Shown: positions 1-64,000 of the stretch, one piece after another
How positions within the stretch are numbered: position 1 is the first letter of the stretch
How the letters are laid out: each line of letters begins with the position of its first letter
IMG/VR virus record: IMGVR_UViG_3300001598_001736
Location: 1,297-65,296 of that record
Length of the DNA: 64,000 bases
Origin: a virus
Lineage: Duplodnaviria; Caudoviricetes
Direction: 5' to 3' (one strand)
Translations under genes and position numbers: made by a program
Notes under the pieces: model-generated
Told to the model about the DNA's origin: nothing
The model's database searches: none
The model's input: only the letters and a program-made list of their open reading frames with translations

Positions 1-1
1 T

Positions 2-811
2 GCCGGCACATACTACGATGTTTTTACCGCTTATGATAACAAAGGAAGAATATGGAAAGCAATGAGCGATGGAAGCATACGCCCCACGCAAAAAGTTAAC
101 GGTCACCAAATATCTGCTGATAGAGATTATAGTTGTGAAGTGGTTACTCCAATTTTACAGTACGAAGATATAGAAGATTTACAGAAAATAATCCGTGCTC
201 TTGTTGCAAACGGAGCTGTTGCAAATTCTTCTTGTGGAATCCATGTTCATGTTGACGGAGCAAACCATACGCCTCAGAGTTTAACCAGACTGCTCAACTT
301 CGCTATTGGAAGACAAGATCTGTTCTATGAGGCGCTGAATATTGGTGATAGAGAAAACAGATGGTGTCATAAGATATCCCGTTCGCTGTTGAAAGCAATG
401 AAAAATGATGATTGTAAAACCAATCACTCTATGGAACAGATTTGGTATAGTAAGGCTAATGATAATTATGATGGCGGAATCAGTCACGAGCATTACAACG
501 CAACCCGTTACCACGGTATCAATCTTCACGCATTTTTCACAAAAGGAACAGTCGAATTCCGCTTATTCAACGGCACAACCCACGCCGGAAAAATAAAGGC
601 ATATATTCAGTTTTGTTTGGCTATGAGTGCCTGGGCTATAAACGCTCCAGATAAGATGTATTACAAATCCTGTTCTTCATATTCAAAACAGCAAAAAGCT
701 ACGCTTATGATGAATGTGCTTACAAGAAGGCTCGGAATGACCGGCGCAGAGTTTAAGACAGCGAGACTTCATTTAACAAGTGCTTTTGCGGATGAAGCAG
801 CTGCGGCGTAA
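2..811 (+). CDS. Putative amidoligase (COOH-NH2 ligase type), 5'-truncated by window edge
   Basis: Frame is open from base 2 (AGTYYDVFTAYDNKGRIWKAMSDGS...). Motifs CEVVTP, CGIHVHVDG, RYHGIN, KGTVEFRLFNGT. Confidence 0.8.
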   Translation, partial: AGTYYDVFTAYDNKGRIWKAMSDGSIRPTQKVNGHQISADRDYSCEVVTPILQYEDIEDLQKIIRALVANGAVANSSCGIHVHVDGANHTPQSLTRLLNFAIGRQDLFYEALNIGDRENRWCHKISRSLLKAMKNDDCKTNHSMEQIWYSKANDNYDGGISHEHYNATRYHGINLHAFFTKGTVEFRLFNGTTHAGKIKAYIQFCLAMSAWAINAPDKMYYKSCSSYSKQQKATLMMNVLTRRLGMTGAEFKTARLHLTSAFADEAAAA

Positions 812-887
812 GTAATAGCGGCAGAAAATTGTACTAAATCACAAAAACGCTGACCTAACGGCAATACGGGGAGAACGGAAAATTTAT

Positions 888-1577
888 ATGAGTAAAAAAT
901 ATTATATCGCTTATGGTAGCAACCTCAACAAAGAACAAATGAAATTCAGATGTCCCGATGCAATTCCGGAAGGTACTTCCGAGATTGAAAATTACACATT
1001 GGTGTTCAGAGGGCATCCTTATAGTGCTGTAGCAACGATTGAACCTAAAGAAGGTTGTTCTGTCCCTGTGGCAATTTGGAGCATAAGCCAGAGCGACGAA
1101 GAAAACCTTGATGTGTATGAAGGATTTCCTCGCTTTTACGGGAAACAAATATTCAATGTATCACTTAATGGAAAAGTCATTCCCGCAATGGTATATATAA
1201 TGACAAACGGTCATCAGATTGGAAAGCCATCTGTGCGTTATGTCAGAACCATTCAGCAAGGATATTCTGATTTCGGATTTGACCAAAACATTCTGTTGTC
1301 CTATATTATATCAATAGAGGAAATAGCAACAACTATAAAGAAAATTGCAGAAGAGCAAAAAGACGGGAACTTTGAAATTTGTCCGAGGTGCGGCAAAAAA
1401 ACAATGCGTGAAAAACTCCACTACAATTGTATGAGCAGACGAGCCGATGTATATGTATGTGAGCCGTGCGGAATGGAAGAAGCTTTGCTTGATTTCAAAG
1501 GATATGATGATTTGGTAACAGATTGGTGCTTAATTCGCCAGTATGCTTGTTGCAACGAAGAGAAAGCAATTAAATAG
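888..1577 (+). CDS. Gamma-glutamylcyclotransferase (AIG2-like) with C-terminal Zn-ribbon domain
   Basis: N-terminal YIAYGSNLN, LDVYEGFP; C-terminal CPRCG...CEPCG. Confidence 0.8.
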   Translation: MSKKYYIAYGSNLNKEQMKFRCPDAIPEGTSEIENYTLVFRGHPYSAVATIEPKEGCSVPVAIWSISQSDEENLDVYEGFPRFYGKQIFNVSLNGKVIPAMVYIMTNGHQIGKPSVRYVRTIQQGYSDFGFDQNILLSYIISIEEIATTIKKIAEEQKDGNFEICPRCGKKTMREKLHYNCMSRRADVYVCEPCGMEEALLDFKGYDDLVTDWCLIRQYACCNEEKAIK

Positions 1578-1599
1578 GTTTACACCCGCATAAAAAGAA

Positions 1600-1640
1600 A
1601 AAGCCCTGTAAACGCTCAAATTAAGCGAATACAGGGCTTT
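1600..1640. terminator. Bidirectional intrinsic terminator between convergent genes
   Basis: aaagccctgta / tacagggcttt 11-bp stem with inner cgct/agcg pairing; A- and T-rich flanks. Confidence 0.75.
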
Positions 1641-1651
1641 GATTTTTAATA

Positions 1652-2518
1652 TTATAATTCTTCTATGTATGAGGCACTTACCCAACGGTTTTCACCGATT
1701 TTGAACCAGTTACCTCTTTGTTCAAGGATTGAAACGGTTGTACCATTTTTCAAAAGATCTACCTTTGCGTAATTGGTACCCGGTCCTTTTCTTACATTCA
1801 GATTAGCCGTTGTTGTTCTCTTAGGCCTCAGAACGCCCAAGAAGTCTTCTGATGTATATCTGTGTTTGACTTTTTTACAGGCCTTGCCACCCCAGTTCTG
1901 GTCATAAGTATAGAAACTGCGGGTATCACCTTCTCCGGTTGCAAGAGCTATGTGTCCGCAATCATGCGAATCGCTTACGCCCTCACCCCATACGCAAATG
2001 TCGCCACGGAGGGGAACAAGTTCAGGAGTATTCTTTATTCTATCAAACTTTTCGTGCATTCGAGTGTAACCGCCCCAGCTCTTATCGTTGAAGCATTCAA
2101 AGTAATGTCGAGCATTTCCCCACGCTCCGGCCTTTATGCCGAAGATTTCTTTAAGGTAAGCTTTGATTAAATCCACACACTGAATACCTGCCGCACCGTC
2201 AACATCTACCCCTTTTCCAAGGTGGTTTTTGATAAACTGCGAAAAGGTAACCGAGCCGCCTTTTTCTTCTTCATAAGGTTCATTGTAACCCATAGCCCTG
2301 GTACTGTCTTTTATTCCCTTTGTAGTAGGGTCTGCAATAATGCCGAGAGTCGAAAGCAAGCCGACAATTCCCGTGAATGCGGAAATAAGGGTGTCCTCAG
2401 CAATGCGGGGAACAATACCGATTACGGCAAGTACGCCATAAACTGCCGAGATTACGGCCGGGATAAGCGTAATCCAAAAGACGGGGTTCTTCGCTCTGAC
2501 TTTCCAGTTAATTTTCAT
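1652..2518 (-). CDS. Holin (phiLC3-like)-CHAP endolysin-SH3b fusion protein
   Basis: aa1-80 MKINWKVRAKNPVFW...GIIADPTTKGIKDS (holin). CHAP: QCVDLIKAY...GHIALA...DQNW. SH3b: LNVRKGPGTNY...GNWFKI. No stop between domains. Confidence 0.85.
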   Translation of the reverse strand: MKINWKVRAKNPVFWITLIPAVISAVYGVLAVIGIVPRIAEDTLISAFTGIVGLLSTLGIIADPTTKGIKDSTRAMGYNEPYEEEKGGSVTFSQFIKNHLGKGVDVDGAAGIQCVDLIKAYLKEIFGIKAGAWGNARHYFECFNDKSWGGYTRMHEKFDRIKNTPELVPLRGDICVWGEGVSDSHDCGHIALATGEGDTRSFYTYDQNWGGKACKKVKHRYTSEDFLGVLRPKRTTTANLNVRKGPGTNYAKVDLLKNGTTVSILEQRGNWFKIGENRWVSASYIEEL

Positions 2519-2537
2519 AATGTATTACTTCCTTTCA

Positions 2538-2837
2538 TTATTTATGTGCCTGTTGGTTAATGTGTTTTTCAATTTTGCCGATTGCTTCTTTCACAGGACC
2601 ATCACAGCCTTGTTCAGCAAGACCTTTCAAGCAAGCAAGAACACCGTAAGTTAATAGGCACTGCTCTTCTTTTAATGCCTTGATTTCATCTTTGGTAATT
2701 TTGATGTCCTCGTCCTGCTTGTTCTGTTTCAGATACCATTTGTATATAGCGAAAATAATGCCAAAAATAACGCCGAGAGCACCAAGCACCTCAGCGAATT
2801 TAATAATGGTATCTGCTGTGATTGTGATACCGTTCAT
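2538..2837 (-). CDS. Single-TM holin-like / lysis-accessory membrane protein
   Basis: One hydrophobic helix (VLGALGVIFGIIFAIYKW) followed by a coiled coil; RBS aaggaagga; sits directly before the holin-lysin gene. Confidence 0.65.
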   Translation of the reverse strand: MNGITITADTIIKFAEVLGALGVIFGIIFAIYKWYLKQNKQDEDIKITKDEIKALKEEQCLLTYGVLACLKGLAEQGCDGPVKEAIGKIEKHINQQAHK

Positions 2838-2858
2838 TATTATGTTTCCTTCCTTTTG

Positions 2859-2936
2859 TTACTTAGTAAAAAGACTTGTAATAAATGCTATGATGACCGC
2901 CAACATTAGGCTGCCGCCCGTCATCCAAAAGTGCAT
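2859..2936 (-). CDS. 25-aa hydrophobic peptide (below ORF-track cutoff)
   Basis: MHFWMTGGSLMLAVIIAFITSLFTK, preceded by strong SD AAAAGAGGTGAT. Confidence 0.5.
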   Translation of the reverse strand: MHFWMTGGSLMLAVIIAFITSLFTK

Positions 2937-2962
2937 CACTGTTATCACCTCTTTTCGGGCAT

Positions 2963-2992
2963 AAAAAATCCGCAGGCTATTAAGCTCTGCGG
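2963..2992 (-). terminator. Intrinsic terminator after tail-module genes
   Basis: Minus strand ccgcag-a-gct-taat-agc-ctgcgg followed by ATTTTTT. Confidence 0.65.
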
Positions 2993-3004
2993 TTATCTTT
3001 TATG

Positions 3005-3406
3005 TTATTCTTTCTGCCAACCTGCCGGATAATCTGACGGAGACCATACATTGTTGTCAATTGTGCTCGTATAGGTTTCTCCGTTAAACATTACGGTATC
3101 ACCTTTCATATATGCATTTGTGGCGCTCGGCTGTTCCCAGTCGGGAATTACATTATCACTCGGGATAAGCACCTTTGCAAACAAGCTTGTTGCAACATCA
3201 GGTGTCCAGCTTTCCTGTGAAGTGTGAGCCTGAACAACACTATAAAGAATGTTGTTGTATCTCACCCTTTGTCCAAACTCATAAGCCTGTTCGGGTTTCC
3301 ATTGCGGGAAAAGATCAAGACCGGCAAGTGCGTCCTCTGTATCGAGTGCTGCGGCCGCTTTCTCAATAAGTGGTCTGAGTATTTGTGCCTTTTTGGTGAG
3401 TGTCAT
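3005..3406 (-). CDS. Carbohydrate-binding (CBM5/12, ChtBD3-like) repeat protein, tail-associated
   Basis: Two repeats W-x5-Y-x2-G-x2-V-x-Y/F-N-x3-Y (WKPEQAYEFGQRVRYNNILY; AYMKGDTVMFNGETY). Confidence 0.75.
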   Translation of the reverse strand: MTLTKKAQILRPLIEKAAAALDTEDALAGLDLFPQWKPEQAYEFGQRVRYNNILYSVVQAHTSQESWTPDVATSLFAKVLIPSDNVIPDWEQPSATNAYMKGDTVMFNGETYTSTIDNNVWSPSDYPAGWQKE

Positions 3407-3814
3407 TTATTCCACCCCCAAAAGAATTTTTGCCGCACGAAGTTCATCTTCCAATTCAACCACCTTTGCGGTCAGTTCAGCTCGGGTAAGGATTGTACTT
3501 TCATCGGTTCCCTCCGGGACTTCGGGACTTTCGTCCTCAGTATCTTCTTCCTCTGTATGACTGTTTATGATTTCCTCATATTCAGTTCCGTAAGTAGGAT
3601 AGGCGGTCAATTCGTTATCCAGGTCAAGAGATGGTTTTCCGTCAAGTTGATATACTGTTGAGCCATCTAATGATAAGATGCCCTGAGCATGAACCTCAGA
3701 GCATCTTACAAGAATATTGTTTTTTGTTTGCCGGTTAATAAAAACGGGATTTTCGTGGGCTTCTGCGGTTATAACCGTGTCACCCTCCATTATTTTCAGA
3801 TAGAGCATAGTCAT
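3407..3814 (-). CDS. Hypothetical tail-module protein
   Basis: Start MTMLYLK after GGAGG; overlaps RT 3' end and abuts the next gene; acidic linker and C-terminal coiled coil. Confidence 0.65.
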   Translation of the reverse strand: MTMLYLKIMEGDTVITAEAHENPVFINRQTKNNILVRCSEVHAQGILSLDGSTVYQLDGKPSLDLDNELTAYPTYGTEYEEIINSHTEEEDTEDESPEVPEGTDESTILTRAELTAKVVELEDELRAAKILLGVE

Positions 3815-4943
3815 AGCCCTCCCATAAATCAGATAGAAATAGTTTGTTATATAGGTCTGCCATGTTCTGTATTGTGTGATAGGCATTGAATTTCAAGGCG
3901 TAAGCTTTCCAACTCTGCCAAGTTGTATAGATATCGTTAAAGGCAATTCGCCCGTCCTTCCACATCTTGTGTAGCTTTTTCAGCTTAATGCGCATACGGG
4001 TAACACTCCGCTTATAAATCTTGCGTACCACCTTGCCGGTGTCAGTGAGATAAAAGCGGATTTTTAGCCAAGTAAAGCCGTGACTGAGCTTCACTATTTG
4101 CGTTTTCTTTTCATTCAGAGTAATGCCGAGAATTTTACAGATTTCTTTCATCTGTTCAAGGCAGTTCTGCAGATACTCTTTTGACTGATGAATAAGATAC
4201 CCATCATCCATATATCTACTATAGCCTTTTATTCTCAGTACCTCTTTGATGTAATGGTCTAAGCGATTTGCAGAGGCAAGAGCCAACACTTGACTTATTT
4301 GACTACCTAACCCCATACCAACATCACCGAAAGCGTCAACAAAGTGTTCTGTCAGTTTCAGTATTTTTTCATCTGAAAACTCATTGTGCAGAATGCCTTT
4401 AATTACTGCGTGAGAAACATTGTCAAAGAATTTTGAAAAATCAAATAACAGAATGTAGCCTTCCTGCCCATACTTTCTGTAATGCTTGTGCAGATGTTGA
4501 GTAAGGCGGCGAACAGCAAAGTCATATCCCTTATACTTAAGAGAGGCCCCATTGTCATATACAAAGGTTCTTCCGAGCATAGGAACAAGAGCGTTGTCAC
4601 ACAAACAACGCTGTACTACTCTTTCGCCTATGATTGTACTTCTTATGTGGCGGTGTTTTCCTCTTTCATAGATATCAAACTCATAAAATCCGGGGCTTTT
4701 GAATTTCCCGTTTTGGAGCTGATTATAGGTATGCAGTAAATTAAGCGGTGCTTGAGTAATATATTTTTGCACGCTTGATTTCCACGCCACACCTTTTCGG
4801 CAACACTTGTACGCCTCATAAAGATTCTGATAGCTGAAAACTGTGTTAAAATCATCATATTTTGAACAGCATTCAGCTTTTTTCTTTTGCCGAGCTTTAA
4901 CCCGGCGTTGGTACCTTGCCGCTCTTCTTTCTTCACTTGTCAT
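3780..4943 (-). CDS. DGR reverse transcriptase (387 aa)
   Basis: GMGLGSQISQ and RYMDD motifs; no maturase or endonuclease domain; adjacent TR and avd. Start taken at MTSEERR after AAGGAAGG. Confidence 0.95.
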   Translation of the reverse strand: MTSEERRAARYQRRVKARQKKKAECCSKYDDFNTVFSYQNLYEAYKCCRKGVAWKSSVQKYITQAPLNLLHTYNQLQNGKFKSPGFYEFDIYERGKHRHIRSTIIGERVVQRCLCDNALVPMLGRTFVYDNGASLKYKGYDFAVRRLTQHLHKHYRKYGQEGYILLFDFSKFFDNVSHAVIKGILHNEFSDEKILKLTEHFVDAFGDVGMGLGSQISQVLALASANRLDHYIKEVLRIKGYSRYMDDGYLIHQSKEYLQNCLEQMKEICKILGITLNEKKTQIVKLSHGFTWLKIRFYLTDTGKVVRKIYKRSVTRMRIKLKKLHKMWKDGRIAFNDIYTTWQSWKAYALKFNAYHTIQNMADLYNKLFLSDLWEGYDYALSENNGG

Positions 4944-5156
4944 AGTAAATACCTTCCTTGTCCCGTACCTCTGTCGGCAGGTTACATATAGAGGCATGTA
5001 TCAACGGGCATGAAATACGGGATAGCCTGCAACCCGTACCATGCAAGCAGCGTCCGCCCGGACACATCAGGACCTATATTTACCTTTCGGAAGGTTAAGT
5101 TCTCCTTCTCTCCACCTAAGTCTGATTTCGTTTCCTACTTTGTCTGCTCAGAGAGG

Positions 5157-5279
5157 AGCCGAACGCCACGCCATTTGAGTTGCTTGCGTTGTTGTTGTTA
5201 CTGTTGCCGTTGTTGTTAACATTACAGAAATTGGACGAGGACGAAGCCAACGGGGAGCGCAGCCACCAGTTAGATGCTG
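5157..5279 (-). repeat. DGR template repeat (TR)
   Basis: 123-bp gap-free match to 5925-6047 with 16 mismatches, all at TR adenines of the coding strand; 13 AAY codons in the VR frame. Confidence 0.97.
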
Positions 5280-5325
5280 CATCCTCCACAACGAAACAAT
5301 AAATACAGAGCTTAACCTATATAGA

Positions 5326-5730
5326 TTACAGTATATTCTTATACCGTTCTCTATCACTTTTCATTACCGCCTTTACAAGACGGATTTCGGTATCAATAAT
5401 ATCCATCCATACTCTCAGGGTTTCCATATCAATACCGAATATTTCCTGAGCTACTTCAAGCTGAGAAATCAAGCTTTGAAGTTCCGCATTTGCACGGATG
5501 AAGCAGTCACGCCTTATCTGGACTTCGTGCTGATTTGTCGGGTAAATGCTGTTTGCTCGCTTTACATCTTCATAAATACGGGTAGCGGAATTTGCAATGG
5601 GCTGAGACACATAAAATGTGTACCGCTTTGGAAAGTTGACACATTTCTGTATGGTGTAAATCTCAAGTTTCCTTGCAGTTGCTATAAATTCCATATCAGA
5701 AGTCGTTCGCTTGCTTTTTATTACTGACAT
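5326..5730 (-). CDS. avd: DGR accessory variability determinant (Avd-like four-helix bundle, 134 aa)
   Basis: Size, helical basic character (NFPKRYTFY...IYEDVKRANSIYP...RRDCFIRANAEL) and position between target and TR, as in BPP-1. Confidence 0.85.
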   Translation of the reverse strand: MSVIKSKRTTSDMEFIATARKLEIYTIQKCVNFPKRYTFYVSQPIANSATRIYEDVKRANSIYPTNQHEVQIRRDCFIRANAELQSLISQLEVAQEIFGIDMETLRVWMDIIDTEIRLVKAVMKSDRERYKNIL

Positions 5731-5823
5731 TTCATTACCCCTCTTTGCGTGTAGCTCATTTTTTATTATACATTTTCGGACTACACCATTCAAGTGAAAA
5801 GGTCAAAATTTTCACAAAATTTT

Positions 5824-5838
5824 CGCTGCTTCGCAGCG
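5824..5838 (-). other. Hairpin with GAA loop downstream of VR
   Basis: Minus strand cgctgc-GAA-gcagcg. Confidence 0.55.
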
Positions 5839-5870
5839 GATTTTATGGGGTTTTTCTGTACCGCTCCCAC

Positions 5871-5898
5871 TATCTCGCCCCACAAAGGGGGCGAGATA
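5871..5898 (-). other. DGR hairpin/cruciform downstream of VR
   Basis: Perfect 11-bp stem tatctcgcccc / ggggcgagata with 6-nt loop, 15 nt after the target stop codon. Confidence 0.8.
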
Positions 5899-5913
5899 TA
5901 CAGAGCCGGGAGA

Positions 5914-8900
5914 TTATATACAGAAGCCGAACGCCACGCCATAGGAGTTGCTTGCGGCGTTGCTGGCACTGCCGCCGAAGTTGTCAACAAAACAGAAATT
6001 GGACGAGGACGAAGCCAACGGGGAGCGCAGCCACCAGGAAGATGCTGAGCCTTCACCATTGTAGGTCTTCTTAATCCTCGATGTGTTACTGGTAAACAGT
6101 GCAAATGTTTTCTGTTCGGCATCAGCGTCTACTTCGTTTTTATACGGCACTTCGTTTGCACTAAATCCTACCTCAGCATACGAGAACAGGAATAATTTGT
6201 CACTCGTAGTGTCAGTAAGAGCAGATGTGTTGCCGATTGAAGATATCACGTCTACAGACTTAATCATAGACTGCCAGTAAACAGGTAAAGCGGACAGAAT
6301 TGTGCTGTTCAGCCATGTACGCATTTCGCACGATTTCCAACCACCGACATTTGTATTTGAAGCATTCATTCTGTGGTTCGCATTCATTATACCGAGCATA
6401 CCGAATGTACAACCGGCAAAGTTATTACTTCCCGAAATCTTGAAATGATTGAAGCCATAAAGCTGTAATACAATTTCGAGATCAGCAAACACATTGGTAT
6501 GCGGCACTATCTTGATTTTATCACCGACAGTAAAGTATGTCTTCGGATTGCCAAGTGTCATAATGCCGTAAAACTCCGCAAGCGAATACGCACTATCATC
6601 TTCGGGATCATCACTATACAGGTAATCGTATTCTGTTACCGCCGTGTCCGGAAGAACAGGAGTTACATATACTGCGTGGATATCCATATCAGAAACAACA
6701 TCATCTGCCGTTTCATCCCAACCCGTCCAAATGCCCGAGCCAGACAGACCTGCACCGGTATAATTGGAACTGCCATGTGCTATAACAGAGTTTGTCTGAA
6801 CGACCACAGTACCGTCATAATAACGGATTGTGTAGTATCTGTCTGATTCCGTAAACTGTGCCGTAACAATAGTATCTTGCAGAATATGATTGAATGCAAC
6901 ATCCCATCCGGAAAACTCGTAGGTTTTTGCAACCGTTGAGGCTTTTGTAGGCGTTGAAATAAGTTCAGCAGTAATAGGATTGACCGCAGCTGAATTACGC
7001 TTAATGGTTTGCGTGTTCAATACCGTTCCGTCATAGTTCTTGAAAGTGACGGTGTATGCAGGTACGATTGAGCCGTATGTTACTTCAAGCTCGGGGAAAG
7101 CGGTTTCAATAGCCGTCAATTCTGCTTGTGAGAGAGATCCGATATAACATTCGCCTGTTATCACGGGTGTATTTGAAGCCTCTCCGAGTGCATTGTAGCC
7201 CTTCCATTTTGAGGCAATGGCATAAAGTGCGTCACCTGTTGTAAAGGTCAAATCGGCTCCGAGATAACGGATATAGTGTGTTGCATTGCCGCCGTAGCTT
7301 ACAGCCTGTTCCAGCAATGTTGCCATTGCCGCATTGACTATTGAATTACAGTTCTCCACTCTGACGGTTGTGAGATTATTGCCGTTTGCCATACTAAACG
7401 ATTCAACATCGAGCAAATCTAAGGCAACTATTCCGCTACAAGCATTAAGATGTATATCTGTCAGCGGAGCGTATGCCGGAAGAGTGATAAGGCCTGCATT
7501 TGTTCCTCTGGTATCAACGGTTTCAAGCTCAACATTTGCCGAGAGGTCCAGCGGACGGGAGAAATTCACAAGGTTACGAATAGATAAATCTGTCAATATT
7601 GCAGTAGGTATATTCAATCCTGTATTTGCATCCCACGCCGTGTTTTCGCTATCTTCGGCACCAAGCATTACCTCCTGAAGCTTTGAAGCTCCGGCAGCGG
7701 CAAAGGTACTGTTATTGATACTGTCAATGGGCGTTATACTTTGAATAAGGCTTTCGGGCGTAACGTATATCGTTGCATTGGAGTGGACTGCCGTGTTCTG
7801 GAATGTGGCGGTACCGCCCGTAGCAATTTTCTTTGATACTCTTGTACCGTTATCTACTATGATTGTTACATAGGTTTTTGCATACGCTTTAACAATCAAA
7901 TCCTGAGTGGTACCGGCAGGAGCATTAGCACGGAATGTAATTGATTCCGAAGTGGAATAATATCCATACTTACCGTCCATATACTTTGCCTGATATGTGA
8001 CAAACTGATTACGCTGATACTTCTTTGAACCTTGAAGCCTTGCAAGATAGCTGTCATCATAGCTCTTGACCTCTGTACCTACGGTAACGCCCGTTGTCTT
8101 GTATGGGAGGATATATTTGTTATATGCATCCTCAGCCATAGCCGCATGAGGTCTGATTGACTGATAATTATTCCATTTATTTATGATAGTCTGTGCTGTC
8201 CACGCTCCTCTGCCTCGAAGCATAATATACATAGCAGCAAGCTCGGAAGCAAAAGCGGACTGGATATTCACCCAAATCGTGTTGCTGTCTGCATTGAACA
8301 GAGAACGGCTTCCTGCAGTATCTCCGAAGTCTGCACCGTAATCAGCAAGAGGAACGCCGTCATTATCACAACCAAGAATGGTATCATCATCATAGTTCTT
8401 GTTAATGTTCCAAAGGTATTTGCCGGCCGTTTCGTCCCATTCAAAAGAATAGAATGTGTTTTTGGAAACATTATCGAATGCGGCGTAAAACTCCATCCAT
8501 AAGAAATGGTACAGTAGAGAATCAATAGCGAAGTAATCTCCTACCTCCGCTTTGAATTTTGCCAGCCTGTATTGTGCGGTATCGTGTGTGTATTCAACAC
8601 CGCCGTATGTTACGGCTTCATCAAGAGCGGTTTCGGGGGTTGCCAAATCAACGGCAGTAGAAACGAGCCATTCAACAGTATCATCCCACGCACCAACTAC
8701 GGCGTCAAGGTCTGCGGCTTTAGGCTCAGCTCTCCATTCATAGTCCGTAGAAACAGTTGTACCGTTTACAGTCTGCCATTCTCCGTCCTCTGAATTATAT
8801 GTAGATGTTGCCTTAAACTGCTGTGCCGGAGTATCATTGCCCGACACTTCAATACAACCTTTGGCGTAATGTTCGCCCGTACCGTCCTGTCCGAACACAA

Positions 8901-11556
8901 CAAGATTTTTCTTGCTGTTGCAAATGTCACCCATTGCATATAACACGGTATCACCGGGCTGTAACTGCTGCGAGCCTATCCATATAGTGTTGGTGCTTGT
9001 GTTTGTGAAGAAGACAGCACAGGGTTTACCCTCGACGGTATCACGCACGCCTGCCGTTTCTCTTGCGGGTACGATATAAGGCTGATATTGATTATACATA
9101 TCTGCGGCACAGATATTATTGGCACACTCAGACGAAGCAACATTGACTTTGATATTCAGATAATTTACCGGGATAGCACCCTGTGATATAGCGTACTCTT
9201 TGCCGGAGTTCTTGAAATTGATGTCAAGGTTAAATGCTGACCGCCCGTAAGCAGCGGATGAAGTGCCCTGTACCTGAAATGTTGTATTGTTTTCAAGTTC
9301 CAGAAGTTCTGCACCGTCCTGAATTGTTACAACAGCATTTACCGGGTCCTTTTTACCTGTAGTCATACGGTCAGCGGAGATTTTGACTATTGTTAGGTCA
9401 GGACACGCTTCATGGAGTGTTGACGGCGTAATGTTTCCATTATCATCATATATATCGTTTGCCTTATAACGCTCAATTTTCTCTGCAGTTGTTGCACCGA
9501 GAGATATATAGTTTTGGAGCATTTCACGGTAAGACAGTGCCGTGTTATAAACACGGATTGCATAAATCCATACATCGCAGTGGTCTGAACCTATTACAAG
9601 ATTGTTTTCGTCCTGTACAAGCGTGCCGGATGTGTAGGTCTGCACCAGTGACGGAATGCCGTCAAGCCATACGGTCATTACTCTGTGATCGTTGACTTCT
9701 TCCACATTTACAGACAAGTCAATTCTGCTTTCCTCACAGTAGCGGAAAAGCTGACCTGTTGTGTTGTTAAGTCTTAATTCTCCTTCATTTGCTCTGAGAA
9801 TTATGCCCTTTGAGGCTCCGTTATTGAGTTCAGACATTGCAACCGCATCATAAGTATCACTGTTTGCGATTTTGAACGAAACATCAACTGTTTTTCCGTT
9901 TCCGTCTGAATCTTCAAACAAAGCACGGGGAAGCGTTACATGATTACCCTTTTTTATGACAAAGGCTGCTGTGCCGTTTTCATCTGCGGCAAATCCGCCA
10001 TTTATCCAGTCGAACCCATCACTGAAAGAGAGGTCTCCAAAGTCAGCTCTGTCGCTGTCAGTATTTGCGTGACCTGTTGGATTGAGAAGATAGCGGAGAT
10101 TATCGCCAGTTACCATACCAATATCATACTGGCTTTGTGTTATTACCAGTGTCATTGTATCGGAGCTGTCTCCGCAGGTTAATGTTACTGTTTTATTTCC
10201 GTAATCCTGCGGAGCATAAGATATTGACTGTAATGTTCTGCCGGCTATCAATGAACGGGCAGATTCTGAGCCTATCTGTATTGCACAGTTTGCAGTTTCA
10301 TTATCCGGGTCAAACACGAAAAACTGTATAGTGGTATTATCATACTGTACTGTATTCTGAGATGATTTTGCAAATGCAACTATAGGCTCATCAGCACCAT
10401 AGCCCCATATTGCAACAAAGCTGATAGGGTCAGTTTCGTCATCTTCATCCGTTCCGGACACCATAACTGCTGTTATTGTATTTATCCCGGTTTCAAACAT
10501 AGCCTTATCAATCTCAAATGTTACGGCTCTGCTGCCAGTGACCTCTCTTTCAAAATCTTCTTCGCCGATTGAGAGGATAACGGTGTTTGTTGTCCTTGCC
10601 TGTGCTGATACATTTACAACTATATACACATTCTCGTTTGCTGTATAAAGCGTAATGGGCTGTATCGCAGAACCCCAAGCAAGAGAAAAAGCAGAGGAAG
10701 TAATATTCCACTGCCTGTTAAGTGTTGCACCGCTCTCTGAGGATATAACCGCTTTAACGGTGCTTGTATCTGATTGTCTTAAATGGTCTTTTGCATTGAA
10801 AGTGAATGATGTTCCACTCGCTTTATCGGCAACAGTTGATTTAAGGACTCCGTCAACATACCACAAAACAGATATGTTGGTATCGTCTGTTGAAGTTGCC
10901 GTAAATCCGAAAATAGCGTCAGCTCCGTTACGAACAGAAGAAGGTTTCAGAACATTGGCAAGGGTTATTGCTGCCGATGTTGTACCGCCACCGCCGCCAC
11001 CGCCCGAAAACGGCCCGAGAGGTCCTGCGGCAACTTCGTCACCGGCCATTAAATAAAGATAGCCATCATCAACATAGGCATCATCTATTTTTCCGGCAAG
11101 AGCCTCTTTCATTTCCTCGACATCATTTCCTAAGGCACTCAATTCTTCAAGTAATTCATTTGCTTCCTGAAGCGCTGCTGACGCTGCCTGTGCCGCTGTA
11201 TTTGCCGAAGAAGCGGAAGCGGCAGCTGATGAAGCGGCAGACTGTGCCGCCGTAGCTTTTGTATTTGCCGTGTTTGCTGTTGATAGTGCTGTGTCTGCTT
11301 TTCCGTTCGCAGTATTCGCCGTTGCAACGGCTGATTCGGCTATTTCAACAGCACTTTCGGCTGTTTCAGCGGCTTCTTCTGCCGCTTCCTGTGCGGCTTC
11401 TGCGGCATCAGCTGCTCGGCTTGATTCAGCTGCCACCGCTTTTTTAAGTGTTTTTACCTTTATGTTATATGTTTCATCGTTTGAGGAAACAAGCAGTAAA
11501 TCATCATCAAGGGCTTCTTCAACCGTTGCAAATTCATTTATGAGCTTGTCAGCCAT
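5914..11556 (-). CDS. 1880-aa tail fibre/receptor-binding protein, DGR target (C-terminal DUF6273-like CLec domain)
   Basis: Last large gene of the tail module; carries VR. Ala-rich coiled coil, poly-Gly hinge, LamG-like, CotH-like, LRR-like and InlB-B-like segments recognised by motif. Confidence 0.85.
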   Translation of the reverse strand: MADKLINEFATVEEALDDDLLLVSSNDETYNIKVKTLKKAVAAESSRAADAAEAAQEAAEEAAETAESAVEIAESAVATANTANGKADTALSTANTANTKATAAQSAASSAAASASSANTAAQAASAALQEANELLEELSALGNDVEEMKEALAGKIDDAYVDDGYLYLMAGDEVAAGPLGPFSGGGGGGGTTSAAITLANVLKPSSVRNGADAIFGFTATSTDDTNISVLWYVDGVLKSTVADKASGTSFTFNAKDHLRQSDTSTVKAVISSESGATLNRQWNITSSAFSLAWGSAIQPITLYTANENVYIVVNVSAQARTTNTVILSIGEEDFEREVTGSRAVTFEIDKAMFETGINTITAVMVSGTDEDDETDPISFVAIWGYGADEPIVAFAKSSQNTVQYDNTTIQFFVFDPDNETANCAIQIGSESARSLIAGRTLQSISYAPQDYGNKTVTLTCGDSSDTMTLVITQSQYDIGMVTGDNLRYLLNPTGHANTDSDRADFGDLSFSDGFDWINGGFAADENGTAAFVIKKGNHVTLPRALFEDSDGNGKTVDVSFKIANSDTYDAVAMSELNNGASKGIILRANEGELRLNNTTGQLFRYCEESRIDLSVNVEEVNDHRVMTVWLDGIPSLVQTYTSGTLVQDENNLVIGSDHCDVWIYAIRVYNTALSYREMLQNYISLGATTAEKIERYKANDIYDDNGNITPSTLHEACPDLTIVKISADRMTTGKKDPVNAVVTIQDGAELLELENNTTFQVQGTSSAAYGRSAFNLDINFKNSGKEYAISQGAIPVNYLNIKVNVASSECANNICAADMYNQYQPYIVPARETAGVRDTVEGKPCAVFFTNTSTNTIWIGSQQLQPGDTVLYAMGDICNSKKNLVVFGQDGTGEHYAKGCIEVSGNDTPAQQFKATSTYNSEDGEWQTVNGTTVSTDYEWRAEPKAADLDAVVGAWDDTVEWLVSTAVDLATPETALDEAVTYGGVEYTHDTAQYRLAKFKAEVGDYFAIDSLLYHFLWMEFYAAFDNVSKNTFYSFEWDETAGKYLWNINKNYDDDTILGCDNDGVPLADYGADFGDTAGSRSLFNADSNTIWVNIQSAFASELAAMYIMLRGRGAWTAQTIINKWNNYQSIRPHAAMAEDAYNKYILPYKTTGVTVGTEVKSYDDSYLARLQGSKKYQRNQFVTYQAKYMDGKYGYYSTSESITFRANAPAGTTQDLIVKAYAKTYVTIIVDNGTRVSKKIATGGTATFQNTAVHSNATIYVTPESLIQSITPIDSINNSTFAAAGASKLQEVMLGAEDSENTAWDANTGLNIPTAILTDLSIRNLVNFSRPLDLSANVELETVDTRGTNAGLITLPAYAPLTDIHLNACSGIVALDLLDVESFSMANGNNLTTVRVENCNSIVNAAMATLLEQAVSYGGNATHYIRYLGADLTFTTGDALYAIASKWKGYNALGEASNTPVITGECYIGSLSQAELTAIETAFPELEVTYGSIVPAYTVTFKNYDGTVLNTQTIKRNSAAVNPITAELISTPTKASTVAKTYEFSGWDVAFNHILQDTIVTAQFTESDRYYTIRYYDGTVVVQTNSVIAHGSSNYTGAGLSGSGIWTGWDETADDVVSDMDIHAVYVTPVLPDTAVTEYDYLYSDDPEDDSAYSLAEFYGIMTLGNPKTYFTVGDKIKIVPHTNVFADLEIVLQLYGFNHFKISGSNNFAGCTFGMLGIMNANHRMNASNTNVGGWKSCEMRTWLNSTILSALPVYWQSMIKSVDVISSIGNTSALTDTTSDKLFLFSYAEVGFSANEVPYKNEVDADAEQKTFALFTSNTSRIKKTYNGEGSASSWWLRSPLASSSSNFCFVDNFGGSASNAASNSYGVAFGFCI
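5925..6047 (-). repeat. DGR variable repeat (VR) at target C-terminus
   Basis: Encodes ASSWWLRSPLASSSSNFCFVDNFGGSASNAASNSYGVAFG; TR in the same frame reads ASNWWLRSPLASSSSNFCNVNNNGNSNNNNASNSNGVAFG. Confidence 0.97.
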
Positions 11557-11569
11557 AAATTACACCCCC

Positions 11570-11776
11570 TTAATTTGTGCTTGTAAGCTTATCATTAAGC
11601 CAAGCATTTATATCATCGATTGCAGAAAGTATGTTGCTGTCCATAACAATACAGGTTTCCCTCTGATTTGATTTCAGAAGGTTTCCGTAACTGTCAATAA
11701 CAGAAAAAGTGTAGGACACTCGCATACCCTCGGCGGTCTGGTGAGCAGTAAAGCTTGTAATTATCTTAGTTTCCAT
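11570..11776 (-). CDS. Small hypothetical tail protein
   Basis: 68 aa; overlaps the upstream tail gene; RBS gaggtag. Confidence 0.6.
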   Translation of the reverse strand: METKIITSFTAHQTAEGMRVSYTFSVIDSYGNLLKSNQRETCIVMDSNILSAIDDINAWLNDKLTSTN

Positions 11777-14297
11777 TGTTTTCTACCTCTTTTTCATAGT
11801 TTGAGAGATAATCCATTGCTGAATCGTCAATATTATCTGTCGGTCTTACATTGGGAATGCTTTTTGAATCCAAATACACATCACTATAACCCTTCTGCTT
11901 ACAGTGTATCTGCCAGTCAAAGGTTGTTCCGGGCTGACCGTAAACAGTAAATTGCATATTGCCTTTTTCGGTGTATTCAATTCTGCCGGGACTGGTTTGG
12001 GTAGTCATTACATAAAAATCGGAATGACTGTCTATGGTTTCAATGAATTTCGGATTGAAAACAATTTCACAAATTCCCGATTCATCAATAACCCCGGAAC
12101 CCATATCAGAGAACAGAGCGGCAGCACTTTCCACGGCGTTTAATGCAACCGAGCCATAGTGCTCCGTGTCAACAACTCTGTTTTTTGCACCAATAACCAC
12201 CAGGTCATTATTGATATAAACGCCATTCTGAAAACAAGCAGTGCTTTCATCGCCCGTCATAAACATCCGTGTATAGTAGCTTCCCTGAGATAACTGAATA
12301 TAGTTTTTGAAAGTGGCGTAACTATCAACTTCAATGTGCGAATCAAAATAGGCATATCCATTAACTTCAATATTGTTATCAAAAGTTGCCATATCCCAAA
12401 AATAAGATTCGCACCATGCCACAAATTCTGCAGGGATTGACGGTAGGAGACCATTATTAAAGCAAAAATACCAACCTCCTTCTGTACCAAAGGTGATACC
12501 GTAAGCATTTGTACCGAAGTGAACAACATCATAAAACTTACCTGATCCGCCCTGTGATTGGGTTACACCGGTAATAGACCCAACTTTGGAATTGTTCTTG
12601 TAAAAAACAAGTTCCCCGTTTGACATTTCAGTACCAACGCCACTGCTGTTTATGCTTTTCATTGTTCCGGAAGCAGAAAAGTTTGTAGCTATAACATCTC
12701 CGTTTTTTGACAATTTGAAGTTAGTGCTGTCAATACTGAGACGGTTTGCTCGTATATCAATGCCACCGCTCTCCATGGAGAGTTCACTTGAAACATTACC
12801 CTTACTCACTTTAAGCAATAAACTTTCAGCAGTTTGTTCAAGCAAGGAAGACAGCTCTTCTTCTTCATCCTGTGCTCGGGAAATTTCAGATGCAAGGCGT
12901 TCAGCTGTCAACTGAATCTGTGCTGACAATGTACCTTCTGCCTGTGTAGCTCTTGTTATCTCCGCAAGAAGGGAATCAGCAGTTTGCTGGAGCTGAACCC
13001 TTGTATATTCTCTCAGCGTTCTTACCGAGGTTATAAGGTTGAGAAGCTTTTTCTTTTCGGATAGATACGGATATTCTTTGCTTAATTCGTCACTGTTCGG
13101 TGCACTTATATTAGCATGAAAGCCAATATCAAGAGTAAGCATTGCCGAAAGCATAACGCTTGTTATATCTCCTATCTTAATCTGGTCTCCCAGTTCGGTA
13201 GCAGGATCATAACAAGCGTTTTTGGCTGTATATGGCATATACACCAAGCCCTCATACTGTTCAAACAAATCATTACATATCTGTTGAGCAATATACGGAT
13301 TGTTCTCAAATTTCAGGACGGCTCCGTCTTCGGTGCCGGCAGTATAGTGGGTGCTGTTTTCGTCAGTAATATCCACGCCTGTTATTACTACCTTTTTACC
13401 GTGATTTAGTTCACCGCAAACAATGGGTATGTTGATACATCCGTTCACAGCATCAACGCTTCCGTCTTCTGCCCATATAAGATAATATCCGTCAGTTGTA
13501 ACGAGCCTTGCACCTGTTTCATCTGTTATGTAATGTGTTACCGGATAAGATGTGTCCGGTGTAGTTCCTGCCGGAGCAGGCATTACAGCATTATACTCTG
13601 TTTGAAGCTTATGACATAAAATATCGTTTTCAACTGTTTTGAGCCGTTCATAATCACTACTTAAAATATGGAATGTTTCATCCGGTGCAGTAATAAGAGG
13701 TACGAGCCGCAGCAGATTGTCTTCTGTTATTATCCAGTTGCCGCCGTGACAGGCACCTATATACCCCAAAACCTGTATCATAGATTCGGTTTCGGGGTAT
13801 GTCACCATGTAAGCCGCACCAGTTCGTATTTTGGTACGAGGATCTATACCGACACCCAACCGTTCTGCAATATTCTCAACAATTTCAATCATTGTTTTCG
13901 GCCAATCGTTTTCACCGTCATAGCCGGTAATGAATGTTTGGTTGCCTTTCAGCATTGCATCGTAACAAGAGATTGTGGTGAGACCTTCATAACTTGTATC
14001 ACGGTAGTCAATAAAAAAGGTACCAAATTCTTTCCACTCACTGACAGTTTTACCGTTTGTCAAACGCCCCATTACAACAACGGAGCTTGACTCCGGTATA
14101 TCGTCATCGGTGAGAATAGATACCTGCATAGACGCAGCGGAACAGTTACCAACTGACATAGGAGAAGGCATTAAAGGCCTACTGATTACAGGGGCTGATA
14201 TTTTGTTATAATCTGTGCCGGCAATTCTCAGCTTTGTTTCAAGCATGAAATTCCCACGAGCAGCCAGCTTTTCCCATACTTTGCTTCGCTGTCTCAT
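11766..14297 (-). CDS. Tail tip / baseplate hub-spike protein
   Basis: Follows TMP and Dit; central coiled coil (QLQQTADSLLAEITRA); C-terminal GAKNRVVDTEHYG...ESAAALFSDMGSG typical of Firmicutes tail proteins. Confidence 0.75.
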   Translation of the reverse strand: MRQRSKVWEKLAARGNFMLETKLRIAGTDYNKISAPVISRPLMPSPMSVGNCSAASMQVSILTDDDIPESSSVVVMGRLTNGKTVSEWKEFGTFFIDYRDTSYEGLTTISCYDAMLKGNQTFITGYDGENDWPKTMIEIVENIAERLGVGIDPRTKIRTGAAYMVTYPETESMIQVLGYIGACHGGNWIITEDNLLRLVPLITAPDETFHILSSDYERLKTVENDILCHKLQTEYNAVMPAPAGTTPDTSYPVTHYITDETGARLVTTDGYYLIWAEDGSVDAVNGCINIPIVCGELNHGKKVVITGVDITDENSTHYTAGTEDGAVLKFENNPYIAQQICNDLFEQYEGLVYMPYTAKNACYDPATELGDQIKIGDITSVMLSAMLTLDIGFHANISAPNSDELSKEYPYLSEKKKLLNLITSVRTLREYTRVQLQQTADSLLAEITRATQAEGTLSAQIQLTAERLASEISRAQDEEEELSSLLEQTAESLLLKVSKGNVSSELSMESGGIDIRANRLSIDSTNFKLSKNGDVIATNFSASGTMKSINSSGVGTEMSNGELVFYKNNSKVGSITGVTQSQGGSGKFYDVVHFGTNAYGITFGTEGGWYFCFNNGLLPSIPAEFVAWCESYFWDMATFDNNIEVNGYAYFDSHIEVDSYATFKNYIQLSQGSYYTRMFMTGDESTACFQNGVYINNDLVVIGAKNRVVDTEHYGSVALNAVESAAALFSDMGSGVIDESGICEIVFNPKFIETIDSHSDFYVMTTQTSPGRIEYTEKGNMQFTVYGQPGTTFDWQIHCKQKGYSDVYLDSKSIPNVRPTDNIDDSAMDYLSNYEKEVENNGN

Positions 14298-14303
14298 AGA
14301 AAA

Positions 14304-14675
14304 TCACCTCTCTGTTATATCAAAACTACAGCCATTGTAATATGTTATTTTCTGACTTTTATTATACTGTTGGTCTCCGTAATCAAGGGTAGATGTGTAG
14401 AAGGACTTTGTAAGTCTTCGGTTTGTTTTCGGGTCAAGAATAGTAATGCTTACATATTCAGGGTTAATATCCTGAGCGATTGACAACATTATTTGTTCAG
14501 GCAAATCCAAAAAACGCACATTGTATTTGTCCTTCTGTGTAATACGCTTTCGGTACATTAACCCGTCAAGAATGTTTCGCCCGCTTCCATCAGCGTCCAG
14601 GTCATTTCTTACAGGATGTAAGGTTTCGATGAAAACCGCATAATCGTGACCGTTAATTATAAAACAAGGTTTCAT
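14304..14675 (-). CDS. Putative distal tail protein
   Basis: 123 aa directly after TMP; NDLDADGSGRNILDGLMYRKRI. Confidence 0.65.
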   Translation of the reverse strand: MKPCFIINGHDYAVFIETLHPVRNDLDADGSGRNILDGLMYRKRITQKDKYNVRFLDLPEQIMLSIAQDINPEYVSITILDPKTNRRLTKSFYTSTLDYGDQQYNKSQKITYYNGCSFDITER

Positions 14676-14685
14676 ATTCTACCTC

Positions 14686-17600
14686 CTAATCCAGTAACGG
14701 TGATGTACCGAGCATTTTTGTACGGCGGTTTATTTCTGCAATAACACCGCTTGCTATGCCCGTTATATCTCCGTTGCATTTACCGCCACCGTATATGCGG
14801 ATAGCTTCAACTATTTCGCTTGCTGCTTCTGCAACAACTTTCACTACTGTAGCGGAAAGTTCGTCATTTGAAGCCGTAATAGCGTCATAATCGCCACCGT
14901 TTGGTTTGTTGGTATTATCTGATACCCTGTACGGAACAAGGCCGTTCTGAGCCACTACAGGCATTGAGAATGTAACGCTGTCTGCTATTGACTGTAAGCG
15001 ATTCATAAGGTCACTGAATCCATTGATAACGGTATCAGAAAAATCAATCAATGAGCTTTCCAAACCACTGTCGGCAGATATTGTACTGAATGAGAAATTA
15101 CCGTTTTTCATTTCTGCTGATATAGCGTCTGCCATATCGGAAACAGTACCAAGAACAGAAGATTCCGAGGCTTCAATACCTTCGCCAACACCAAGGCCTA
15201 TGTTCAAGCCGACAGTATCACGGAAAAGCCGTGACGGTGAATGAATACCGAGTGCTTCCTTTGCTTCGTTCAAAAGCTTTGTAGCAAGATTCTTTACCGT
15301 ATCTTTCAGCCAATTCCAGCTGTTTTCAAGACCATTCTTAATACCAGAACCAATGTTAGAGCCCAGGCCGAACCAATCCCTGCCTGTAATATCAGCGGCA
15401 ATTTCGCTTAACCGTTGAGCAGAGGTTGTTTTTATATTATTCAGAATGTCGCCTAATGAGCTTTTAACATTATTCCAAGTAGAAATAAGGTTTGTTTTTG
15501 TATTATTACTTTTATCTGAGGCGGAAGAATTTATGCTTTCAAAGCTCTGGGAGGCTGATGTTTTAATACTATTCAGCTTTTCGGATAAGTCGTTTTTGAT
15601 TTCTCCCCATTTCTGAGCGGAATTTGATTTTATATTCTCTAATTTTGAAGATACTGTAGATCTGATACCCTCAAATTTTTCCGAAGCAGAAGATTTGATA
15701 CTGTTCCACTTTTCAGTTAAATCTGTTTTTATGCTATTCCATTTTGTGCTTGCATCGGTTTTCATTTCTGTCCATCGTTCGCTGATAGTAGTTTTGAGAG
15801 CAGATAGTTTTTCCGAGAAGAAGCCTGTAATATTTGTCCAAGAGCCATTGATACCGTTCCACAAACCGTCTATGATGAATCCGCCCTGTTCAGCCATTTT
15901 GGTTGACGGTGAATGGATTCCAAAAGCATTTTTGAAGCCTTCAATAAACGGATTCCAAATGTGTTCAACAATCCAGTTACCGACATTTTTTAAGGCATCT
16001 ATTACGCCCTGACAGAAACCATCCCAAGTGAGCTTGCCCTGTTCATTCATATAGCCACTGAAATATTCTTTTACAGATTCCCAAGCGGCTTTTAGCGCTT
16101 TCCATATTTCCTGTCCAAGACCGTAAATAAGTGCCGAAGCACCGCCTATGATGCTTCCGAGCAGATGAAAAGCTTTTTCAACTACGCCTTTCCAATCAAA
16201 GGTTGTTACAAAATTAACAAGACTTTGCCACAAGTTTTTACCTAAGGTTTGCCAGTCCACATTTTCTATGAACCCTATTGCCAAATCCAACCGCCCTTTT
16301 ATGCTGTCACTTAATGTTCCTGCTGCCTCCTTTGCAATTTCGGGAAGCTTTTTAACAATAGCGTTTATTCCATTTGCTATGCTTCTTCCGACACCGGCAA
16401 AATCAAAAGCGTTGACTGCACTATGAATAGAACGAAGTGCAACCAAGACACCCGTTGCAAGAGTTAAACCGAGCTTCGACCAGTCAATTCCTGTTATGGA
16501 ACTGCTCAGCCCAGTTGAAATACCAGCAGTTAAAGCAGGCCAATCTATCTCTGTAATAAGCAGATAAACGGTGTTTATTAGGGTATTGATTCCCTCAGCG
16601 AAAGTATCTCCTATAAGTGTCCAGTCTATGGTATATATAAGAGAATTAAAAGCCTCTGCGAAAGCTTTTATGTACTTTGTGATAACACCGCCAACATTGT
16701 CCCAGCTTATAAAATCGTGTATCTTTTGGAATACTTCATTGATTTTTTCGCCGATAATTCTTCCGATTTCTGCATAGTCGCCATTTCGGAACGCTTCTTT
16801 AAGGCGGTTGACAAAATCGGTTATAGCCGATTCAATAGGTACTTCCTCAAACATATCCGCAGTGGTTAAGCCTGTACCGAGTTCATCTGCTATATCGTCA
16901 GCGATATTGTCTGGATCGACATCATTATTATCATTATTGGATTTTGATGAATCGCTTAAAATATTAAGGTCATCAAATCCAGCAAGTTGATTTTGTGCTT
17001 TTTCGGCTTCTTTTGCTGCCTTCTTTGTCTCTTTAGCGACTTTTTTTGTATTGTCGGCGGCTTTTTTGGCCGAATTACTTGTTTTGTCAAGTGAGGCTGC
17101 ATAATCCTGCTGTACTGCTTTTGCCACAGTGAATGACTTTGCACCCGTAAGGGCTGCAACAAATTTTCCTACCCAGGTAACCGCTTGGATAAGATAATCT
17201 ATGAGCCGTTTAAGAATAGGTGTAACCACCGTTAAAATCGGTGCAAATGCAGTTGCAAAAGAGTTTTTTAGCTGCGTGAGGCTTGACATAAGCACAGACA
17301 TATCAGCGTTTACTTCGGCAGAATACTGTGCAAGATTTTGTATGCCTTCTTTGCAACCTGATATAATGCTTGAAATGAAAGTACGCATTAACCGGCGTTT
17401 GAGCATGCTCCACAATCCGGTTAATTTGGATGTGAGCATACTTATTGCACCTTCGGCTCCACCTGATTCTTTTTTCATATTTCTCAGGTGTGATATACCG
17501 CTTTTTATTCCACTTACAAGCTTTTTAAAGCCGGAGACGCCGACCTGTCCTATTTTGGATAACCCGTTTTTGACTGATACTGCCACGGATCCGATTGTTT

Positions 17601-18261
17601 TCAGACCTTTTACAGCTGCATTTGCTCCCATTTTTGCAAGACTTTTTACAACTCCTGCGGCAACACTCTGTAACCTTGTCATAGGGCTTTTTGCTGTATC
17701 TGCTTCTGCTTTTAATTCAGCAAGCCTCGCTTTTGCCGCAGATAGGCTACTTTCAAGCTGAGCATATTCGGCAGTGTTCACGCCTAAATCAAAAGCTGTT
17801 CCATTGTTTTCCATAGCGGACTGTTCGGCTTTATAATGGGATAGTTCTTTTCTTGTAAGGTCAATATCGTACTGTAAGCTTTTCCAAGCCTGAGAGGATT
17901 CTTTTACTCCCATGCTTTTCATTTTAGCCTGCCTATCCTCAAGCTTTTCAAGCTTTTTATCGGCTTCACTTATTTTACTTGTCAAAAACTGATAATCTTC
18001 TGTGGGTGTTTTGGTGTTGCCAACCTTTTCGAGCTCACTTTCAAGCTCCAATATATTGCTTTCAAGGTCGTTTATTTCCGAATCATAAGCGGATATGGTG
18101 CTTGTGTTGTTTGTAAAAACATCTTCAAAACAACGTCCGAATGCACTGACTGTACTTTTAAGGGAATTTATGGCAGATTGTAATCTCTTACTGCCAGCGT
18201 CAAAACCTTTGTTGTCTAACTCGGTATCAATAATAATTGAACCGTCAGACTGTCCGGCCAT
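14686..18261 (-). CDS. Tape measure protein
   Basis: 1191 aa, helical, 11-residue W/F periodicity, two FGIHSPS/LGIHSPS motifs. Confidence 0.92.
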   Translation of the reverse strand: MAGQSDGSIIIDTELDNKGFDAGSKRLQSAINSLKSTVSAFGRCFEDVFTNNTSTISAYDSEINDLESNILELESELEKVGNTKTPTEDYQFLTSKISEADKKLEKLEDRQAKMKSMGVKESSQAWKSLQYDIDLTRKELSHYKAEQSAMENNGTAFDLGVNTAEYAQLESSLSAAKARLAELKAEADTAKSPMTRLQSVAAGVVKSLAKMGANAAVKGLKTIGSVAVSVKNGLSKIGQVGVSGFKKLVSGIKSGISHLRNMKKESGGAEGAISMLTSKLTGLWSMLKRRLMRTFISSIISGCKEGIQNLAQYSAEVNADMSVLMSSLTQLKNSFATAFAPILTVVTPILKRLIDYLIQAVTWVGKFVAALTGAKSFTVAKAVQQDYAASLDKTSNSAKKAADNTKKVAKETKKAAKEAEKAQNQLAGFDDLNILSDSSKSNNDNNDVDPDNIADDIADELGTGLTTADMFEEVPIESAITDFVNRLKEAFRNGDYAEIGRIIGEKINEVFQKIHDFISWDNVGGVITKYIKAFAEAFNSLIYTIDWTLIGDTFAEGINTLINTVYLLITEIDWPALTAGISTGLSSSITGIDWSKLGLTLATGVLVALRSIHSAVNAFDFAGVGRSIANGINAIVKKLPEIAKEAAGTLSDSIKGRLDLAIGFIENVDWQTLGKNLWQSLVNFVTTFDWKGVVEKAFHLLGSIIGGASALIYGLGQEIWKALKAAWESVKEYFSGYMNEQGKLTWDGFCQGVIDALKNVGNWIVEHIWNPFIEGFKNAFGIHSPSTKMAEQGGFIIDGLWNGINGSWTNITGFFSEKLSALKTTISERWTEMKTDASTKWNSIKTDLTEKWNSIKSSASEKFEGIRSTVSSKLENIKSNSAQKWGEIKNDLSEKLNSIKTSASQSFESINSSASDKSNNTKTNLISTWNNVKSSLGDILNNIKTTSAQRLSEIAADITGRDWFGLGSNIGSGIKNGLENSWNWLKDTVKNLATKLLNEAKEALGIHSPSRLFRDTVGLNIGLGVGEGIEASESSVLGTVSDMADAISAEMKNGNFSFSTISADSGLESSLIDFSDTVINGFSDLMNRLQSIADSVTFSMPVVAQNGLVPYRVSDNTNKPNGGDYDAITASNDELSATVVKVVAEAASEIVEAIRIYGGGKCNGDITGIASGVIAEINRRTKMLGTSPLLD

Positions 18262-18279
18262 AATATCACCTACCTTTTA

Positions 18280-18834
18280 TCAGAGCATTGCGTTAAGTCT
18301 ATCTTTCTCTCTTTGCTCTTCTGCCGAAAGCCTCGGCTTCAAAACGCAAAGAGCTTTGTTTGCGTTCCAGTATTCCTGTTCCCATTTGTCGAGTTTTTTA
18401 TGTTTAGCCTTTTTCAACCGCATACTCAAAATATTTGAAAAAACACCTTCTGGTATTTCCATGTAATATCCCATAAAGGTCCACCAATGGACATACTTTG
18501 CTTTGCGTGTCTCAAATCCGGCGGCTTTATTGACAGCGGGAAACATAATACATTCATCCTGCTCCCAGTCCATGACACGAGGCGATTTTTTATCGGTGTC
18601 TTTTATCCCGTAGTCAATAAAATCAAGAGCAGCCCGAAAAGCCTGTTCATAATCAGACTTTTTCAGCTGCTCATAATCTTTATAAAGAATGAAAAGGCAT
18701 ACATATATTTTTTCTTCTTCTTCAAGCTCAGGATCGCTGAAAGCACATACGATTTTCAACACATCCCGGAAGTCCGTTCTTATGGGGTGAGAAACACCAT
18801 TTACTGTTAAGGATTTCGGGAGTTCACCAATCAT
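18280..18834 (-). CDS. Gp15-like tail assembly protein
   Basis: IRTDFRDVL...MDWEQDE...HWWTFMGY; immediately before TMP. Confidence 0.75.
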   Translation of the reverse strand: MIGELPKSLTVNGVSHPIRTDFRDVLKIVCAFSDPELEEEEKIYVCLFILYKDYEQLKKSDYEQAFRAALDFIDYGIKDTDKKSPRVMDWEQDECIMFPAVNKAAGFETRKAKYVHWWTFMGYYMEIPEGVFSNILSMRLKKAKHKKLDKWEQEYWNANKALCVLKPRLSAEEQREKDRLNAML

Positions 18835-19328
18835 TTCTTTTTACCGCCGCCCTTATGTTTTCCTGTACGATAACCGTGTGTGTAGCGGTTCACTCTGTTA
18901 TTAACTTTCTGAACCTCTTTATCAAACTGATTGGAAATGTACTTACCAACTGCGTCAAGAGCGTTTTCGCAGTAGAAGTGTCCGTTTACAGGCGAGAAAG
19001 GATTCATCTTACTGAAAAATGCTTCTGAGGCATTTCCTCCGAAAAGAAAGTCACACGCCTCATACAAGCGAGATTCAGCCTCTTTGAGAGCTACAACCTC
19101 TGCTTCGTTAGATTCGTCAACCGTTCCATCTGCCTTAATGTTCACATTTTCAAGCGGGGCAGTAATTTTATCAAAATCACCGGCAATTTTATTGTATCTG
19201 TCTATGATACCAATATCGGTAGGTCTAAAATAAAAGACACCGATTTCTTCGCCGTGCTTATTGTAGATAGATTCTTTTACGCTACCGTCATCAACAACGA
19301 TTCCGGTAAAGCTCTTATTTTCTGACAT
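18831..19328 (-). CDS. Tail assembly chaperone
   Basis: Position between major tail protein and Gp15-like gene; ATGA overlap. Confidence 0.65.
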   Translation of the reverse strand: MSENKSFTGIVVDDGSVKESIYNKHGEEIGVFYFRPTDIGIIDRYNKIAGDFDKITAPLENVNIKADGTVDESNEAEVVALKEAESRLYEACDFLFGGNASEAFFSKMNPFSPVNGHFYCENALDAVGKYISNQFDKEVQKVNNRVNRYTHGYRTGKHKGGGKKK

Positions 19329-19346
19329 GTTAAATTGCCTCCTTAT

Positions 19347-19381
19347 AAAGAGAAAAGAGCAGCACTAAACGAACTGCTCTT
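19347..19381 (-). terminator. Intrinsic terminator/attenuator after major tail gene
   Basis: aagagcag / ctgctctt 8-bp stem followed by T-rich tract on the minus strand. Confidence 0.6.
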
Positions 19382-19397
19382 GTTGTTTTTGTAGCGA

Positions 19398-19973
19398 TTA
19401 GCTGTCTTCGCCGTCACCATCGCCGCCTGAACTGCCTGAACCGCCTGAACTGCCTGAACCGCCTGAACTGCCTGAACTGCCTGAACCGCTACCGCCGGAG
19501 CTGTTAGGCGTAAATGTTTTTGTCGTGGTAGTCCATGAACCTTTTGTTCTTTCGCCGGCACAGTAAACAGTAAACGGAATCTGAACACCAGATGTGTCGC
19601 CGCCGAAGCTGTTGGGAACAACATATACCTTTTCTCTGTAAGCCCATTCAACTGTACCGTCAGAATTGAGAAGTACATCAACCTTCGTTGTAATGCAATC
19701 GTCACCCGTAAGGCGCTCATTTGCAATTTTTGAGACCTGTTCAAACAGCGGGTCGCCAACCTCTGCATAGAAGGGGTCGACTTCGCTCTGAACTTCATAA
19801 CCGTTATGGTTTACTGACTGTTCGCCCAAGATGTTCTTTTTAAGTTCAACATCAGGGTTAAGCTCCTCGTTATATTCTTCGAGGTCCTTGCCAAGGCGAA
19901 CATAATTTGCAGTTGTGCCGTTAAAGCTGGCATCAATATAGTGAGCCAGATATTTACGTTCTACTTTAGGCAT
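19398..19973 (-). CDS. Major tail (tube) protein with Gly/Ser tail
   Basis: YVRLGKDLEEYNEELNPDVE...KNILGE; position after neck genes. Confidence 0.8.
   Translation of the reverse strand: MPKVERKYLAHYIDASFNGTTANYVRLGKDLEEYNEELNPDVELKKNILGEQSVNHNGYEVQSEVDPFYAEVGDPLFEQVSKIANERLTGDDCITTKVDVLLNSDGTVEWAYREKVYVVPNSFGGDTSGVQIPFTVYCAGERTKGSWTTTTKTFTPNSSGGSGSGSSGSSGGSGSSGGSGSSGGDGDGEDS
19425..19487. repeat. 7 x 9-bp tandem repeat GCCTGAAC(T/C)
   Basis: Seven consecutive units counted; encodes the SSG/GSG linker. Confidence 0.95.
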
Positions 19974-19974
19974 T

Positions 19975-20418
19975 TTAATTCCTCCTATAAGTTAATTTGA
20001 GTTGAATTTGGTATTTAGCACTATCGCTACCAACCTCAGAAACATATTGTGTGAGAGTTGGAACAATAGATTTAACAATACCTTCGTTTATTGTCGGGAG
20101 ATTTCTTAATGAGTTTTGCTCAATAATCCAACCTATCATTGCATCGTAAAATCCAAGATTGGCAAGATTTTGTCGCACATCCGCCCCGTATTGTTCTTTG
20201 GAAGCAAATATAAAGTTTATGTTCTGAATATCATCGGGGATTTCTTCACCGAGAATATTCTCGTGAAACTTTATTGTTGTCGGAGAAGCGTATATTGCAT
20301 ATTCCGTAGGACTTTCAGATAAATAATCTACTCTGAAACGATTATCTTCTGAAAGAATAGGGCAACCTCTGAACCAATCCTTTAAATGTTCAGTATTGGT
20401 TTTATTTGTTCCTGACAA
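19975..20418 (-). CDS. Tail terminator / neck protein
   Basis: Position and size; ends YQIQLKLTYRRN. Confidence 0.65.
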   Translation of the reverse strand: MSGTNKTNTEHLKDWFRGCPILSEDNRFRVDYLSESPTEYAIYASPTTIKFHENILGEEIPDDIQNINFIFASKEQYGADVRQNLANLGFYDAMIGWIIEQNSLRNLPTINEGIVKSIVPTLTQYVSEVGSDSAKYQIQLKLTYRRN

Positions 20419-20851
20419 CAGCCATCGCCTCCTTAAGAATATCGTCGCAATGATCCGCTTTCATTCGCTCGAACCAAAATGCTCCGGCAAGAGGATTTTT
20501 GTCTTTCTTAAAGACAAGTTCCTTTCCTGTTAAATGCTTTTTCTCACCGGGGCGAGAAAAAAAGCTTGTAGGAACACCGCTGTCATCGTCAAAAATCGGA
20601 ATATTGGGTCCCATTGCCATACCATAGTACAGATACCGTGCATACGGTGTCGAATAAACGACTTTTCCCGGGGTGGATGCAGAATAAGGGCTTTTGGCGA
20701 GAGTTCCTGAATCCATAGGACAATATGGAATGCAGTGTGCTATTACAGCGTTGTCTATTGCAAGCTGAACACGCCCGCCTTCATTTAAGCCGCAAAGTGT
20801 TTTAAGGTCTTCGTCTTTCCAGGAGAATTCAGCCTTAAAAACGGTACCCAT
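20402..20851 (-). CDS. Minor capsid / neck protein
   Basis: PYCPMDSGTLA...YSTPYARYLYYG...GAFWFERMKA. Confidence 0.75.
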   Translation of the reverse strand: MGTVFKAEFSWKDEDLKTLCGLNEGGRVQLAIDNAVIAHCIPYCPMDSGTLAKSPYSASTPGKVVYSTPYARYLYYGMAMGPNIPIFDDDSGVPTSFFSRPGEKKHLTGKELVFKKDKNPLAGAFWFERMKADHCDDILKEAMAVVRNK

Positions 20852-21267
20852 TATGACCCCACCACCTTCCAATGTTTTCCGTTCGGAGCATTTCTGTTAT
20901 CGGTTATTCCCAAGATAGTAACTACCTCGTTATATTTCCGATTGAGCTCTGCGGGTATAGGGTGTTCTTCCGTTGCAATTCCGTGAACGATAATATCTCC
21001 CTCTTTAAGGGTAAAGTTTCCCGAGACATCAGTTGCCTTTGCATACGCTGACGGGTCAAGAAACGATTTACCATTTGCGTTTGAGTTTTCGGGTATTCTT
21101 ATAATGAATTTGTTGGCCGCTTTCAAGCCGGTGTTGTCTACATTCGAGGCAATCTCACGGAACCAAGATACACCGATAATAAGAGTGCGATTATATATAT
21201 CGCAATCATCGGTTTTGTCGAATTTTGCGTTATATAAAGTAATGGTCTCTTCGCAAAGCTTCATCAT
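20851..21267 (-). CDS. Head-closure-like protein
   Basis: Position in the head-tail joining block; FTLKEGDIIVHG. Confidence 0.6.
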   Translation of the reverse strand: MMKLCEETITLYNAKFDKTDDCDIYNRTLIIGVSWFREIASNVDNTGLKAANKFIIRIPENSNANGKSFLDPSAYAKATDVSGNFTLKEGDIIVHGIATEEHPIPAELNRKYNEVVTILGITDNRNAPNGKHWKVVGS

Positions 21268-21647
21268 CGTACACCTCGATACAACAGCGGCGTTCCGTTA
21301 TCGTCAACCTCACCATACAAATAGGATTTTACATACGCATTCATTGCTTTGTCAGCTTCTTTAACATCAAGAGAATGTCCGTAATTTTCTGAATATCCAT
21401 CTGTATTGAAAGATGTAACGACAGGGTTCTTTATCTGTGCTTCTGTACCCACAGAACTGTCTATGGCTATCAGACTTAAAATACATAGTTTAACCGATTC
21501 CGGAACAGAAGCCATATTCTGAACACGAGAATCGGTTAAATAATCTATGCGTTTTCTTGCACGAAATTCGGCTGTTTCAAATTCAGTCTGAGGCAAGGTG
21601 CCACCCTTAGTCGTATATTCTGTGTATGAAAGGTACTTAGTGTGCAT
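21264..21647 (-). CDS. Head-tail connector protein
   Basis: YLSYTEY...ARKRIDYLT...LLYRGV; directly after the capsid gene. Confidence 0.7.
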   Translation of the reverse strand: MHTKYLSYTEYTTKGGTLPQTEFETAEFRARKRIDYLTDSRVQNMASVPESVKLCILSLIAIDSSVGTEAQIKNPVVTSFNTDGYSENYGHSLDVKEADKAMNAYVKSYLYGEVDDNGTPLLYRGVR

Positions 21648-21668
21648 TTTCCTTACCTCCAATTAAGA

Positions 21669-23072
21669 TTAGCCCAGTGAAAGCACACGTGCAATGGGAA
21701 TAGTTTTGTGCGCAATGTACTTTTTGTTTTCGGATTCCTGAGAATTTACAAGTTCCCAGTTTGCACCTGTTTCAAGTTCAAGGTTGGTGGGAGAAAGCTT
21801 TGCCATAGACGCTTTTGTAAAGCTTATGCCATAGGGGGCAAAGCACTTACGCTGGCGTGAATAAAGAGTATCTTCACCGCCGTTCTTTGCAGGGTCACGG
21901 TCCATTTCATAAGGCACCTTTGCACCGCAATCGGTGAGTTCAATAGCACCGTCACCGAGAACATATGTGGTGTAAACGGTCTTTACGACACGGGCAACAC
22001 CGGCAGTTGTGTTTGCTGCTGTAAGTACAGCTGTAGCCGATGAATCTGCTACTACCTCGGGCAGAGCTCCGGTGCCACCGATTACCTGAGTAAGAGTAAC
22101 AACCGCTCCACTCTTTGTTACATTGAAGATACCGTCATACTGTGCGGCAAGAACAGTCTTAAGTGCCGTAGCCTGGTCAGATGCAGAACTGCCGACAGCA
22201 ATAGTCTTGTTCTCATAGCTTGTAGCCTCGCCGAAGGTGTACTCAACACCGTCAATAGACACTTTGTCATCTTCAACGCCTTCGGTACCAACGGTGATTG
22301 TGTGTACACCTTTGGTCTCGGCAGTAATGACCGTGTCATTTGCAGGCATTGTATCGTCAACAAGAACGACACGACCATTCAGAGTACCAATGGCAAGGTC
22401 ACGGGTGATACCGTCCTTGTCGGTATATTTGAGATACGCCAGGAGCTTAAGGTTCTCCATATTTGTTGCAACAAGCGAATGCATAATTGCAAGAGAAAAC
22501 TTACCTTTGTTGTCGCCGCAGGCTTTCTGCATACAGGTGTTAAGCGTTGTACCGTCCATATTTCCGGTGACGCCTTCGCTGTTGGCCTTTCCCGTAACAT
22601 CGTAAGTATGTGCAGATACGAATTTCAGGCCCTCATCATCGGACATCTTGAAAATACCGTTCAGAATATGAACAAGAGTGCCCTGGTCGATTTCATCCCA
22701 GTATTCTGCTACCTGCTCCGCAACATTTGCGAGGAAGTCTTCGCCGCCGGTAATGTCGAATGAGAAATCACGCTCAGTCCATGATTTCATACGGCCTACT
22801 ACAACACGGGAATGAGTGAATGAATATGTATCATCCGACTCCATATTGGTAGAACCGTCATAGTTCTGAGGCTCGGATCCGCTGATAAGGCCTTTGAGCG
22901 GTGTGGTGATATAGTTGCCACCCACCTGATCGGCCATTGCGCTTGCAAGGTCAGGGCGAAGGCGAATTGCACGAGACTTAATCAGCTCTGTGCGGTTGGG
23001 GTTGGTGAGACGTTCAACATAACGCTGAAAAACTTCTCCGTTAAAATTTTTGTGGTTGAATACTTCAGACAT
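21669..23072 (-). CDS. Major capsid protein with ~120-aa internal insertion
   Basis: FNGEVFQRY..., LAIGTLNGRVVLVDDTMP, YTTYVLGDGA, GGEDTLYSRQR; follows the scaffold gene. Confidence 0.88.
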   Translation of the reverse strand: MSEVFNHKNFNGEVFQRYVERLTNPNRTELIKSRAIRLRPDLASAMADQVGGNYITTPLKGLISGSEPQNYDGSTNMESDDTYSFTHSRVVVGRMKSWTERDFSFDITGGEDFLANVAEQVAEYWDEIDQGTLVHILNGIFKMSDDEGLKFVSAHTYDVTGKANSEGVTGNMDGTTLNTCMQKACGDNKGKFSLAIMHSLVATNMENLKLLAYLKYTDKDGITRDLAIGTLNGRVVLVDDTMPANDTVITAETKGVHTITVGTEGVEDDKVSIDGVEYTFGEATSYENKTIAVGSSASDQATALKTVLAAQYDGIFNVTKSGAVVTLTQVIGGTGALPEVVADSSATAVLTAANTTAGVARVVKTVYTTYVLGDGAIELTDCGAKVPYEMDRDPAKNGGEDTLYSRQRKCFAPYGISFTKASMAKLSPTNLELETGANWELVNSQESENKKYIAHKTIPIARVLSLG

Positions 23073-23093
23073 ATTTAGTCCTCCTTTTTGTTA

Positions 23094-23756
23094 TTACTGA
23101 TTGTCAAAATTGATTTCCATGCTCGGATTTTCGTTCTTAGCCTTCATCATTTCAGCAAGACTTTTGGCTTTGCCGCCCACAGGCTGTTTTCCGGTGGGAA
23201 GAACGATGGCAGGTGTGCCGGGTTTAGGATCATCATCAGCCTTAAATGCATCGGGGTCATCTGTCTTATATTTGGCAACATAGTCATCGAAGCCCAACAG
23301 AGTATCTCCGTCCATGGTAAAGCCCTTTTCGATAGCGTCCTGCACAAAGGCTCTCTTTGCACCATTTGATGAGAATTTAAGACCGCTTGCTTTCTCTTTT
23401 ACAGCAAACTCGTATGCCTGCTTGGAGAGCTTGCTTTCATAGCTCTGCTTGTCAGCATCGTATTTTGTCTGTAAATCAGAAAGTGACTGCTGAACAGCTC
23501 CAAGCTTTCCTGCGTCCGCCTGTGCATCTGCAAGCTTTGTCTTGAGATCGTTCATATCTGCATCACGCTGTGTAATCTGTCCCTGCAAATCGGTAATCTG
23601 CTGATTGAGCGTGCCGGTTTTATTGTCGTATTTATCACGGCTGACATATTCACCCTGCGACAAATCGACAATGTTAAGTTTTTCGGCTTTTACCTTTTCT
23701 GCAAGCTGCTCAAAGGTTATAGCCTCGCCGTTGAATAAGATTTTCAGAAATTCCAT
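23094..23756 (-). CDS. Scaffold protein (Phage_GP20-like)
   Basis: GEYVSRDKYD, long coiled coil, acidic/Pro-rich end; precedes the capsid gene. Confidence 0.8.
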   Translation of the reverse strand: MEFLKILFNGEAITFEQLAEKVKAEKLNIVDLSQGEYVSRDKYDNKTGTLNQQITDLQGQITQRDADMNDLKTKLADAQADAGKLGAVQQSLSDLQTKYDADKQSYESKLSKQAYEFAVKEKASGLKFSSNGAKRAFVQDAIEKGFTMDGDTLLGFDDYVAKYKTDDPDAFKADDDPKPGTPAIVLPTGKQPVGGKAKSLAEMMKAKNENPSMEINFDNQ

Positions 23757-23900
23757 AATTTTCTCCAGTTTTCCACCATAGATTTCTTTTATATTCCCGA
23801 AGCCACTCTCCGGGTGTGGTGTCCGTGCATTTATCTCCCGACACGGTAGGGTATTTTGTTTTTATATCAAGTCTCACGACCTAATAACTATTTGGGCATA

Positions 23901-23938
23901 ACAAAAGCCCGGTCTATACTTTCGTATAAATCGAGCTT
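23901..23938 (-). terminator. Intrinsic terminator after minor capsid/immunity pair
   Basis: Minus strand aagctcgatttatac-gaaaa-gtatagaccgggctt-ttgtt; pairs well only on this strand via G-U. Confidence 0.6.
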
Positions 23939-23976
23939 GTTATGGTTTATTAAGTTTAGTATGTAAGCAGTTATAC

Positions 23977-24219
23977 CTACACAATTTCAATTTCGCTTGC
24001 AATTTCTGCAAGAGTTTTTCCATCTATACAAGGAATTGCAATTAGGTCTTCAATAGAATCAGCAGTAGAAAGAATTCCATTATAAGTAAGCCGATATTCA
24101 AGGCTTTCCGTATCTTTATTATGCCAGGCTTCTATATCGCCGTCCTTACCATTGTAAGAGAATTCTATCATATCTGCCATTGTGTCAATTGTATTTACGA
24201 GTTCATCAATGCAGTTCAT
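23977..24219 (-). CDS. Small acidic protein, candidate toxin immunity
   Basis: 80 aa, ATGA-coupled to the minor capsid gene. Confidence 0.6.
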   Translation of the reverse strand: MNCIDELVNTIDTMADMIEFSYNGKDGDIEAWHNKDTESLEYRLTYNGILSTADSIEDLIAIPCIDGKTLAEIASEIEIV

Positions 24220-25679
24220 AGAATATCATCATTCTCCTCTCTTTCGGCATCTGTCAATTCACGAGCTCTGCCATGTACTATCTTTCCGTTTTTGTCTTCA
24301 TAATAATCATGAGCATGCTCACCGTGTTTGCCAAGATGTGACTCAACCGTATGTCCGTGGTCGTTATTTGAAATCTGCTTTATTTGTATTCCGGCTGAAT
24401 CGTAGTAATTTCGGCTGATTCCACCTTTTTTGCTGGTGACTTGTGTAATAGAATCCGGCTGTCCTTTTACTGTTGTTCTGCCCACTGGAATTATATCATG
24501 CCCAGAAGCGTTTTTCAAGGTAGCTTCTCTGATTTTCACTGCCTTAAAGCCTTCAACGCTCATTCGTTGCCGTTTTGTTGGCAAGCCCGATTTTTCAGCG
24601 ATTTGAGCATATTTGCTTCCCAGTGTATTTATGTGTTTTTGGCATTGACGTCGTAATGTGTCATCGCCTGCTATTCTCGCTGCTACGGCGGTATCTTTCC
24701 AACGCCTGACTTCTGTTTCCACTTCACGCATGAGCTGAGATGCTTCATACATTGTGTAATGTTTTCCATCAATTTCGCACCCTTCGTGATTTTGTTGTTT
24801 CCAGTTTGCCAGTTGATTATCTGTATATCTGCGTACCGATGTTTTTGTATCGAACGGAACGGCGAAGTGTCCGCAGTTCCATTCACTTATCGGACGCCTT
24901 ATACCAATATAATGAATTCCGTCAACATCTTTAAAAGAAAGCCCGCTTTGAAGCTTTTTATATTCATCAAGTATAAAAACACGCCCCTGGACCGGTTCAT
25001 GGTCTGGGGCGCTGTTAGCGTGTGCGGATATTTCAACCGCATCATATCCTAATTCTTCACCAATCATATCCGCACCATGCTGCGCTATTTGATTGGTTGC
25101 ATCTATAATGTTTTGTCGAGCTGCGGTATCAAGCCTTCTGTGGTACCCGCTTTCATAATATACTTGAAGCCCATTGTACCCTAATGAACGCACAACGTCT
25201 CTTGTTGCACTTTTATAGTCCGTCACTCCTGTAGAAACGGATAAAACCGCTTTGTCAATGGCTTCTTTATAGTTGTCTTTAACTGCTGTGGTGTTTGAAA
25301 GGTTCTGAAGTTTCTCAGCAGTTTGTTCGCTCACCATTTGTGTGTATCTTGAAAGTTTTGCTTTTATTTCGGGCGCCCTTGCAGAGCCGTTCAAGGCCGC
25401 AGAGAATCGTTTATCTGTATAAACATCATCCATTGCCGCCTCTAATATAACTCTTAAATCTGCCTCGTTTAGCCCCGTTGCAACCTGCAATTTGTCAGTA
25501 ATATCATTGATATCTGCACCCATTTCAACCATAGATACAATTCTGTTGATATTGGATTGACCGAGCTCTCCGATTTTCTTTATTTGGGAAGCAATCTTTT
25601 TTATGTATAAAGTGTTGACATCATCAAGTCGCCCGGTAATAACACCTATTGCAAGTTCAAGGTCTTTTCCGGTCAGCAC
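24216..25679 (-). CDS. Minor capsid (MuF / Phage_min_cap2-like) protein with C-terminal toxin-like domain
   Basis: After portal; EISAHANSAPDHEPVQGRVF...WNCGH; extra ~100-aa tail with NNDHGH...GKHGEHAHDY. Confidence 0.8.
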   Translation of the reverse strand: MLTGKDLELAIGVITGRLDDVNTLYIKKIASQIKKIGELGQSNINRIVSMVEMGADINDITDKLQVATGLNEADLRVILEAAMDDVYTDKRFSAALNGSARAPEIKAKLSRYTQMVSEQTAEKLQNLSNTTAVKDNYKEAIDKAVLSVSTGVTDYKSATRDVVRSLGYNGLQVYYESGYHRRLDTAARQNIIDATNQIAQHGADMIGEELGYDAVEISAHANSAPDHEPVQGRVFILDEYKKLQSGLSFKDVDGIHYIGIRRPISEWNCGHFAVPFDTKTSVRRYTDNQLANWKQQNHEGCEIDGKHYTMYEASQLMREVETEVRRWKDTAVAARIAGDDTLRRQCQKHINTLGSKYAQIAEKSGLPTKRQRMSVEGFKAVKIREATLKNASGHDIIPVGRTTVKGQPDSITQVTSKKGGISRNYYDSAGIQIKQISNNDHGHTVESHLGKHGEHAHDYYEDKNGKIVHGRARELTDAEREENDDIL

Positions 25680-25691
25680 GCTATCACCTCA

Positions 25692-27203
25692 TTATTTTTG
25701 CTTTCCCTTTTCGTCGTTTACTTTCTGTTGGTCATCATCGTCATAGTCATAATCATCATCAGACTTATCCGGAATAAGGTCTTTTATATTCGGCTCTTCT
25801 TCTTTTATTTTCTGAATAGCCGCCTGTGCCTGTGCTTCAGTTTCTCCGAAATACCACTGTCTCATTTCAACTTTGCCGGACATTCCCTGAGCATACAATT
25901 CAAGACGTTCTTTCAACTGTGCGGCTGTATCGGTAATAATGCTGTCATCCCATTCAAAAGATACCTCATATTCGCCTGCGGGAGCGAGGTTATATAATGT
26001 TGCGTATTTATCCATTGCACGAACAACATCACGCAAGCACTGCTCCAATGCGTCTTGGTTATCTTTTATGGTTGAATAAGACCTCTGCTTATTGATACGG
26101 AGCTCTGTGGCAGTTTTAACCTCCTGGTTTGGATCTGCCAAAGTACCACGAGCCAAGCCGACCTGGTCTTCAATTCGTATCAACAGCTGATTAAGCCCTG
26201 CAAGAATAGAAGCGTCCCTTATTGGCGGATTAAATACACGATATGTATCATCCTCTCCGAGGTCAACGCCACGGAACAATCGCTTATTGAGCTGCGGCAC
26301 TTCCATGCCGCCGGCGCCGTTCGGTTTTGGCTTGAGTGCTGTCGGGTCAACATCTACCGCCAACTCAGAGCCTTCATATTCCCAAAGCAAACGACTGTAT
26401 TGTTTGTCTGCTTGTTTTATCGTTTTGGCTGCCTTTGAGAACACACTGACACCCATAGGGCAATCTATATCAATGTTGTTTGCATTAGGCGTTTTGTACC
26501 AACCAAACATCTGACCTTCGGAATCTTTAACTATTGCTTCCGGCTGCAGTCCTTCCCACTGCGGCACTTCTGCCAAAGGTATTTCCGTGCCAAGGTTCTC
26601 TTTGGTTTCAGACTTGAAAGCTCGTTGAGTGATTTTTACATCAGTACCCTCTACCGTGTGCCGTTCAAGTCGGGTATAAATCGTTTTGCCCTTTATGAAG
26701 GTGTCTCGGAAAATACAATCTGTAAGCTCACCATCATCACCGAACGAAACAGGATATAAGCTCCACGCCATAGTCCAATCAAAAAAGATATGGCCGTCTT
26801 TGACATACGGTTTAACAGTCATACCGCCAGATGCACATCCCTGTTCAAGCTTTGTGCGAAGATTTTTTATAAGCTTTTCAAATTCATCGTGAAGATATTG
26901 AGCTCGTTCACTTTCTTCCTCTTCAACAGCTCCCTCTTTGACCGGACCAGATATATTCCATTTCATTTCAAGTAGTGTTTGACGTGCTATCTCGGAGCAG
27001 CAAAGAGAAGCAAGGTTCAGAGAAAACACCGAATCATCGTCAATCCACGGCGCCTGGTCAAGATACATTTTGTACCATAAATCAAGTGCGTTTGCCATAT
27101 CTGTTGACAGAGGACTTTCCAACTGTTCCGCTTTCTCTATGTCTTTATACGGTATCAATTTTCTCACCGCCGTTCTTATAATTTCTTTAAATCTTGAAAA
27201 CAT
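25692..27203 (-). CDS. Portal protein
   Basis: 503 aa between terminase and minor capsid; KTATEL motif, acidic tail. Confidence 0.88.
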   Translation of the reverse strand: MFSRFKEIIRTAVRKLIPYKDIEKAEQLESPLSTDMANALDLWYKMYLDQAPWIDDDSVFSLNLASLCCSEIARQTLLEMKWNISGPVKEGAVEEEESERAQYLHDEFEKLIKNLRTKLEQGCASGGMTVKPYVKDGHIFFDWTMAWSLYPVSFGDDGELTDCIFRDTFIKGKTIYTRLERHTVEGTDVKITQRAFKSETKENLGTEIPLAEVPQWEGLQPEAIVKDSEGQMFGWYKTPNANNIDIDCPMGVSVFSKAAKTIKQADKQYSRLLWEYEGSELAVDVDPTALKPKPNGAGGMEVPQLNKRLFRGVDLGEDDTYRVFNPPIRDASILAGLNQLLIRIEDQVGLARGTLADPNQEVKTATELRINKQRSYSTIKDNQDALEQCLRDVVRAMDKYATLYNLAPAGEYEVSFEWDDSIITDTAAQLKERLELYAQGMSGKVEMRQWYFGETEAQAQAAIQKIKEEEPNIKDLIPDKSDDDYDYDDDDQQKVNDEKGKQK

Positions 27204-27222
27204 TGTCGATACTCACGCTCCT

Positions 27223-27579
27223 TTATACAGCACCGGCACTTTTCCATGCTTTGTATATTTTAGCTCCTTGGTTCGCAATCCAATCGACCATTTCTTCGTT
27301 CCCAGCCCATCCTCCGTCAAAAGCAAATTCACTACCGTTCAATCCGCTTTCGCCGAGGAATGCGTGTACTATTTCGTGCTTTAATGTCTGCTTTTCGCAG
27401 GCGTCAACGGTCTCTTGGTCTTCGTGTTCCCAGCCTTTATATGTTGACATATCGCAGATAACTATTTGTTTTGTATAACTATTGCAATATCCGTCTATGT
27501 GCCTTCTCTCAAAAGCTTCGTCATCCTTGTATTCCTTTTTTGTGATTGCGTACTCGGTACCCAATATATTCACAGTCAT
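27223..27579 (-). CDS. Hypothetical protein with HExxH motif
   Basis: LKHEIVHAFLGESGL...NEEMVDWIA; start MTVNILG after AAGGAAGG. Confidence 0.7.
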   Translation of the reverse strand: MTVNILGTEYAITKKEYKDDEAFERRHIDGYCNSYTKQIVICDMSTYKGWEHEDQETVDACEKQTLKHEIVHAFLGESGLNGSEFAFDGGWAGNEEMVDWIANQGAKIYKAWKSAGAV

Positions 27580-27583
27580 TTTA

Positions 27584-28840
27584 TTACCTTCCTTTACGTT
27601 TCCATACCCTCTCAAGAGCATAACGAATACAGTCTATTGAGTGATTGTTTTCATCGGGATAGCCGCTTATAATCTCTCCATCTGAGGTACGGTCATATTC
27701 GTACTTTTGGAATTCTTCTGCTGTGGCAGGGCAGCGGATGGGGTCAATTACTATTGCCTTAAGAGATTGGAGCCACTTGATACCATATCTAACTGAATCG
27801 GGTCCTTTTTCTGCTCCTCTGCAATTTGAGCCATATTCCCTGTAATCTCCAACACTTTTAGGCTCTGCACTATCAGCTGTTATAAGGTCGGATCCGGTCA
27901 CGCCTTTTTCTGCTTGAAGTATTTCCCATGTCTCTCTGTTACTCTTTTTGTTGGCTCTTAATTCATCATAAACATAAAGAGTAAGCCGAGCTGCGTCATA
28001 ATGCATTTTGCACCAATGAAACGGGTCTGGGTACCAACCCCAGTCAATTCCCATATAGATGTTATCAAACCGCATTATTTCTTTATCTGAAATCGCACGA
28101 ATATCCAGGTTTTCAAATACTTCTCCGCCGGTACCGACAGCATTTCCGAGGTATTCATGCTCATAGGCTCTTGGGTTTATTTCTTTGAGATATTCCGCAT
28201 CGTTAAGGAATTGCTCCCCGAGCCATTCTTTCGGGACTTGATTATAACAAGACTTATGTCTCAATGAATCGTCTCTCGGCTTGAGAACATATTGGTTTGC
28301 CCAGTTCGTTTTGCTTATAGGCGGGTTAAAGGATTTGAACACAACAAATTTTGTGCCGCCACGCATAACAGACTGTTGAACACTTCGGATTTCTTCCTCA
28401 CCGGAGAATTCATCCAATTCCTCAAACCAAAGATATTTGAAATATCCGTGAGCTACTTTAACTGATTTAAGTTTTTTCGCCTTATCGAGTCCACGGAAAA
28501 TAATAACCTGCCCGGTAGGCAGGTATGTAAGTTTATATGGGCTTGTTGTTGGCTTCCAAAGTTTATCGGCACCGAGTGCGTTTATGCCCCATTGAACCTG
28601 TTCAAAAACACTGGTACCTATCGTTGAACCAACCTTTCGGAATACCATAGCATTAGCATTCGGGTCTTGCATTATTCCGAGAGGTATTTCAGTTCCGATG
28701 AAAGATGACTTTGTGCTGCCACGACCGCCGTATAAATCATAATAGGTGTGCTTTTCATCAACAATATCCCAATGAACAGGGTAAAACTGCGGTGCAATAA
28801 TACTTGAAAGGCGAACACCATTATCAGCGTTAATCATCAT
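27584..28840 (-). CDS. terL: Terminase large subunit (PBSX family)
   Basis: GGRGSTKS Walker A, WFEELDE Walker B, GIDWG and NHSIDCIRYA nuclease motifs. Confidence 0.95.
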   Translation of the reverse strand: MMINADNGVRLSSIIAPQFYPVHWDIVDEKHTYYDLYGGRGSTKSSFIGTEIPLGIMQDPNANAMVFRKVGSTIGTSVFEQVQWGINALGADKLWKPTTSPYKLTYLPTGQVIIFRGLDKAKKLKSVKVAHGYFKYLWFEELDEFSGEEEIRSVQQSVMRGGTKFVVFKSFNPPISKTNWANQYVLKPRDDSLRHKSCYNQVPKEWLGEQFLNDAEYLKEINPRAYEHEYLGNAVGTGGEVFENLDIRAISDKEIMRFDNIYMGIDWGWYPDPFHWCKMHYDAARLTLYVYDELRANKKSNRETWEILQAEKGVTGSDLITADSAEPKSVGDYREYGSNCRGAEKGPDSVRYGIKWLQSLKAIVIDPIRCPATAEEFQKYEYDRTSDGEIISGYPDENNHSIDCIRYALERVWKRKGR

Positions 28841-29339
28841 TTGGATTCGTCTCTCCTTGTGCTTCTCTTGGTATATCGCAGATTATAACAACAGAAGAGT
28901 TTGCCGATTCGTCTTGTTTTTCGTTTTCTTCAATAACCATTTCTCGGCTTTGGCGTTCAAGTTCTGTTGCCATTTCAACAAATTCACGAATGCTTTTTGC
29001 GTCCAGCCTTCTCGGGTCAAAATCTTTAAGAGCTTCCAAAGCCTTAGCTTGAAATGTTGTAGCAATTTTTGCGTGCCTTTCATACATTTCTTTTCGACTT
29101 TTTTCGGCTTGCTTTTTTGCTTGTTTTTCAAGGTCGTTGTCGTATTCTCTTACTCTTTCGGACCAGTTCCACATATCAGCCCATCTACGAATAAGAGTGT
29201 AACTTTTATGCAACTCTTCTGAAACAGAGATTAGGGTGCGTTCGAGACCTTTATCTCGGTACTTGACAAATGCCTGAAATGCCTGTTCGCTTTCTTTTTC
29301 CTGGCGTTCCCAAGCATTGATTTTATTGTTATTTGTCAT
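28830..29339 (-). CDS. terS: Terminase small subunit
   Basis: WERQEKESEQAFQAFVKYRD...WNWSERVREYD HTH-like N-terminus; overlaps terL start. Confidence 0.75.
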   Translation of the reverse strand: MTNNNKINAWERQEKESEQAFQAFVKYRDKGLERTLISVSEELHKSYTLIRRWADMWNWSERVREYDNDLEKQAKKQAEKSRKEMYERHAKIATTFQAKALEALKDFDPRRLDAKSIREFVEMATELERQSREMVIEENEKQDESANSSVVIICDIPREAQGETNPNDD

Positions 29340-29402
29340 TCCCTCCTCTCCTTTTCTTTCAAATTTTTTCGAGAATTGCAAGGCAGGGAATAGTCAAGAA
29401 TT

Positions 29403-29726
29403 TCAACCTTTGGATTTACCGTATTTGTCAACATGGAAAGTGTCTTCCCAACCTCGGTATTTATCTCTCTCGACTACATCAGGAGTACATCGCTTGTTGC
29501 ATCGCTTTTTATCCCTTTTACAAATACACACGGTCTTTCCGTCTTTATAGTCGATGAATACCTTTATGTATTCAACTCCGGGTTTCTTATTCAAGCTATC
29601 CCTCCTTGCGTTTGGTGTGAGTTTATTATCTTTTTCAGACGGAATGCAAACCAACCATTGCAACGCACGGAATAACCCCATAAAGCGAATTATGCTGAGA
29701 TACCGAGTTATCACATTCTCAAACAT
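29403..29726 (-). CDS. Hypothetical Cys-containing protein (start uncertain)
   Basis: Only co-directional ORF between the ParB cassette and terS. Confidence 0.45.
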   Translation of the reverse strand: MFENVITRYLSIIRFMGLFRALQWLVCIPSEKDNKLTPNARRDSLNKKPGVEYIKVFIDYKDGKTVCICKRDKKRCNKRCTPDVVERDKYRGWEDTFHVDKYGKSKG

Positions 29727-29813
29727 AACAAAGCGCTCTGCGGGGCTATAATTGTTTCATATGGTCAAATTGTTTTCTTAAACATTCCCACTCTGTTAAT
29801 GCAAATATACAGT

Positions 29814-30335
29814 TTAGACTTTCGTAAGAATTTCTGCACGGCTATAAACTTTACCCTGTGCCATAAGATTGATGAAATCATCTTTTGAAAAGTCTGAAAG
29901 TCTAAACACTTCTTCCGGCTTCATTCCGAGTTGTTTTCCAATCTCTTTTACCGTCTTTCCTTCATCAAGAAGTTTCTTGACTATTGCTTTCATCGGTTCC
30001 AGCAAATGTGTTCCTCTTGCTCTGTTATGGGTGATTGTTCCATACATATCTTCGCTCTCGTTGTCGTGTGCCACGATAACAACAGGTACTTTCCCGCCGA
30101 GTTTTGATATCAGAGGTTCACGCCCGGAAACTGTCCAACGGTGGAAGCCGTCAATTATTGTATAGTCAGGACGGACAACAATAGGAAGTGTCCATCCGTT
30201 TGTAAGAATAGATTGAACAAGGAGCTGCATATTCTCTTCGCTAACCTTATTGGGGTTATAATCGTTTGCGTGCAGCATTGTTCTGTCAACCCATTGAAGC
30301 GATTCAAGAGGGGAGAACAGATTCATCTCTGCCAT
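29814..30335 (-). CDS. IbrB/YbdM-like ParB/Srx-domain protein
   Basis: ANDYNPN...GWTLPIVV...IIDGFHR...TITHNRARGTH. Confidence 0.85.
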   Translation of the reverse strand: MAEMNLFSPLESLQWVDRTMLHANDYNPNKVSEENMQLLVQSILTNGWTLPIVVRPDYTIIDGFHRWTVSGREPLISKLGGKVPVVIVAHDNESEDMYGTITHNRARGTHLLEPMKAIVKKLLDEGKTVKEIGKQLGMKPEEVFRLSDFSKDDFINLMAQGKVYSRAEILTKV

Positions 30336-31489
30336 TATTGATCACCCCCTTCCAATCTGAATCGTTTTGCGTACTGTGCATACGCTCCGTAAACATCTTG
30401 GTAGATGGCTCGCAATGTTCTGAGTTTGGGATCTCCTGCAATAAGTGCATCGTGCATCTTTCGGTAATCCCTTGGTCTTGCCATTCCGTCAACTTTGGTA
30501 TAGAGGCGTTTATATTGCTTGCAAACATTCTGTGTTGTCTTATTTGTAAACAGTTTGTCCGCATCAACAAAAAGCATTTGTTTTACAAGTGCTTTATAAT
30601 CCTTGTCGGATGTACTTTCTTGTTTGGCCCTTTTTCTTGTAGAACGCTTATACCATTCGGAATCCCAATACAGTAGAACCATATATGCATTGGGTTCTCG
30701 CTTTTCAATCCGAGCCCATAAATCCGGGTCTGTCTCCGCAACATGCCTGAGACCGGCAAGCGAATCTATTCCGAAAAAGTTTGATATTCTTAATGCGTGT
30801 TTATTTACGCCCTCTTGATACAACCATAAATATGCTTCAGGCACATCAAGTTTATTGTCTCTGATATACATCCACACATCGTTGTCTTTCCAGTCATATA
30901 TCGGGTATATGGTATTCGTACCCGTAATGCCTTGAACGCCAATGTTTAATGCAGACATATATTGCAGCCGCTGAACCGATTCAGCGGCTCTCACGCCTGT
31001 CATCATAATTCCGTTCTTTGTAACCTTAGGAAGAAACGTCTGATAATTCATTTCTCCGATTTTGGTTAAATACGGACTGCTCATAATTGCAAATGCCGGC
31101 GGCTTGCGTACCCAAATATCTTCCTTGCCCGGTTCCCAGGTTACCCAGCTTTCCTCGTTTGTGAGAGAATTAAGGCAACACACCTGTTTGAACGGCAAGC
31201 AGTACCATCTGAATTCCGCTCCAACAAGCATAAATTTCTTTCGCCAATATTTCATTGATTCGATTGAGCAATCATATATTGCCTCTTCATCAATGAATAT
31301 GCAAATAAGCTGTTTTGGATTTATCTCGCCTCGCTGAATGAGCTGATATGTAATATCGGCCATACAGATTGAGTCTTTGCCGCCGGATAAGCTCATATAC
31401 ACCGTAAGCCCGTTGGAGAATACATTTCGTATTCTTTGATATGCAGCTTCGACACAGCTGATAGAACCTTGCGCTCTCTTTACAGCCAT
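30335..31489 (-). CDS. IbrA/YbdN-like PAPS-reductase-family (PP-loop) protein
   Basis: SLSGGKDS PP-loop, GVRAAESVQR, YPIYDWKDNDVW. Confidence 0.85.
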   Translation of the reverse strand: MAVKRAQGSISCVEAAYQRIRNVFSNGLTVYMSLSGGKDSICMADITYQLIQRGEINPKQLICIFIDEEAIYDCSIESMKYWRKKFMLVGAEFRWYCLPFKQVCCLNSLTNEESWVTWEPGKEDIWVRKPPAFAIMSSPYLTKIGEMNYQTFLPKVTKNGIMMTGVRAAESVQRLQYMSALNIGVQGITGTNTIYPIYDWKDNDVWMYIRDNKLDVPEAYLWLYQEGVNKHALRISNFFGIDSLAGLRHVAETDPDLWARIEKREPNAYMVLLYWDSEWYKRSTRKRAKQESTSDKDYKALVKQMLFVDADKLFTNKTTQNVCKQYKRLYTKVDGMARPRDYRKMHDALIAGDPKLRTLRAIYQDVYGAYAQYAKRFRLEGGDQ

Positions 31490-32079
31490 ATCTTCTCACC
31501 ACATTTCGGGCAAACAACAAATTTGCCGGAAGAAGGTGCTTCCGGCTCTGCGTTGTATTGTGTATTGACAGGCTGCTCATACTGTACCGTCACTGTAGGC
31601 GGCTTGATGTTTTCACTCTGCTTTTCGATTGTCTCTTTCAGCTCATCATCGACAAGACCATATGATGACATTATATCGTCAACATCATCAGCGTCTGCAA
31701 TGAGCGTTTGTAGAAGGTCTTCGTCATAACCGGGAACATCAAGGTCATCACCGAGTTCAGCAATAATTTCATCAAACGCTTTCATGTCATCAACGCCGAG
31801 ATCGAATATTCGATTATCTGCCAACATAAGCTTTTTCTTTTCCTTATCTGACAGCCCGGCAGCAACATAACAGTCCGCATCTGACCTTCCCATTGAAACG
31901 AGCGTTTCATAAAGACCGTTGCCGGCAAGGATGAAGTTATCTTCGTCAACAACTATCGGTCTTATCTGACCGAACATTTCAACAGAACGGCGGAATTCGG
32001 CAATCTGCTTATCTGTGTGCATTCGCACATTCTTTTCGGGGTGTTTCAGCTCCGACAGTGCCTTTTTTACTACTTTCAT
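31480..32079 (-). CDS. ParB/Srx-domain protein with C-terminal CPKCG
   Basis: HPEKNVRMH...FGQIRPIVVDE...ILAGNG...MLADNR. Confidence 0.85.
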   Translation of the reverse strand: MKVVKKALSELKHPEKNVRMHTDKQIAEFRRSVEMFGQIRPIVVDEDNFILAGNGLYETLVSMGRSDADCYVAAGLSDKEKKKLMLADNRIFDLGVDDMKAFDEIIAELGDDLDVPGYDEDLLQTLIADADDVDDIMSSYGLVDDELKETIEKQSENIKPPTVTVQYEQPVNTQYNAEPEAPSSGKFVVCPKCGEKIWL

Positions 32080-32083
32080 TTTT

Positions 32084-32863
32084 TCACCCCCTCTCTTTGA
32101 GGAAGTGACTGGCACTTTCTATCTTTTCGGCTGCCTTCTGAACGATTGACGGATCTATGTCGTAAACTTCGCTCCATCCGTTCTCAACACTGCCGGTATA
32201 CATACGGGACGGCCACGGGTGTGTTCCACATCGGAAGCCATTCTTCCAACCATATATCGGCGGCAGCTCAATGTTGTTATAGTAAATAAATGCAAGAATC
32301 ATTTCGTGGGACCAATCTGCAAGAGGCGAATAACGGATTTCGCCGGAACCTTTTCTCAAAGTTCCGTCTGGTCCGACAATATTTCCATCTGCTTTTCGGT
32401 GACCTACGATAATGAAATCAAGATTATTGTCAAAAAAGTATTTTGTGAATGCGGCTCTCTGCACAATCTGATACCAACGGTTAAGCTTTTTGCCTTTCGG
32501 AAATATCATATCTTCGTGCTTTGCAAGCCAGTCAAGGTCAAGCGGAATATGAATTGTTTCACACTCGTTCGGCTTGTTTTTCATACACCAATCAAGGAAT
32601 TCAGGATATTCAAGGTCGGTATAAGCAAACATTGACTTGTTTATTCCGGCTAACTCACAAATTTTGCTAAGGACAATACTGTCCTTACCACCGCTCCACG
32701 CATAAGCTACATTCTTTCCATCTGTTGCCGATTTGAGCGTTTTTACGGTCGTTGCAACAGCGTTATCGAGCTCTTCTTTGGTAATAAGTTCATCTATGTG
32801 CTTGAATACTTCAATCCATCTCTCGTTGTCTGAGGTCTGTTTGCGGCCAAGTGTTCTTTTCAT
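32084..32863 (-). CDS. Second PAPS-reductase-family (PP-loop) protein
   Basis: AWSGGKDS, GHRKADGN, SPLADWS; start overlaps transporter stop (ATGA). Confidence 0.82.
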   Translation of the reverse strand: MKRTLGRKQTSDNERWIEVFKHIDELITKEELDNAVATTVKTLKSATDGKNVAYAWSGGKDSIVLSKICELAGINKSMFAYTDLEYPEFLDWCMKNKPNECETIHIPLDLDWLAKHEDMIFPKGKKLNRWYQIVQRAAFTKYFFDNNLDFIIVGHRKADGNIVGPDGTLRKGSGEIRYSPLADWSHEMILAFIYYNNIELPPIYGWKNGFRCGTHPWPSRMYTGSVENGWSEVYDIDPSIVQKAAEKIESASHFLKERG

Positions 32864-33855
32864 ACCTTCGCCGCCTTTCTTTTGGAAATACAGTTCCAAG
32901 TCAAAGCGACGGCAATGGCACCAATGACGATGTATATTCTGATACTTGCCATAAGCGTCCATGCGCCCATAACACCGAGAGGTATTAAGAATTGCCACAA
33001 TGTAGCTGTAATAGCGTTAATAGCAAGCCCAAGCTTTTTACCAAATGTAATATAAATGCTATACAGGAACGAGGAAAGAGAAGAAACTGCAATGAGTGTA
33101 ACAAGTATTGCCTTTATCACATTCAAAACTGGATTAAACACGGCAAGGCTCATAAGGAATATGAACACAAGATAGAATCCGAAAATAAGGCCACCATTGA
33201 CAAATGCTTTCCTGATGTTGATTTTGTTTGTTCCGTCTTCATTGTTATCGTTGTAATCCAACAGTTCATAATAGTACGGATATAGAAACGCTCCCGGTAT
33301 AAGCAGTATGCAATTTTTAATTCCCACTCCTACGCTGTCAACTCCGGAAACAAGAGAAACATATTCGCCGTTTGAAGTTGAAAGTGCAACGATTGTGAGG
33401 GCAAACACAATAGCATATACGGCAGTCCAACTCATATGGTCTGTAAGCACATTTCTTATCATTCCATACTTAAAAAGAATGATGATAAAGAACACCGCAA
33501 AGGCAAGGGCGATAAAGATACCGATATTTTTTCCAAGTATAGTGTCTGCGAAAACCTGCTGTATTCCGTTCATTGAAATCCAGCATTGGAAAGGACACAT
33601 AATGCCCATAATTATTTTCATCGGCTTGCTTTTGAATACTTCCCGTAATTTGGGAATTTTAGGAGCTAATAGCCCAAAGACAATACAAGCTAATGTATTG
33701 CCGAGTGCCCAAAGCAAAAATGGGATTATTCCATTATTTTGCGATGTTGTTATTCCGTTGAGCAAACTTCCTGCATTTGCCCAGGTTGCCGCTATACTCA
33801 TCGAATAATAGAACGATGGATTTGATTTATAGCGGGTTTTCAATTTTGAAAACAT
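32860..33855 (-). CDS. Multi-pass membrane protein, sodium:solute-symporter-like (331 aa)
   Basis: SMSIAATWANAGSLL resembles an SSS N-terminal helix; about ten hydrophobic segments; start after AAAGGAGG. Confidence 0.65.
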   Translation of the reverse strand: MFSKLKTRYKSNPSFYYSMSIAATWANAGSLLNGITTSQNNGIIPFLLWALGNTLACIVFGLLAPKIPKLREVFKSKPMKIIMGIMCPFQCWISMNGIQQVFADTILGKNIGIFIALAFAVFFIIILFKYGMIRNVLTDHMSWTAVYAIVFALTIVALSTSNGEYVSLVSGVDSVGVGIKNCILLIPGAFLYPYYYELLDYNDNNEDGTNKINIRKAFVNGGLIFGFYLVFIFLMSLAVFNPVLNVIKAILVTLIAVSSLSSFLYSIYITFGKKLGLAINAITATLWQFLIPLGVMGAWTLMASIRIYIVIGAIAVALTWNCISKRKAAKV

Positions 33856-33974
33856 ACTGTTTTCCTCCTTTAATATTCGGTATATCTGTTGGCGTACAGA
33901 TATCCAAGTCGCCGCTACGCAAGGAGCAACATAACGACCGTATTTCTCTTTTCTATCCTCCTTCGCATAAAAAT

Positions 33975-33999
33975 ACCGACAGGCTTTTGTCCTGTCGGT
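33975..33999 (-). terminator. Terminator-like hairpin in late leader
   Basis: accgacagg / cctgtcggt 9-bp stem followed by ATTTTT on the minus strand. Confidence 0.55.
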
Positions 34000-34024
34000 T
34001 GCTACGATAGAATTCAATAATATC

Positions 34025-34058
34025 ATAATAGCACATAGTAAGCGGACAAAACGGACAA
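34025..34058 (-). promoter_or_regulatory. Putative activator-dependent late promoter
   Basis: Extended -10 TG-C-TATTAT (34033-34025) with two TTGTCCG direct repeats (34043-49, 34052-58) in place of a -35, right after the activator stop. Confidence 0.6.
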
Positions 34059-34060
34059 GA

Positions 34061-34465
34061 TTAGTTTTGCTCGGTTTTTTTCAGATACCTGTTGCACGCC
34101 TTGCGTACACTGTCTTCTGTGTTATTACCGCCGATATGTAACGCAATCTGCTGCCATGTCATTAAATCTACAAATCTATATGACATAATCAGACGAATCT
34201 GATAATCTTCGACTGACTGAATGTATTCTTCAATAACAATTCGTTCCCTTATGTACTGTTCTTGCTGCTTCTGAATACGCTCTTTCACTTCTATAATAAG
34301 AGGGACTATTGTCTCCATTTTATTTTTTGGTGAAGGATTTCTCGGCATTCCGCTTAAATTCATCCCGCTCGGTTGTAACTGAGCTTCAAGTTCTGACAGC
34401 TTTATGGTATCTCGTTCTATCAGTTTATGTAGATAATACAATTTACTTAATTCCCTAACCGTCAT
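34061..34465 (-). CDS. ArpU/RinA-like late transcriptional activator
   Basis: IEEYIQSVEDYQIRLIMSYRFVDLMTWQQIALHIG sigma-region-4-like HTH; last gene of the early region. Confidence 0.75.
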   Translation of the reverse strand: MTVRELSKLYYLHKLIERDTIKLSELEAQLQPSGMNLSGMPRNPSPKNKMETIVPLIIEVKERIQKQQEQYIRERIVIEEYIQSVEDYQIRLIMSYRFVDLMTWQQIALHIGGNNTEDSVRKACNRYLKKTEQN

Positions 34466-34494
34466 ATCTTCGACCTCGCTTTCCTCTTGCAGAG

Positions 34495-35038
34495 TTATTT
34501 TTCGATTGATTTGTTTTCTGCTTCAATATAATTTTTCCCAATTTCAATACTGGCAAGAAGACGACATCTTTTACAAATTTCGCACGGTTCATCGTCATCT
34601 TCTCCTTTCTGATATCCAAGACATTTGTTTATATTGAAGAGTCGTTCAGGCTCGCCTTCTCCTTTTTTTACCATCTTTTTGATAAGTGAACAGTTTTCAA
34701 GTGTTTTTGTCATATTCGTTCTCCTGTTGAATTGTTCTCAAGGATTCCCATTCATCATACCAATCGTGTTCATGATTGCGGCAGTCCTCTCTGTTGTCAT
34801 ATAAATAGCCTTTACGAAAGCCATACGCTTCACCACAAAAGTGATAATCTCCTTGTACAATTCCACGACCGTTCCTCACAAGATATATTTCTTTTTCATT
34901 ATTGTAGCCGATATCAGTTATTGAAACCCTTTGCACCCGGTCTCTATTGTCTAAAACATAGTATTCCCAGTCATCGAGGCTCGGATCTCTCGGGTTTGGA
35001 AGATAACTCTCAATCATTCGTTTTTCTTGTTCAGTCAT
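34495..35038 (-). CDS. Two small hypothetical phage proteins (34495-34713, 34697-35038)
   Basis: Tightly packed co-directional ORFs. Confidence 0.55.
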
Positions 35039-35093
35039 TTTATGTACTCCTTTGTTTGATTAAGCCTTGCAAACTTTTTGAGCTCATAACCTG

Positions 35094-35495
35094 TTACTCT
35101 ATGTATTCAAGCGTTGAAAAGATATCTTTTGGGACATCGTTTTTCCATACATAATTATTTTTTAGGATATAATTGTTGTATGTGCTTGCCGTTTTGTTTG
35201 CACGCATTTTCGCCTGTTCGGCCCACCCCTGTTTTTCCGTGCTTTCTGATTCTTTGTATTGTTCATAAGTGAGCTTATCGGAATTGTATGATGAAATCAT
35301 CGCCCTGCAAGTATCTTCAACTTTTTTCCGTGTTTCATAAAGGGTGTCATCGTCAGCTTCCCGGAGTCTGTGAAAATAGGTGTTATAGATTTCTCTGCCG
35401 GTCGGAGTTGCTCTAAAAAACACGGTTGACACAACGCCGATGAGCAACACGAACGACAAGAGCGATGCAAGAACAATTGTCAAAACTTTATTCAT
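35094..35495 (-). CDS. N-terminally membrane-anchored helical protein
   Basis: MNKVLTIVLASLLSFVLLIGVVSTVFF followed by helical domain. Confidence 0.7.
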   Translation of the reverse strand: MNKVLTIVLASLLSFVLLIGVVSTVFFRATPTGREIYNTYFHRLREADDDTLYETRKKVEDTCRAMISSYNSDKLTYEQYKESESTEKQGWAEQAKMRANKTASTYNNYILKNNYVWKNDVPKDIFSTLEYIE

Positions 35496-35496
35496 A

Positions 35497-36069
35497 TTAC
35501 TTGCTCTCTCCTATCTCAACAACAGGATTACTTATTTCAAACGGAATGTCAGAATACAGATAATCGCCGCTCCATTCGACATACTTCCCGTCTGTGGTGA
35601 AAAAGAATATACCCGAATCGTTTTCGCCGTAGCTACCGTCTACATCGGCAAGCCAGTTATTTTCTCTTTCATATGTTCCACCATAAACAAGTTCATAATA
35701 TTCGCTATCAGGAGTAAGGAAACTGTTTAAGCTCGTAACTTTACCGTCAACTGTGAATTTGCCGACAACTGCATTGCCGGAAAAAAGAACAATATACCCG
35801 AGCGGTTTCTCAATCTCGCACGGTAAAGCATTTGCCTTTTCTCGATTACCGTTTACCCAATATGTTCGTCTGATGAGATTGTATCGTTCAAGAGAGTAGT
35901 CAATGTCTGTCGGTGTCGGCTGATTTCCCTGAAGCTTGTTTGCTATATCTTTCATACTTTCGGTGTCAGCCTCACTACCTTTAGGCAGCGAAGATGAACA
36001 ACCAACCAAAAGAACTGCTGAAAGCAGAACTCCAATGCACAGAATTATTGCAATTATTTTTTTATTCAT
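35497..36069 (-). CDS. Phage lipoprotein
   Basis: Signal peptide with lipobox LLVGC (Cys24). Confidence 0.75.
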   Translation of the reverse strand: MNKKIIAIILCIGVLLSAVLLVGCSSSLPKGSEADTESMKDIANKLQGNQPTPTDIDYSLERYNLIRRTYWVNGNREKANALPCEIEKPLGYIVLFSGNAVVGKFTVDGKVTSLNSFLTPDSEYYELVYGGTYERENNWLADVDGSYGENDSGIFFFTTDGKYVEWSGDYLYSDIPFEISNPVVEIGESK

Positions 36070-36152
36070 ATTGAATTCTCCTTTTTTGTTTTGTTTGATT
36101 TTTAAGCTCAAAAAGTTTGCAAGGCTTAATCGTTGCCGATTGAAGCCACGAT

Positions 36153-37558
36153 TTATTTATGTCGTTTGTTTCTGTTAATCACAGCTTCGTATCGCATATC
36201 TCTAATTCTGTCTTGTTCCGCCTGAGGTAACAACTGAAACTGCAAATCATCTATATCCGAATTCATTATCTTTTTCCACCCGGCAAGGATTTCTAACGCT
36301 ATTTCTTCGGCCGACATCTCATTGTCAATGGCTTCGGTACCGTCTCTCATTGCGTGAAGCAGTTTATAATATTCATCTTCCTCAATAGCGCCCCAACCGT
36401 AGGCATCTTGCAATTCTGATTCGGATTTATACTCGGTAAGATTTTGTTTGCGCTCTTCCCGTTCAGCCTTCTGCTTATCGGTTATTTTCTTAATTGATTT
36501 GATTGCACTTTCGAGCTTTTTAGCAATAATCTTTCTTGATTTGATTTCGATTTTTATATTCCTTATTTCTTCTTTTGTCATGTTACTACCTCGGTTAGCT
36601 CTGATTTATTTTTTCAAGTGCTGCATTGAACATCATAAGATATAATTCGATAATTCCAGTTCTTTCTCTGCCAAAATGTGCTTCATATAGTGAATATTCG
36701 TCCTCGGTGAATTTTGCAAGAGTGTCCATGCCTTTCTGACTTATTCCGGTTTCGTCATCAAAGCAATCAAAAACATCAGAGAAAAAGTCTTCAAACATAT
36801 CATCAATATAATCATAGCCATAGTCCTCTGATATACTGAGGAGATTTTTAAGCTCTTCAACGCCGCCGAAATAATCAATAATATCATTCTTTGCCTTTGT
36901 GTCTGAATAAAAATATAAATCTCTACTGTGACAATCTATCTTTTCTTCAAAATAACCGGGATTGTAGGCAAAATCCTTGAATCCTTCAAATGTCATATTT
37001 CTGTAATTGGTCGCAATAAGCTCACCTAAATCTCCCGAAATATGCAGTCGACAGTAATCCTCTTCAAAAAGAAATCGGATCCTATATTCATTCGATTTTG
37101 GATTTTTGAAATCTAAAATTTTAATATTACCATAATCAACAAATTCAGCTTTATGGTTTGCAATTCTGAGCTTTTGCTTTTCCAAATCAATCATATTTCT
37201 CAGTTTCCTTTACTTTGTATTCGGCTTCTTCTTTGGTAAGAAATACAGTCGCACCTATATCCTCAGGCTCAAAGTCAATGTCTGCAAGCAATTCGTCATT
37301 TTCATTATCGTGGCAGTTACCACAATATTGTACAAGTGGCTCTTTTTCGCCATATGTGATAATAATTTGCTCCACCAAAAATGGAAGCACAACACCGAAG
37401 CATTCTTCAAATGCATATACGGTATCTCCGATTTTGCACAGCGGAACGATTATTCCGTTATCGAGCAGATAATCTGCTACAACTTCCGCTGGGTCAGCAT
37501 CCAAATGAGGATGAATCGGTACTTTAAGTATTTCAATCAGTTTTTCTCTGGATGTCAT
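36153..37558 (-). CDS. Three hypothetical phage proteins (36153-36581, 36595-37194, 37187-37558)
   Basis: Co-directional, tightly packed ORFs with RBS-like sequences. Confidence 0.6.
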
Positions 37559-38187
37559 TTCTTGTTTACCTCCACATAACACCAACTTTGCGGTGCTTTC
37601 TGCAACATACAAGCTGGGTCTTTACATTGTTCGCAATCCGGTATTGCCAATCCCAAGTCTGAATAATAGCAATTTCTGTTTATTCTCTTAAACTCGCTCA
37701 GTTCTTTCGGCCTGTCATAGATAACAAGGTTAGATATGTGCCATCCGAATAATCCTTTTTTGTTTCCATATCTCAATAATTCATCAAGTGGCACTTGAGA
37801 TTGTTCTTCTAACTGCGGCCAATCTGGATATCCCTCATAGCAATCCAAATAATTTGTCGCTTCATCAGGAATTTGAATGCCATAATTGAAATATTCTATC
37901 TCATTGCAGATAAACTCGCCTATGACTTTTCCGTTTAATCCTTGAATTTTGTTGTTGTAATGCTCAAACCCGTCACCGCAATATATTTTTCCATTCACTC
38001 TATATAGTGAATCGCTACAAGCATACATGCCACCGCCTAAAGAAAAATACTCTTTTGGTTTTGTGCAGTAGAGATATACTTTAAACGGTGTTTCTTTCGG
38101 TGCTGTTTTACGCATCTCCATAGTCTTTTGGAGATTAGCAATCAGCTCACACCATTTCGGTTGAACGCTTAATAGTATTGCTTCCAT
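37555..38187 (-). CDS. ASCH/PUA-like domain protein
   Basis: AILLSVQPKWCELIA...KTMEMRKTAP...VIGEF...GWHISNL...APQSWCYV. Confidence 0.7.
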   Translation of the reverse strand: MEAILLSVQPKWCELIANLQKTMEMRKTAPKETPFKVYLYCTKPKEYFSLGGGMYACSDSLYRVNGKIYCGDGFEHYNNKIQGLNGKVIGEFICNEIEYFNYGIQIPDEATNYLDCYEGYPDWPQLEEQSQVPLDELLRYGNKKGLFGWHISNLVIYDRPKELSEFKRINRNCYYSDLGLAIPDCEQCKDPACMLQKAPQSWCYVEVNKK

Positions 38188-38188
38188 C

Positions 38189-39799
38189 CTATTCCTCCTG
38201 TTCCGAATAATATATATCCTCGGTATTATCTTGCCGGTGCCATGAAATATCTACCGAGCCGCAACAAGTACATTTACTTACCTCAACTGTTACATTGGTA
38301 TGTATTTCTGAAACACGGTATTTGCAAGGGTCGAGCAAATCAACGCCGTTGGGCTTAATTTCAATTCCTTTTGGAAATCTGCATTTTTCGCAAGCCATTA
38401 AAATGTCCATCCTTTATTTAATAATCTTTATCCAGTGGCTTTTTGGTGCTTGAAAAAACACAATTATCACATTTAGCAATCATATAAATCCTCAACAAGG
38501 ATTTTAATGAAGCCGTCTTGTTCTTCATGCTTAAAGTATTCGCACGACGAACACGGATCGACAAATGTGTGAAGTTTCGTGCAACGTATTTTTCCTTTCT
38601 CGTCTTTACGCTCACCATTAGCGTTTGAGCAAAATTTGCACTTTGCTTGGTTACTCATCTATTAATCTCCCTTGACTTTATTTCAGCACGAATATCATTT
38701 AGAAGCTGCATCCACATTGGTCTGTCTATTGTTTCGTTTCCGTAATTGCCGGCGTTTGCAATATCTTTTTCAAGAACATCAAGAGTAGTTTTGCTTAAAA
38801 TTTCGAGTAGCGAACGGATATAGTCGATTACTATAGACGGCATATATGTTTGTCTTCCACAGGAGTATCTTGCGGCACAAATAAGGATTGTTTCAAAATC
38901 ATTATCGACCGGAACAGAGAATACCACGCTTTCATCAAGGTACGCCGCCTTAAGAGCCTCAATATTTTCAGCCATTGCTTTCCCCGCTTTCTTCATAAAA
39001 TTGTTTGACAGCACCTAACACCTTGTCGGCAAATAGCCCAAAATCAATGTTTTCAGGAACAATCAATTCTATTTTATGCCTGCCTGCATATCTGCCTCTT
39101 TTAAGCAATGCGTTCTCGTGTTCAAGATTATCAACAACTTTTGTAAGCCAGCGGCAATAAATAATTTCCACAAGCATCGCTGTTATTAAAAGAACAAATA
39201 TACAATCTTCCTTATTCATTATGTCGCCTCCTCGATTTTATTTTTTATTTCATCATATGACTGGTCTACGACACAGCTGTTGCCGTCAGTTGTCCATATC
39301 TTTGCCATACCCGGCGAGTAAGCGGATTCGTTCTGCGTATCAACACTCACTATTTGATTTATGTTTATAAGAGATTTTTCGTTTGCTCCGTGCCATGTAA
39401 CTTCAATAAATCCTGAACCCATAACTTTCTCCTTATCTTCAGATTTTGTTACACCTTTTCAACAAATCTTGTTATAGCATTTATGCAATCCTCATCCGAC
39501 CTCTTCATACAATCATCGTGAAGAAAGCAATAACAGCAGGGAGTGTTCTGCAATCCGTGAAAGATTCTGTTGGTCATCTCTTTCTTTTTTATGAATATAG
39601 CTTTGCTCGAGCCTTCGGGGTTGTTGTTGGCGGTTGCAATAGCCAGCCTTTCCTTAAGCGTTTCTATCTTTTCCTTTAGAGACAAAATCTTTCTGTCATC
39701 TTTCTGCAGTGCAAAAAGAGCTTCTCTTGCCGTTTCGCTGTATTCGTATGAAGAATAAGCACAAATTTCAAGTTTTTCATTTAATTCTTTCCTGGTCAT
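38189..39799 (-). CDS. Cluster of six small hypothetical phage proteins
   Basis: ORFs 38189-38410, 38473-38658, 38655-39014, 38968-39219, 39219-39422, 39449-39799; several overlap by a few nt; several are Cys-rich. Confidence 0.55.
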
Positions 39800-40498
39800 T
39801 TAGGTACACCTTTCAATCACTTTTTTCATTTCTTTCTGCAAGGAATCTTTGATATAGTAATTAACACCAAGCTCTTTGCAGAGACTTTCGGCTTTTGCTC
39901 CGAATGCAGCCCAATCAATATTTGACGGATAATAATTAAGCTTTCCGATTTTTACTATATCAGCGATTCCTGCGACACAATGAAAGCCCACAAAGAACGC
40001 TCTTTCATTTGTTACCGGCTCAAATGATACCCAGGTGCTGATACCTTTTATGTGTGCCTCTGCTAAACCATTTAATCGCTTTGGAAGAAAATCGCTTTTA
40101 ATTCCGTCAAGTGTGATACCATACCAATCGTTTCCATCAAGCAGGTCAAAATCTCTGCTGCCGTCACCTTTGGTAAGTATCTGAACATTGTTCCCGCTCT
40201 TTTTGATAATTTTGATTATCTCTCGTGTCGGTGTACTGTCATATCCGGCAGGGTAAGGGTCACAGGTAAAACAAAGATGAATGAGTTTCCCTGTTATCTG
40301 TTCTCGCTCGATTTGTTTTCTGACTTCTTCCACAATGTTTTTTCGTGGCTCAACTTTTGAATGAAATTCTTCTTTGTCTTTGCGTAACACTTTGGGAGCA
40401 AAGCAGTAAAAACATCTATGTGGGCAGCCCGTATAAATGTTTATGGCTAAATCTCCATATTCTTTGGCAGCACCTTTTGGCTCATATATCGGTTTCAT
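39800..40498 (-). CDS. Radical SAM protein
   Basis: YTGCPHRCFYC (CxxxCxxC), FTCDPY, TWVSFEP. Confidence 0.85.
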   Translation of the reverse strand: MKPIYEPKGAAKEYGDLAINIYTGCPHRCFYCFAPKVLRKDKEEFHSKVEPRKNIVEEVRKQIEREQITGKLIHLCFTCDPYPAGYDSTPTREIIKIIKKSGNNVQILTKGDGSRDFDLLDGNDWYGITLDGIKSDFLPKRLNGLAEAHIKGISTWVSFEPVTNERAFFVGFHCVAGIADIVKIGKLNYYPSNIDWAAFGAKAESLCKELGVNYYIKDSLQKEMKKVIERCT

Positions 40499-41097
40499 CT
40501 GGTTCTCCTATCCATTTCCAGTTATCGCATATCCACGGCTCGGCTCCTTCTTTGAAACAGCATTTGTTTCCATTTTTGCAATATTTACCACAAATTGCGG
40601 ACAACTTATCATCTGTTTCTGCGTCAAGCATAGGTTCAGCGGTAAGACGTATTTTTTCAACGGTCTGTATTATTTCTTTTATTTGTTCTTTGGCATCGTA
40701 AGCATTTTGAGATGAATTATTCATGTCATCGCCATCCTTTAATTATTTCATAGGATTTGTTTAACTGCTCAATATCAAAATATCCGAAATGGCATTCTGA
40801 AACTGGTATATTCATTTCTTTGGCAAGTTTCTTATAACATTTACGCCTCTGCTTTTTTGTGCTCCAGAATGTGTCAAAAAGTGCGTGACACTTCTTTTTC
40901 ATTTCTCGCATTTCGTTATTTGCAAGTAGCCCAAATGCTTCTTTTGGTCTCGGTCTGTGTGTTCCAACATAAGCACCGCACTTTCGGCAACGGTAGCAGA
41001 AACCGCTGCCGAATGGGCGCCCATATATTTTATCGTTTCTTATGTATTCGACTTCTCCACCGCATATATTGCATTTGGCGGGATGTAATTCCATCAC
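40482..41097 (-). CDS. Hypothetical protein (40482-40724) and Zn-finger protein (40726-41097, DUF3268-like)
   Basis: CNICGG...CRKCGAYVGTH...CHFGYFD. Confidence 0.65.
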
Positions 41098-41107
41098 CGT
41101 TCTCCTT

Positions 41108-41866
41108 TCAGAAGTTTGTCCATATTTTTTCTGTTCTTTGCAATCCCATTTGTGCAGTGGTATTTATTGAATCAGTATTCCAAGCTTTCAAATATTCGTT
41201 ATACATCTCGTTATCATATCCACTGATTACTATCTTTGATTTACTTTTAACAATTACTCGCAACAGCTCTTCGTGCTTGAAATCATCCATTTCGTATTTG
41301 TACATATTCCGCTTTCTCATGCTTCTAAGATACGGCGGGTCGCAGTATATCAATGTTCTTTCATCGTTATACCGGGAAATTAACGTTACTGCATCTGTAT
41401 TCTCAATTTGTGCGTTCTTTAATCTTTCACAACACGACACTATTTTCTCAGGTAAATCATTCCACATCGTTGCGCATCGTGGTCCACCATATGTTTGAAC
41501 ATTTCTCCAACTGTTTTTACTGCTATTGCACGTTCCGAAAGATTGATGATACCGTACAAGCGTTCTCCTTGCCTGTTCAACAGGGTCATATACCGTATCT
41601 TTGCAGTTTTGAAATTCTTCTCGTGCAAACGGCGTAAGCTCTATTACTCTTGCAAGTTCTTTTGGGTGCTCACGGCACACCCGAAACAGATTCACAACCT
41701 CTCCGTTAATATCGTTTATCGTTTCTATGTAAGACGGTTGTTTATTGAAAAACACACCGCCAGAGCCAAAGAACGGTTCAAGATATACTTTGTGTTCGGG
41801 AAAGTGAGATATAATCCAGTCTGATATTCTCCACTTCGCACCTGGATATTTGAGTATTGCTTTCAT
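41108..41866 (-). CDS. DNA adenine methyltransferase (Dam/D12 class)
   Basis: LKYPGAKW, YLEPFFGSG, IYCDPPY. Confidence 0.92.
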   Translation of the reverse strand: MKAILKYPGAKWRISDWIISHFPEHKVYLEPFFGSGGVFFNKQPSYIETINDINGEVVNLFRVCREHPKELARVIELTPFAREEFQNCKDTVYDPVEQARRTLVRYHQSFGTCNSSKNSWRNVQTYGGPRCATMWNDLPEKIVSCCERLKNAQIENTDAVTLISRYNDERTLIYCDPPYLRSMRKRNMYKYEMDDFKHEELLRVIVKSKSKIVISGYDNEMYNEYLKAWNTDSINTTAQMGLQRTEKIWTNF

Positions 41867-42288
41867 TTGAATTTCTCCTCTCCGCTCGTTGCAACAGCCT
41901 TTAAGAGCATTGATTTATACCAATCACTATCTTCTGTGTTGCCATAAAATTCTGTTCTCATAAACACTACACGGTTTTCTTCATGCATTTGGTCTCTGCG
42001 AGTTATTATTTCATCTTTGCTCTGATTACAAATAAAGCCTCTGCATATTTCCGGCCTTACTTCGTATATCAAGCATTTTCTTTGACCTTCATCACGAAAC
42101 GGGCAAGTTAAATCCACACCTAAAGCAACATTATGTCGTTGTTCCTTAATATGCTTTTGCCGAATGTATTTTTTTATTGTTTGCACTTCTTTTTCAGAAA
42201 GAGGAAGCAAATCAGAACAGCACTGACCACAGTTTGAGCATTCGTTGTCTTTTGTATTGTTAACAACAAGGCATATACTTTCTGCCAT
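41863..42288 (-). CDS. YkgJ-like Fe-S/Cys-cluster protein
   Basis: CSNCGQCC...CPF...CLIYEVRPEICRGFIC. Confidence 0.8.
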   Translation of the reverse strand: MAESICLVVNNTKDNECSNCGQCCSDLLPLSEKEVQTIKKYIRQKHIKEQRHNVALGVDLTCPFRDEGQRKCLIYEVRPEICRGFICNQSKDEIITRRDQMHEENRVVFMRTEFYGNTEDSDWYKSMLLKAVATSGEEKFK

Positions 42289-42289
42289 A

Positions 42290-44101
42290 TCACATTGCCT
42301 CCCTTATCCTGAGTTCGCAATACTCCGGAAGATTAGCCCTGACTAATGCTGCAGGGACTTGCGGGGTAACGGCGTTTCCGCATTTGCGAGTCTGTTCACT
42401 TTTGGGATAATTTCGTTCGCCGATTTTCAGGTCAATAATGTAATCGCCCGGGAAGCCTTGACAATTGAATAATTCTCTCGGTTGAAGCATACGCATCTTA
42501 ATATCGGTGATTATGTATTCTTCCCCGTGGATAGTAACAACTGCGAATCTGTCTTTTGCGGTGATTGTATCAATAGGTTTGTTTGCATCTTTCGGTCCGC
42601 CTGTTCTGTTGTATTTCATCAGAAACGCTTGAACCTCTGCGTGATGTGCTCCACTGCAAGCGATTGTTGATAATGGCTCTGCCGGAGATTGCCCATATTG
42701 ATTATTTCTCAGCATAAGGATGTGAGCTGTAACCAGGCTGTTATGGTCTTTCGCAGTTATTGTCCCAATCGGGTCATCAACGGAGCTCCCATGGCCTTTA
42801 TATCCACCGCCGTAATTCTTCATTATGCTGGCAACAGATAACGCATACCTATTTGACGTGTCCTGTGTCATCAACGGCTCGTCTATCTCTTGCCCTCGCA
42901 CTTCACTGTTTCCTGTTTCGGAATGATACTGAATCAATGTTGGAGCAACAAGGATATGTTCATTTTTGCTTACCACGGTTGAGAGCGGGTCGTTCGCCGA
43001 GCGTGTTCTATCCCCACCGGACTGTTGACCTATTGCCGTAATAGTAGGCGAAACAAGAAAGTTTCTATTCCCTGTTGTAATGGTCGGTAACGGCGAATCT
43101 ACTCTCGCTCCGTTGTTGTTCGTGTTGTTACACATAATTGTTGGTGTAACTATTCCATAGCCGTGCTTTGCAGTAACTGTTTGAAGAGGCTTATTTATAC
43201 TTTGTCCTCTGAAAGTGTCTCCACCGTGATTTACGGTAACGATAAATGGTTCAGGATTATCAATAACGAATTTCTGTATTCCTCGTGCTATCCTTTTCAG
43301 AGTATTTTCTGCAAGAGGTTTTTTTCGCTCGAATATGCTTGTTGCCTCAATACTCCAATCAATGCATTCTGCTGCGGTATGGTACGGTAACAGCTGTCCA
43401 TTTCTTACAGCTTTGCTGTTTTGCGGTCCATGTGTCGCTTTCGGCCACACTATTTTCTTGCCGTCACGCCGTGCTATCATATAAAACCGAGTTCTTGATG
43501 TTGGAGCTCCATAATCACACGATTTAAGCACTTTGTATTCAAGCGTATAGCCAAGTCCTTTTTGACAAGCTAAAGCAATATCTGAATCATCCGACACTTT
43601 CAGACTCTCACACATTTCTGCAAAGGCGGGATGATTTTTCGGAATACCTGTTGTCAATGCAAGAGCGAATCCCTCAAAGGTTTCACCGCTTCTTTCTTTG
43701 ATTGGCTTGTTATCTTCTCCGAGCGGTCCCCAAGTCTGTATTTCGGGAACATTTTCCATCATTATCACTCTCGGTCTGACCGCAAAAGCCCATTTGACCG
43801 ATACCCACGCCAATCCACGAATGTTTTTATCAACGGGTTTTCCACCCTTTGCACGGCTAAAGTGAGTGCAGTCGGGTGAGAACCAGGCTAACGCCACAGG
43901 ATAGCCGTAACACGCCTCTACCGGGTCAACAGACCACACATCTTCACAATAGTGCTTTGTGAATGGATGATTCGCCTTGTGCATTTCAATAGCATTTTTG
44001 TCATGGTTGATTGCAATATCAACGCTTCGACCTATGGCCATTTCAATTCCGGTAGAAGCTCCGCCACCACCGGCAAAGTTATCAACAAACAGTTCTCTCA
44101 T
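42290..44101 (-). CDS. C5-cytosine DNA methyltransferase with repetitive variable region
   Basis: DNFAGGGGAS, FSPDCTHFS, MMENVPE, RTRFY, RMLQPRELFNCQGF, GNAV. Confidence 0.92.
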   Translation of the reverse strand: MRELFVDNFAGGGGASTGIEMAIGRSVDIAINHDKNAIEMHKANHPFTKHYCEDVWSVDPVEACYGYPVALAWFSPDCTHFSRAKGGKPVDKNIRGLAWVSVKWAFAVRPRVIMMENVPEIQTWGPLGEDNKPIKERSGETFEGFALALTTGIPKNHPAFAEMCESLKVSDDSDIALACQKGLGYTLEYKVLKSCDYGAPTSRTRFYMIARRDGKKIVWPKATHGPQNSKAVRNGQLLPYHTAAECIDWSIEATSIFERKKPLAENTLKRIARGIQKFVIDNPEPFIVTVNHGGDTFRGQSINKPLQTVTAKHGYGIVTPTIMCNNTNNNGARVDSPLPTITTGNRNFLVSPTITAIGQQSGGDRTRSANDPLSTVVSKNEHILVAPTLIQYHSETGNSEVRGQEIDEPLMTQDTSNRYALSVASIMKNYGGGYKGHGSSVDDPIGTITAKDHNSLVTAHILMLRNNQYGQSPAEPLSTIACSGAHHAEVQAFLMKYNRTGGPKDANKPIDTITAKDRFAVVTIHGEEYIITDIKMRMLQPRELFNCQGFPGDYIIDLKIGERNYPKSEQTRKCGNAVTPQVPAALVRANLPEYCELRIREAM

Positions 44102-45912
44102 TCTGTTGCCTCCAACAATAGCAACTGATTACTTGTAATCGGTGATAAATAATAGTCAGTTCTTTGCAATACTTCGTTATATGCCTCCTCACCTTGGAAA
44201 CTATCAATAACGGTTTTCTCTTCCTCGGTTAAATCTGCATACTTTTTCTTTCCGTAACAAGGTGGGAGCCATTTCTTGCTTTGTGCCACATAAATGTTGA
44301 AACGCTCCATCAGTTCAGGACAAGTGAATTCAATGTGTATCGTTCCTTTTTTGTAAAATGTAGCATTAAAGAATTTGAACGGGACTTTTTTCGTGATTCC
44401 TTGATTAAAATATCTTTCAAGCGTTCTTTCTACATCTTCAATTTCGGCGCTCATTCTACCATCGAAAAAGTTCAAGATTTTCTCTATATCTCGAATAACA
44501 CCGCGAGCGTTATATGTGCGTGGTCTGCCATCCCAACTATCGAACACACCGTAACAGGGGATAATGGCTTTTTTATCTATCTTGTGGGCTTTGTTTGTCT
44601 TCCAACCGTCATAATAATGGCGATTTTTTTGTGTTTCCGGGTACCAGGAGTGTTCTTCTGTAAGACGGTCAAACATTACCATTATTGCATCTTCAATGCC
44701 GACTTTGATTTGTGCGTTCATTTCTGCTGATAGTGTCATAATGTTGAATTCGGTAAAGTCATAATTTTTCAACTGTTCAACTTTTTCTTGGTATTCGCTT
44801 TGTAGTTTGGCGGTAAGCCGCCCGATAAATTTCTGATTAGAAAGCAACGCTCTCCAATATTTCAACCTAACATCTTGAAGAAAATCATTGACGGAAACAC
44901 AATCCGCATAGCTGCGGTCATAATGGTTTACAAGCCTTAAAATCGGTCTTTTATAATCCTTATCAAAAGAATTTTGCAAATACGGAGCCAACGCTTTGTA
45001 TTGCCGTATCAGTTCAAGACCTGATTTTACTTCACAATTAAAGTGACTTATTGCTGCTTTGATATAGTCGTAAACTTCAAGCTCTGTCGCTTCTTTGTAA
45101 AAATCTTCTACCTGTTCAGCTTTTTTCATTCGGTTGAAAATATCGCTTTCTTCTTGAACAGCTTCTATGCTTACTTTTATTAAAGCTACTTCTACATCGG
45201 TTTTTCGCTCCGCTGACATAAACCCGTGCTCAATGAATTCGATAATTGCGTTGTACTCATCGAGTTTTTTTAATAGTTGTCTGCGTGTATCTGTGTATGG
45301 GTTTTTCAGCGTTTCGGCATTGAGTAAACAAATAATGTTTCCGCCTTTTTCTTGAATCTTTAAGGCTTTTAACAAGTGCCTATCACCATTGGAAAATGGT
45401 GGATTCATTACAATAAGGTCGTAAGTCTTAAAAGGTGTATAGTTAAGAAAATCATCGTGTACGATATGTATTCCGTTTTGAAAAAAGCATTTTTCTTCTT
45501 TGTCAATGGCTTCAAGTATTTCAAGGTCATCATCAGGAACGGAAACATACTTTCCTTCGGCATCGTTGTAATACTGCCAACCGCTCTTAAAACGATGTTC
45601 GCAATATTTATATTTCCCGGTGATTTCTTTTCTTTGTTGACATAGTGCTCTTTTGCGTTCTTCCGAAAAATTGTACTTGAGAATTTGCCGCAAATTTGCA
45701 TCTATTTCAATACAGTCAACATCAAAGCCCTTTGAATGGTAATCATCTTCATATTGGGTTAATATTCTCAATATGTCACCTTTGCCGGCAGATGGTTCCA
45801 AAATGCTGTGAATTTCACCCCATTTAATTCCTGACAGCATTTTCTCGGCGATTTCGGGCGGTGTCGGGTAAAACCCGACATCGTCCTTTGTGTATTCAAC
45901 AATCTCATTCAT
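44098..45912 (-). CDS. SAM-dependent (amino) DNA methyltransferase with DUF4942-like domain
   Basis: FYPTP, ILEPSAGKG, VMNPPF; C-terminal FYKKGTIHIEF. Confidence 0.8.
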   Translation of the reverse strand: MNEIVEYTKDDVGFYPTPPEIAEKMLSGIKWGEIHSILEPSAGKGDILRILTQYEDDYHSKGFDVDCIEIDANLRQILKYNFSEERKRALCQQRKEITGKYKYCEHRFKSGWQYYNDAEGKYVSVPDDDLEILEAIDKEEKCFFQNGIHIVHDDFLNYTPFKTYDLIVMNPPFSNGDRHLLKALKIQEKGGNIICLLNAETLKNPYTDTRRQLLKKLDEYNAIIEFIEHGFMSAERKTDVEVALIKVSIEAVQEESDIFNRMKKAEQVEDFYKEATELEVYDYIKAAISHFNCEVKSGLELIRQYKALAPYLQNSFDKDYKRPILRLVNHYDRSYADCVSVNDFLQDVRLKYWRALLSNQKFIGRLTAKLQSEYQEKVEQLKNYDFTEFNIMTLSAEMNAQIKVGIEDAIMVMFDRLTEEHSWYPETQKNRHYYDGWKTNKAHKIDKKAIIPCYGVFDSWDGRPRTYNARGVIRDIEKILNFFDGRMSAEIEDVERTLERYFNQGITKKVPFKFFNATFYKKGTIHIEFTCPELMERFNIYVAQSKKWLPPCYGKKKYADLTEEEKTVIDSFQGEEAYNEVLQRTDYYLSPITSNQLLLLEATE

Positions 45913-47608
45913 AGTCGCTCGCCTCATACTTTTCTTCCAATGCAGCCGCAATGTCTTCTTTTGTCATTTCGTCTACATATTCATCTGTGTCATCGGGCGA
46001 TTCTTCTCTTATAAACAGTTCATTTGTCCCGTCCAAAAGAGACTTTTCTTCATCAGACGGTTCATAACCCATTTTTGAAAGAAATTCATATATAAGGTTT
46101 AATTTGTGATTTTCTTCAAATTGCTCGTTATAATCAAAGGTTACATTGTTCTCGTTATCAAAGAATCTTGCATAGACATGTAATAACAACAATTTATATG
46201 GATTAGCTTTTACTTTTTCGGATATTGCCGAATAACCTTTGTCTGCTTCACTTGCCTTTTGTTCAAAAACATTTTTATTGTAACGCTGGCTATAATAGTA
46301 ACCGTTGTTTAATGCAGAAGAATCCCAATCGTTTCTTATGTCAAATTCAATGAGAGCTTCAATTTTTCCTTTTGCTTCGGCATTACTCATTCCAAGTACA
46401 AAATCCTTGCGCAGTTCATAGGCTCTCTCTGCGGCATCTTCAAGTTTTTTTCTGATAATCCGTCTTTCTTCTCTTTTTTTGTTTTCCTCAATTTCTTTCT
46501 GCGTTTCTTCTGCTTTTTTTGTCTTGCGGAAGTATACGGTGTTATAATTGAACGAAAAATATTCTTCATCTCCAGTCAGCACATAATCTTTGGCACCGAC
46601 TGTTCCAAGCTGAACATAGTACTTTTCACAAAGGCTGTAATTTCCGCTCCACGCTTCTGAATAGGCAATTTCTTTGAGGCCGTGTTCAAGAAGCTCGGCT
46701 CTCCATTCGACCTCATACTTTTTCCTTGCCTGTTCATCAAGTGCGTTTTTGACAGCTCTTTCAAAATTTGCTGTTCCGGCTTCCTTAAGAACCTCATTTC
46801 TTTTATCAATGTCATCAATCTGCGACAACTTATCAAATTCAAGCAAAGAGATTTGTCTCGCAGATACATTTTTCAGAGTTTCTGTATCGAGCTCCGCCAT
46901 TTTCAATCTACGGCGTACAGTAGTTTTTGAAAATCCTGTTTTTTCAGAAATGTCATCAAAACTATCTCCGAAATCGAACATCATTTGGAATCCCTGAGCC
47001 TGTTCATAGACCGTTAAATCAGAGCGTTGCATATTCTCCAGTAACATTGTCTGAACCTGTTCTGCTGCTGTCATTTCGGTAATTACACAGGGGAGAGTTC
47101 TTAATCCGGCCATCCTTGCCGCTTCTGTTCGCCTGTGTCCGATAATCACCGTATAATCATCAGGACTTACGCCGCTGTTAATATACATTCTGAGTTTTTC
47201 GTTCGGGCTTTTTTCGTATTTATCATTCAGAGCTTTTCGTTCATCTGCACTGAAACGGTGCCCACGTACTACGGTAAGATTCTGCAAAATCCCTTTTGCT
47301 CTTATACTATCGGCAAGCTCGGTTAAATCGCCGAGGTTCTTTCTCGGATTGTCAGGATGAGGGTGCAGGCGGTCAATATCAATCCATACAATTCCGCCTG
47401 TTTCTGATTCGCTGATTTCTTCTTCATAAAGAGCCTTTTCGAACTCTTCTTCAAGTACCTTTCTGCGTTTTTCCTGGTCCGGTATTGTGTTGTCACCTAT
47501 GCCGTTGTTGGCATAGTAAATACAGTCGAGTTCGTGAAATTCATATTCACACTTTTTGCCGCATTCGTTTTGAAGCGGACATCTTTTATTCTTTGTATTG
47601 TTAGCCAT
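45905..47608 (-). CDS. ParB/Spo0J-family protein with N-terminal Cys cluster
   Basis: LHPHPDNPRK...GILQNLTV...IIGHRR...LLENMQRSDL. Confidence 0.85.
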   Translation of the reverse strand: MANNTKNKRCPLQNECGKKCEYEFHELDCIYYANNGIGDNTIPDQEKRRKVLEEEFEKALYEEEISESETGGIVWIDIDRLHPHPDNPRKNLGDLTELADSIRAKGILQNLTVVRGHRFSADERKALNDKYEKSPNEKLRMYINSGVSPDDYTVIIGHRRTEAARMAGLRTLPCVITEMTAAEQVQTMLLENMQRSDLTVYEQAQGFQMMFDFGDSFDDISEKTGFSKTTVRRRLKMAELDTETLKNVSARQISLLEFDKLSQIDDIDKRNEVLKEAGTANFERAVKNALDEQARKKYEVEWRAELLEHGLKEIAYSEAWSGNYSLCEKYYVQLGTVGAKDYVLTGDEEYFSFNYNTVYFRKTKKAEETQKEIEENKKREERRIIRKKLEDAAERAYELRKDFVLGMSNAEAKGKIEALIEFDIRNDWDSSALNNGYYYSQRYNKNVFEQKASEADKGYSAISEKVKANPYKLLLLHVYARFFDNENNVTFDYNEQFEENHKLNLIYEFLSKMGYEPSDEEKSLLDGTNELFIREESPDDTDEYVDEMTKEDIAAALEEKYEASDYE

Positions 47609-47642
47609 GTTGACTCCTTCCGCATCTCTTGGCGAAATGCAT

Positions 47643-48083
47643 TTACTTTTTTATGTTTCCTATAAGGGAAGTGGCTTCCCTAAGGATTACAACCGTTCGT
47701 GGTACATCCGAGTAATATTTTCTTACGATTCCATCCACAATGCACTTATCGTCATCGTATGCGATGTTATTTAATGCATCAGCAATGAGCTTTCCGATGT
47801 TATCAAAATCCGGTTTAACCATTGGACGTATTTCTCCGGATAACATTTGGCTCTTTTTTTTCTTGGATTCGCTTTTCGGAATTTCAAGGAATGCAAAAAC
47901 TTCCATTTCTAAAGGCGTTCCTTTTGGAAATCTAAAATTACCGCAAACCTTTCTGTATTCCCACGCTATATGTTGTTCGTGATTTCGTGTCTTTTCCTGG
48001 GTATATTTTGCTCCGGTATATCGGTTATAGCCTGTTCTTTGCCAACCAATCGGCGAGCCGCTTATTGTAAATTTAATCTTCAT
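47643..48083 (-). CDS. rusA: RusA-like Holliday junction resolvase
   Basis: KPDFDNIGKLIADALNNIAYDDDKCI. Confidence 0.9.
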   Translation of the reverse strand: MKIKFTISGSPIGWQRTGYNRYTGAKYTQEKTRNHEQHIAWEYRKVCGNFRFPKGTPLEMEVFAFLEIPKSESKKKKSQMLSGEIRPMVKPDFDNIGKLIADALNNIAYDDDKCIVDGIVRKYYSDVPRTVVILREATSLIGNIKK

Positions 48084-48693
48084 AAGGACTAGCCAAGCTC
48101 CATTCCCAATAGTCTGTTCCGTGCCATTCTTTGGTGAAAAGATTATGTGTGTGATCTTCATTTCCTACAAAGAAGATATAATCTTTCGGTATTGTTCGAC
48201 CGATATTTCTTTGACCTGCTTTTTCGTTATTCCAGCGGATTAAAACATCCTCAGCAAGTTCTTCCAGTTCAGGATATACAGGAACATCTTCTGTGAAGCA
48301 AAAGGCGTTTTTCTGAGTGATTACTTCCATAATCGTATCGGGGAAATAATTATCCTCACTATCAACACGATTACATATACACCACACAACTGCTGCTTTT
48401 TCTGCTTCGGATTTTACTCCTCGGCATTCACAGTAAAGCACCTTTGCAACAGCTTCGACTTCTTCTGTGGTAAAATTGTACTTTGTGGAAAAAGGATTCG
48501 ATGTTTCATATGTAGTTGAAATAGCGGAACTGAAATCCTCTTCTGTTTTTGAAACAGCGTCTGATGAAAGACTGATACTTTCTGTATTATCTTCCTTTGA
48601 GCCGCAAGCGGTAAAAATTGTTGCTATTAAAGTGATTGTTATAATCACTACCGCAACCAATAAAAGATTTGTTCTGTTATTCTTTGTCATCAT
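48073..48693 (-). CDS. SleB/CwlJ-like cell wall hydrolase, probable lipoprotein
   Basis: Signal peptide with FTAC; AKVLYCECRG...NRVD...FPDTIMEVITQKNAF. Confidence 0.75.
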   Translation of the reverse strand: MMTKNNRTNLLLVAVVIITITLIATIFTACGSKEDNTESISLSSDAVSKTEEDFSSAISTTYETSNPFSTKYNFTTEEVEAVAKVLYCECRGVKSEAEKAAVVWCICNRVDSEDNYFPDTIMEVITQKNAFCFTEDVPVYPELEELAEDVLIRWNNEKAGQRNIGRTIPKDYIFFVGNEDHTHNLFTKEWHGTDYWEWSLASPYED

Positions 48694-49357
48694 CTGAATT
48701 ACCTCCTAAAAGTTTTGTGTTAAGGAATCTGGCATTCCTATCGTAATAAGATTGTTTTTCTATGCGTTCCTGTGTAGCAGCGTTAAGCATACGAATTGTG
48801 TCTTCTCCATAAGCAATTTCTGCTTTGTGGCAAGCTTCAACTACTGCAACTGGTAATGTTGCTTGTTCTCGCATTCGTGCATAAGCCGGCTTGTATTGGT
48901 CCATAAAAGCGACACGGTCAAGACCGGATTTGCCGCCTCTTGCTCCCTCACAATGAAGAGAATACAAATTGCTCCACCCGATTATCTCAATCGTTCTCTT
49001 TATAAGAGGTGGAAGAGATAAGTAACTTTGGTTAACAAACTCTCCTTTGGCATACATCAAATCCGAAACAGCAGCCCAGGCAACATCCGGCGGTACAATT
49101 TCGGGATGCATTATATCAGTTATTATTTCCCGTATTTCCGCAATGCTCGGTGGCCATTTGTTTACAGAAATGTGCTTACGTACTGCGAGCTCGACCAGTC
49201 TGTATTTATCGTCTTTGAAAACATTAGACCAGATTGCGGCCATCGCTTTTATGATGTTTTCATCTTTGAATCTTTCCGAAGCCGGATAACTCATAACAAT
49301 TAAAGTGATAATTTTAACTGTTTCCTGTTCTGTCATCGTTTCCACCTGCTTCTTCAT
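48677..49357 (-). CDS. G39P-like helicase loader/inhibitor
   Basis: MTEQETVKII...YP...KWPPSIAEIR; follows the replisome organizer. Confidence 0.7.
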   Translation of the reverse strand: MKKQVETMTEQETVKIITLIVMSYPASERFKDENIIKAMAAIWSNVFKDDKYRLVELAVRKHISVNKWPPSIAEIREIITDIMHPEIVPPDVAWAAVSDLMYAKGEFVNQSYLSLPPLIKRTIEIIGWSNLYSLHCEGARGGKSGLDRVAFMDQYKPAYARMREQATLPVAVVEACHKAEIAYGEDTIRMLNAATQERIEKQSYYDRNARFLNTKLLGGNSDDDKE

Positions 49358-50216
49358 ACATCTTCGCCAATGTTCCCAAAACCCCTGTTGGCTTTGATTC
49401 TGTTCTCTTATCGTATTTGTGTTCGATAATTTTAGAGAAGTTTGTAGGCTTCATCATCCAATCAAAATCTGCAGACCAATTTCTATCATTTTCTCCTTTG
49501 AGGAATGAGGACGATTCTGCTATTCTGAAAAGTTCTTCAAACTTATCAAGGTCTTTGTATGTTCTCCATCGTGCCGCAACTGCGCTCTTTCTGCTACCGT
49601 CTATCGTTTCAATACGAGGAAAAGATACGCAAATACTGTGATACAAATCTTTGATTTTGGAAAAAGGGCAAGAACGGGAACTCTTCGCTTGCGGAGTTGT
49701 AGTATATTCCGCTTTCTCTTTATCTAAATCTGAATCTAAATCTGAATCTAAATCTGAATCTAAATCTGTATCTTGACACGGTTGACTTGTCATTGACTTG
49801 TCATTGACATCATCCGAATTTGCGTTTTGAGCGGCAATTCTCTGACGTCGCCGCTGCTGAGCGAGCCTGTTGTATTCTCGTATCTCGTTCATTTTGTCGA
49901 CATTCTGATATTTTTCCCAATTCGAGATTTTCAGAATATCGTCAACAACTTCTATCATTCCAAATTTTTGAAAAGTAGAAAGAGCCATTTGAACTGTAGA
50001 GAGCGGACGATTGAATTGAGAAGCCATCATTTGGTCAGTGTAAGGTATTTCTTGTGTAAAATAGATTAGTCCGTTATCATTAACATTGCCGGCAAGACAT
50101 AACAGCTTAAACCAAATGACTATAATCGAATCACCGTCAGGTAGGCTTTCTAATTGCCGGATTTTTCGGTTGTCAAATATCTCCGTAACAATCTTTATCC
50201 ATTTGACTTCTGCCAT
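49314..50216 (-). CDS. Phage replisome organizer / replication initiator
   Basis: VKWIKIVTEIFDNRKI...WFKLLCLAG; C-terminal NWSADFDWMMKP. Confidence 0.88.
   Translation of the reverse strand: MAEVKWIKIVTEIFDNRKIRQLESLPDGDSIIVIWFKLLCLAGNVNDNGLIYFTQEIPYTDQMMASQFNRPLSTVQMALSTFQKFGMIEVVDDILKISNWEKYQNVDKMNEIREYNRLAQQRRRQRIAAQNANSDDVNDKSMTSQPCQDTDLDSDLDSDLDSDLDKEKAEYTTTPQAKSSRSCPFSKIKDLYHSICVSFPRIETIDGSRKSAVAARWRTYKDLDKFEELFRIAESSSFLKGENDRNWSADFDWMMKPTNFSKIIEHKYDKRTESKPTGVLGTLAKMYEEAGGNDDRTGNS
49723..49812. repeat. Iteron-like repeats inside the initiator gene (putative ori)
   Basis: 4 x 12-bp TCTAAATCTG(A/T)A at 49723-49770, then four TTGAC copies at 49773, 49782, 49793, 49804. Confidence 0.75.
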
Positions 50217-50274
50217 TCATCCACCTTCTTTCGGTATCGGGCTACCCCTCATAAGAGGGGCAGTCCTTGTTCTG

Positions 50275-50694
50275 TCAAAATGGGAGATCATCATCGGTAG
50301 GTATTTCTTCAAATGAGTTCGGCTGCTCAACGGTAACATCCAGTGAGTTGGTTGGCTGTTCTGACGATTTGCTTTCAACAAATTTTGCTTTATCTGCAAT
50401 AACTTCTGTTGCATATCTTTTGTTGCCGTTATTATCTGTCCATGACCGGACCTGAAGACTTCCTATGATACAAATAGCTGAACCTTTACGGAAATATTTG
50501 GTGATGAATTCTGCTGTTTGGCGCCATGCCACAACATTTATAAAATCTGTTATTCGTTCGCCATCTGCAGATTTAATGTTGCGGTCAACTGCGACCGAAA
50601 AGGTTGTAACACTCACGCCGCTTGGAGTTACTTTTAACTCAAGGTCATTGGCTATTCTGCCGCCGATAATAACTTCGTTAAGGTTTAAGCTCAT
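50275..50694 (-). CDS. ssb: Single-stranded DNA-binding protein
   Basis: LNEVIIGGRIA...VAWRQTAE...acidic DDDLPF tip. Confidence 0.95.
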   Translation of the reverse strand: MSLNLNEVIIGGRIANDLELKVTPSGVSVTTFSVAVDRNIKSADGERITDFINVVAWRQTAEFITKYFRKGSAICIIGSLQVRSWTDNNGNKRYATEVIADKAKFVESKSSEQPTNSLDVTVEQPNSFEEIPTDDDLPF

Positions 50695-51526
50695 TTGTCC
50701 TCACCGTCATCCTTTTCTGCTGCTCTGTCCTCTTCGAATAAAAGCCATTTGATGATTTCTTCAAGGTCAGAGGAATAGTGGACATGGCTTACCGCCTTGA
50801 TGACAACGCTGAGTAAAGTTTCCTTGCGAACAAGATCTTCATAACGGTCACGCTCAATTCTTATAGTCGACTTAAACGGAATGATAATTTCGCTTTTACA
50901 AGCCTCTCTGTTGTCTGACTTCTCGTTGAAGTTTTCAATAATGTTATCGGAGTTGGGTAAATCTTTCATTTTGATTATCCTTTCTGCGGGGCGCTTGCCC
51001 ACAATGATTTCATCTTTTCAATTTGTTCGGGTGTTTCGGTTGGAATGCCGAGTGCTTCACAGTCTTGAATAAGGTTATCTATAAGCCTTGACATCTGCTT
51101 TGTGTTATATGACGATGAACCGTAATAGCAGCGAATGATTACATTACCGTTTTGAGTGTAATCTACCTGTTCTGTTATCCACCCAGTGCCGAGCATACTC
51201 CACGCCGTTCTAAGCGTTTTGGCATCTTCTGGGGATATATTCGGGAAATCCTTATATACCCCGATTTCCCGAATAGCCTCACGGTACACTGCATCTTTAT
51301 TGTTCTTTACATCATCGTCAGAAAGCTTTTCTGCGATTTTTCCGCACAAGGCCCAGCAATATGCATTGGCGTCCAAAGACCGGCGTTCCCTATGTCTTTT
51401 AATTACAATGTCAACATCGTAATCTTTGAGCTCATCGAACAATTCGCTCATATCAGACTTTACTGTGATGGTGACAATCTGTTCTCCGCTCCGGCTAAAT
51501 GCCAAGTCTTTAAGTCGTCCTATCAT
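50691..51526 (-). CDS. Hypothetical protein (50691-50969) and NinB-like protein (50975-51526)
   Basis: RRSLDANAYCW...GSSSYNTKQMSRLID in the latter. Confidence 0.65.
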
Positions 51527-52170
51527 TCTTCTTCCCTATGGCAGTGCATATACACATACTCTCCCTTTTTCCCGATATTTCGGTAAATAAAGTCATCACA
51601 TTTGGATTTTGAAAGGTGATTTTTAATGACTTGGAGCTCGTATATGTACACGCCCTCTTCCTTTTTTTTCTTTATTTTTTCTTGAATCTCTTCATCAATG
51701 TAGTTGGCTTCGATTAAATACAAATCGTAATCAATAGCAGTAATTCCGTTAAGATTGTTTGTATCTGTCGCATATATCACTTTCCCAATGGGGAAATGAA
51801 TCTTATATCCGCAGTTTGCTACATTGTGAGAAAGGGGAATGGGAATGATATTGCATATACCGTAGTTGTACAGTTTCCCATATTCCAACACATCTATATT
51901 TTCGGTTGGAACACCGCAATCAATTAACGGCTTAACTAACCATTTGCAACAAGCGAAGCGCAGCATAGGACGCCTATTCGACAAAAGCCTTATTGTTGTT
52001 GGTTGAAAATGGTCTGTGTGTATATGAGTTAATAACACCAATTTCAAATCCTTGTAGTAAGGCTCCAAAGCCTTAAATGTCACGCCGCAGTCAACTAAAA
52101 TAGATGTGTTTATAACAACAGCATTTCCTATAGAGCCGGTTGAAATGATTGTGAATGGAATTTTAGACAT
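51523..52170 (-). CDS. MBL-fold hydrolase (putative exonuclease partner of RecT)
   Basis: LLTHIHTDH, YATDT, IEANY, HLS; coupled to recT. Confidence 0.8.
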   Translation of the reverse strand: MSKIPFTIISTGSIGNAVVINTSILVDCGVTFKALEPYYKDLKLVLLTHIHTDHFQPTTIRLLSNRRPMLRFACCKWLVKPLIDCGVPTENIDVLEYGKLYNYGICNIIPIPLSHNVANCGYKIHFPIGKVIYATDTNNLNGITAIDYDLYLIEANYIDEEIQEKIKKKKEEGVYIYELQVIKNHLSKSKCDDFIYRNIGKKGEYVYMHCHREEE

Positions 52171-53158
52171 CGTTCAAATCAATCTTTTCCACCACATCTA
52201 TTGCTTCTGCCTGAATCTGTGTTCCAGGAGAAATCACTCTGACCGGGTTGCTTTGTTCAGATACTTCTGAATCATCCGAGAAAATGTTTCCGGCTCTATC
52301 AACATTTACCATTGTGGAATCCTTTTCAAAGGCATTCTGGAGTTCGGTTGACATAACACCCCATTTACTTATGAGCTGACGAAGCATGGTCTTTTTTGCC
52401 ATTTCATCGAAATCCTTATACCAGAATGATGAATATTTCCACATTTCCGTATCTGGAATTTCGCCATTAAGCATTCTCGAATACGCTTCCGAAGAAAAAG
52501 CGGGAGAATAACGGTCAGCGTGTGCCATCATTTTATCTTTTGTCCAGTAAAGGAGTTTCTGATAGCCGTTGATATACTCAAACCGAGCTGCGTAACCGAT
52601 TGTTTTTGCGGATTCCCTTTCAACATCATCTTCAATCCACTGTGCCTCAAATTCTTCTGTAAAGGGGTTATATTTAACAAATTCTCCCTCTTTTACTTCG
52701 ATAACATTGAGGCATTTGTAATATCCGCTTCTCAGTGCAAGCTGAATATAACCTTTATATCCGAGAACAAACTGAGCCTTTTTTTCGGAAACAGCTATCC
52801 ATTTGCCTTTTTCGTCTTTAACCTTATTTCCGCTCTCATCAGTCAACCACAGCGTTTTCCCATCGGGACCTTTTACCTTGCAGTCAAATGGCACAAGATA
52901 AAACTGGCCAAGCTGAGGGGACGGCGATAAGTTCAGGCTTTCTCCCAGGAGAGCTCCCGCAAGAATTGTACCTGCATCGCATTCCTGAAGCAGAGGATTA
53001 ACGGCAACGGCAGACGTTATTGTTGCAACAAATCTTTTGGCTCTGTCGGGATCACCGAGTGTATTACGGATAAGTGTTTGATAACTTGGCGTTGCAATAG
53101 CAACAGAAAACTTGGGCTTCTGCGGAACATTACTGCTGTTCATATTCATACTCTCCAT
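52163..53158 (-). CDS. recT: RecT-family recombinase
   Basis: GQFYLVPF, QFVLGYKGYIQLALRSG, DEMAKKT. Confidence 0.92.
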   Translation of the reverse strand: MESMNMNSSNVPQKPKFSVAIATPSYQTLIRNTLGDPDRAKRFVATITSAVAVNPLLQECDAGTILAGALLGESLNLSPSPQLGQFYLVPFDCKVKGPDGKTLWLTDESGNKVKDEKGKWIAVSEKKAQFVLGYKGYIQLALRSGYYKCLNVIEVKEGEFVKYNPFTEEFEAQWIEDDVERESAKTIGYAARFEYINGYQKLLYWTKDKMMAHADRYSPAFSSEAYSRMLNGEIPDTEMWKYSSFWYKDFDEMAKKTMLRQLISKWGVMSTELQNAFEKDSTMVNVDRAGNIFSDDSEVSEQSNPVRVISPGTQIQAEAIDVVEKIDLNDV

Positions 53159-53999
53159 TCACCAAAAATTCTTTTAAGGTCTTAATCTGCTGCATTGTCC
53201 CCACAACAGAAAATGATACTCTGTATTTCTTCTCTACTTCGGGCTGTTCTGCCGTTTCGACCTTCGGAGGTGAAAGCAATTCAGAAGTTTCCAAAACGGT
53301 ATTTGCACTTCTCTCACGCTCTCTTTTAATTTCCTCATTCTTTTCGATAATGAGTTTTTCTTTTTCGATTGCTTTGTGACGGTTGGCAACCGTAGTAATC
53401 GCCTGAGCAACATTCAGCGAAGCCTTGTATTCAACGAAAACTTCTTCCGGATGTTCCTGAACCTTAATGAGTTCAACTTCATCACTTACCTTGTCGACAA
53501 AGGCCGTTATCTGTTCCCTCATTGCCTTTTTGCTTATGTTAAGGGTGATGTTCAGTCCCATGCGCTCAAACGGGACAAAGTCAATTTGTTTGCTCTGGCA
53601 GTATTCAAGATAAAACGCTTCTGCTTCTGCTCTTTTTTCTTCTTTCAGACTTTCCTCAACATCGTGAATCTTAACTGCCAGCTTCTTGTCACAAGGCGTA
53701 TAAATTTCGGTTACGCACTCCTTATAAATCTTTTCAAACGCATCATAAGGAGCCAAAATTGCTTTTTTCGCTTCTTTCCTTTTTGCTTCAAGTGCGTTAT
53801 AGATTTTGGTAAGCTCCGCTCTCTTTTTCTTTACTATCTGCAGAGTATCTGCCGTACAGGCTAACGCCATAGCAGTCTCAGCTTCTTCCGAGAACCGCTC
53901 TTTGATTGCCATTAACTGTTCTTCAATAACCGGGAGCTGCTTAACAATTATCAGTTCTTCACCTTTTATTTCTTCAACAGTTTCAATTTGTTCGTTCAT
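53130..53999 (-). CDS. DUF1351-like coiled-coil protein
   Basis: QLPVIEEQL...KRAEL...RKEAKKAILAPYDAFE; upstream of recT. Confidence 0.7.
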   Translation of the reverse strand: MNEQIETVEEIKGEELIIVKQLPVIEEQLMAIKERFSEEAETAMALACTADTLQIVKKKRAELTKIYNALEAKRKEAKKAILAPYDAFEKIYKECVTEIYTPCDKKLAVKIHDVEESLKEEKRAEAEAFYLEYCQSKQIDFVPFERMGLNITLNISKKAMREQITAFVDKVSDEVELIKVQEHPEEVFVEYKASLNVAQAITTVANRHKAIEKEKLIIEKNEEIKRERERSANTVLETSELLSPPKVETAEQPEVEKKYRVSFSVVGTMQQIKTLKEFLVNGEYEYEQQ

Positions 54000-54010
54000 A
54001 ATTTCTCCTT

Positions 54011-54914
54011 TTAATCAACAAATGAATAATTGCAGTGGGGACATCCTGTAACCAGCGAAGCTTCTGCCTGCTCAACGCTGATTCCGGTTACTCTTCCGTC
54101 AAGATGTGTGTACGGGCTGTAAATGTTTCTGTTGCAACGGTAGCATTTTCCATCGAAAGCCGGTGCAAAATTCGGAATGCCTTTTTCCTCGCAATATTTT
54201 TTCTGAGCGGTTATTGCTTTTGATGTATCAAACATTTTCTTTACCTCTTATTCTTCGGATATTTGGCGGCATTCTTTGCTCTTTTTACTATGGTGGAAAC
54301 TATCGCCACAATTCCCAATATGATTTCTTCTCCAAGAACACAAGCGATTATGCCTGCTACAAACGGGTTAATGTACATGATTATTTCTCCTTCTTTTTTG
54401 ATTTAAGATATTTTCTTATGCTGAATGTAAGCCATGACTGCATTGTGTCAAATCCGTCATCCTTGACCGCTTTGATAAGTTCTGCATATTCATCGTCTTC
54501 GAGTCTGCAAGCAACCTGGCATTTTAAGCGATGACAACCGTTTCGCCTGTGTCGTTCTTTTTCAAGAAGCTCAGGAGCGTATTTTTCAAGAAGGGCATCC
54601 AATGCTTTTGATTTCAAATCAATGCCATATTCTTCTCCATGTTCGCATTTGCTTTGGAGCATTTTGTCATACTTTGGAAAAAGAACCTTTACGGTATCTA
54701 CCATTTCTTTTGCAGACAGATTTTTCGAGATTCGCAGTTCTCTCAATGTATTGACAGATTGTTTTTTCTGCGGTAAAATAGAATTGTGTTCAAGTTCGCT
54801 ACTCGACACATCCGGACTGTTCCCGTTGCCGCGGGGCAGTCCTTCTTTTTTGCAATCGCAAATTTCTCCGAAGTCAAGGTTTGCACCACAATCCGGGCAC
54901 TCCCTGTATTTCAC
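54011..54914 (-). CDS. Three small early proteins (54011-54235 Cys-rich; 54241-54378 hydrophobic 45 aa; 54381-54914 Zn-ribbon/HTH-like)
   Basis: Packed ORFs with RBS. The 45-aa MYINPFVAGIIACV... ORF is below the track cutoff; the third starts at GTG after AAAGGAAG. Confidence 0.55.
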
Positions 54915-54915
54915 T

Positions 54916-55992
54916 TCACAACACTTCCTTTCTTGCCGAGGATAAGATCGAATGCCATAATGCCGGCGACATAGTAAGCACTCTGTAGCCTGTAGCTTCC
55001 AGTTCGGTGGATCTATCGTAGCTTTTAACATCCTGGGCGTAACGAGTAACCGCATTTGCTACGCCATATAACGAAAGGTCTCCACCGGCGATCAGATGTC
55101 CGAGAACGCCCTCATTCTCATTTATGGAAATGCCGAATTGCTTAGATGTGAGTTCCATCACCTTCGGAACGGTGATAGGTTCAATTTTTGCGTTTGCCGC
55201 TTCTCTCATTTTGTCAACTATTGTTTCAAATATAGACTGATTCGCTGCCGCATTCACGGCGTCTCTGACTTTAAGAAGAAAAGCACGGTCATCGGCTTCT
55301 ATGGTGTCATTGCGCATAATGCTCATATCAAAATCCATATCGTTTATTCTTCCAATATGATTTTTGCGAACATTGCCGTCTTGTGCTACCATTCCGTTTT
55401 TACATACCAAACGGTATATAAGAGGACTAACGCTTACGCTTCCACGTCCGACTTCTGAATTGCTGATAATAAGGCCTGACTGAACCACATCACCAATACG
55501 AACTTCGGTTTGAATTCGAGGATTTACGACTTTTATATACATTTTCGTTTCTGTGATTTCACAACTTTTAATTTCTGCTCCATCCATCTGTGAGATAATC
55601 GGAAGTACCGTTTCGGCAACTTCTGCATTATCAATACGCCTGTATCTATCAGATAAGAAAGCTCTTACATTTCCATCAAGGGTACGCACCATTCTTCTTT
55701 CGGGTGTCAGTGGATTATGTAACCAATGGTTGACATTTTTCGTCAGCAAGCCAGGACTGCTCTCTCTCATTTTCTCGTAGTATTTTGTGGGTATTTCAAG
55801 ATACTGTCCGATTTGTGAGTGGGCAACTTCGTTAATTCCGAATGTTCGGCCAAGCCCGTCCAACTGAAAACCAACTCCGTATTCGCCCTCAACCATTCGC
55901 ATTGCATCCGTGTCAGCAAGGTAATCTTTTTTTGCTTTCTGCTGCCGCTGGATTTCAGTTGCAAGTTCCTGAATGTTTTTTCCGGGTAACAT
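54916..55992 (-). CDS. DUF932-family protein
   Basis: RAFLSDRYRRIDN...ISNSEVGRGSV...YRLVCKNGM. Confidence 0.8.
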   Translation of the reverse strand: MLPGKNIQELATEIQRQQKAKKDYLADTDAMRMVEGEYGVGFQLDGLGRTFGINEVAHSQIGQYLEIPTKYYEKMRESSPGLLTKNVNHWLHNPLTPERRMVRTLDGNVRAFLSDRYRRIDNAEVAETVLPIISQMDGAEIKSCEITETKMYIKVVNPRIQTEVRIGDVVQSGLIISNSEVGRGSVSVSPLIYRLVCKNGMVAQDGNVRKNHIGRINDMDFDMSIMRNDTIEADDRAFLLKVRDAVNAAANQSIFETIVDKMREAANAKIEPITVPKVMELTSKQFGISINENEGVLGHLIAGGDLSLYGVANAVTRYAQDVKSYDRSTELEATGYRVLTMSPALWHSILSSARKEVL

Positions 55993-56007
55993 CTGAATTT
56001 CTCCTTT

Positions 56008-56452
56008 CTATAATTCGTAGCATGATTCTTCAAACGGGATAAGTTTTTCGTAGTATTCGCTGTTTCTTGCTTCAATGCGGTCATCTTCGGGGTAATGCTT
56101 ACAGTAGCTTTTCCAGTCCTCGTAGCATTTGCTACACATCCAACGGTTAAGAACCGGGATGAGATAGCCTTCGTTAGAATGTTCTCCGCATTCATCGCAA
56201 ATGCCAAAGCCGCCGATACTACAGATTTCTATGGCTGTAGTCTTATACACAGTTAAGCCGTTTTTCAGTTTGAACTTTAACATCTGTAATGCTCTCCTTT
56301 CCTTGATAGCGTTTTGCTTTCCAGTTTTCGTAGTCTTCACGAGTACCTGGCTTTTCAAATAAAAGGCGTATGCTTGATGCAAGAACCCGACATCCTGTTT
56401 GATATACTTCATCGGGAATATCCGATTCGTTGATTTTGGGGTTGTCTTGCAA
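56008..56452 (-). CDS. Two small early proteins (56008-56283, 56243-56452)
   Basis: First two ORFs after cro; strong SD AAGGAAAGGAG before MLKFKLK. Confidence 0.55.
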
Positions 56453-56511
56453 TGTTATCTATCCCCCTTTTTATATTGTTATTTATTTGGATTAGTCATT
56501 GAGCGTTGCAA

Positions 56512-56867
56512 GTTTAGTTTTCCTGAACGCTTTTGGTAAAAAAATAAGCACCAATATCGCTATCATCAATTTCAAGCAAAATGCATATTTTGGATATTTC
56601 GGACTGCTTAAATTTTGCTTTATTATTGAGCTTTAGCGACAATGATGCCTCTGCATTACCAATGGCATTTGCCAATTCTTTCTGAGAATAGTGCTTTTCT
56701 TTCATTCTTCCCAAAAGTTTGTCGTAATTGAACTCCATTTTTCTCACCTCCCTGTTTAGATTTTCTGAACTTATAATACCACACCTTTTTTCCCTTGTCA
56801 ACACTGCGTTTAAGATTTTCTAAACTTTTTTATGATTTTCGGCAATTTTGTGTTGTTTTTTCTAAAC
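56512..56867. promoter_or_regulatory. Immunity region: 17-bp operators GTTTAG-N5-CTRAAC and leftward promoter
   Basis: Full sites 56512-56528 and 56754-56770; degenerate sites near 56810-56826 and 56851-56867. TTGACA(56801-56796)-17bp-TATTAT with TG extension drives cro. Confidence 0.72.
56514..56738 (-). CDS. Cro-like HTH regulator (DUF739-like)
   Basis: MEFNYDKLLGRMKE...SQKELANAIG...SLKLNN; divergent from the repressor. Confidence 0.88.
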   Translation of the reverse strand: MEFNYDKLLGRMKEKHYSQKELANAIGNAEASLSLKLNNKAKFKQSEISKICILLEIDDSDIGAYFFTKSVQEN

Positions 56868-56904
56868 TTTTATGATAATATATTTGCGAAAGAAGGGTTG
56901 AATA

Positions 56905-57282
56905 ATGAAAGACACTTGTGCATCACGCTTAAAAAAGGGCTTGGAAATCCGCAACATGAAACAATCTGAACTATGCCGTATTACCAAGATACCCAAATCT
57001 GCAATATCTCAATATATCAGCGGAAGCTTTGAACCAAAGCAAGATAGAGTATTTTTAATTGCATCTGCTCTTAATGTTTCTGAAGCATGGCTTATGGGGT
57101 TTGATGTTCCAATGGGAAGAACTCCCGAAAATAATGTTATAGAAAAAATACAAGCCGCCCAAATGAGCGATCTTTCAGATGATGATTTTCGTATTATTGA
57201 GTTATATTTGTCTCTTTCGCCGGAAAAGAGGGGCCAGGCTCTTGATTATCTTCGCTTTCTTGCAGAGACTTCAAATAAGTAA
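56905..57282 (+). CDS. CI-like XRE repressor (no peptidase domain)
   Basis: MKQSELCRITKIPKSAISQYISG...LNVSEAWLMG; short helical C-terminus. Confidence 0.9.
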   Translation: MKDTCASRLKKGLEIRNMKQSELCRITKIPKSAISQYISGSFEPKQDRVFLIASALNVSEAWLMGFDVPMGRTPENNVIEKIQAAQMSDLSDDDFRIIELYLSLSPEKRGQALDYLRFLAETSNK

Positions 57283-57355
57283 TAAATTGTTTTTTGGATT
57301 TGTCATCCAATGATTTAAGTAGCTCCAACACCTTTTCAACATTTGTTTTCTCCAT
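57194..57355 (-). CDS. 53-aa protein antisense to the repressor 3' end
   Basis: MEKTNVEKVLELLKSLDDKSKKQFITYLKSLQESED...; AAAGGA upstream. Confidence 0.55.
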   Translation of the reverse strand: MEKTNVEKVLELLKSLDDKSKKQFITYLKSLQESEDNQEPGPSFPAKETNITQ

Positions 57356-57488
57356 AATTATTACCATTCCTTTCTTTTTGAGCGGCAAAAAAAATATTAT
57401 CAAAAAGCTAAAAAAAATCATTGAATTGTTATACTATAACATTTTGCCGATATTTTTTATTTCCGATTACAATAGAGAGAATTATGAT

Positions 57489-58544
57489 ATGAATAATGAC
57501 TATCGTGTTTTTTATAAAAGCGGAAAATATGTTAATATTTTAGACTTAAGAACCAATAATTTTTTCAGACCGGATTACAATTGTGAAAAAGATTACCTAT
57601 ACGAAGAACGGTTGATAAACATTGACGGCCGGGATATTGATTTGTTGAACGAAGATAATATTTTAAAGATTAATACTTCAATAACGATTGAAGAAAACGG
57701 GACCTCGGTCGGCCGATTAGATAATGATTTGCGATTTTCTGCAAGCAGCTTATTGAAGCTCGGATATACCAAACAAGCACTGCTTGTTTATCGCAAAGCG
57801 TTGGATATAGCTGAAAGACATCTCCTTTTTTGGGAACCGAATATATTCATAAGCTATGTCGAATTATTGTATTCTTTTGATTACGATAGCGAAGCAGAAG
57901 AATACTGCGTACACATAAGAAAATTGATAAAAAAAAGAGACAAGCTAATTTCAGAATTGCCGAAAAATCAAATTAAGCTACATTTACAATTCTTGAAAAA
58001 AACGAGAAGCGATTATTTACAGGTTGGTTATCATTACAGTGCATCTGAGGATTGTGCAAAGCACAGAGCAAGAATATATTCTGTTTCCGGCAAAGACAAA
58101 AGATTTCCTAAAATCCCCAAATATGCTATAAAAAACGGAAAGTTTAATGATGAATGTATGTGCTCTATAACTCCTTGTTTAGATTATTTTCACATATTTG
58201 CAGGGGTTGACGAAAGCGGAAACTCAATTTCATATACAGGAGAAGAAGCGATAACATACAGCAATCGTCCTTTTGTTGATGATAGAACTCCAACAGAAGT
58301 AGAAAGCTATACAGACTGGAAAGAACGGCAAAGCATTCGACTTAATATGTATGTTGGCTTTGAAGAAAAGGCACGAAAAAAAGGAAAAAGAGAAAAAGCA
58401 TATCGTCTCATTTGTGAGAATTTGCCGGAAATTGCACCAAAATCAATAACTGGATTTGCAAATATGCAAAATAAGAACACCAAGAATTATCAAACACTTC
58501 GTGCTAAAATGCTCGAAAGAGGCATTGATATAGAAAATAACTAA
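57489..58544 (+). CDS. Hypothetical immunity-region protein (TPR-like + MuF-like segment)
   Basis: Between repressor and integrase; AT-rich; YHYSASEDCAKHRARIYSVSGKDKRFP. Confidence 0.7.
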   Translation: MNNDYRVFYKSGKYVNILDLRTNNFFRPDYNCEKDYLYEERLINIDGRDIDLLNEDNILKINTSITIEENGTSVGRLDNDLRFSASSLLKLGYTKQALLVYRKALDIAERHLLFWEPNIFISYVELLYSFDYDSEAEEYCVHIRKLIKKRDKLISELPKNQIKLHLQFLKKTRSDYLQVGYHYSASEDCAKHRARIYSVSGKDKRFPKIPKYAIKNGKFNDECMCSITPCLDYFHIFAGVDESGNSISYTGEEAITYSNRPFVDDRTPTEVESYTDWKERQSIRLNMYVGFEEKARKKGKREKAYRLICENLPEIAPKSITGFANMQNKNTKNYQTLRAKMLERGIDIENN

Positions 58545-58587
58545 AATTGATTTTGCTGTCAGAATAAAACTAAAAGGTAGTTGTTTT

Positions 58588-60108
58588 ATGGTAAACAAAG
58601 AAAACGCTGTAATATACGCTCGCTTTTCATCAAGCGGTCAAAGGGAAGAATCTATTGAGGGTCAGATTCGTGAATGTAAAGCTTTTGCGAATAGATATGA
58701 CCTTAATGTTATTGGTGAATACTGCGACCACGCATTGACCGGGACATCAGACAAGAGACCGGAGTTCCAGCGGATGATTCGTGATTCTGCAAAAGGTCAA
58801 TTTTCAACCGTAATAACATGGAAAAACGACCGTTTTGCTCGTAATCGTTATGATTCAGCTATTTATAAAGCCAAATTAAAGCAGAATGGCGTTCGTGTCC
58901 TTTACGCCAAAGAGAGCATTCCTGATGGCCCCGAAGGCATAATATTGGAGAGCGTAATGGAGGGATATGCAGAATATTACTCTGCAAATCTCAGTCAAAA
59001 TGTAAAACGAGGATTATACGATTCTGCTATGAAGCGCAAAACTCTTGGCCAGAGTGCATATGGCTTGAGGACAGCTCCAGATGGTAGATATGAATTGGAT
59101 CCCGCTACAGCTCCTGTTGTTAAACGCATATTTGAGGAATATGCAGCAGGAAAACCCTCTGTTGAAATTTGTAAGGGTTTAAACGAAGATGGATTTCGTA
59201 CTCTTCGTGGAGTGCAGTTTAAAAAAAATTCACTTCGGTCAATACTTAAAAATCAAAAATACTGTGGAATTTATCACTATGCAGATATAATTGATGAAAA
59301 CGGTATTCCTCCTATTGTAAGTAAAGAATTGTTTGAGAAGGTTCAAAAGATGATTCAAAAACATCATGAACAGCCAGCGGCAAAAAAAATAGACGGCGGT
59401 TTTCTTCTGTCGGGTAAGCTCTTTTGTGGTCATTGTGGAGAGCCGATGACAGGGGACGGAGGAACCAGTAAAACCGGCAAAGTATATTCCTATTACACTT
59501 GCAATAATCGAAGAAAGAAAAAATGCAATAAAGAGCGAGCTCCAAAGGACTGGATAGAGAATATAATAGTTGACCGTCTTGCTCAAATAGCAAACGATGA
59601 TAATATAATTCAGGAATTTGCTGACCGTTTTATGGTATGGCAAGAGAGCGAACAAAAAAAGACCGAATTACACGGTCTTGAAATTAAGCTAAAGCAAATA
59701 GAAAATGCCATACAGAATAATATGGCTGTCATTGATAGCGGCCTTGTTACTGATAGTATAAAAAGCCACCTTATAGAATTGGAAGCAGAGAAATCTGTTT
59801 TACAAAAGAGCATTGCAAAGGAGATGATAAAAGAGCCAATACTGGAGCGTGATACTGTTGTATATTTTTTGGAGCGTTTCAGAAACGGCGATACATCAGA
59901 CATTGCTTGGAGAATATTCTTGGTTGATACATTTTTGAAGGCTGCATACTTATATGACAATGGTGATTTGCTTTTGTGCTTAAATTTCAGCGGAAGCAAA
60001 AGCAAAATTACACATAAAATAGCTGAAAATGCAGTTGTAAACGGAGAGAATTTGTGTTCAAATTTCGCTCACTCTGCCCCGCCAGAAAGAGAAATTGCCG
60101 CAAGGTGA
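58588..60108 (+). CDS. Large serine recombinase (integrase)
   Basis: VIYARFSS catalytic Ser, RPEFQRMI, DRFARN, recombinase domain, Zn ribbon CGHCG...YYTC. Confidence 0.96.
   Translation: MVNKENAVIYARFSSSGQREESIEGQIRECKAFANRYDLNVIGEYCDHALTGTSDKRPEFQRMIRDSAKGQFSTVITWKNDRFARNRYDSAIYKAKLKQNGVRVLYAKESIPDGPEGIILESVMEGYAEYYSANLSQNVKRGLYDSAMKRKTLGQSAYGLRTAPDGRYELDPATAPVVKRIFEEYAAGKPSVEICKGLNEDGFRTLRGVQFKKNSLRSILKNQKYCGIYHYADIIDENGIPPIVSKELFEKVQKMIQKHHEQPAAKKIDGGFLLSGKLFCGHCGEPMTGDGGTSKTGKVYSYYTCNNRRKKKCNKERAPKDWIENIIVDRLAQIANDDNIIQEFADRFMVWQESEQKKTELHGLEIKLKQIENAIQNNMAVIDSGLVTDSIKSHLIELEAEKSVLQKSIAKEMIKEPILERDTVVYFLERFRNGDTSDIAWRIFLVDTFLKAAYLYDNGDLLLCLNFSGSKSKITHKIAENAVVNGENLCSNFAHSAPPEREIAAR
60056..60084 (+). 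other. Putative att junction (tRNA-3'-like ...CCGCCA)
   Basis: GTTCAAAT...CCCCGCCA inside the integrase 3' end, followed by a terminator. The same CCGCCA-terminator context recurs at 60225 after a tRNA-Ser-like 3' end. Confidence 0.5.
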
Positions 60109-60267
60109 TTTCTCTTTTTTTATAGGGATTCGAAGGAGAGGCGGTACAGAGCAACAGTCCGGTGGACTGTTGTGACCGCCGACGACCAAACGCCCGCAGG
60201 CGTGCGAGTCGAATCCCTAACTCTCCGCCAGAAAGAGAAATTGCCGCAAGGTGATTTCTCTTTTTTT
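60079..60267. repeat. 43-bp perfect direct repeat (60079-60121, 60225-60267) containing terminator hairpins, flanking a structured element
   Basis: ccgccagaaagagaaattgccgcaaggtgatttctcttttttt occurs twice. Inner element 60123-60219 has 11-bp terminal inverted repeats. Confidence 0.9.
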
Positions 60268-60307
60268 GCTCCTCACGGAAAGTTGAGGCTAAAACACAGG
60301 AGTAATT

Positions 60308-62425
60308 TTATTCAGCCGTATAACCTACAAGCTCGGAGCTGAGAGCTGAATCAAGCTTTATTCTTATGCCGTCTGCCGCAAGCTCTCTGCCGTTCGCTTC
60401 AAATTCAACCCCCGAATTATCAAGATATACTCTGTATTTTCTGCCCTCGGATATTCCTCTCGGTCTGATAACAATTTCGGCTCTTCCGCTTTTCGGTGCA
60501 GAGAAAACGGTGAAAAATCCTTTTTCGGCATTCGGAAGTGCAATTTCAAGACAGGTGAAGCCTTTTTCAACAATATCCTTTCTCGTCGGAGTGTGATGAT
60601 AAACAAGGCATTCGGGCAGAATGCTTCTGATTTCATTCTTATAAAGCTCAACGCTTCTTCCGATGAATCCCATCATATCGCTGTTCGGCTCAAGAATTGC
60701 AGGAGAAATAACATTCAGCGACATATGGCAGAGCATAGTGTTTCGCAGATGAGACTTCATATCGCCGAGATTATGGCATCCCATCCCTGCAAAAAGTCTG
60801 TCAACTCTTTCGGGCGGCAAAGCCATCGTCATGCCGTTTGTGATTTCGGTGCTTCGTGGCATAACCTGATTATCGCTGACCCATGTATGATTGAAATTCT
60901 TCATAAAGCCAAGGTCGGTTCTTCCACCTCCGCCTGCACAGTTTTCAAACACAACATCGGGATATTTTGCCTTGAGCCTTCCGTACATTTTTGCAATATT
61001 GGAATAATGTCTGAGAGCAATACATTCGTCATTCCTGTTGAAGCCGAAGCAGTCCGTGCCGTTGACATTATAATCTATTCTCAGCAGTTCAAGTCCGTAG
61101 GCTTCAATGACATATGAAATTTCGCTTTCAGCCCATTCAACAACCTCGGGATTTGAAAAATCAAGATAGCCCTCCGTTCTGCCGCCGAAAAGATTTCTGC
61201 CAACCCATTCAGGATGCTTCTCCTTTATTCCGCTCTTATCGCCGTATCTTTCCGGCTCCATCCACATTGCGAATTTCATGCCGATGCTATGGCAATAATC
61301 CCTTATCCGCATAAGTCCGTTATCGGGATAGCGTTCCTCGTTGATGCGATTTATTCCGTTATACGCATACCATTCCATCTCTTTATGAGGGGGGCAAACC
61401 CAACCTGCATCAATGATGAAAATTTCCGCTCCCATGTCGTGAAGCTGTTTAGCAAAGGAAATGGATGTTTCAACCGACATATCGTGCTCCGCACCCATTC
61501 CGCCGCCGACAGCAAGGTCAACAGCCGAGGGCAGAACACTTTTTCGGATGTGTTTTATTGATTCATTGACAGCTTTGTCAAGGTCACCGTGAACAATGCA
61601 GAAATGGATTTCCGGAGAAACAAACACCTCACCTGCTTCAAGAATATACAGCGGAGCATAGCCCGTCAGCTCAACCGAATAAGAAAGAGCTGAAAATCCG
61701 CAGGATGACCTCGAAGCATTGTTGAAGCTGAATCTTACTCCGCCGCTCCAACCGCATTGAATATTGAACATTTTTCCCGAAAGATTGTTCCTGATAAAAA
61801 CAGACGGATGGCGGAATCTTGATGCTCCGAATTTGCAGTCAACGCAGGTTGTGCCTGCCTGCAAAGGAGAAAAATCGAATTCTCCTTCTCTTCCCCAGTC
61901 GTCATTTCTGAAATATCCTATATCATAAACATTCTTTTCGTTTTCGTTATCAAGCCATGACACGCTTCCGAACTCCGTCTTTTCAAGACCACCGCCGTGA
62001 AGGACAAGCTTTGAAATTTTCTTCGGACCTTCCGAAAGATTTTTGATTTCAATATATCTCGTAAAAACATTGCTGCCGTCAACAAGCGTATGAATTCTGA
62101 ATTCAATTTCTTTATCGGCAGAAAGAAAAACCGCTTCTGCGTGTGTTCCGTCCTCTGAAGCCTCAAAGGCTTCAAATGAAAGACCCTTGCAAGCATCCTC
62201 GCCGTCAATAACGGCATTGAAGCTGAACGGCTCTGCAAATTCATACGGATTGAGCCTTGTGTTGCAGTTGCTCAGAACATTCAGCGGATAGCCTGCGGAA
62301 TTGTTGCCTGCGGAATAAAGAATTCCGTCTTCAAAGGATTCTTCAAGCACAGCCGTTCCCGAGCGATAGCAGAATACTCTTTCATTTTTATCAACGAATG
62401 ACGAAATATCAAAAAAGCTCTTCAT
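60308..62425 (-). CDS. Alpha-galactosidase (GH36), host gene
   Basis: FIIDAGW, FAMWMEPE, LRIDYN, FENCAGGGGR, WVSD. Confidence 0.9.
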   Translation of the reverse strand: MKSFFDISSFVDKNERVFCYRSGTAVLEESFEDGILYSAGNNSAGYPLNVLSNCNTRLNPYEFAEPFSFNAVIDGEDACKGLSFEAFEASEDGTHAEAVFLSADKEIEFRIHTLVDGSNVFTRYIEIKNLSEGPKKISKLVLHGGGLEKTEFGSVSWLDNENEKNVYDIGYFRNDDWGREGEFDFSPLQAGTTCVDCKFGASRFRHPSVFIRNNLSGKMFNIQCGWSGGVRFSFNNASRSSCGFSALSYSVELTGYAPLYILEAGEVFVSPEIHFCIVHGDLDKAVNESIKHIRKSVLPSAVDLAVGGGMGAEHDMSVETSISFAKQLHDMGAEIFIIDAGWVCPPHKEMEWYAYNGINRINEERYPDNGLMRIRDYCHSIGMKFAMWMEPERYGDKSGIKEKHPEWVGRNLFGGRTEGYLDFSNPEVVEWAESEISYVIEAYGLELLRIDYNVNGTDCFGFNRNDECIALRHYSNIAKMYGRLKAKYPDVVFENCAGGGGRTDLGFMKNFNHTWVSDNQVMPRSTEITNGMTMALPPERVDRLFAGMGCHNLGDMKSHLRNTMLCHMSLNVISPAILEPNSDMMGFIGRSVELYKNEIRSILPECLVYHHTPTRKDIVEKGFTCLEIALPNAEKGFFTVFSAPKSGRAEIVIRPRGISEGRKYRVYLDNSGVEFEANGRELAADGIRIKLDSALSSELVGYTAE

Positions 62426-62594
62426 GTTGAAAACCTCTCAAATTCTTCTTTTCTTGATAATAGCATTAAGGCGGATTCTTTTCAACAGTTATTTTTGTTT
62501 TCTCAAAAAACTTGCAAAATAATTCTGCATAAGCTATAATCAAGCTGTCAGACAGCGGTAAAGCAAAAACGCAACAGATAAGGAAGATAAGACT

Positions 62595-63359
62595 ATGGCA
62601 TTATGTAATATAAAATTTTTCAGCGAAGCTCTCGGAATGCAGACAGAGGTTTATGTTGTGCTTCCGCAGAAGAATCTCAACGGCGAAATCGGAGTTAACA
62701 CAGCCGTCAAAAAGGATAAATGCAAAAATCTTTATCTGCTCCACGGTCTGAGCGACGACCATTCAATATGGCTGCGCAGAACCTCAATTGAAAGATATGC
62801 CGCCGAATACGGAATTGCGGTCATCATGCCCTGTGCACACAAAAGCTTTTACTGCGATATGAAATACGGAATGAAATATTATCAATTCATTGCCGGAGAG
62901 CTTCCGCAGAGAATGAACGAATTCTTTGCTCTTTCAACGGAAAGAGAAGATAATTTCGTTGCAGGTCTTTCAATGGGCGGCTATGGTGCTCTTAAAATCG
63001 GATTGAGAAACTGCGATAATTTCTGTGCCTGTGCAGGTCTTTCGTCGGCAATCAATATGGGAAGACACTTCGGGGATGACATCTATAATTCAATTTTCGG
63101 AGCTGACAGTCCTGTTCCCGATGAAGATAACCTGTATTTTCTTGCAGAAGACCGCAAGAATAATCCCGACAAGCCGAGAATTTTTATGGGTTGCGGCACG
63201 GAGGATTTTCTCTATAAAGAAAATGTTGATTTCAGAGATAAGCTCAATTCACTCGGCTATGACCTTTGCTATAGGGAATCCAAGGGCGTTCATTGTTGGG
63301 AATTCTGGGATGAATATATTCAGTATGTTCTTGACTGGATGTTCAAAAAAAGCCGATGA
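62595..63359 (+). CDS. Esterase (alpha/beta hydrolase, tributyrin-esterase-like), host gene
   Basis: YLLHGLSDD, GLSMGG (GxSxG), CGTEDFL, GVHCWEFW. Confidence 0.9.
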   Translation: MALCNIKFFSEALGMQTEVYVVLPQKNLNGEIGVNTAVKKDKCKNLYLLHGLSDDHSIWLRRTSIERYAAEYGIAVIMPCAHKSFYCDMKYGMKYYQFIAGELPQRMNEFFALSTEREDNFVAGLSMGGYGALKIGLRNCDNFCACAGLSSAINMGRHFGDDIYNSIFGADSPVPDEDNLYFLAEDRKNNPDKPRIFMGCGTEDFLYKENVDFRDKLNSLGYDLCYRESKGVHCWEFWDEYIQYVLDWMFKKSR

Positions 63360-63392
63360 AACCAACGAATTTATAAAAAATTTTTTTAACTA

Positions 63393-63421
63393 TTGACATA
63401 TCCGGATTGATGTGATAGAAT
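63393..63421 (+). promoter_or_regulatory. Sigma-A promoter of the tRNA operon
   Basis: TTGACA-17bp-TAGAAT with TG extension and an A/T-rich UP element. Confidence 0.85.
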
Positions 63422-63436
63422 ATTGAAGCAGTTTAC

Positions 63437-63525
63437 GGAGAGATACCGAAGTGGTCATAACGGAACGGTCTTGAAAACCGTCGTACCTCCGGGTACCGTG
63501 GGTTCGAATCCCACTCTCTCCGCCA
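63437..63525 (+). tRNA. tRNA-Ser(TGA)
   Basis: GGAGAGA acceptor stem, anticodon loop CTTGAAA, long variable arm, GTTCGAATC, encoded CCA. Confidence 0.97.
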
Positions 63526-63575
63526 TTTCAATAATCGGAGAAATTTCATATAGAAATCATTAACGCTACCATCAT

Positions 63576-63666
63576 GGAGAAGTACTCAAGTTGGTGACGA
63601 GGCGCCCCTGCTAAGGGCGTAGGTCGGGTAACCGGCGCGAGAGTTCGAGTCTCTCCTTCTCCGCCA
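63576..63666 (+). tRNA. tRNA-Ser(GCT)
   Basis: GGAGAAG acceptor stem, anticodon loop CTGCTAA, long variable arm, GTTCGAGTC, encoded CCA. Confidence 0.97.
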
Positions 63667-63672
63667 AAAAAG

Positions 63673-64000
63673 CACAAGCAGATTTCTGCTTGTGTTTTTT
63701 TCTACGTGAGAAAAAGAGACCTGAACCGAGCGACGGGAACCGGCGCGGGGCGAACCGCCGAAGTGCCGCCGGTGGCGGATAAAGCGAGGCGGTGAGGTGA
63801 GCAAACACAGAACAATACACCCGCTCCAAGGGCGTATTGCGACAATGTTTGCGAGGGAAAATTCTGATGTTTCCTTCTCAGACGCTCAATTTCCACAAGC
63901 AGATTTCTGCTTGTGTTTTTTCTGCGTGAGAAAAAGAGGCCTGAACCGAGCGACGGGAACCGGCGCGGGGCGAACCGCCGAAGTGCCGCCGGTGGCGGAT
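63673..64000. repeat. ~221-bp tandem repeat downstream of tRNA-Ser(GCT)
   Basis: Units start at 63673 and 63894 with the palindrome cacaagcaga-tt-tctgcttgtg. Over the visible 107 bp they differ by 2 substitutions and 1 indel; the second copy is cut by the window end. Confidence 0.9.

Follow-up and report, generated by a model that had tools for sequence, protein, structure and literature searches.

A complete diversity-generating retroelement of the BPP-1 type, with an RT-2 spacer RNA, in the tail region of a gut-type phage

Layout of the locus

The window analyzed here, a stretch of 64,000 nucleotides from the IMG/VR virus record IMGVR_UViG_3300001598_001736, contains a diversity-generating retroelement (DGR) whose parts follow one another on a single strand in the order target, avd, template repeat (TR) and reverse transcriptase (RT), based on the open reading frames and the Pfam/PHROG annotation of the window. 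The genes of the locus are as follows.

3780-6047, minus strand: DGR cassette, RT through variable repeat (VR), with target, avd, TR and RT all on the minus strand
5914-11556, minus strand: DGR target gene, an 1880-aa ORF with a coiled-coil, tail-fibre-like N-terminus and a DUF6273 / C-type-lectin-like C-terminal domain
5326-5730, minus strand: avd, 134 aa from ATG 5730, pI 9.1, a predicted four-helix bundle
3780-4943, minus strand: DGR reverse transcriptase, 387 aa (RVT_1, 6e-15; phrog_1423, 1e-80)
3407-3808, minus strand: conserved ORF of 133 aa that overlaps the 3' end of the RT gene, a flanking gene, putatively outside the DGR
3005-3406, minus strand: flanking CBM_5_12 protein, 133 aa, in synteny with the DGR in relatives

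A preliminary description of this DNA had recognized the single-strand order and a BPP-1-type architecture. All parts indeed lie on the minus strand, and each defining part that was tested (target, VR, IMH-like end, hairpin, Avd, TR, spacer RNA and RT) is present. The locus is thus a complete and well-formed DGR, of a kind that is already described and very common. Only one TR and one VR were found across the whole 65-kb genome. By Pfam and PHROG matches, the tape measure, followed by a tail protein, precedes the target upstream, and lysis genes lie downstream.

The 133-aa ORF beyond the RT gene had been taken for a tail gene overlapped by the RT. The overlap is real; if the ORF starts where its homologues do, it amounts to about 29 nt, and the figure of 107 nt requires the longest version of the ORF. 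The label of tail gene is unproven because the ORF has no family match in Pfam or PHROG. Its homologue directly follows the RT gene in 37 of 71 relatives, and in the relatives L074 and L075 the ORF is called as a gene of 133-135 aa, with an RT overlap of 14 nt.

Template and variable repeats

5157-5279, minus strand: TR, with 32 adenines
5925-6047, minus strand: VR, encoding residues 1838-1878 of the 1880 aa of the target, with 8 nt from the VR end to the stop codon
5925-5940, minus strand: GC-rich VR 3' end (GGCGTGGCGTTCGGCT), common to the TR and IMH-like
5871-5898, minus strand: post-VR hairpin, 11-bp GC-rich stem and 6-nt loop, 26 nt past the VR end, no T-run
5824-5838, minus strand: second hairpin, terminator-like on both strands (consensus scan only)
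5765-5793, minus strand: TTGAAT-17-TATAAT, resembling a promoter and situated 35 nt before avd, 10/12 consensus matches

The TR and VR align without gaps over 123 nt at an offset of 768, and a repeat search extended the pair to 126 nt (5154-5279 and 5922-6047, 87%). The 16 mismatches are confined to adenines of the TR (T on the plus strand, A on the coding minus strand), exactly as had been described. Half of the adenines (16 of 32) are altered in the VR and none of the 91 non-adenine positions differs; given 26% A, the chance of 16 of 16 mismatches at adenines is about 4e-10. A codon count in the target frame bore out the 13 AAY codons reported for the TR. Most adenines of the TR (28 of 32), and 15 of the 16 TR-VR changes, are at codon positions 1 or 2.

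Homology between the repeats stops just past the GC-rich VR end, which is therefore an IMH-like element; it is identical in L074 and L075. A strong hairpin follows the target stop codon in all 29 loci that were folded, and its stems show compensatory changes. By analogy with the element described by Guo 2011 (PMC3240598), the post-VR hairpin is a candidate target-recognition hairpin or cruciform. A role for it as an intrinsic terminator was rejected, since in most copies the stem is not followed by a T-run. The claim that the cassette is woven into the late operon holds only in part: the interval between target and avd has a hairpin resembling a terminator and a site resembling a promoter, both of them consensus matches only. 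The promoter-like site is weak because the number of such sites in the region equals the chance expectation.

Reverse transcriptase and Avd

The RT frame is intact, as described before, but its start, formerly set at 4997, is most likely ATG 4943, which has the ribosome-binding site AAGGAAGG and gives a 387-aa product matching the recorded protein of the contig. The best match of the RT in the PDB is the BPP-1 bRT (8ub7_A, phmmer 2e-14), followed by a group II RT at 7e-9. The RT is identical to bRT at the residues aligned to R74, D138, G182, Q187, D215 and D216, and carries Leu in place of I181; the motifs LGSQISQ and YMDD fit the patterns [I/L]GxxxSQ and YxDD. Judged by its sequence, the RT keeps the catalytic and adenine-mutagenesis residues of bRT.

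Sub-threshold NCBIfam matches of the RT to group II, retron and DRT models might suggest that a retron, a group II intron or a defence RT happens to lie beside a chance repeat. These scores are all far under the cut-offs, however, and the assignment of the RT to any of the three was rejected on that ground. The best solved match is bRT, the adenine-only pattern would hardly arise by chance, and Avd, hairpin and spacer RNA all stand in canonical order, so that a non-DGR origin of the locus is scarcely credible.

The avd frame is also intact, and its start is ATG 5730 (134 aa). The product matches phrog_3206, 'Avd protein of DGR', at 4e-13, whereas the NCBIfam Avd model is hit below threshold (E 1e-3; 19 bits against a cut-off of 80). 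A comparison of folds was needed because sequence searches of the PDB, with the single sequence and with a 19-sequence profile, returned only spurious myosin matches. The structure model (pLDDT 88) has four helices, and its best Foldseek matches are 2gsc and 2rld of the S23/IVP family, 8ub7_B and the Avd 4dwl, with TM scores of 0.6-0.78 (0.72 for 8ub7_B).

The target protein and its variable tip

Residues 38-153 of the target match the tail fibre family phrog_4242, and residues 1730-1878 form the DUF6273 / C-type-lectin-like domain (Pfam DUF6273, 3e-21). The protein is otherwise a mosaic, in which Listeria-Bacteroides repeats occur together with regions that weakly resemble LamG and CotH; the match to Laminin_G_3 (E 1e-5, 26.2 bits) is slightly below the cut-off, and that to CotH has an E-value of 0.075. 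The C-terminal structure was modelled with a pLDDT of 91. The model of the tip compares best with the DUF6273 domain of 9qa6 (Z 16), then with C-type lectin domains at Z 5-7; most of the other listed fold matches are likewise C-type lectin-like domains, among them Lcl (Z 7.1) and a known DGR protein, TvpA (2y3c, Z 6.8). Foldseek gave one clear match, and the series of C-type lectins emerged with the wider VIA-align search. Individual Z-scores of 5-7 being middling, it is the agreement among the matches that argues for a C-type-lectin fold of the modelled tip. A WWLRS motif and VR residues in the C-terminal strands of the CLec-like fold are both present.

VR variation would alter the putative ligand-binding face at the tip of the target, and most likely change receptor specificity. 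The position and the fold of the target point to a receptor-binding role, and thereby to tropism switching by the cassette. An active DGR could also diversify a virion-surface adhesin for another ligand (mucus, glycans or a secondary receptor) rather than the host-receptor fibre, with no classical tropism switching. Such an adhesin would agree with the mosaic make-up of the 1880-aa protein described above, and the function of DUF6273 targets has been left open in publications (PMC11792537, PMC10743442); a separate protein, the CBM_5_12 protein closely downstream, also matches tail-fibre PHROGs. The target, however, comes straight after the tape measure and tail protein, the usual slot of a receptor-binding protein; its N-terminus matches a tail-fibre PHROG; and its position is conserved in relatives. 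We therefore regard the adhesin as possible but unlikely, and favour a receptor-binding protein.

RNA structures around the template repeat

4938-5152, minus strand: structured spacer RNA between TR and RT, Rfam RF03077 (RT-2 RNA)
5308-5318, minus strand: 5' arm of an 11-bp long-range helix, between avd (8 nt past its stop codon) and the TR (about 29 nt further downstream)
5092-5102, minus strand: 3' arm of the same helix, followed by a short stem-loop and then UAAAUAU
5151-5155, minus strand: CUCUC, immediately 3' of the TR/VR homology, pairing with GAGAG at 5108-5112 in a candidate template:primer duplex
5108-5112, minus strand: GAGAG, candidate partner in the primer duplex, followed by a nearly invariant AAGGAG

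The spacer matches RF03077 over its full length (1-222) with 123.8 bits, three times the gathering score. The RT-2 RNA was found at the equivalent position in 10 of 10 relatives and in Roseburia phage Shimadzu, so that all 12 DGRs examined carry it between their TR and RT. The two arms of the long-range helix are 95.6% paired, with compensatory change in 8 of the 11 pairs; none of 500 shuffles equalled it, and slid controls reached at most 44%. The helix clamps the TR in the manner of the "cPRT stop" of BPP-1. In the short duplex of CUCUC and GAGAG, 96.9% of cells are paired and three of the five pairs show compensatory change, although this 5-bp candidate sits in a purine/pyrimidine tract. 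Another register of the duplex between TR end and spacer was weaker (76.5% of cells paired against 96.9%).

RT-2, an orphan Rfam family, is probably the RNA scaffold of the DGRs of a very large clade of Clostridia phages (more than 3,600 homologous RTs in metagenomes), in which the TR is held between the clamp helix, proven by covariation, and the short duplex of TR end and spacer, next to the nearly invariant AAGGAG that would supply the self-priming nucleotide.

Activity of the retroelement

No near-identical phage was found by megablast of 3400-12000 against deposited phages, and no near-identical genome by searches of viral and metagenome contigs for exact matches to a 37-mer and a 26-mer of the invariant TR/VR portion, or by exact-protein look-ups of Avd and RT, in collections that may omit entries identical or very close to this genome. 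The nearest relatives by RT, at 90% identity (L077, a Clostridia MAG) and 87% (L074 and L075), are uninformative on the activity of the present copy because their TRs differ. Closely related pairs of loci within the family, by contrast, show natural variation: L028 and L029, and likewise L037 and L038, have identical flanks and TR, and their VRs differ at 17 and 13 positions, respectively, all of them TR adenines. The VR is polymorphic and the TR invariant also in L056/L059 and in the L066 group. Relatives with the same flanks thus differ only in the VR at TR adenines, and the family is active in nature.

The present copy, to judge from its sequence, is apparently in working order and presumably active. 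It could instead be dormant or a fossil, with a VR that was diversified formerly and a cassette now subtly defective or unexpressed, and the own promoter of avd-RT is indeed a consensus match only. Against this, the reading frames and catalytic residues are all intact, the 91 non-adenine positions show no drift since the last homing, the RNA elements all fit the family consensus, and close family members vary in their VRs. A defunct element is therefore quite improbable, and an active DGR remains the preferred reading.

Comparison with other DGRs

The locus resembles the DGR of BPP-1 (mtd-avd-TR-brt) in gene order, in the A-specific differences from TR to VR, in the C-terminal placing of the VR within a tip of C-type-lectin fold, in a basic, helical Avd, and in the RT residues for catalysis and adenine mutagenesis. 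A GC-rich VR end with a hairpin downstream (PMC3240598) is also common to both, as are a structured spacer, a duplex that clamps the TR and a short duplex between TR end and spacer (bioRxiv 10.1101/2023.10.23.563531). However, the RT is only remotely homologous to bRT (phmmer E 2e-14); the motif between TR and RT is Rfam RT-2, in place of the RT-10 motif of BPP-1 (Weinberg 2017); the avd stop codon is passed before the 5' arm of the clamp is reached, an arm that in BPP-1 is inside avd; the target has 1880 aa and a DUF6273 tip, compared with 381 aa for Mtd; the stem of the hairpin is 11 bp long and its loop 6 nt; and the host is presumably a Gram-positive member of the Clostridia. Weinberg et al. 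2017 tied only RT-10 to DGRs and offered speculation alone for the other RT motifs, RT-2 (RF03077) among them.

Among described DGRs, 'category f1' of Wu et al. 2018 comprises CLec3 VRs, targets that are about 2000 aa long and match CotH and Laminin_G_3 weakly, and the architecture B1, avd-TR-RT. The present locus agrees in target length, mixed weak Laminin_G_3/CotH matches, phage context and avd-TR-RT order, the CLec3 class being assigned by description only. In the Faecalibacterium phages Lelie, CP11, Roos and Pioen (PMC11792537), the VR is at the C-terminus of DUF6273, as here. Roseburia phage Shimadzu has a DUF6273-target DGR and the closest RT among deposited phages (48% identity), all of which are below 60%. 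The targets of these phages are mostly much smaller or paired, in contrast to the one giant target here. In short, the DGR belongs to a type already described, in the giant CLec3 targets of f1 and the DUF6273 targets of Faecalibacterium phages, and very common in gut metagenomes.

Proposed mechanism and significance

The following scheme takes its order of steps from homology with BPP-1, as it does the self-priming, the part played by the hairpin and the purpose of the whole. First, avd, TR, spacer and RT would be transcribed, and the TR RNA would then be gripped between the long-range helix of 11 bp and the folded RT-2 spacer. A complex of RT and Avd would prime itself from the spacer beside the short TR-end:spacer duplex and copy the TR into cDNA with misreading of adenines. 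The cDNA would replace the VR in the last part of the target gene, with the GC-rich end of the VR and the hairpin beyond it as guides, and variation would result at up to 13 Asn (AAY) and two Ser (AGY) codons of the C-type-lectin-like tip. Very probably, then, this is a canonical and structurally intact DGR that works by such a mechanism in a temperate phage, siphovirus-like, whose host would be an uncultured member of the Clostridia.

Targeted hypermutation in gut phages is most commonly of this kind, which the element illustrates cleanly and in full; it can serve as a reference annotation for the 65-kb phage and many related contigs. Its additions to published work include the backing of the TR-clamping helix and the candidate primer duplex by covariation, beyond prediction. 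The general picture of DGR function is unchanged by these additions. The model of reverse transcription based on BPP-1, however, becomes testable in a distant, Gram-positive phage system; if the proposed scaffold is correct, RT-2 would gain a function and would provide a second, independent RNA architecture in which to test self-priming.

Repeat pair and coding genes

Based on a recount of the TR/VR alignment, the codons and the repeat copies, the figures in the preliminary description are correct: the template repeat (TR) and variable repeat (VR) align over 123 nt without gaps, all 16 mismatches lie at TR adenines (16 of 32), and the TR, read in the target frame, has 13 AAY codons. The recount also shows two AGY codons in this frame. 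None of the other 91 positions differs, a pattern with a chance probability of about 4e-10 given the base composition, and a repeat search extends the similarity to 126 nt. The changes from TR to VR (six A>T, six A>G and four A>C) include every substitution type, and 15 of the 16 fall in codon positions 1 or 2. Only one TR and one VR exist in the whole genome. All parts of a diversity-generating retroelement (DGR) were found, as had been proposed; the cassette is a true and complete DGR of an already known type, and its interest is modest.

Features of the DGR region (window positions)
14686-18261, minus: tape measure gene, upstream of the DGR
5914-11556, minus: target gene, 1880 aa, with DUF6273 and the VR
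5925-6047, minus: VR
5871-5898, minus: post-VR hairpin, 11-bp GC stem without a T-run, 26 nt past the VR end
5326-5730, minus: avd, 134 aa, PHROG match
5308-5318 with 5092-5102, minus: clamp helix, 11 bp, from a 26-locus alignment
5157-5279, minus: TR
between TR and RT, minus: spacer RNA, 213 nt, full-length Rfam RT-2 match
3780-4943, minus: reverse transcriptase (RT) gene, 387 aa, product on record for the contig

The RT most likely starts at ATG 4943, downstream of a AAGGAAGG ribosome-binding site; an alternative longer ORF, starting at 4997, would extend into the spacer RNA. [quoted passage not shown] In the 8ub7_A alignment, which yields the motifs LGSQISQ and YMDD, it is identical to bRT opposite R74, D138, G182, Q187, D215 and D216, and has Leu opposite I181. 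Avd (pI 9.1) matches the PHROG family 'Avd protein of DGR' at 4e-13 and an NCBIfam family weakly; it is predicted to form a four-helix bundle (pLDDT 88). A Foldseek search with this model placed two S23/IVP-family bundles (2gsc and 2rld) and Avd chains of BPP-1 (8ub7_B and 4dwl) at the top.

Pfam DUF6273 spans residues 1730-1878 of the target, and the VR lies within it at 1838-1878. The predicted structure of the last 200 residues (pLDDT 91, with 29 homologues as input) resembles the DUF6273 domain of a Thomasclavelia IgA peptidase (Z 16); lower-ranked matches are mostly C-type lectin-like domains (Z 5-7), among them TvpA, itself a DGR protein, and the C-terminal domain of Legionella Lcl. In Faecalibacterium phages and 'tentaclin' phages, VRs at the C-terminal end of DUF6273 tips have been described (PMC11792537, PMC10743442). 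Segment scans of the target gave weak matches to Laminin_G_3 (E 1e-5) and CotH (E 0.075). By description, the target fits 'category f1' of Wu et al., that is, proteins of about 2000 aa with a CLec3 VR and weak CotH and Laminin_G_3 matches that are thought to be phage proteins, and their B1 architecture (avd-TR-RT) is the arrangement found here (PMC5758913).

Genome setting

The source IMG/VR virus record has 65,296 bases and is estimated by CheckV to be complete; the window covers nearly all of it. All DGR-region genes discussed are on the minus strand; a small PHROG protein and an 843-aa tail protein are also encoded upstream of the target, and a conserved 133-aa ORF, a CBM_5_12 protein, a 99-aa ORF and a holin-CHAP-SH3 ORF lie downstream of the RT. 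In 37 of 71 related loci a homologue of the 133-aa ORF comes directly after the RT; the overlap with the RT is about 29 nt in the window and 14 nt in the related loci L074 and L075. The earlier proposal that the cassette is woven into the late operon is supported in part: a terminator-like hairpin and a promoter-like site (10/12), both of which are only consensus matches, lie between the target and avd.

The holin-CHAP-SH3 ORF (288 aa; 1652-2518, minus) combines Phage_holin_1 (aa 3-81), CHAP (109-208) and SH3_3 (239-286). Holin (85-86 aa) and lysin (582 aa with GH25, or 488 aa with CHAP) are encoded by separate genes in the relatives L074 and L075. A Rfam GP20-a RNA (66 bits; 23759-23855, minus) is directly upstream of a head-module ORF (23094-23756), and two long tRNA matches (86-88 nt; 63437-63522 and 63576-63663, plus) at the window end may represent tRNA genes of the phage or indicate where it attaches to the host chromosome (an attachment site).

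Relatives and activity

A prophage of the MAG 'Clostridia bacterium INTA.CYC.012' gives the best genome match (RT 90% identical), and nearly all others are gut and rumen Clostridia. The protein collection contains more than 3,600 RT homologues; in deposited phages, all are less than 60% identical, the nearest being that of Roseburia phage Shimadzu (48%).

No near-identical genomes for a VR comparison were found among deposited phages or viral and metagenome contigs. The intact parts and the zero non-adenine TR/VR divergence give indirect support for activity of this copy. The order VR-avd-TR-RT with an adenine-specific repeat pair exists in more than 30 of 71 related viral loci. In two pairs of contigs of the family (L028/L029 and L037/L038), flanks, TR and RT are identical and the VR alone differs, with 17 of 17 and 13 of 13 differences, respectively, at TR-adenine positions; L056/L059 and the L066 group gave similar results.

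Six loci (L066, L067, L068, L070, L071 and L072; RT 49-53% identical) form a sub-clade that keeps the order avd-TR-RT-2-RT, acting on a small target (about 337-367 aa). Direct repeats of about 200-220 nt that show no adenine bias occur in runs upstream, and probably represent repeated Ig-like domains of a neighbouring gene. In other relatives, a Twister-P5 ribozyme (65-69 bits) lies some 4-5 kb downstream of the RT, with a type II hammerhead as well in L004; neither was found in the window. The avd gene starts with ATG in the window (5728-5730) and with an aligned TTG in the four nearest relatives, a codon that may point to low Avd translation in those phages.

Features in related loci
L004, 13891-13944 and 14426-14490; L010, 7051-7105: ribozyme matches (Twister-P5; in L004 also type II hammerhead)
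L074, 9209; L075, 9388; L077 (Clostridia MAG locus), 2206; L004, 8246: aligned avd TTG starts

Nucleic acid elements around the repeats

The VR ends 3' in a GC-rich stretch common to the TR, and because homology is lost right after it, this end appears IMH-like. A hairpin comparable to that past the VR was recognized 3' of the target stop in 29 of 29 loci examined, with compensatory variation of the stems (e.g. CTCGCC/GGCGAG in the window and CTGGCC/GGCCAG in L074). By analogy, it would correspond to the hairpin/cruciform that BPP-1 retrohoming needs, as shown by Guo et al. (PMC3240598).

The spacer matches Rfam RT-2 (RF03077) at 123.8 bits (gathering score 40), and RT-2 immediately follows the TR in every one of the ten tested relatives, as it also does in a cultured phage, Roseburia phage Shimadzu. 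Weinberg et al. tied RT-10 alone to a DGR and speculated on the other RT motifs (PMC5737381). One arm of the clamp helix (5308-5318) lies right past the avd stop codon and the other (5092-5102) inside the spacer. In the 26-locus alignment, 95.6% of cells are paired, with compensatory change in eight of 11 pairs; none of 500 shuffles equalled it, and slid controls reached at most 44%. A short stem-loop and then UAAAUAU follow, the same pattern as the 'cPRT stop' that Handa et al. described for BPP-1 and predicted for Bacillota DGRs (bioRxiv 10.1101/2023.10.23.563531). In addition, CUCUC, directly 3' of the TR/VR homology, pairs with GAGAG in the spacer (96.9% of cells, three compensatory pairs); because of its position, this 5-bp duplex is a candidate template:primer duplex. 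A shifted register paired more weakly. The most useful results added here are that RT-2 RNA can be assigned to the DGR spacer of this clade and that covariation supports the RNA helices flanking the TR.

Follow-up and report, generated by a model that had tools for sequence, protein, structure and literature searches.

The window, a 64,000-nucleotide stretch of a Caudoviricetes virus record (IMGVR_UViG_3300001598_001736), carries five minus-strand ORFs, g1 to g5, that span 33855..29814 in a phage whose host group is the gut Clostridia. The five are co-oriented and translationally coupled behind a late-operon leader: g1 and g2 overlap by 4 bp, a 4-bp gap parts g2 from g3, and the g3/g4 and g4/g5 junctions are overlaps of 10 and 1 bp, exactly as an earlier, sequence-only reading had described. 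The gene identities given in that reading, an SSS-like membrane protein, two PAPS-reductase-like and two ParB-like proteins, are upheld by family matches and a model of g1, and its placement of the cassette at the head of the late operon, between the regulator and the packaging genes, holds as well. From upstream to downstream, the features are:

34061..34465, minus strand: regulator gene (context, outside the cassette), 134-aa RinA/ArpU-type late transcriptional regulator (phrog_36, 3.6e-14)
34022..34049, minus strand: promoter-like site TTGTCC-16-TATGAT, 5' of the leader (consensus scan, 9/12 matches)
33975..33999, minus strand: terminator-like hairpin (9 pairs, 6 G-C) and T-run, downstream of the promoter-like site and upstream of g1
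33856..33972, minus strand: conserved late-operon leader (RNAfold z = -3.98; alignment of 33 loci)
32860..33855, minus strand: g1, 331-aa polytopic membrane protein, SSS-like by AF2 model fold and a weak SSF alignment
32084..32863, minus strand: g2, 259-aa PP-loop protein of the PAPS-reductase family with WSGGKDS, an optional member (PF01507, 3.6e-11; phrog_424, 3.4e-23)
31480..32079, minus strand: g3, 199-aa ParB-like protein (phrog_620, 1.3e-45)
30335..31489, minus strand: g4, 384-aa IbrA-like PP-loop ATP pyrophosphatase with a helical C-terminal domain (phrog_2302, 1.4e-83; PF01507, 4.7e-08)
29814..30335, minus strand: g5, 173-aa IbrB-like ParB/Srx protein (phrog_2159, 1.1e-70; PF02195, 1.5e-06)
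29403..29726, minus strand: ORF of 107 aa, rich in Cys and of unknown family, separating g5 from terS, cassette membership uncertain
28830..29381, minus strand: terS, small terminase subunit, the downstream boundary (phrog_6299, 6.9e-27)

The operon thus starts with the cassette genes and runs on through the 107-aa ORF into terS, terL and the portal gene. The 107-aa ORF had no match in Pfam or PHROG; a homologue of it comes after g5 in several other loci (L004, L016, L020, L133, L187, L197). Promoter-like sites as a class are not enriched over shuffled sequence; near-consensus TTGACT/TTGACA-17-TATGAT sites stand at the equivalent position in related loci, and the T-run and terminator-like hairpin are kept in related leaders. 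The leader itself contains, in order, an AAGGAGG box, a hairpin at about 33936..33913 (loop TTGCTCC), a second hairpin (loop ACGCCA) and the Shine-Dalgarno site of g1. Its pairing is backed by covariation, with 90.3% paired cells against 76.0% in shuffles and 37 double-change cells against 13, a level reached by 0 of 500 shuffles; it has no match in Rfam. Nor is the leader peculiar to the transporter: it also precedes other gene sets in related phages, and the cassette is missing from many phages that share this leader and terminase type.

How constant is the cassette? The sequence-only reading had proposed a neighbourhood survey, and co-occurrence proved conserved: g3-g4-g5 are present in unchanged order in all 91 IMG/VR loci that had enough upstream sequence, with a transporter directly upstream in 89 of them (short, g1-like transporters in 49 and true PF00474 SSF proteins in 40). 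The doubled PP-loop and ParB pairs that the same reading took as the unit did not survive, because g2 occurs in only 53 of the 89 transporter-bearing loci surveyed and is missing from about 40%, including the cultured Faecalibacterium phage FP_Taranis; what is conserved is g3-g4-g5 together with a transporter, g2 being optional. Dozens of loci, from IMG/VR and from prophages, show this gene order again, far beyond what chance would give; their proteins are 45-87% identical, and g5 is the best-conserved gene (63-87% between loci). Prophages in MAGs of Oscillospiraceae and other Clostridia also carry the transporter with g3-g4-g5, some prophage copies having decayed, and the four-gene form is present in FP_Taranis and Pioen, another cultured Faecalibacterium phage. 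In FP_Taranis (MG711467) the order is transporter, a g3-like 'nuclease', IbrA and IbrB, between terS and a homologue of our upstream regulator that is annotated as a RinA-like activator. The cassette had been put forward as a candidate undescribed system; its four-gene form is in fact deposited and annotated in FP_Taranis, whereas the literature searched gave no function for it. In a comparison of two related phages, the cassette proteins are 48-56% identical and the regulator and terminase 76-91%. The cassette is real, conserved and uncharacterised.

Both PP-loop proteins carry an intact, invariant SGGKDS motif (S35-G-G37-K38-D39 in g4). The closest solved relative of g2 is TtuA, a weak match (1.1e-3). 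g4 shares 29.9% identity with the protein annotated as IbrA in Escherichia phage PhiR5_2, and the AF2 model of g4 (pLDDT 82.8) has a generic PP-loop fold matching NcsA, TtuA, CysH, FAD synthase, GMP synthetase and LarE; DUF3440 was not detected in a Pfam search of g4. Many polar residues of g4 are invariant and only one cysteine is, so it is expected to lack a 4Fe-4S site.

The ParB-like proteins differ in their motifs. g5 has an invariant D62-G63-x-H65-R66 (DGFHR) and no invariant cysteine. g3, which matched nothing in Pfam, reads GNGL where a DGxHR/GxxR motif is expected and ends in a C-terminal CPKCG; as the arginine of the NTP-binding motif is missing, g3 may not be an NTPase like DpdB. 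It also resembles the N-terminal ParB domain found in fusions of ParB with a methyltransferase (phrog_498, 1e-27; PADLOC MTase_II, 1.4e-14). Modelling of the pairs, also proposed in the sequence-only reading, supports a complex of g4 with g5: the model reaches an ipSAE of 0.77 and the best control 0.01. Of 80 solved complexes 58 attained that mark, as did 2 of 110 mismatched pairs. Model runs share at least 51% of contacts, partner pLDDT is 64, and the C-terminal tail of g5 (residues 145-173) is predicted to dock onto the PP-loop domain of g4. Because no solved relative exists, the model is unlikely to be a memory of a known complex.

g1 drew no match in Pfam, PHROG or NCBIfam, and has at least 982 homologues, for the most part viral. 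Judged by its AF2 model (pLDDT 84.9), which adopts the LeuT fold, g1 is a predicted shortened SSS-like secondary transporter: the top Foldseek match is the SSS member CHT1/SLC5A7 (TM 0.62-0.65), followed by Nramp and APC transporters. It aligns weakly (23% identity over 237 aa) with the PF00474 transporters, 460 aa long, that occupy the same slot in related phages, and shares with them a SIAATW motif; its invariant blocks are S258-S259-L260-S261-S262 and Y17..S30. Two non-equivalent transporter forms thus accompany one enzyme core, and therefore transport itself appears to be what selection keeps. One bacterial operon contains a solitary g1 homologue alongside ProRS-like and LeuRS genes and none of the cassette enzymes, which argues that the imported compound is useful without them; the substrate is possibly an amino acid, a hint taken from this one capture event.

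The same slot can hold a different gene set. Behind the same leader and before terS, loci L119, L145 and L162 carry a phrog_620 ParB, a DpdA-like transglycosylase (phrog_887, 5.4e-22) and a YhhQ-type importer (PF02592, 3e-42). YhhQ is a preQ0 importer. It is known to be phage-encoded (PMC6884629), and DpdB, a ParB-like ATPase, is required in vitro for DpdA to insert preQ0 into DNA (PMC10164549). The swap lends indirect support to the idea that the cassette, too, would import, activate and modify, by an analogy that draws on shared position and on membership of one ParB family, within which g3 and the L119 protein are just 27% identical (E 1e-14). In our own record the ORFs scanned included no Que-pathway gene, the radical SAM protein encoded there being distinct from QueE, and a DpdA-like gene gave no match in a search whose control was likewise silent.

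We tentatively propose that the cassette is an adenylating module, fed by import and directed at DNA, whose expression accompanies that of the packaging genes and in which an imported common metabolite is most likely used to mark phage DNA. g1 would make more of some ordinary small metabolite, perhaps an amino acid or amine, available to the cell late in infection, and the g4/g5 enzyme would spend ATP to adenylate a substrate oxygen, as, to our knowledge, every characterised PP-loop enzyme does. This oxygen could belong either to DNA or to the imported compound, and DNA and compound would then be joined. The ParB-like proteins would bring this chemistry to DNA as DpdB does for DpdA, and g2 might add an optional second activating step or serve as a specificity variant. 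The product would be a post-replicative mark made shortly before packaging, probably protecting phage DNA from host nucleases. A link to DNA is suggested for g3 by its family, phrog_620, to which the ParB domain joined to DNA methyltransferases in phrog_498 belongs, and for IbrA and IbrB by L137, where a Dam methyltransferase gene lies between a divergent IbrA and its IbrB. Place and timing, as the first genes of the terS/terL/portal operon, also speak for the proposal. Several points count against it. The phage already encodes three DNA methyltransferases, so a further mark is not obviously needed, and the decayed prophage copies show that loss of the cassette is possible. Proteins and small molecules, too, are acted on by ParB/Srx folds, as in sulfiredoxin and the serine kinase SerK, to which g5 has a faint match (0.0099).

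That last point leads to an unlikely alternative in metabolism, in which the importer supplies a precursor and the PP-loop enzymes, with the ParB/Srx proteins as NTP-dependent phosphotransferases, make a cofactor, nucleotide derivative or modified tRNA base that aids late gene expression or dampens a metabolite-based host defence. The solved kin of g2 and g4 act on RNA or small molecules, and the lone g1 homologue beside synthetase genes fits as well; but the methyltransferase-fused and DpdA-adjoining family of g3 points to DNA, the cassette always adjoins packaging genes, its slot being occupied in other cases by DNA-modifying enzymes, and no second metabolic enzyme lies nearby to complete a small-molecule pathway. 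It seems less probable still that the chemistry serves proteins, an imported compound being ligated by adenylation to the capsid, portal, terminase or another virion or packaging protein: late-operon position and sulfiredoxin, a ParB/Srx fold acting on a protein, would suit such a role, for which the sequence-only reading had left room and which we nonetheless give very little weight, as the fusion and neighbourhood links seen are to DNA enzymes and none to a protein substrate.

Could the proteins simply bind DNA? IbrA, IbrB and the extra ParB might bind phage DNA near the packaging site or, in keeping with the name of the E. coli IbrAB pair, co-activate late or prophage genes, with the transporter a passenger aiding host nutrition. 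ParB proteins are classical site-specific DNA binders, the cassette adjoins the late regulator and terS, its divergence relative to its flanks is what specificity factors might show, and 'co-activator of prophage gene expression', the wording of the FP_Taranis annotation, is the sole phenotype that the family name carries. We think this improbable, because the invariant PP-loop and polar residues of g4 indicate catalysis rather than mere binding, a passenger would not be kept in two forms in nearly every locus, and the phages that share leader and terminase type without the cassette show that packaging does not need it. The phosphorothioation analogy drawn earlier fails. With g4 or g2 as DndC/SspD, g5 or g3 as DndB, and sulfur from host persulfide carriers, it can appeal to a Pfam family shared with DndC, SspD and BrxP, to the DGQHR motif of the ParB-like DndB beside DGFHR in g5, and to weak partial matches of g4 to DndC (3e-06) and BrxP (2.2e-10). 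These scores are far under cut-off (17.9 bits against 290 for DndC, TIGR03183), and the cysteine counts of g4 and g5 leave no 4Fe-4S site. As the sequence-only reading had noted of sulfate-assimilation partners, APS kinase and cysteine desulfurase were not found in the 65-kb record; DndD/E and SspB/C are absent from every surveyed locus with the query set used, and we know of no SSS transporter that imports sulfur anions. We therefore regard a Dnd/Ssp-like system as highly improbable.

Our preferred reading, a DNA-directed adenylating module, can be compared with systems already described. FP_Taranis has the same gene order minus g2. The IbrA/IbrB pair of E. coli (the ECOR-9 ibrAB island and the K-12 paralogues YbdN/YbdM) belongs to the same PHROG families as g4 and g5 but stands alone, without a transporter, second ParB or second PP-loop gene; its sole reported effect is regulatory, papers mentioning ybdNM contain regulation and no biochemistry, and those searched for IbrA/IbrB proteins show no modified base, DNA binding or enzyme activity. 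Dnd/Ssp (DndC/SspD with DndB) and BrxP of BREX type 4 likewise combine a PF01507 protein with a ParB-superfamily partner, the DGxHR motif of g5 being a likeness to that of Dnd/Ssp, whereas the cassette lacks the Fe-S cysteines, cysteine desulfurase, DndD/E, SspA/B/C and PglZ and has a transporter instead. The 7-deazaguanine systems (DpdA/DpdB, and phage dpdA with YhhQ) share the logic proposed for the cassette, of importer, ParB-like partner and DNA-modifying enzyme, but here the transporter is SSS-type, g3 lacks the DGxxR arginine of DpdB, and the catalytic partner is a PP-loop enzyme, which suggests activation and ligation rather than the base exchange of DpdA. The PP-loop modifiers of nucleic-acid bases, TilS (lysidine synthetase) and TtuA/NcsA (tRNA thiolases), share the SGGxDS PP-loop and include the nearest solved folds, at marginal sequence similarity (E 1e-3 to 0.35). 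These enzymes act on tRNA through RNA-binding domains of their own and have no ParB partner, and TtuA and NcsA require a 4Fe-4S cluster that g2 and g4 lack. TilS attaches an amino acid to an adenylated base, a reaction of the same kind as the one we propose for the cassette.

The 65,296-bp IMG/VR virus record, 64 kb of which make up the window, is rated complete by CheckV, and nearly all genes of the window lie on the minus strand. A reading of the sequence alone had proposed that five of them import a substrate, activate it and use it to modify DNA (or a protein), probably as anti-restriction. The five open reading frames are present as that reading described them; neighbours overlap by 4 bp (g1/g2), 10 bp (g3/g4) and 1 bp (g4/g5), and 4 bp separate g2 from g3:

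33855..32860, minus strand: g1, transporter-like protein, 331 aa
32863..32084, minus strand: g2, PP-loop protein, 259 aa
32079..31480, minus strand: g3, ParB-like protein, 199 aa
31489..30335, minus strand: g4, IbrA-like PP-loop protein, 384 aa
30335..29814, minus strand: g5, IbrB-like ParB protein, 173 aa

The gene upstream of g1 encodes a RinA/ArpU-type regulator (phrog_36), and downstream of g5 come a 107-aa ORF, terS, terL and the portal gene; the cassette does stand at the head of the late operon, as had been noted. The GC content of the cassette is that of the remaining phage, and a search of a phage collection returned no near-identical DNA. The 107-aa ORF (29403-29726, minus strand) is rich in Cys and Lys and matches no known family; a homologue likewise lies after g5 in several related loci, the copy in L187 being 90% identical over residues 39-107.

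We surveyed IMG/VR loci fetched with g1, g3 and g4 as queries and tallied the 106 that hold g3, counts that are somewhat inflated because some loci share one contig. The content and order of g3-g4-g5 do not vary. In 91 loci the sequence extends 1.5 kb or more upstream; there, the short g1 type precedes these genes in 49 and a long PF00474 transporter occupies the same place in 40, leaving only two without a transporter. The second PP-loop gene, g2, is optional, being present in 18/49 short-type and 35/40 long-type loci. From this survey of gene content and order, the unit is a transporter with g3, g4 and g5, and not the two PP-loop/ParB pairs that had been put forward; the expected co-occurrence of the genes holds for g3-g4-g5 and for the transporter (89/91), but not for g2. 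Cultured carriers of the four-gene form exist in the Faecalibacterium phages FP_Taranis (MG711467) and Pioen. In FP_Taranis the four genes, annotated as 'transporter membrane protein', 'nuclease', IbrA and IbrB, are flanked by a RinA-like gene and terS. A scan of prokaryotes at one genome per species placed the cassette in prophages from Clostridia MAGs, Oscillospiraceae among them, plus two Treponema MAGs. Decayed prophage copies (L194:6001-7706; L196:6001-6632, from Anaerotruncus colihominis JM4-15; L197:6001-6447) carry internal deletions that fuse g1 residues 1 to 99-112 straight onto the middle of g4 or g5.

A comparison of L187:5264-12990 with window 27112-34503, from two related phages, gives protein identities of 76-91% for the regulator, terS, terL and portal, but only 48-56% for g1-g4 and 78% for g5; either the cassette evolves more rapidly than its flanks, or it has been exchanged. 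We rejected a sharp mosaic boundary, since DNA identity is 65-77% throughout with no sharp step, and give the contrast at the protein level only. Apparent gene fusions were likewise set aside. In P0123, a 567-aa 'SSF + PAPS_reduct' protein, and P0126, a 700-aa protein of the same cluster, an Arg-rich out-of-frame stretch separates the two parts; both are therefore frameshift artefacts or pseudogenes, not Rosetta-stone fusions of transporter and enzyme. A 769-aa LigA-IbrA fusion (P0121), made up of NAD-dependent DNA ligase domains and an IbrA-like PAPS_reduct part with 58% identity to g4 over 76% of that protein, occurs on a single ENA contig, is too thin to serve as evidence and may be an assembly artefact.

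No family library, Pfam and NCBIfam included, matches g1, and no profile of the sodium:solute symporter family (SSS; PF00474, TIGR00813) hits it above cut-off, yet it has at least 982 homologues, viral for the most part. Its AlphaFold model (pLDDT 84.9) is a LeuT-fold transporter whose best Foldseek matches are the SSS member CHT1 (SLC5A7; query-normalised TM 0.62-0.65, E 1e-4), and an Atlas lead links it to SSF with a score of 0.92. It is 23% identical to the PF00474 long form across 237 aa, with an SIAATW motif common to both. The label 'SSS-like' is therefore valid for the fold but not for the family profile or the full architecture: g1 corresponds to a core of about 10 helices, against 13-14 helices and roughly 450-550 aa in complete SSS proteins. 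The long transporters that take its position elsewhere are 460-510 aa and match PF00474 at 1e-18 to 1e-25; they fall below NCBIfam cut-offs, TIGR00813 among them, with PanF the closest sub-threshold model.

The proposed identities of the remaining four proteins were borne out. Both g2 (phrog_424) and g4 (phrog_2302) are PAPS-reductase-family PP-loop proteins that match PF01507 and keep SGGKDS intact. The IbrA profile phrog_2302 covers g4 at full length (1.4e-83, residues 1-369 of 384), g4 is 29.9% identical to the annotated IbrA of phage PhiR5_2, and g5, directly downstream, matches the IbrB-type ParB/Srx family phrog_2159 at 1.1e-70. The g4 model (pLDDT 82.8) combines a generic PP-loop fold with a helical C-terminal domain that would suit DUF3440 in size; PF11922 itself gave no match in g4 at E <= 0.01, the divergent IbrA of L137 scores 23.6 bits against a cut-off of 25, and no close solved relative of g4 was found. 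The ParB-like g3 belongs to phrog_620, a family that recurs as the N-terminal domain where ParB is fused to a DNA methyltransferase (phrog_498; PADLOC MTase_II). At the DGxxR motif of ParB-like NTPases, g3 reads GNGL and g5 has DGFHR.

Could the cassette perform phosphorothioation? PADLOC does report DndC matches in the cassette, confined to residues 159-213, but g4 scores 17.9 bits against the DndC equivalog TIGR03183 (cut-off 290.4), CysH and CysD models reach 17-28 bits against cut-offs of 154-413, and the BREX type 4 protein BrxP gives a partial match of 37 bits over profile positions 117-303 of 779, with no PglZ or BrxC among the ORFs scanned. Across 33 diverse homologues, g4 has one invariant cysteine (C97) and g5 has none, which excludes a 4Fe-4S site; g2 has C69 and a partly conserved C212. 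Cysteine desulfurase (PF00266), the one Dnd partner searched by profile, is absent from the 65-kb record, with the control positive in 14/14 genomes, and DndA/IscS-type or DndD/E partners were not seen beside the cassette in the surveyed loci. The record also has no APS kinase by a search that is positive in control genomes, in keeping with the earlier statement that sulfate-assimilation genes are missing. The Dnd analogy fails on these tests, and we consider phosphorothioation very improbable.

Complex modelling of the PP-loop/ParB pair, which the sequence-only reading had suggested, supports binding between g4 and g5. With custom alignments, the predicted complex scores 0.77 (ipSAE) against 0.01 for the best control; in a benchmark of 80 solved complexes and 110 mismatched pairs, 58 and two, respectively, attain that mark. 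Model runs have at least 51% of contacts in common, the partner pLDDT is 64, and the modelled interface lays the g5 tail (residues 145-173) on g4 residues 2-15 and 168-230.

In the interval between the regulator and g1 (window 33856-34049, minus strand), a promoter-like site is followed by a terminator-like hairpin and T-run and then by a 117-nt leader. This leader has an AAGGAGG box and two hairpins: one covaries and carries CUCC in its loop, and the loop of the other reads ACGCCA. It is conserved among loci whose g1 proteins share only 45-77% identity. In its covarying hairpin, paired cells amount to 90.3% against 76.0% in shuffles and double-change cells to 37 against 13, a value reached by 0/500 shuffles; slid controls fall far below this. 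The leader has no match in Rfam. By pattern scan, the motif occurs in at least 61 IMG/VR loci with varied first genes (the same element in L002-L067 and L110-L168): g1, the long SSF, divergent IbrA/IbrB, ParB with a DpdA-like gene and Vut_1, Vut_1 alone, or ParB with an ATPase and a formyltransferase. Because the same leader precedes such different genes, we discarded the idea of a transporter-specific riboswitch that would name the substrate and regard the leader as a general late-operon head. The layout of the whole interval resembles a promoter-proximal terminator that antitermination reads through. Besides the cassette, its cargo includes:

L119:5079-7650, L145 and L162 (3 loci): phrog_620 ParB, phrog_887 DpdA-like transglycosylase and YhhQ-type/Vut_1 importer (PF02592), then terS
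L111:4640-5281 and eight near-identical loci (9 loci): YhhQ-type/Vut_1 importer alone, then terS
L127:4919-6834 (3 loci): ParB, ABC-like ATPase (phrog_11143) and formyltransferase
About 7 loci behind the leader: divergent IbrA/IbrB and another ParB, without transporter

The ParB beside the DpdA-like gene is 27% identical to g3; the divergent IbrA and IbrB share 22-28% identity with g4 and 34-38% with g5, and in one of these loci a Dam methyltransferase lies between them. The leader-to-terS slot is a hot-spot for DNA-modification-type modules.

The early region (window 39800-47608) encodes, among others:

47608..45905, minus strand: third ParB protein, ParB_N + HTH_ParB
45951..44098, minus strand: DUF4942/MTS methyltransferase
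44101..42290, minus strand: C5 cytosine methyltransferase
41866..41108, minus strand: D12-class adenine methyltransferase
40498..39800, minus strand: radical SAM protein, 232 aa, weakly PA0069/Rv2578c-like

A queuosine pathway in this phage was considered and rejected: the radical SAM protein is not QueE, weakly matching PA0069/Rv2578c-type models instead, and the small ORFs adjoining it include no match to QueD. Neither the cassette proteins nor any other part of the record matches phrog_887 (DpdA-like), although for the record as a whole this is a weak test of a DpdA/TGT-like transglycosylase, the control search having been silent.

What might the transporter import? In four Clostridia MAGs (L174:661-6510, L175:3619-9412, L176, L177:385-6170), a g1 homologue of 68-70% identity occurs without the enzymes. 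Its chromosomal operon consists of a divergent archaeal-type ProRS-like gene, a 318-aa gene of no family, the g1 homologue and LeuRS (leuS); a search for T-box control of this operon gave no match at gathering threshold. A tree groups the four as a single clade within the phage clade to which the window belongs, so a bacterium apparently captured the phage transporter. As a single capture event, this points weakly to an ordinary nutrient, perhaps an amino acid, as the compound imported.

Taken as a whole, we tentatively favor an import-fed, DNA-directed adenylating module, a reading to which we give slightly less than an even chance. In it, g1 would raise the supply of a common metabolite, a g4/g5 holoenzyme would adenylate a substrate oxygen, as PP-loop enzymes generally do, and couple the metabolite to DNA, the ParB-like proteins would direct this chemistry to DNA, and g2 would add or alter a step. 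The genes, their motifs, their conservation and their position are seen directly and the g4-g5 complex is backed by a model, whereas target, substrate and purpose are inferred. A narrower form, in which g4-g5, with help from g3, adenylates a phosphate or base oxygen of dsDNA and attaches an imported amino acid or amine there just before packaging, the importer setting co-substrate supply, is a good deal more speculative and on its own unlikely. The module might instead act on a small molecule or RNA, which we also judge unlikely, if worth keeping in mind. A regulatory or packaging role would suit genes lying between a regulator and terS, and seems to us more doubtful still, while modification of a protein, the other target first entertained, appears highly improbable.

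In the literature we searched, no function is given for IbrA/IbrB, YbdN/YbdM, DUF3440, a PAPS reductase with ParB or this cassette, and the Faecalibacterium phage papers in it do not discuss the cassette genes; there, the system is undescribed in function, but its gene set had already been deposited in cultured phages. New here are the two interchangeable transporter forms, the optional g2 and the exchange with DpdA/YhhQ behind a common leader, together with a g4-g5 complex supported by modelling and a probable bacterial capture of g1. Gut virome studies report PAPS-reductase-like genes as one of the most frequent kinds of 'auxiliary metabolic genes' and routinely take them as sulfur metabolism. 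Across the large group of Clostridia phages seen here, they form a fixed module with a dedicated importer and ParB-like proteins, without sulfur partners, in a late-operon slot otherwise occupied by DNA-modifying systems. Should the module mark DNA, it would represent new chemistry for phage anti-restriction and a first function for IbrA/IbrB (YbdN/YbdM), unexplained even in E. coli K-12, and FP_Taranis and Pioen make the question directly testable.

The strongest case for DNA as the target, and for a transporter that supplies the reaction, is still indirect and comes from the DpdA/YhhQ cargo. In vitro, insertion of preQ0 into DNA by DpdA requires DpdB, a ParB-like ATPase (PMC10164549), and phages carry the preQ0 importer YhhQ (PMC6884629). 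A known import-type DNA modifier is therefore interchangeable with the cassette: the Dpd/YhhQ system likewise combines an importer, a ParB-like partner and a DNA-modifying enzyme, and takes the same position behind the same leader.
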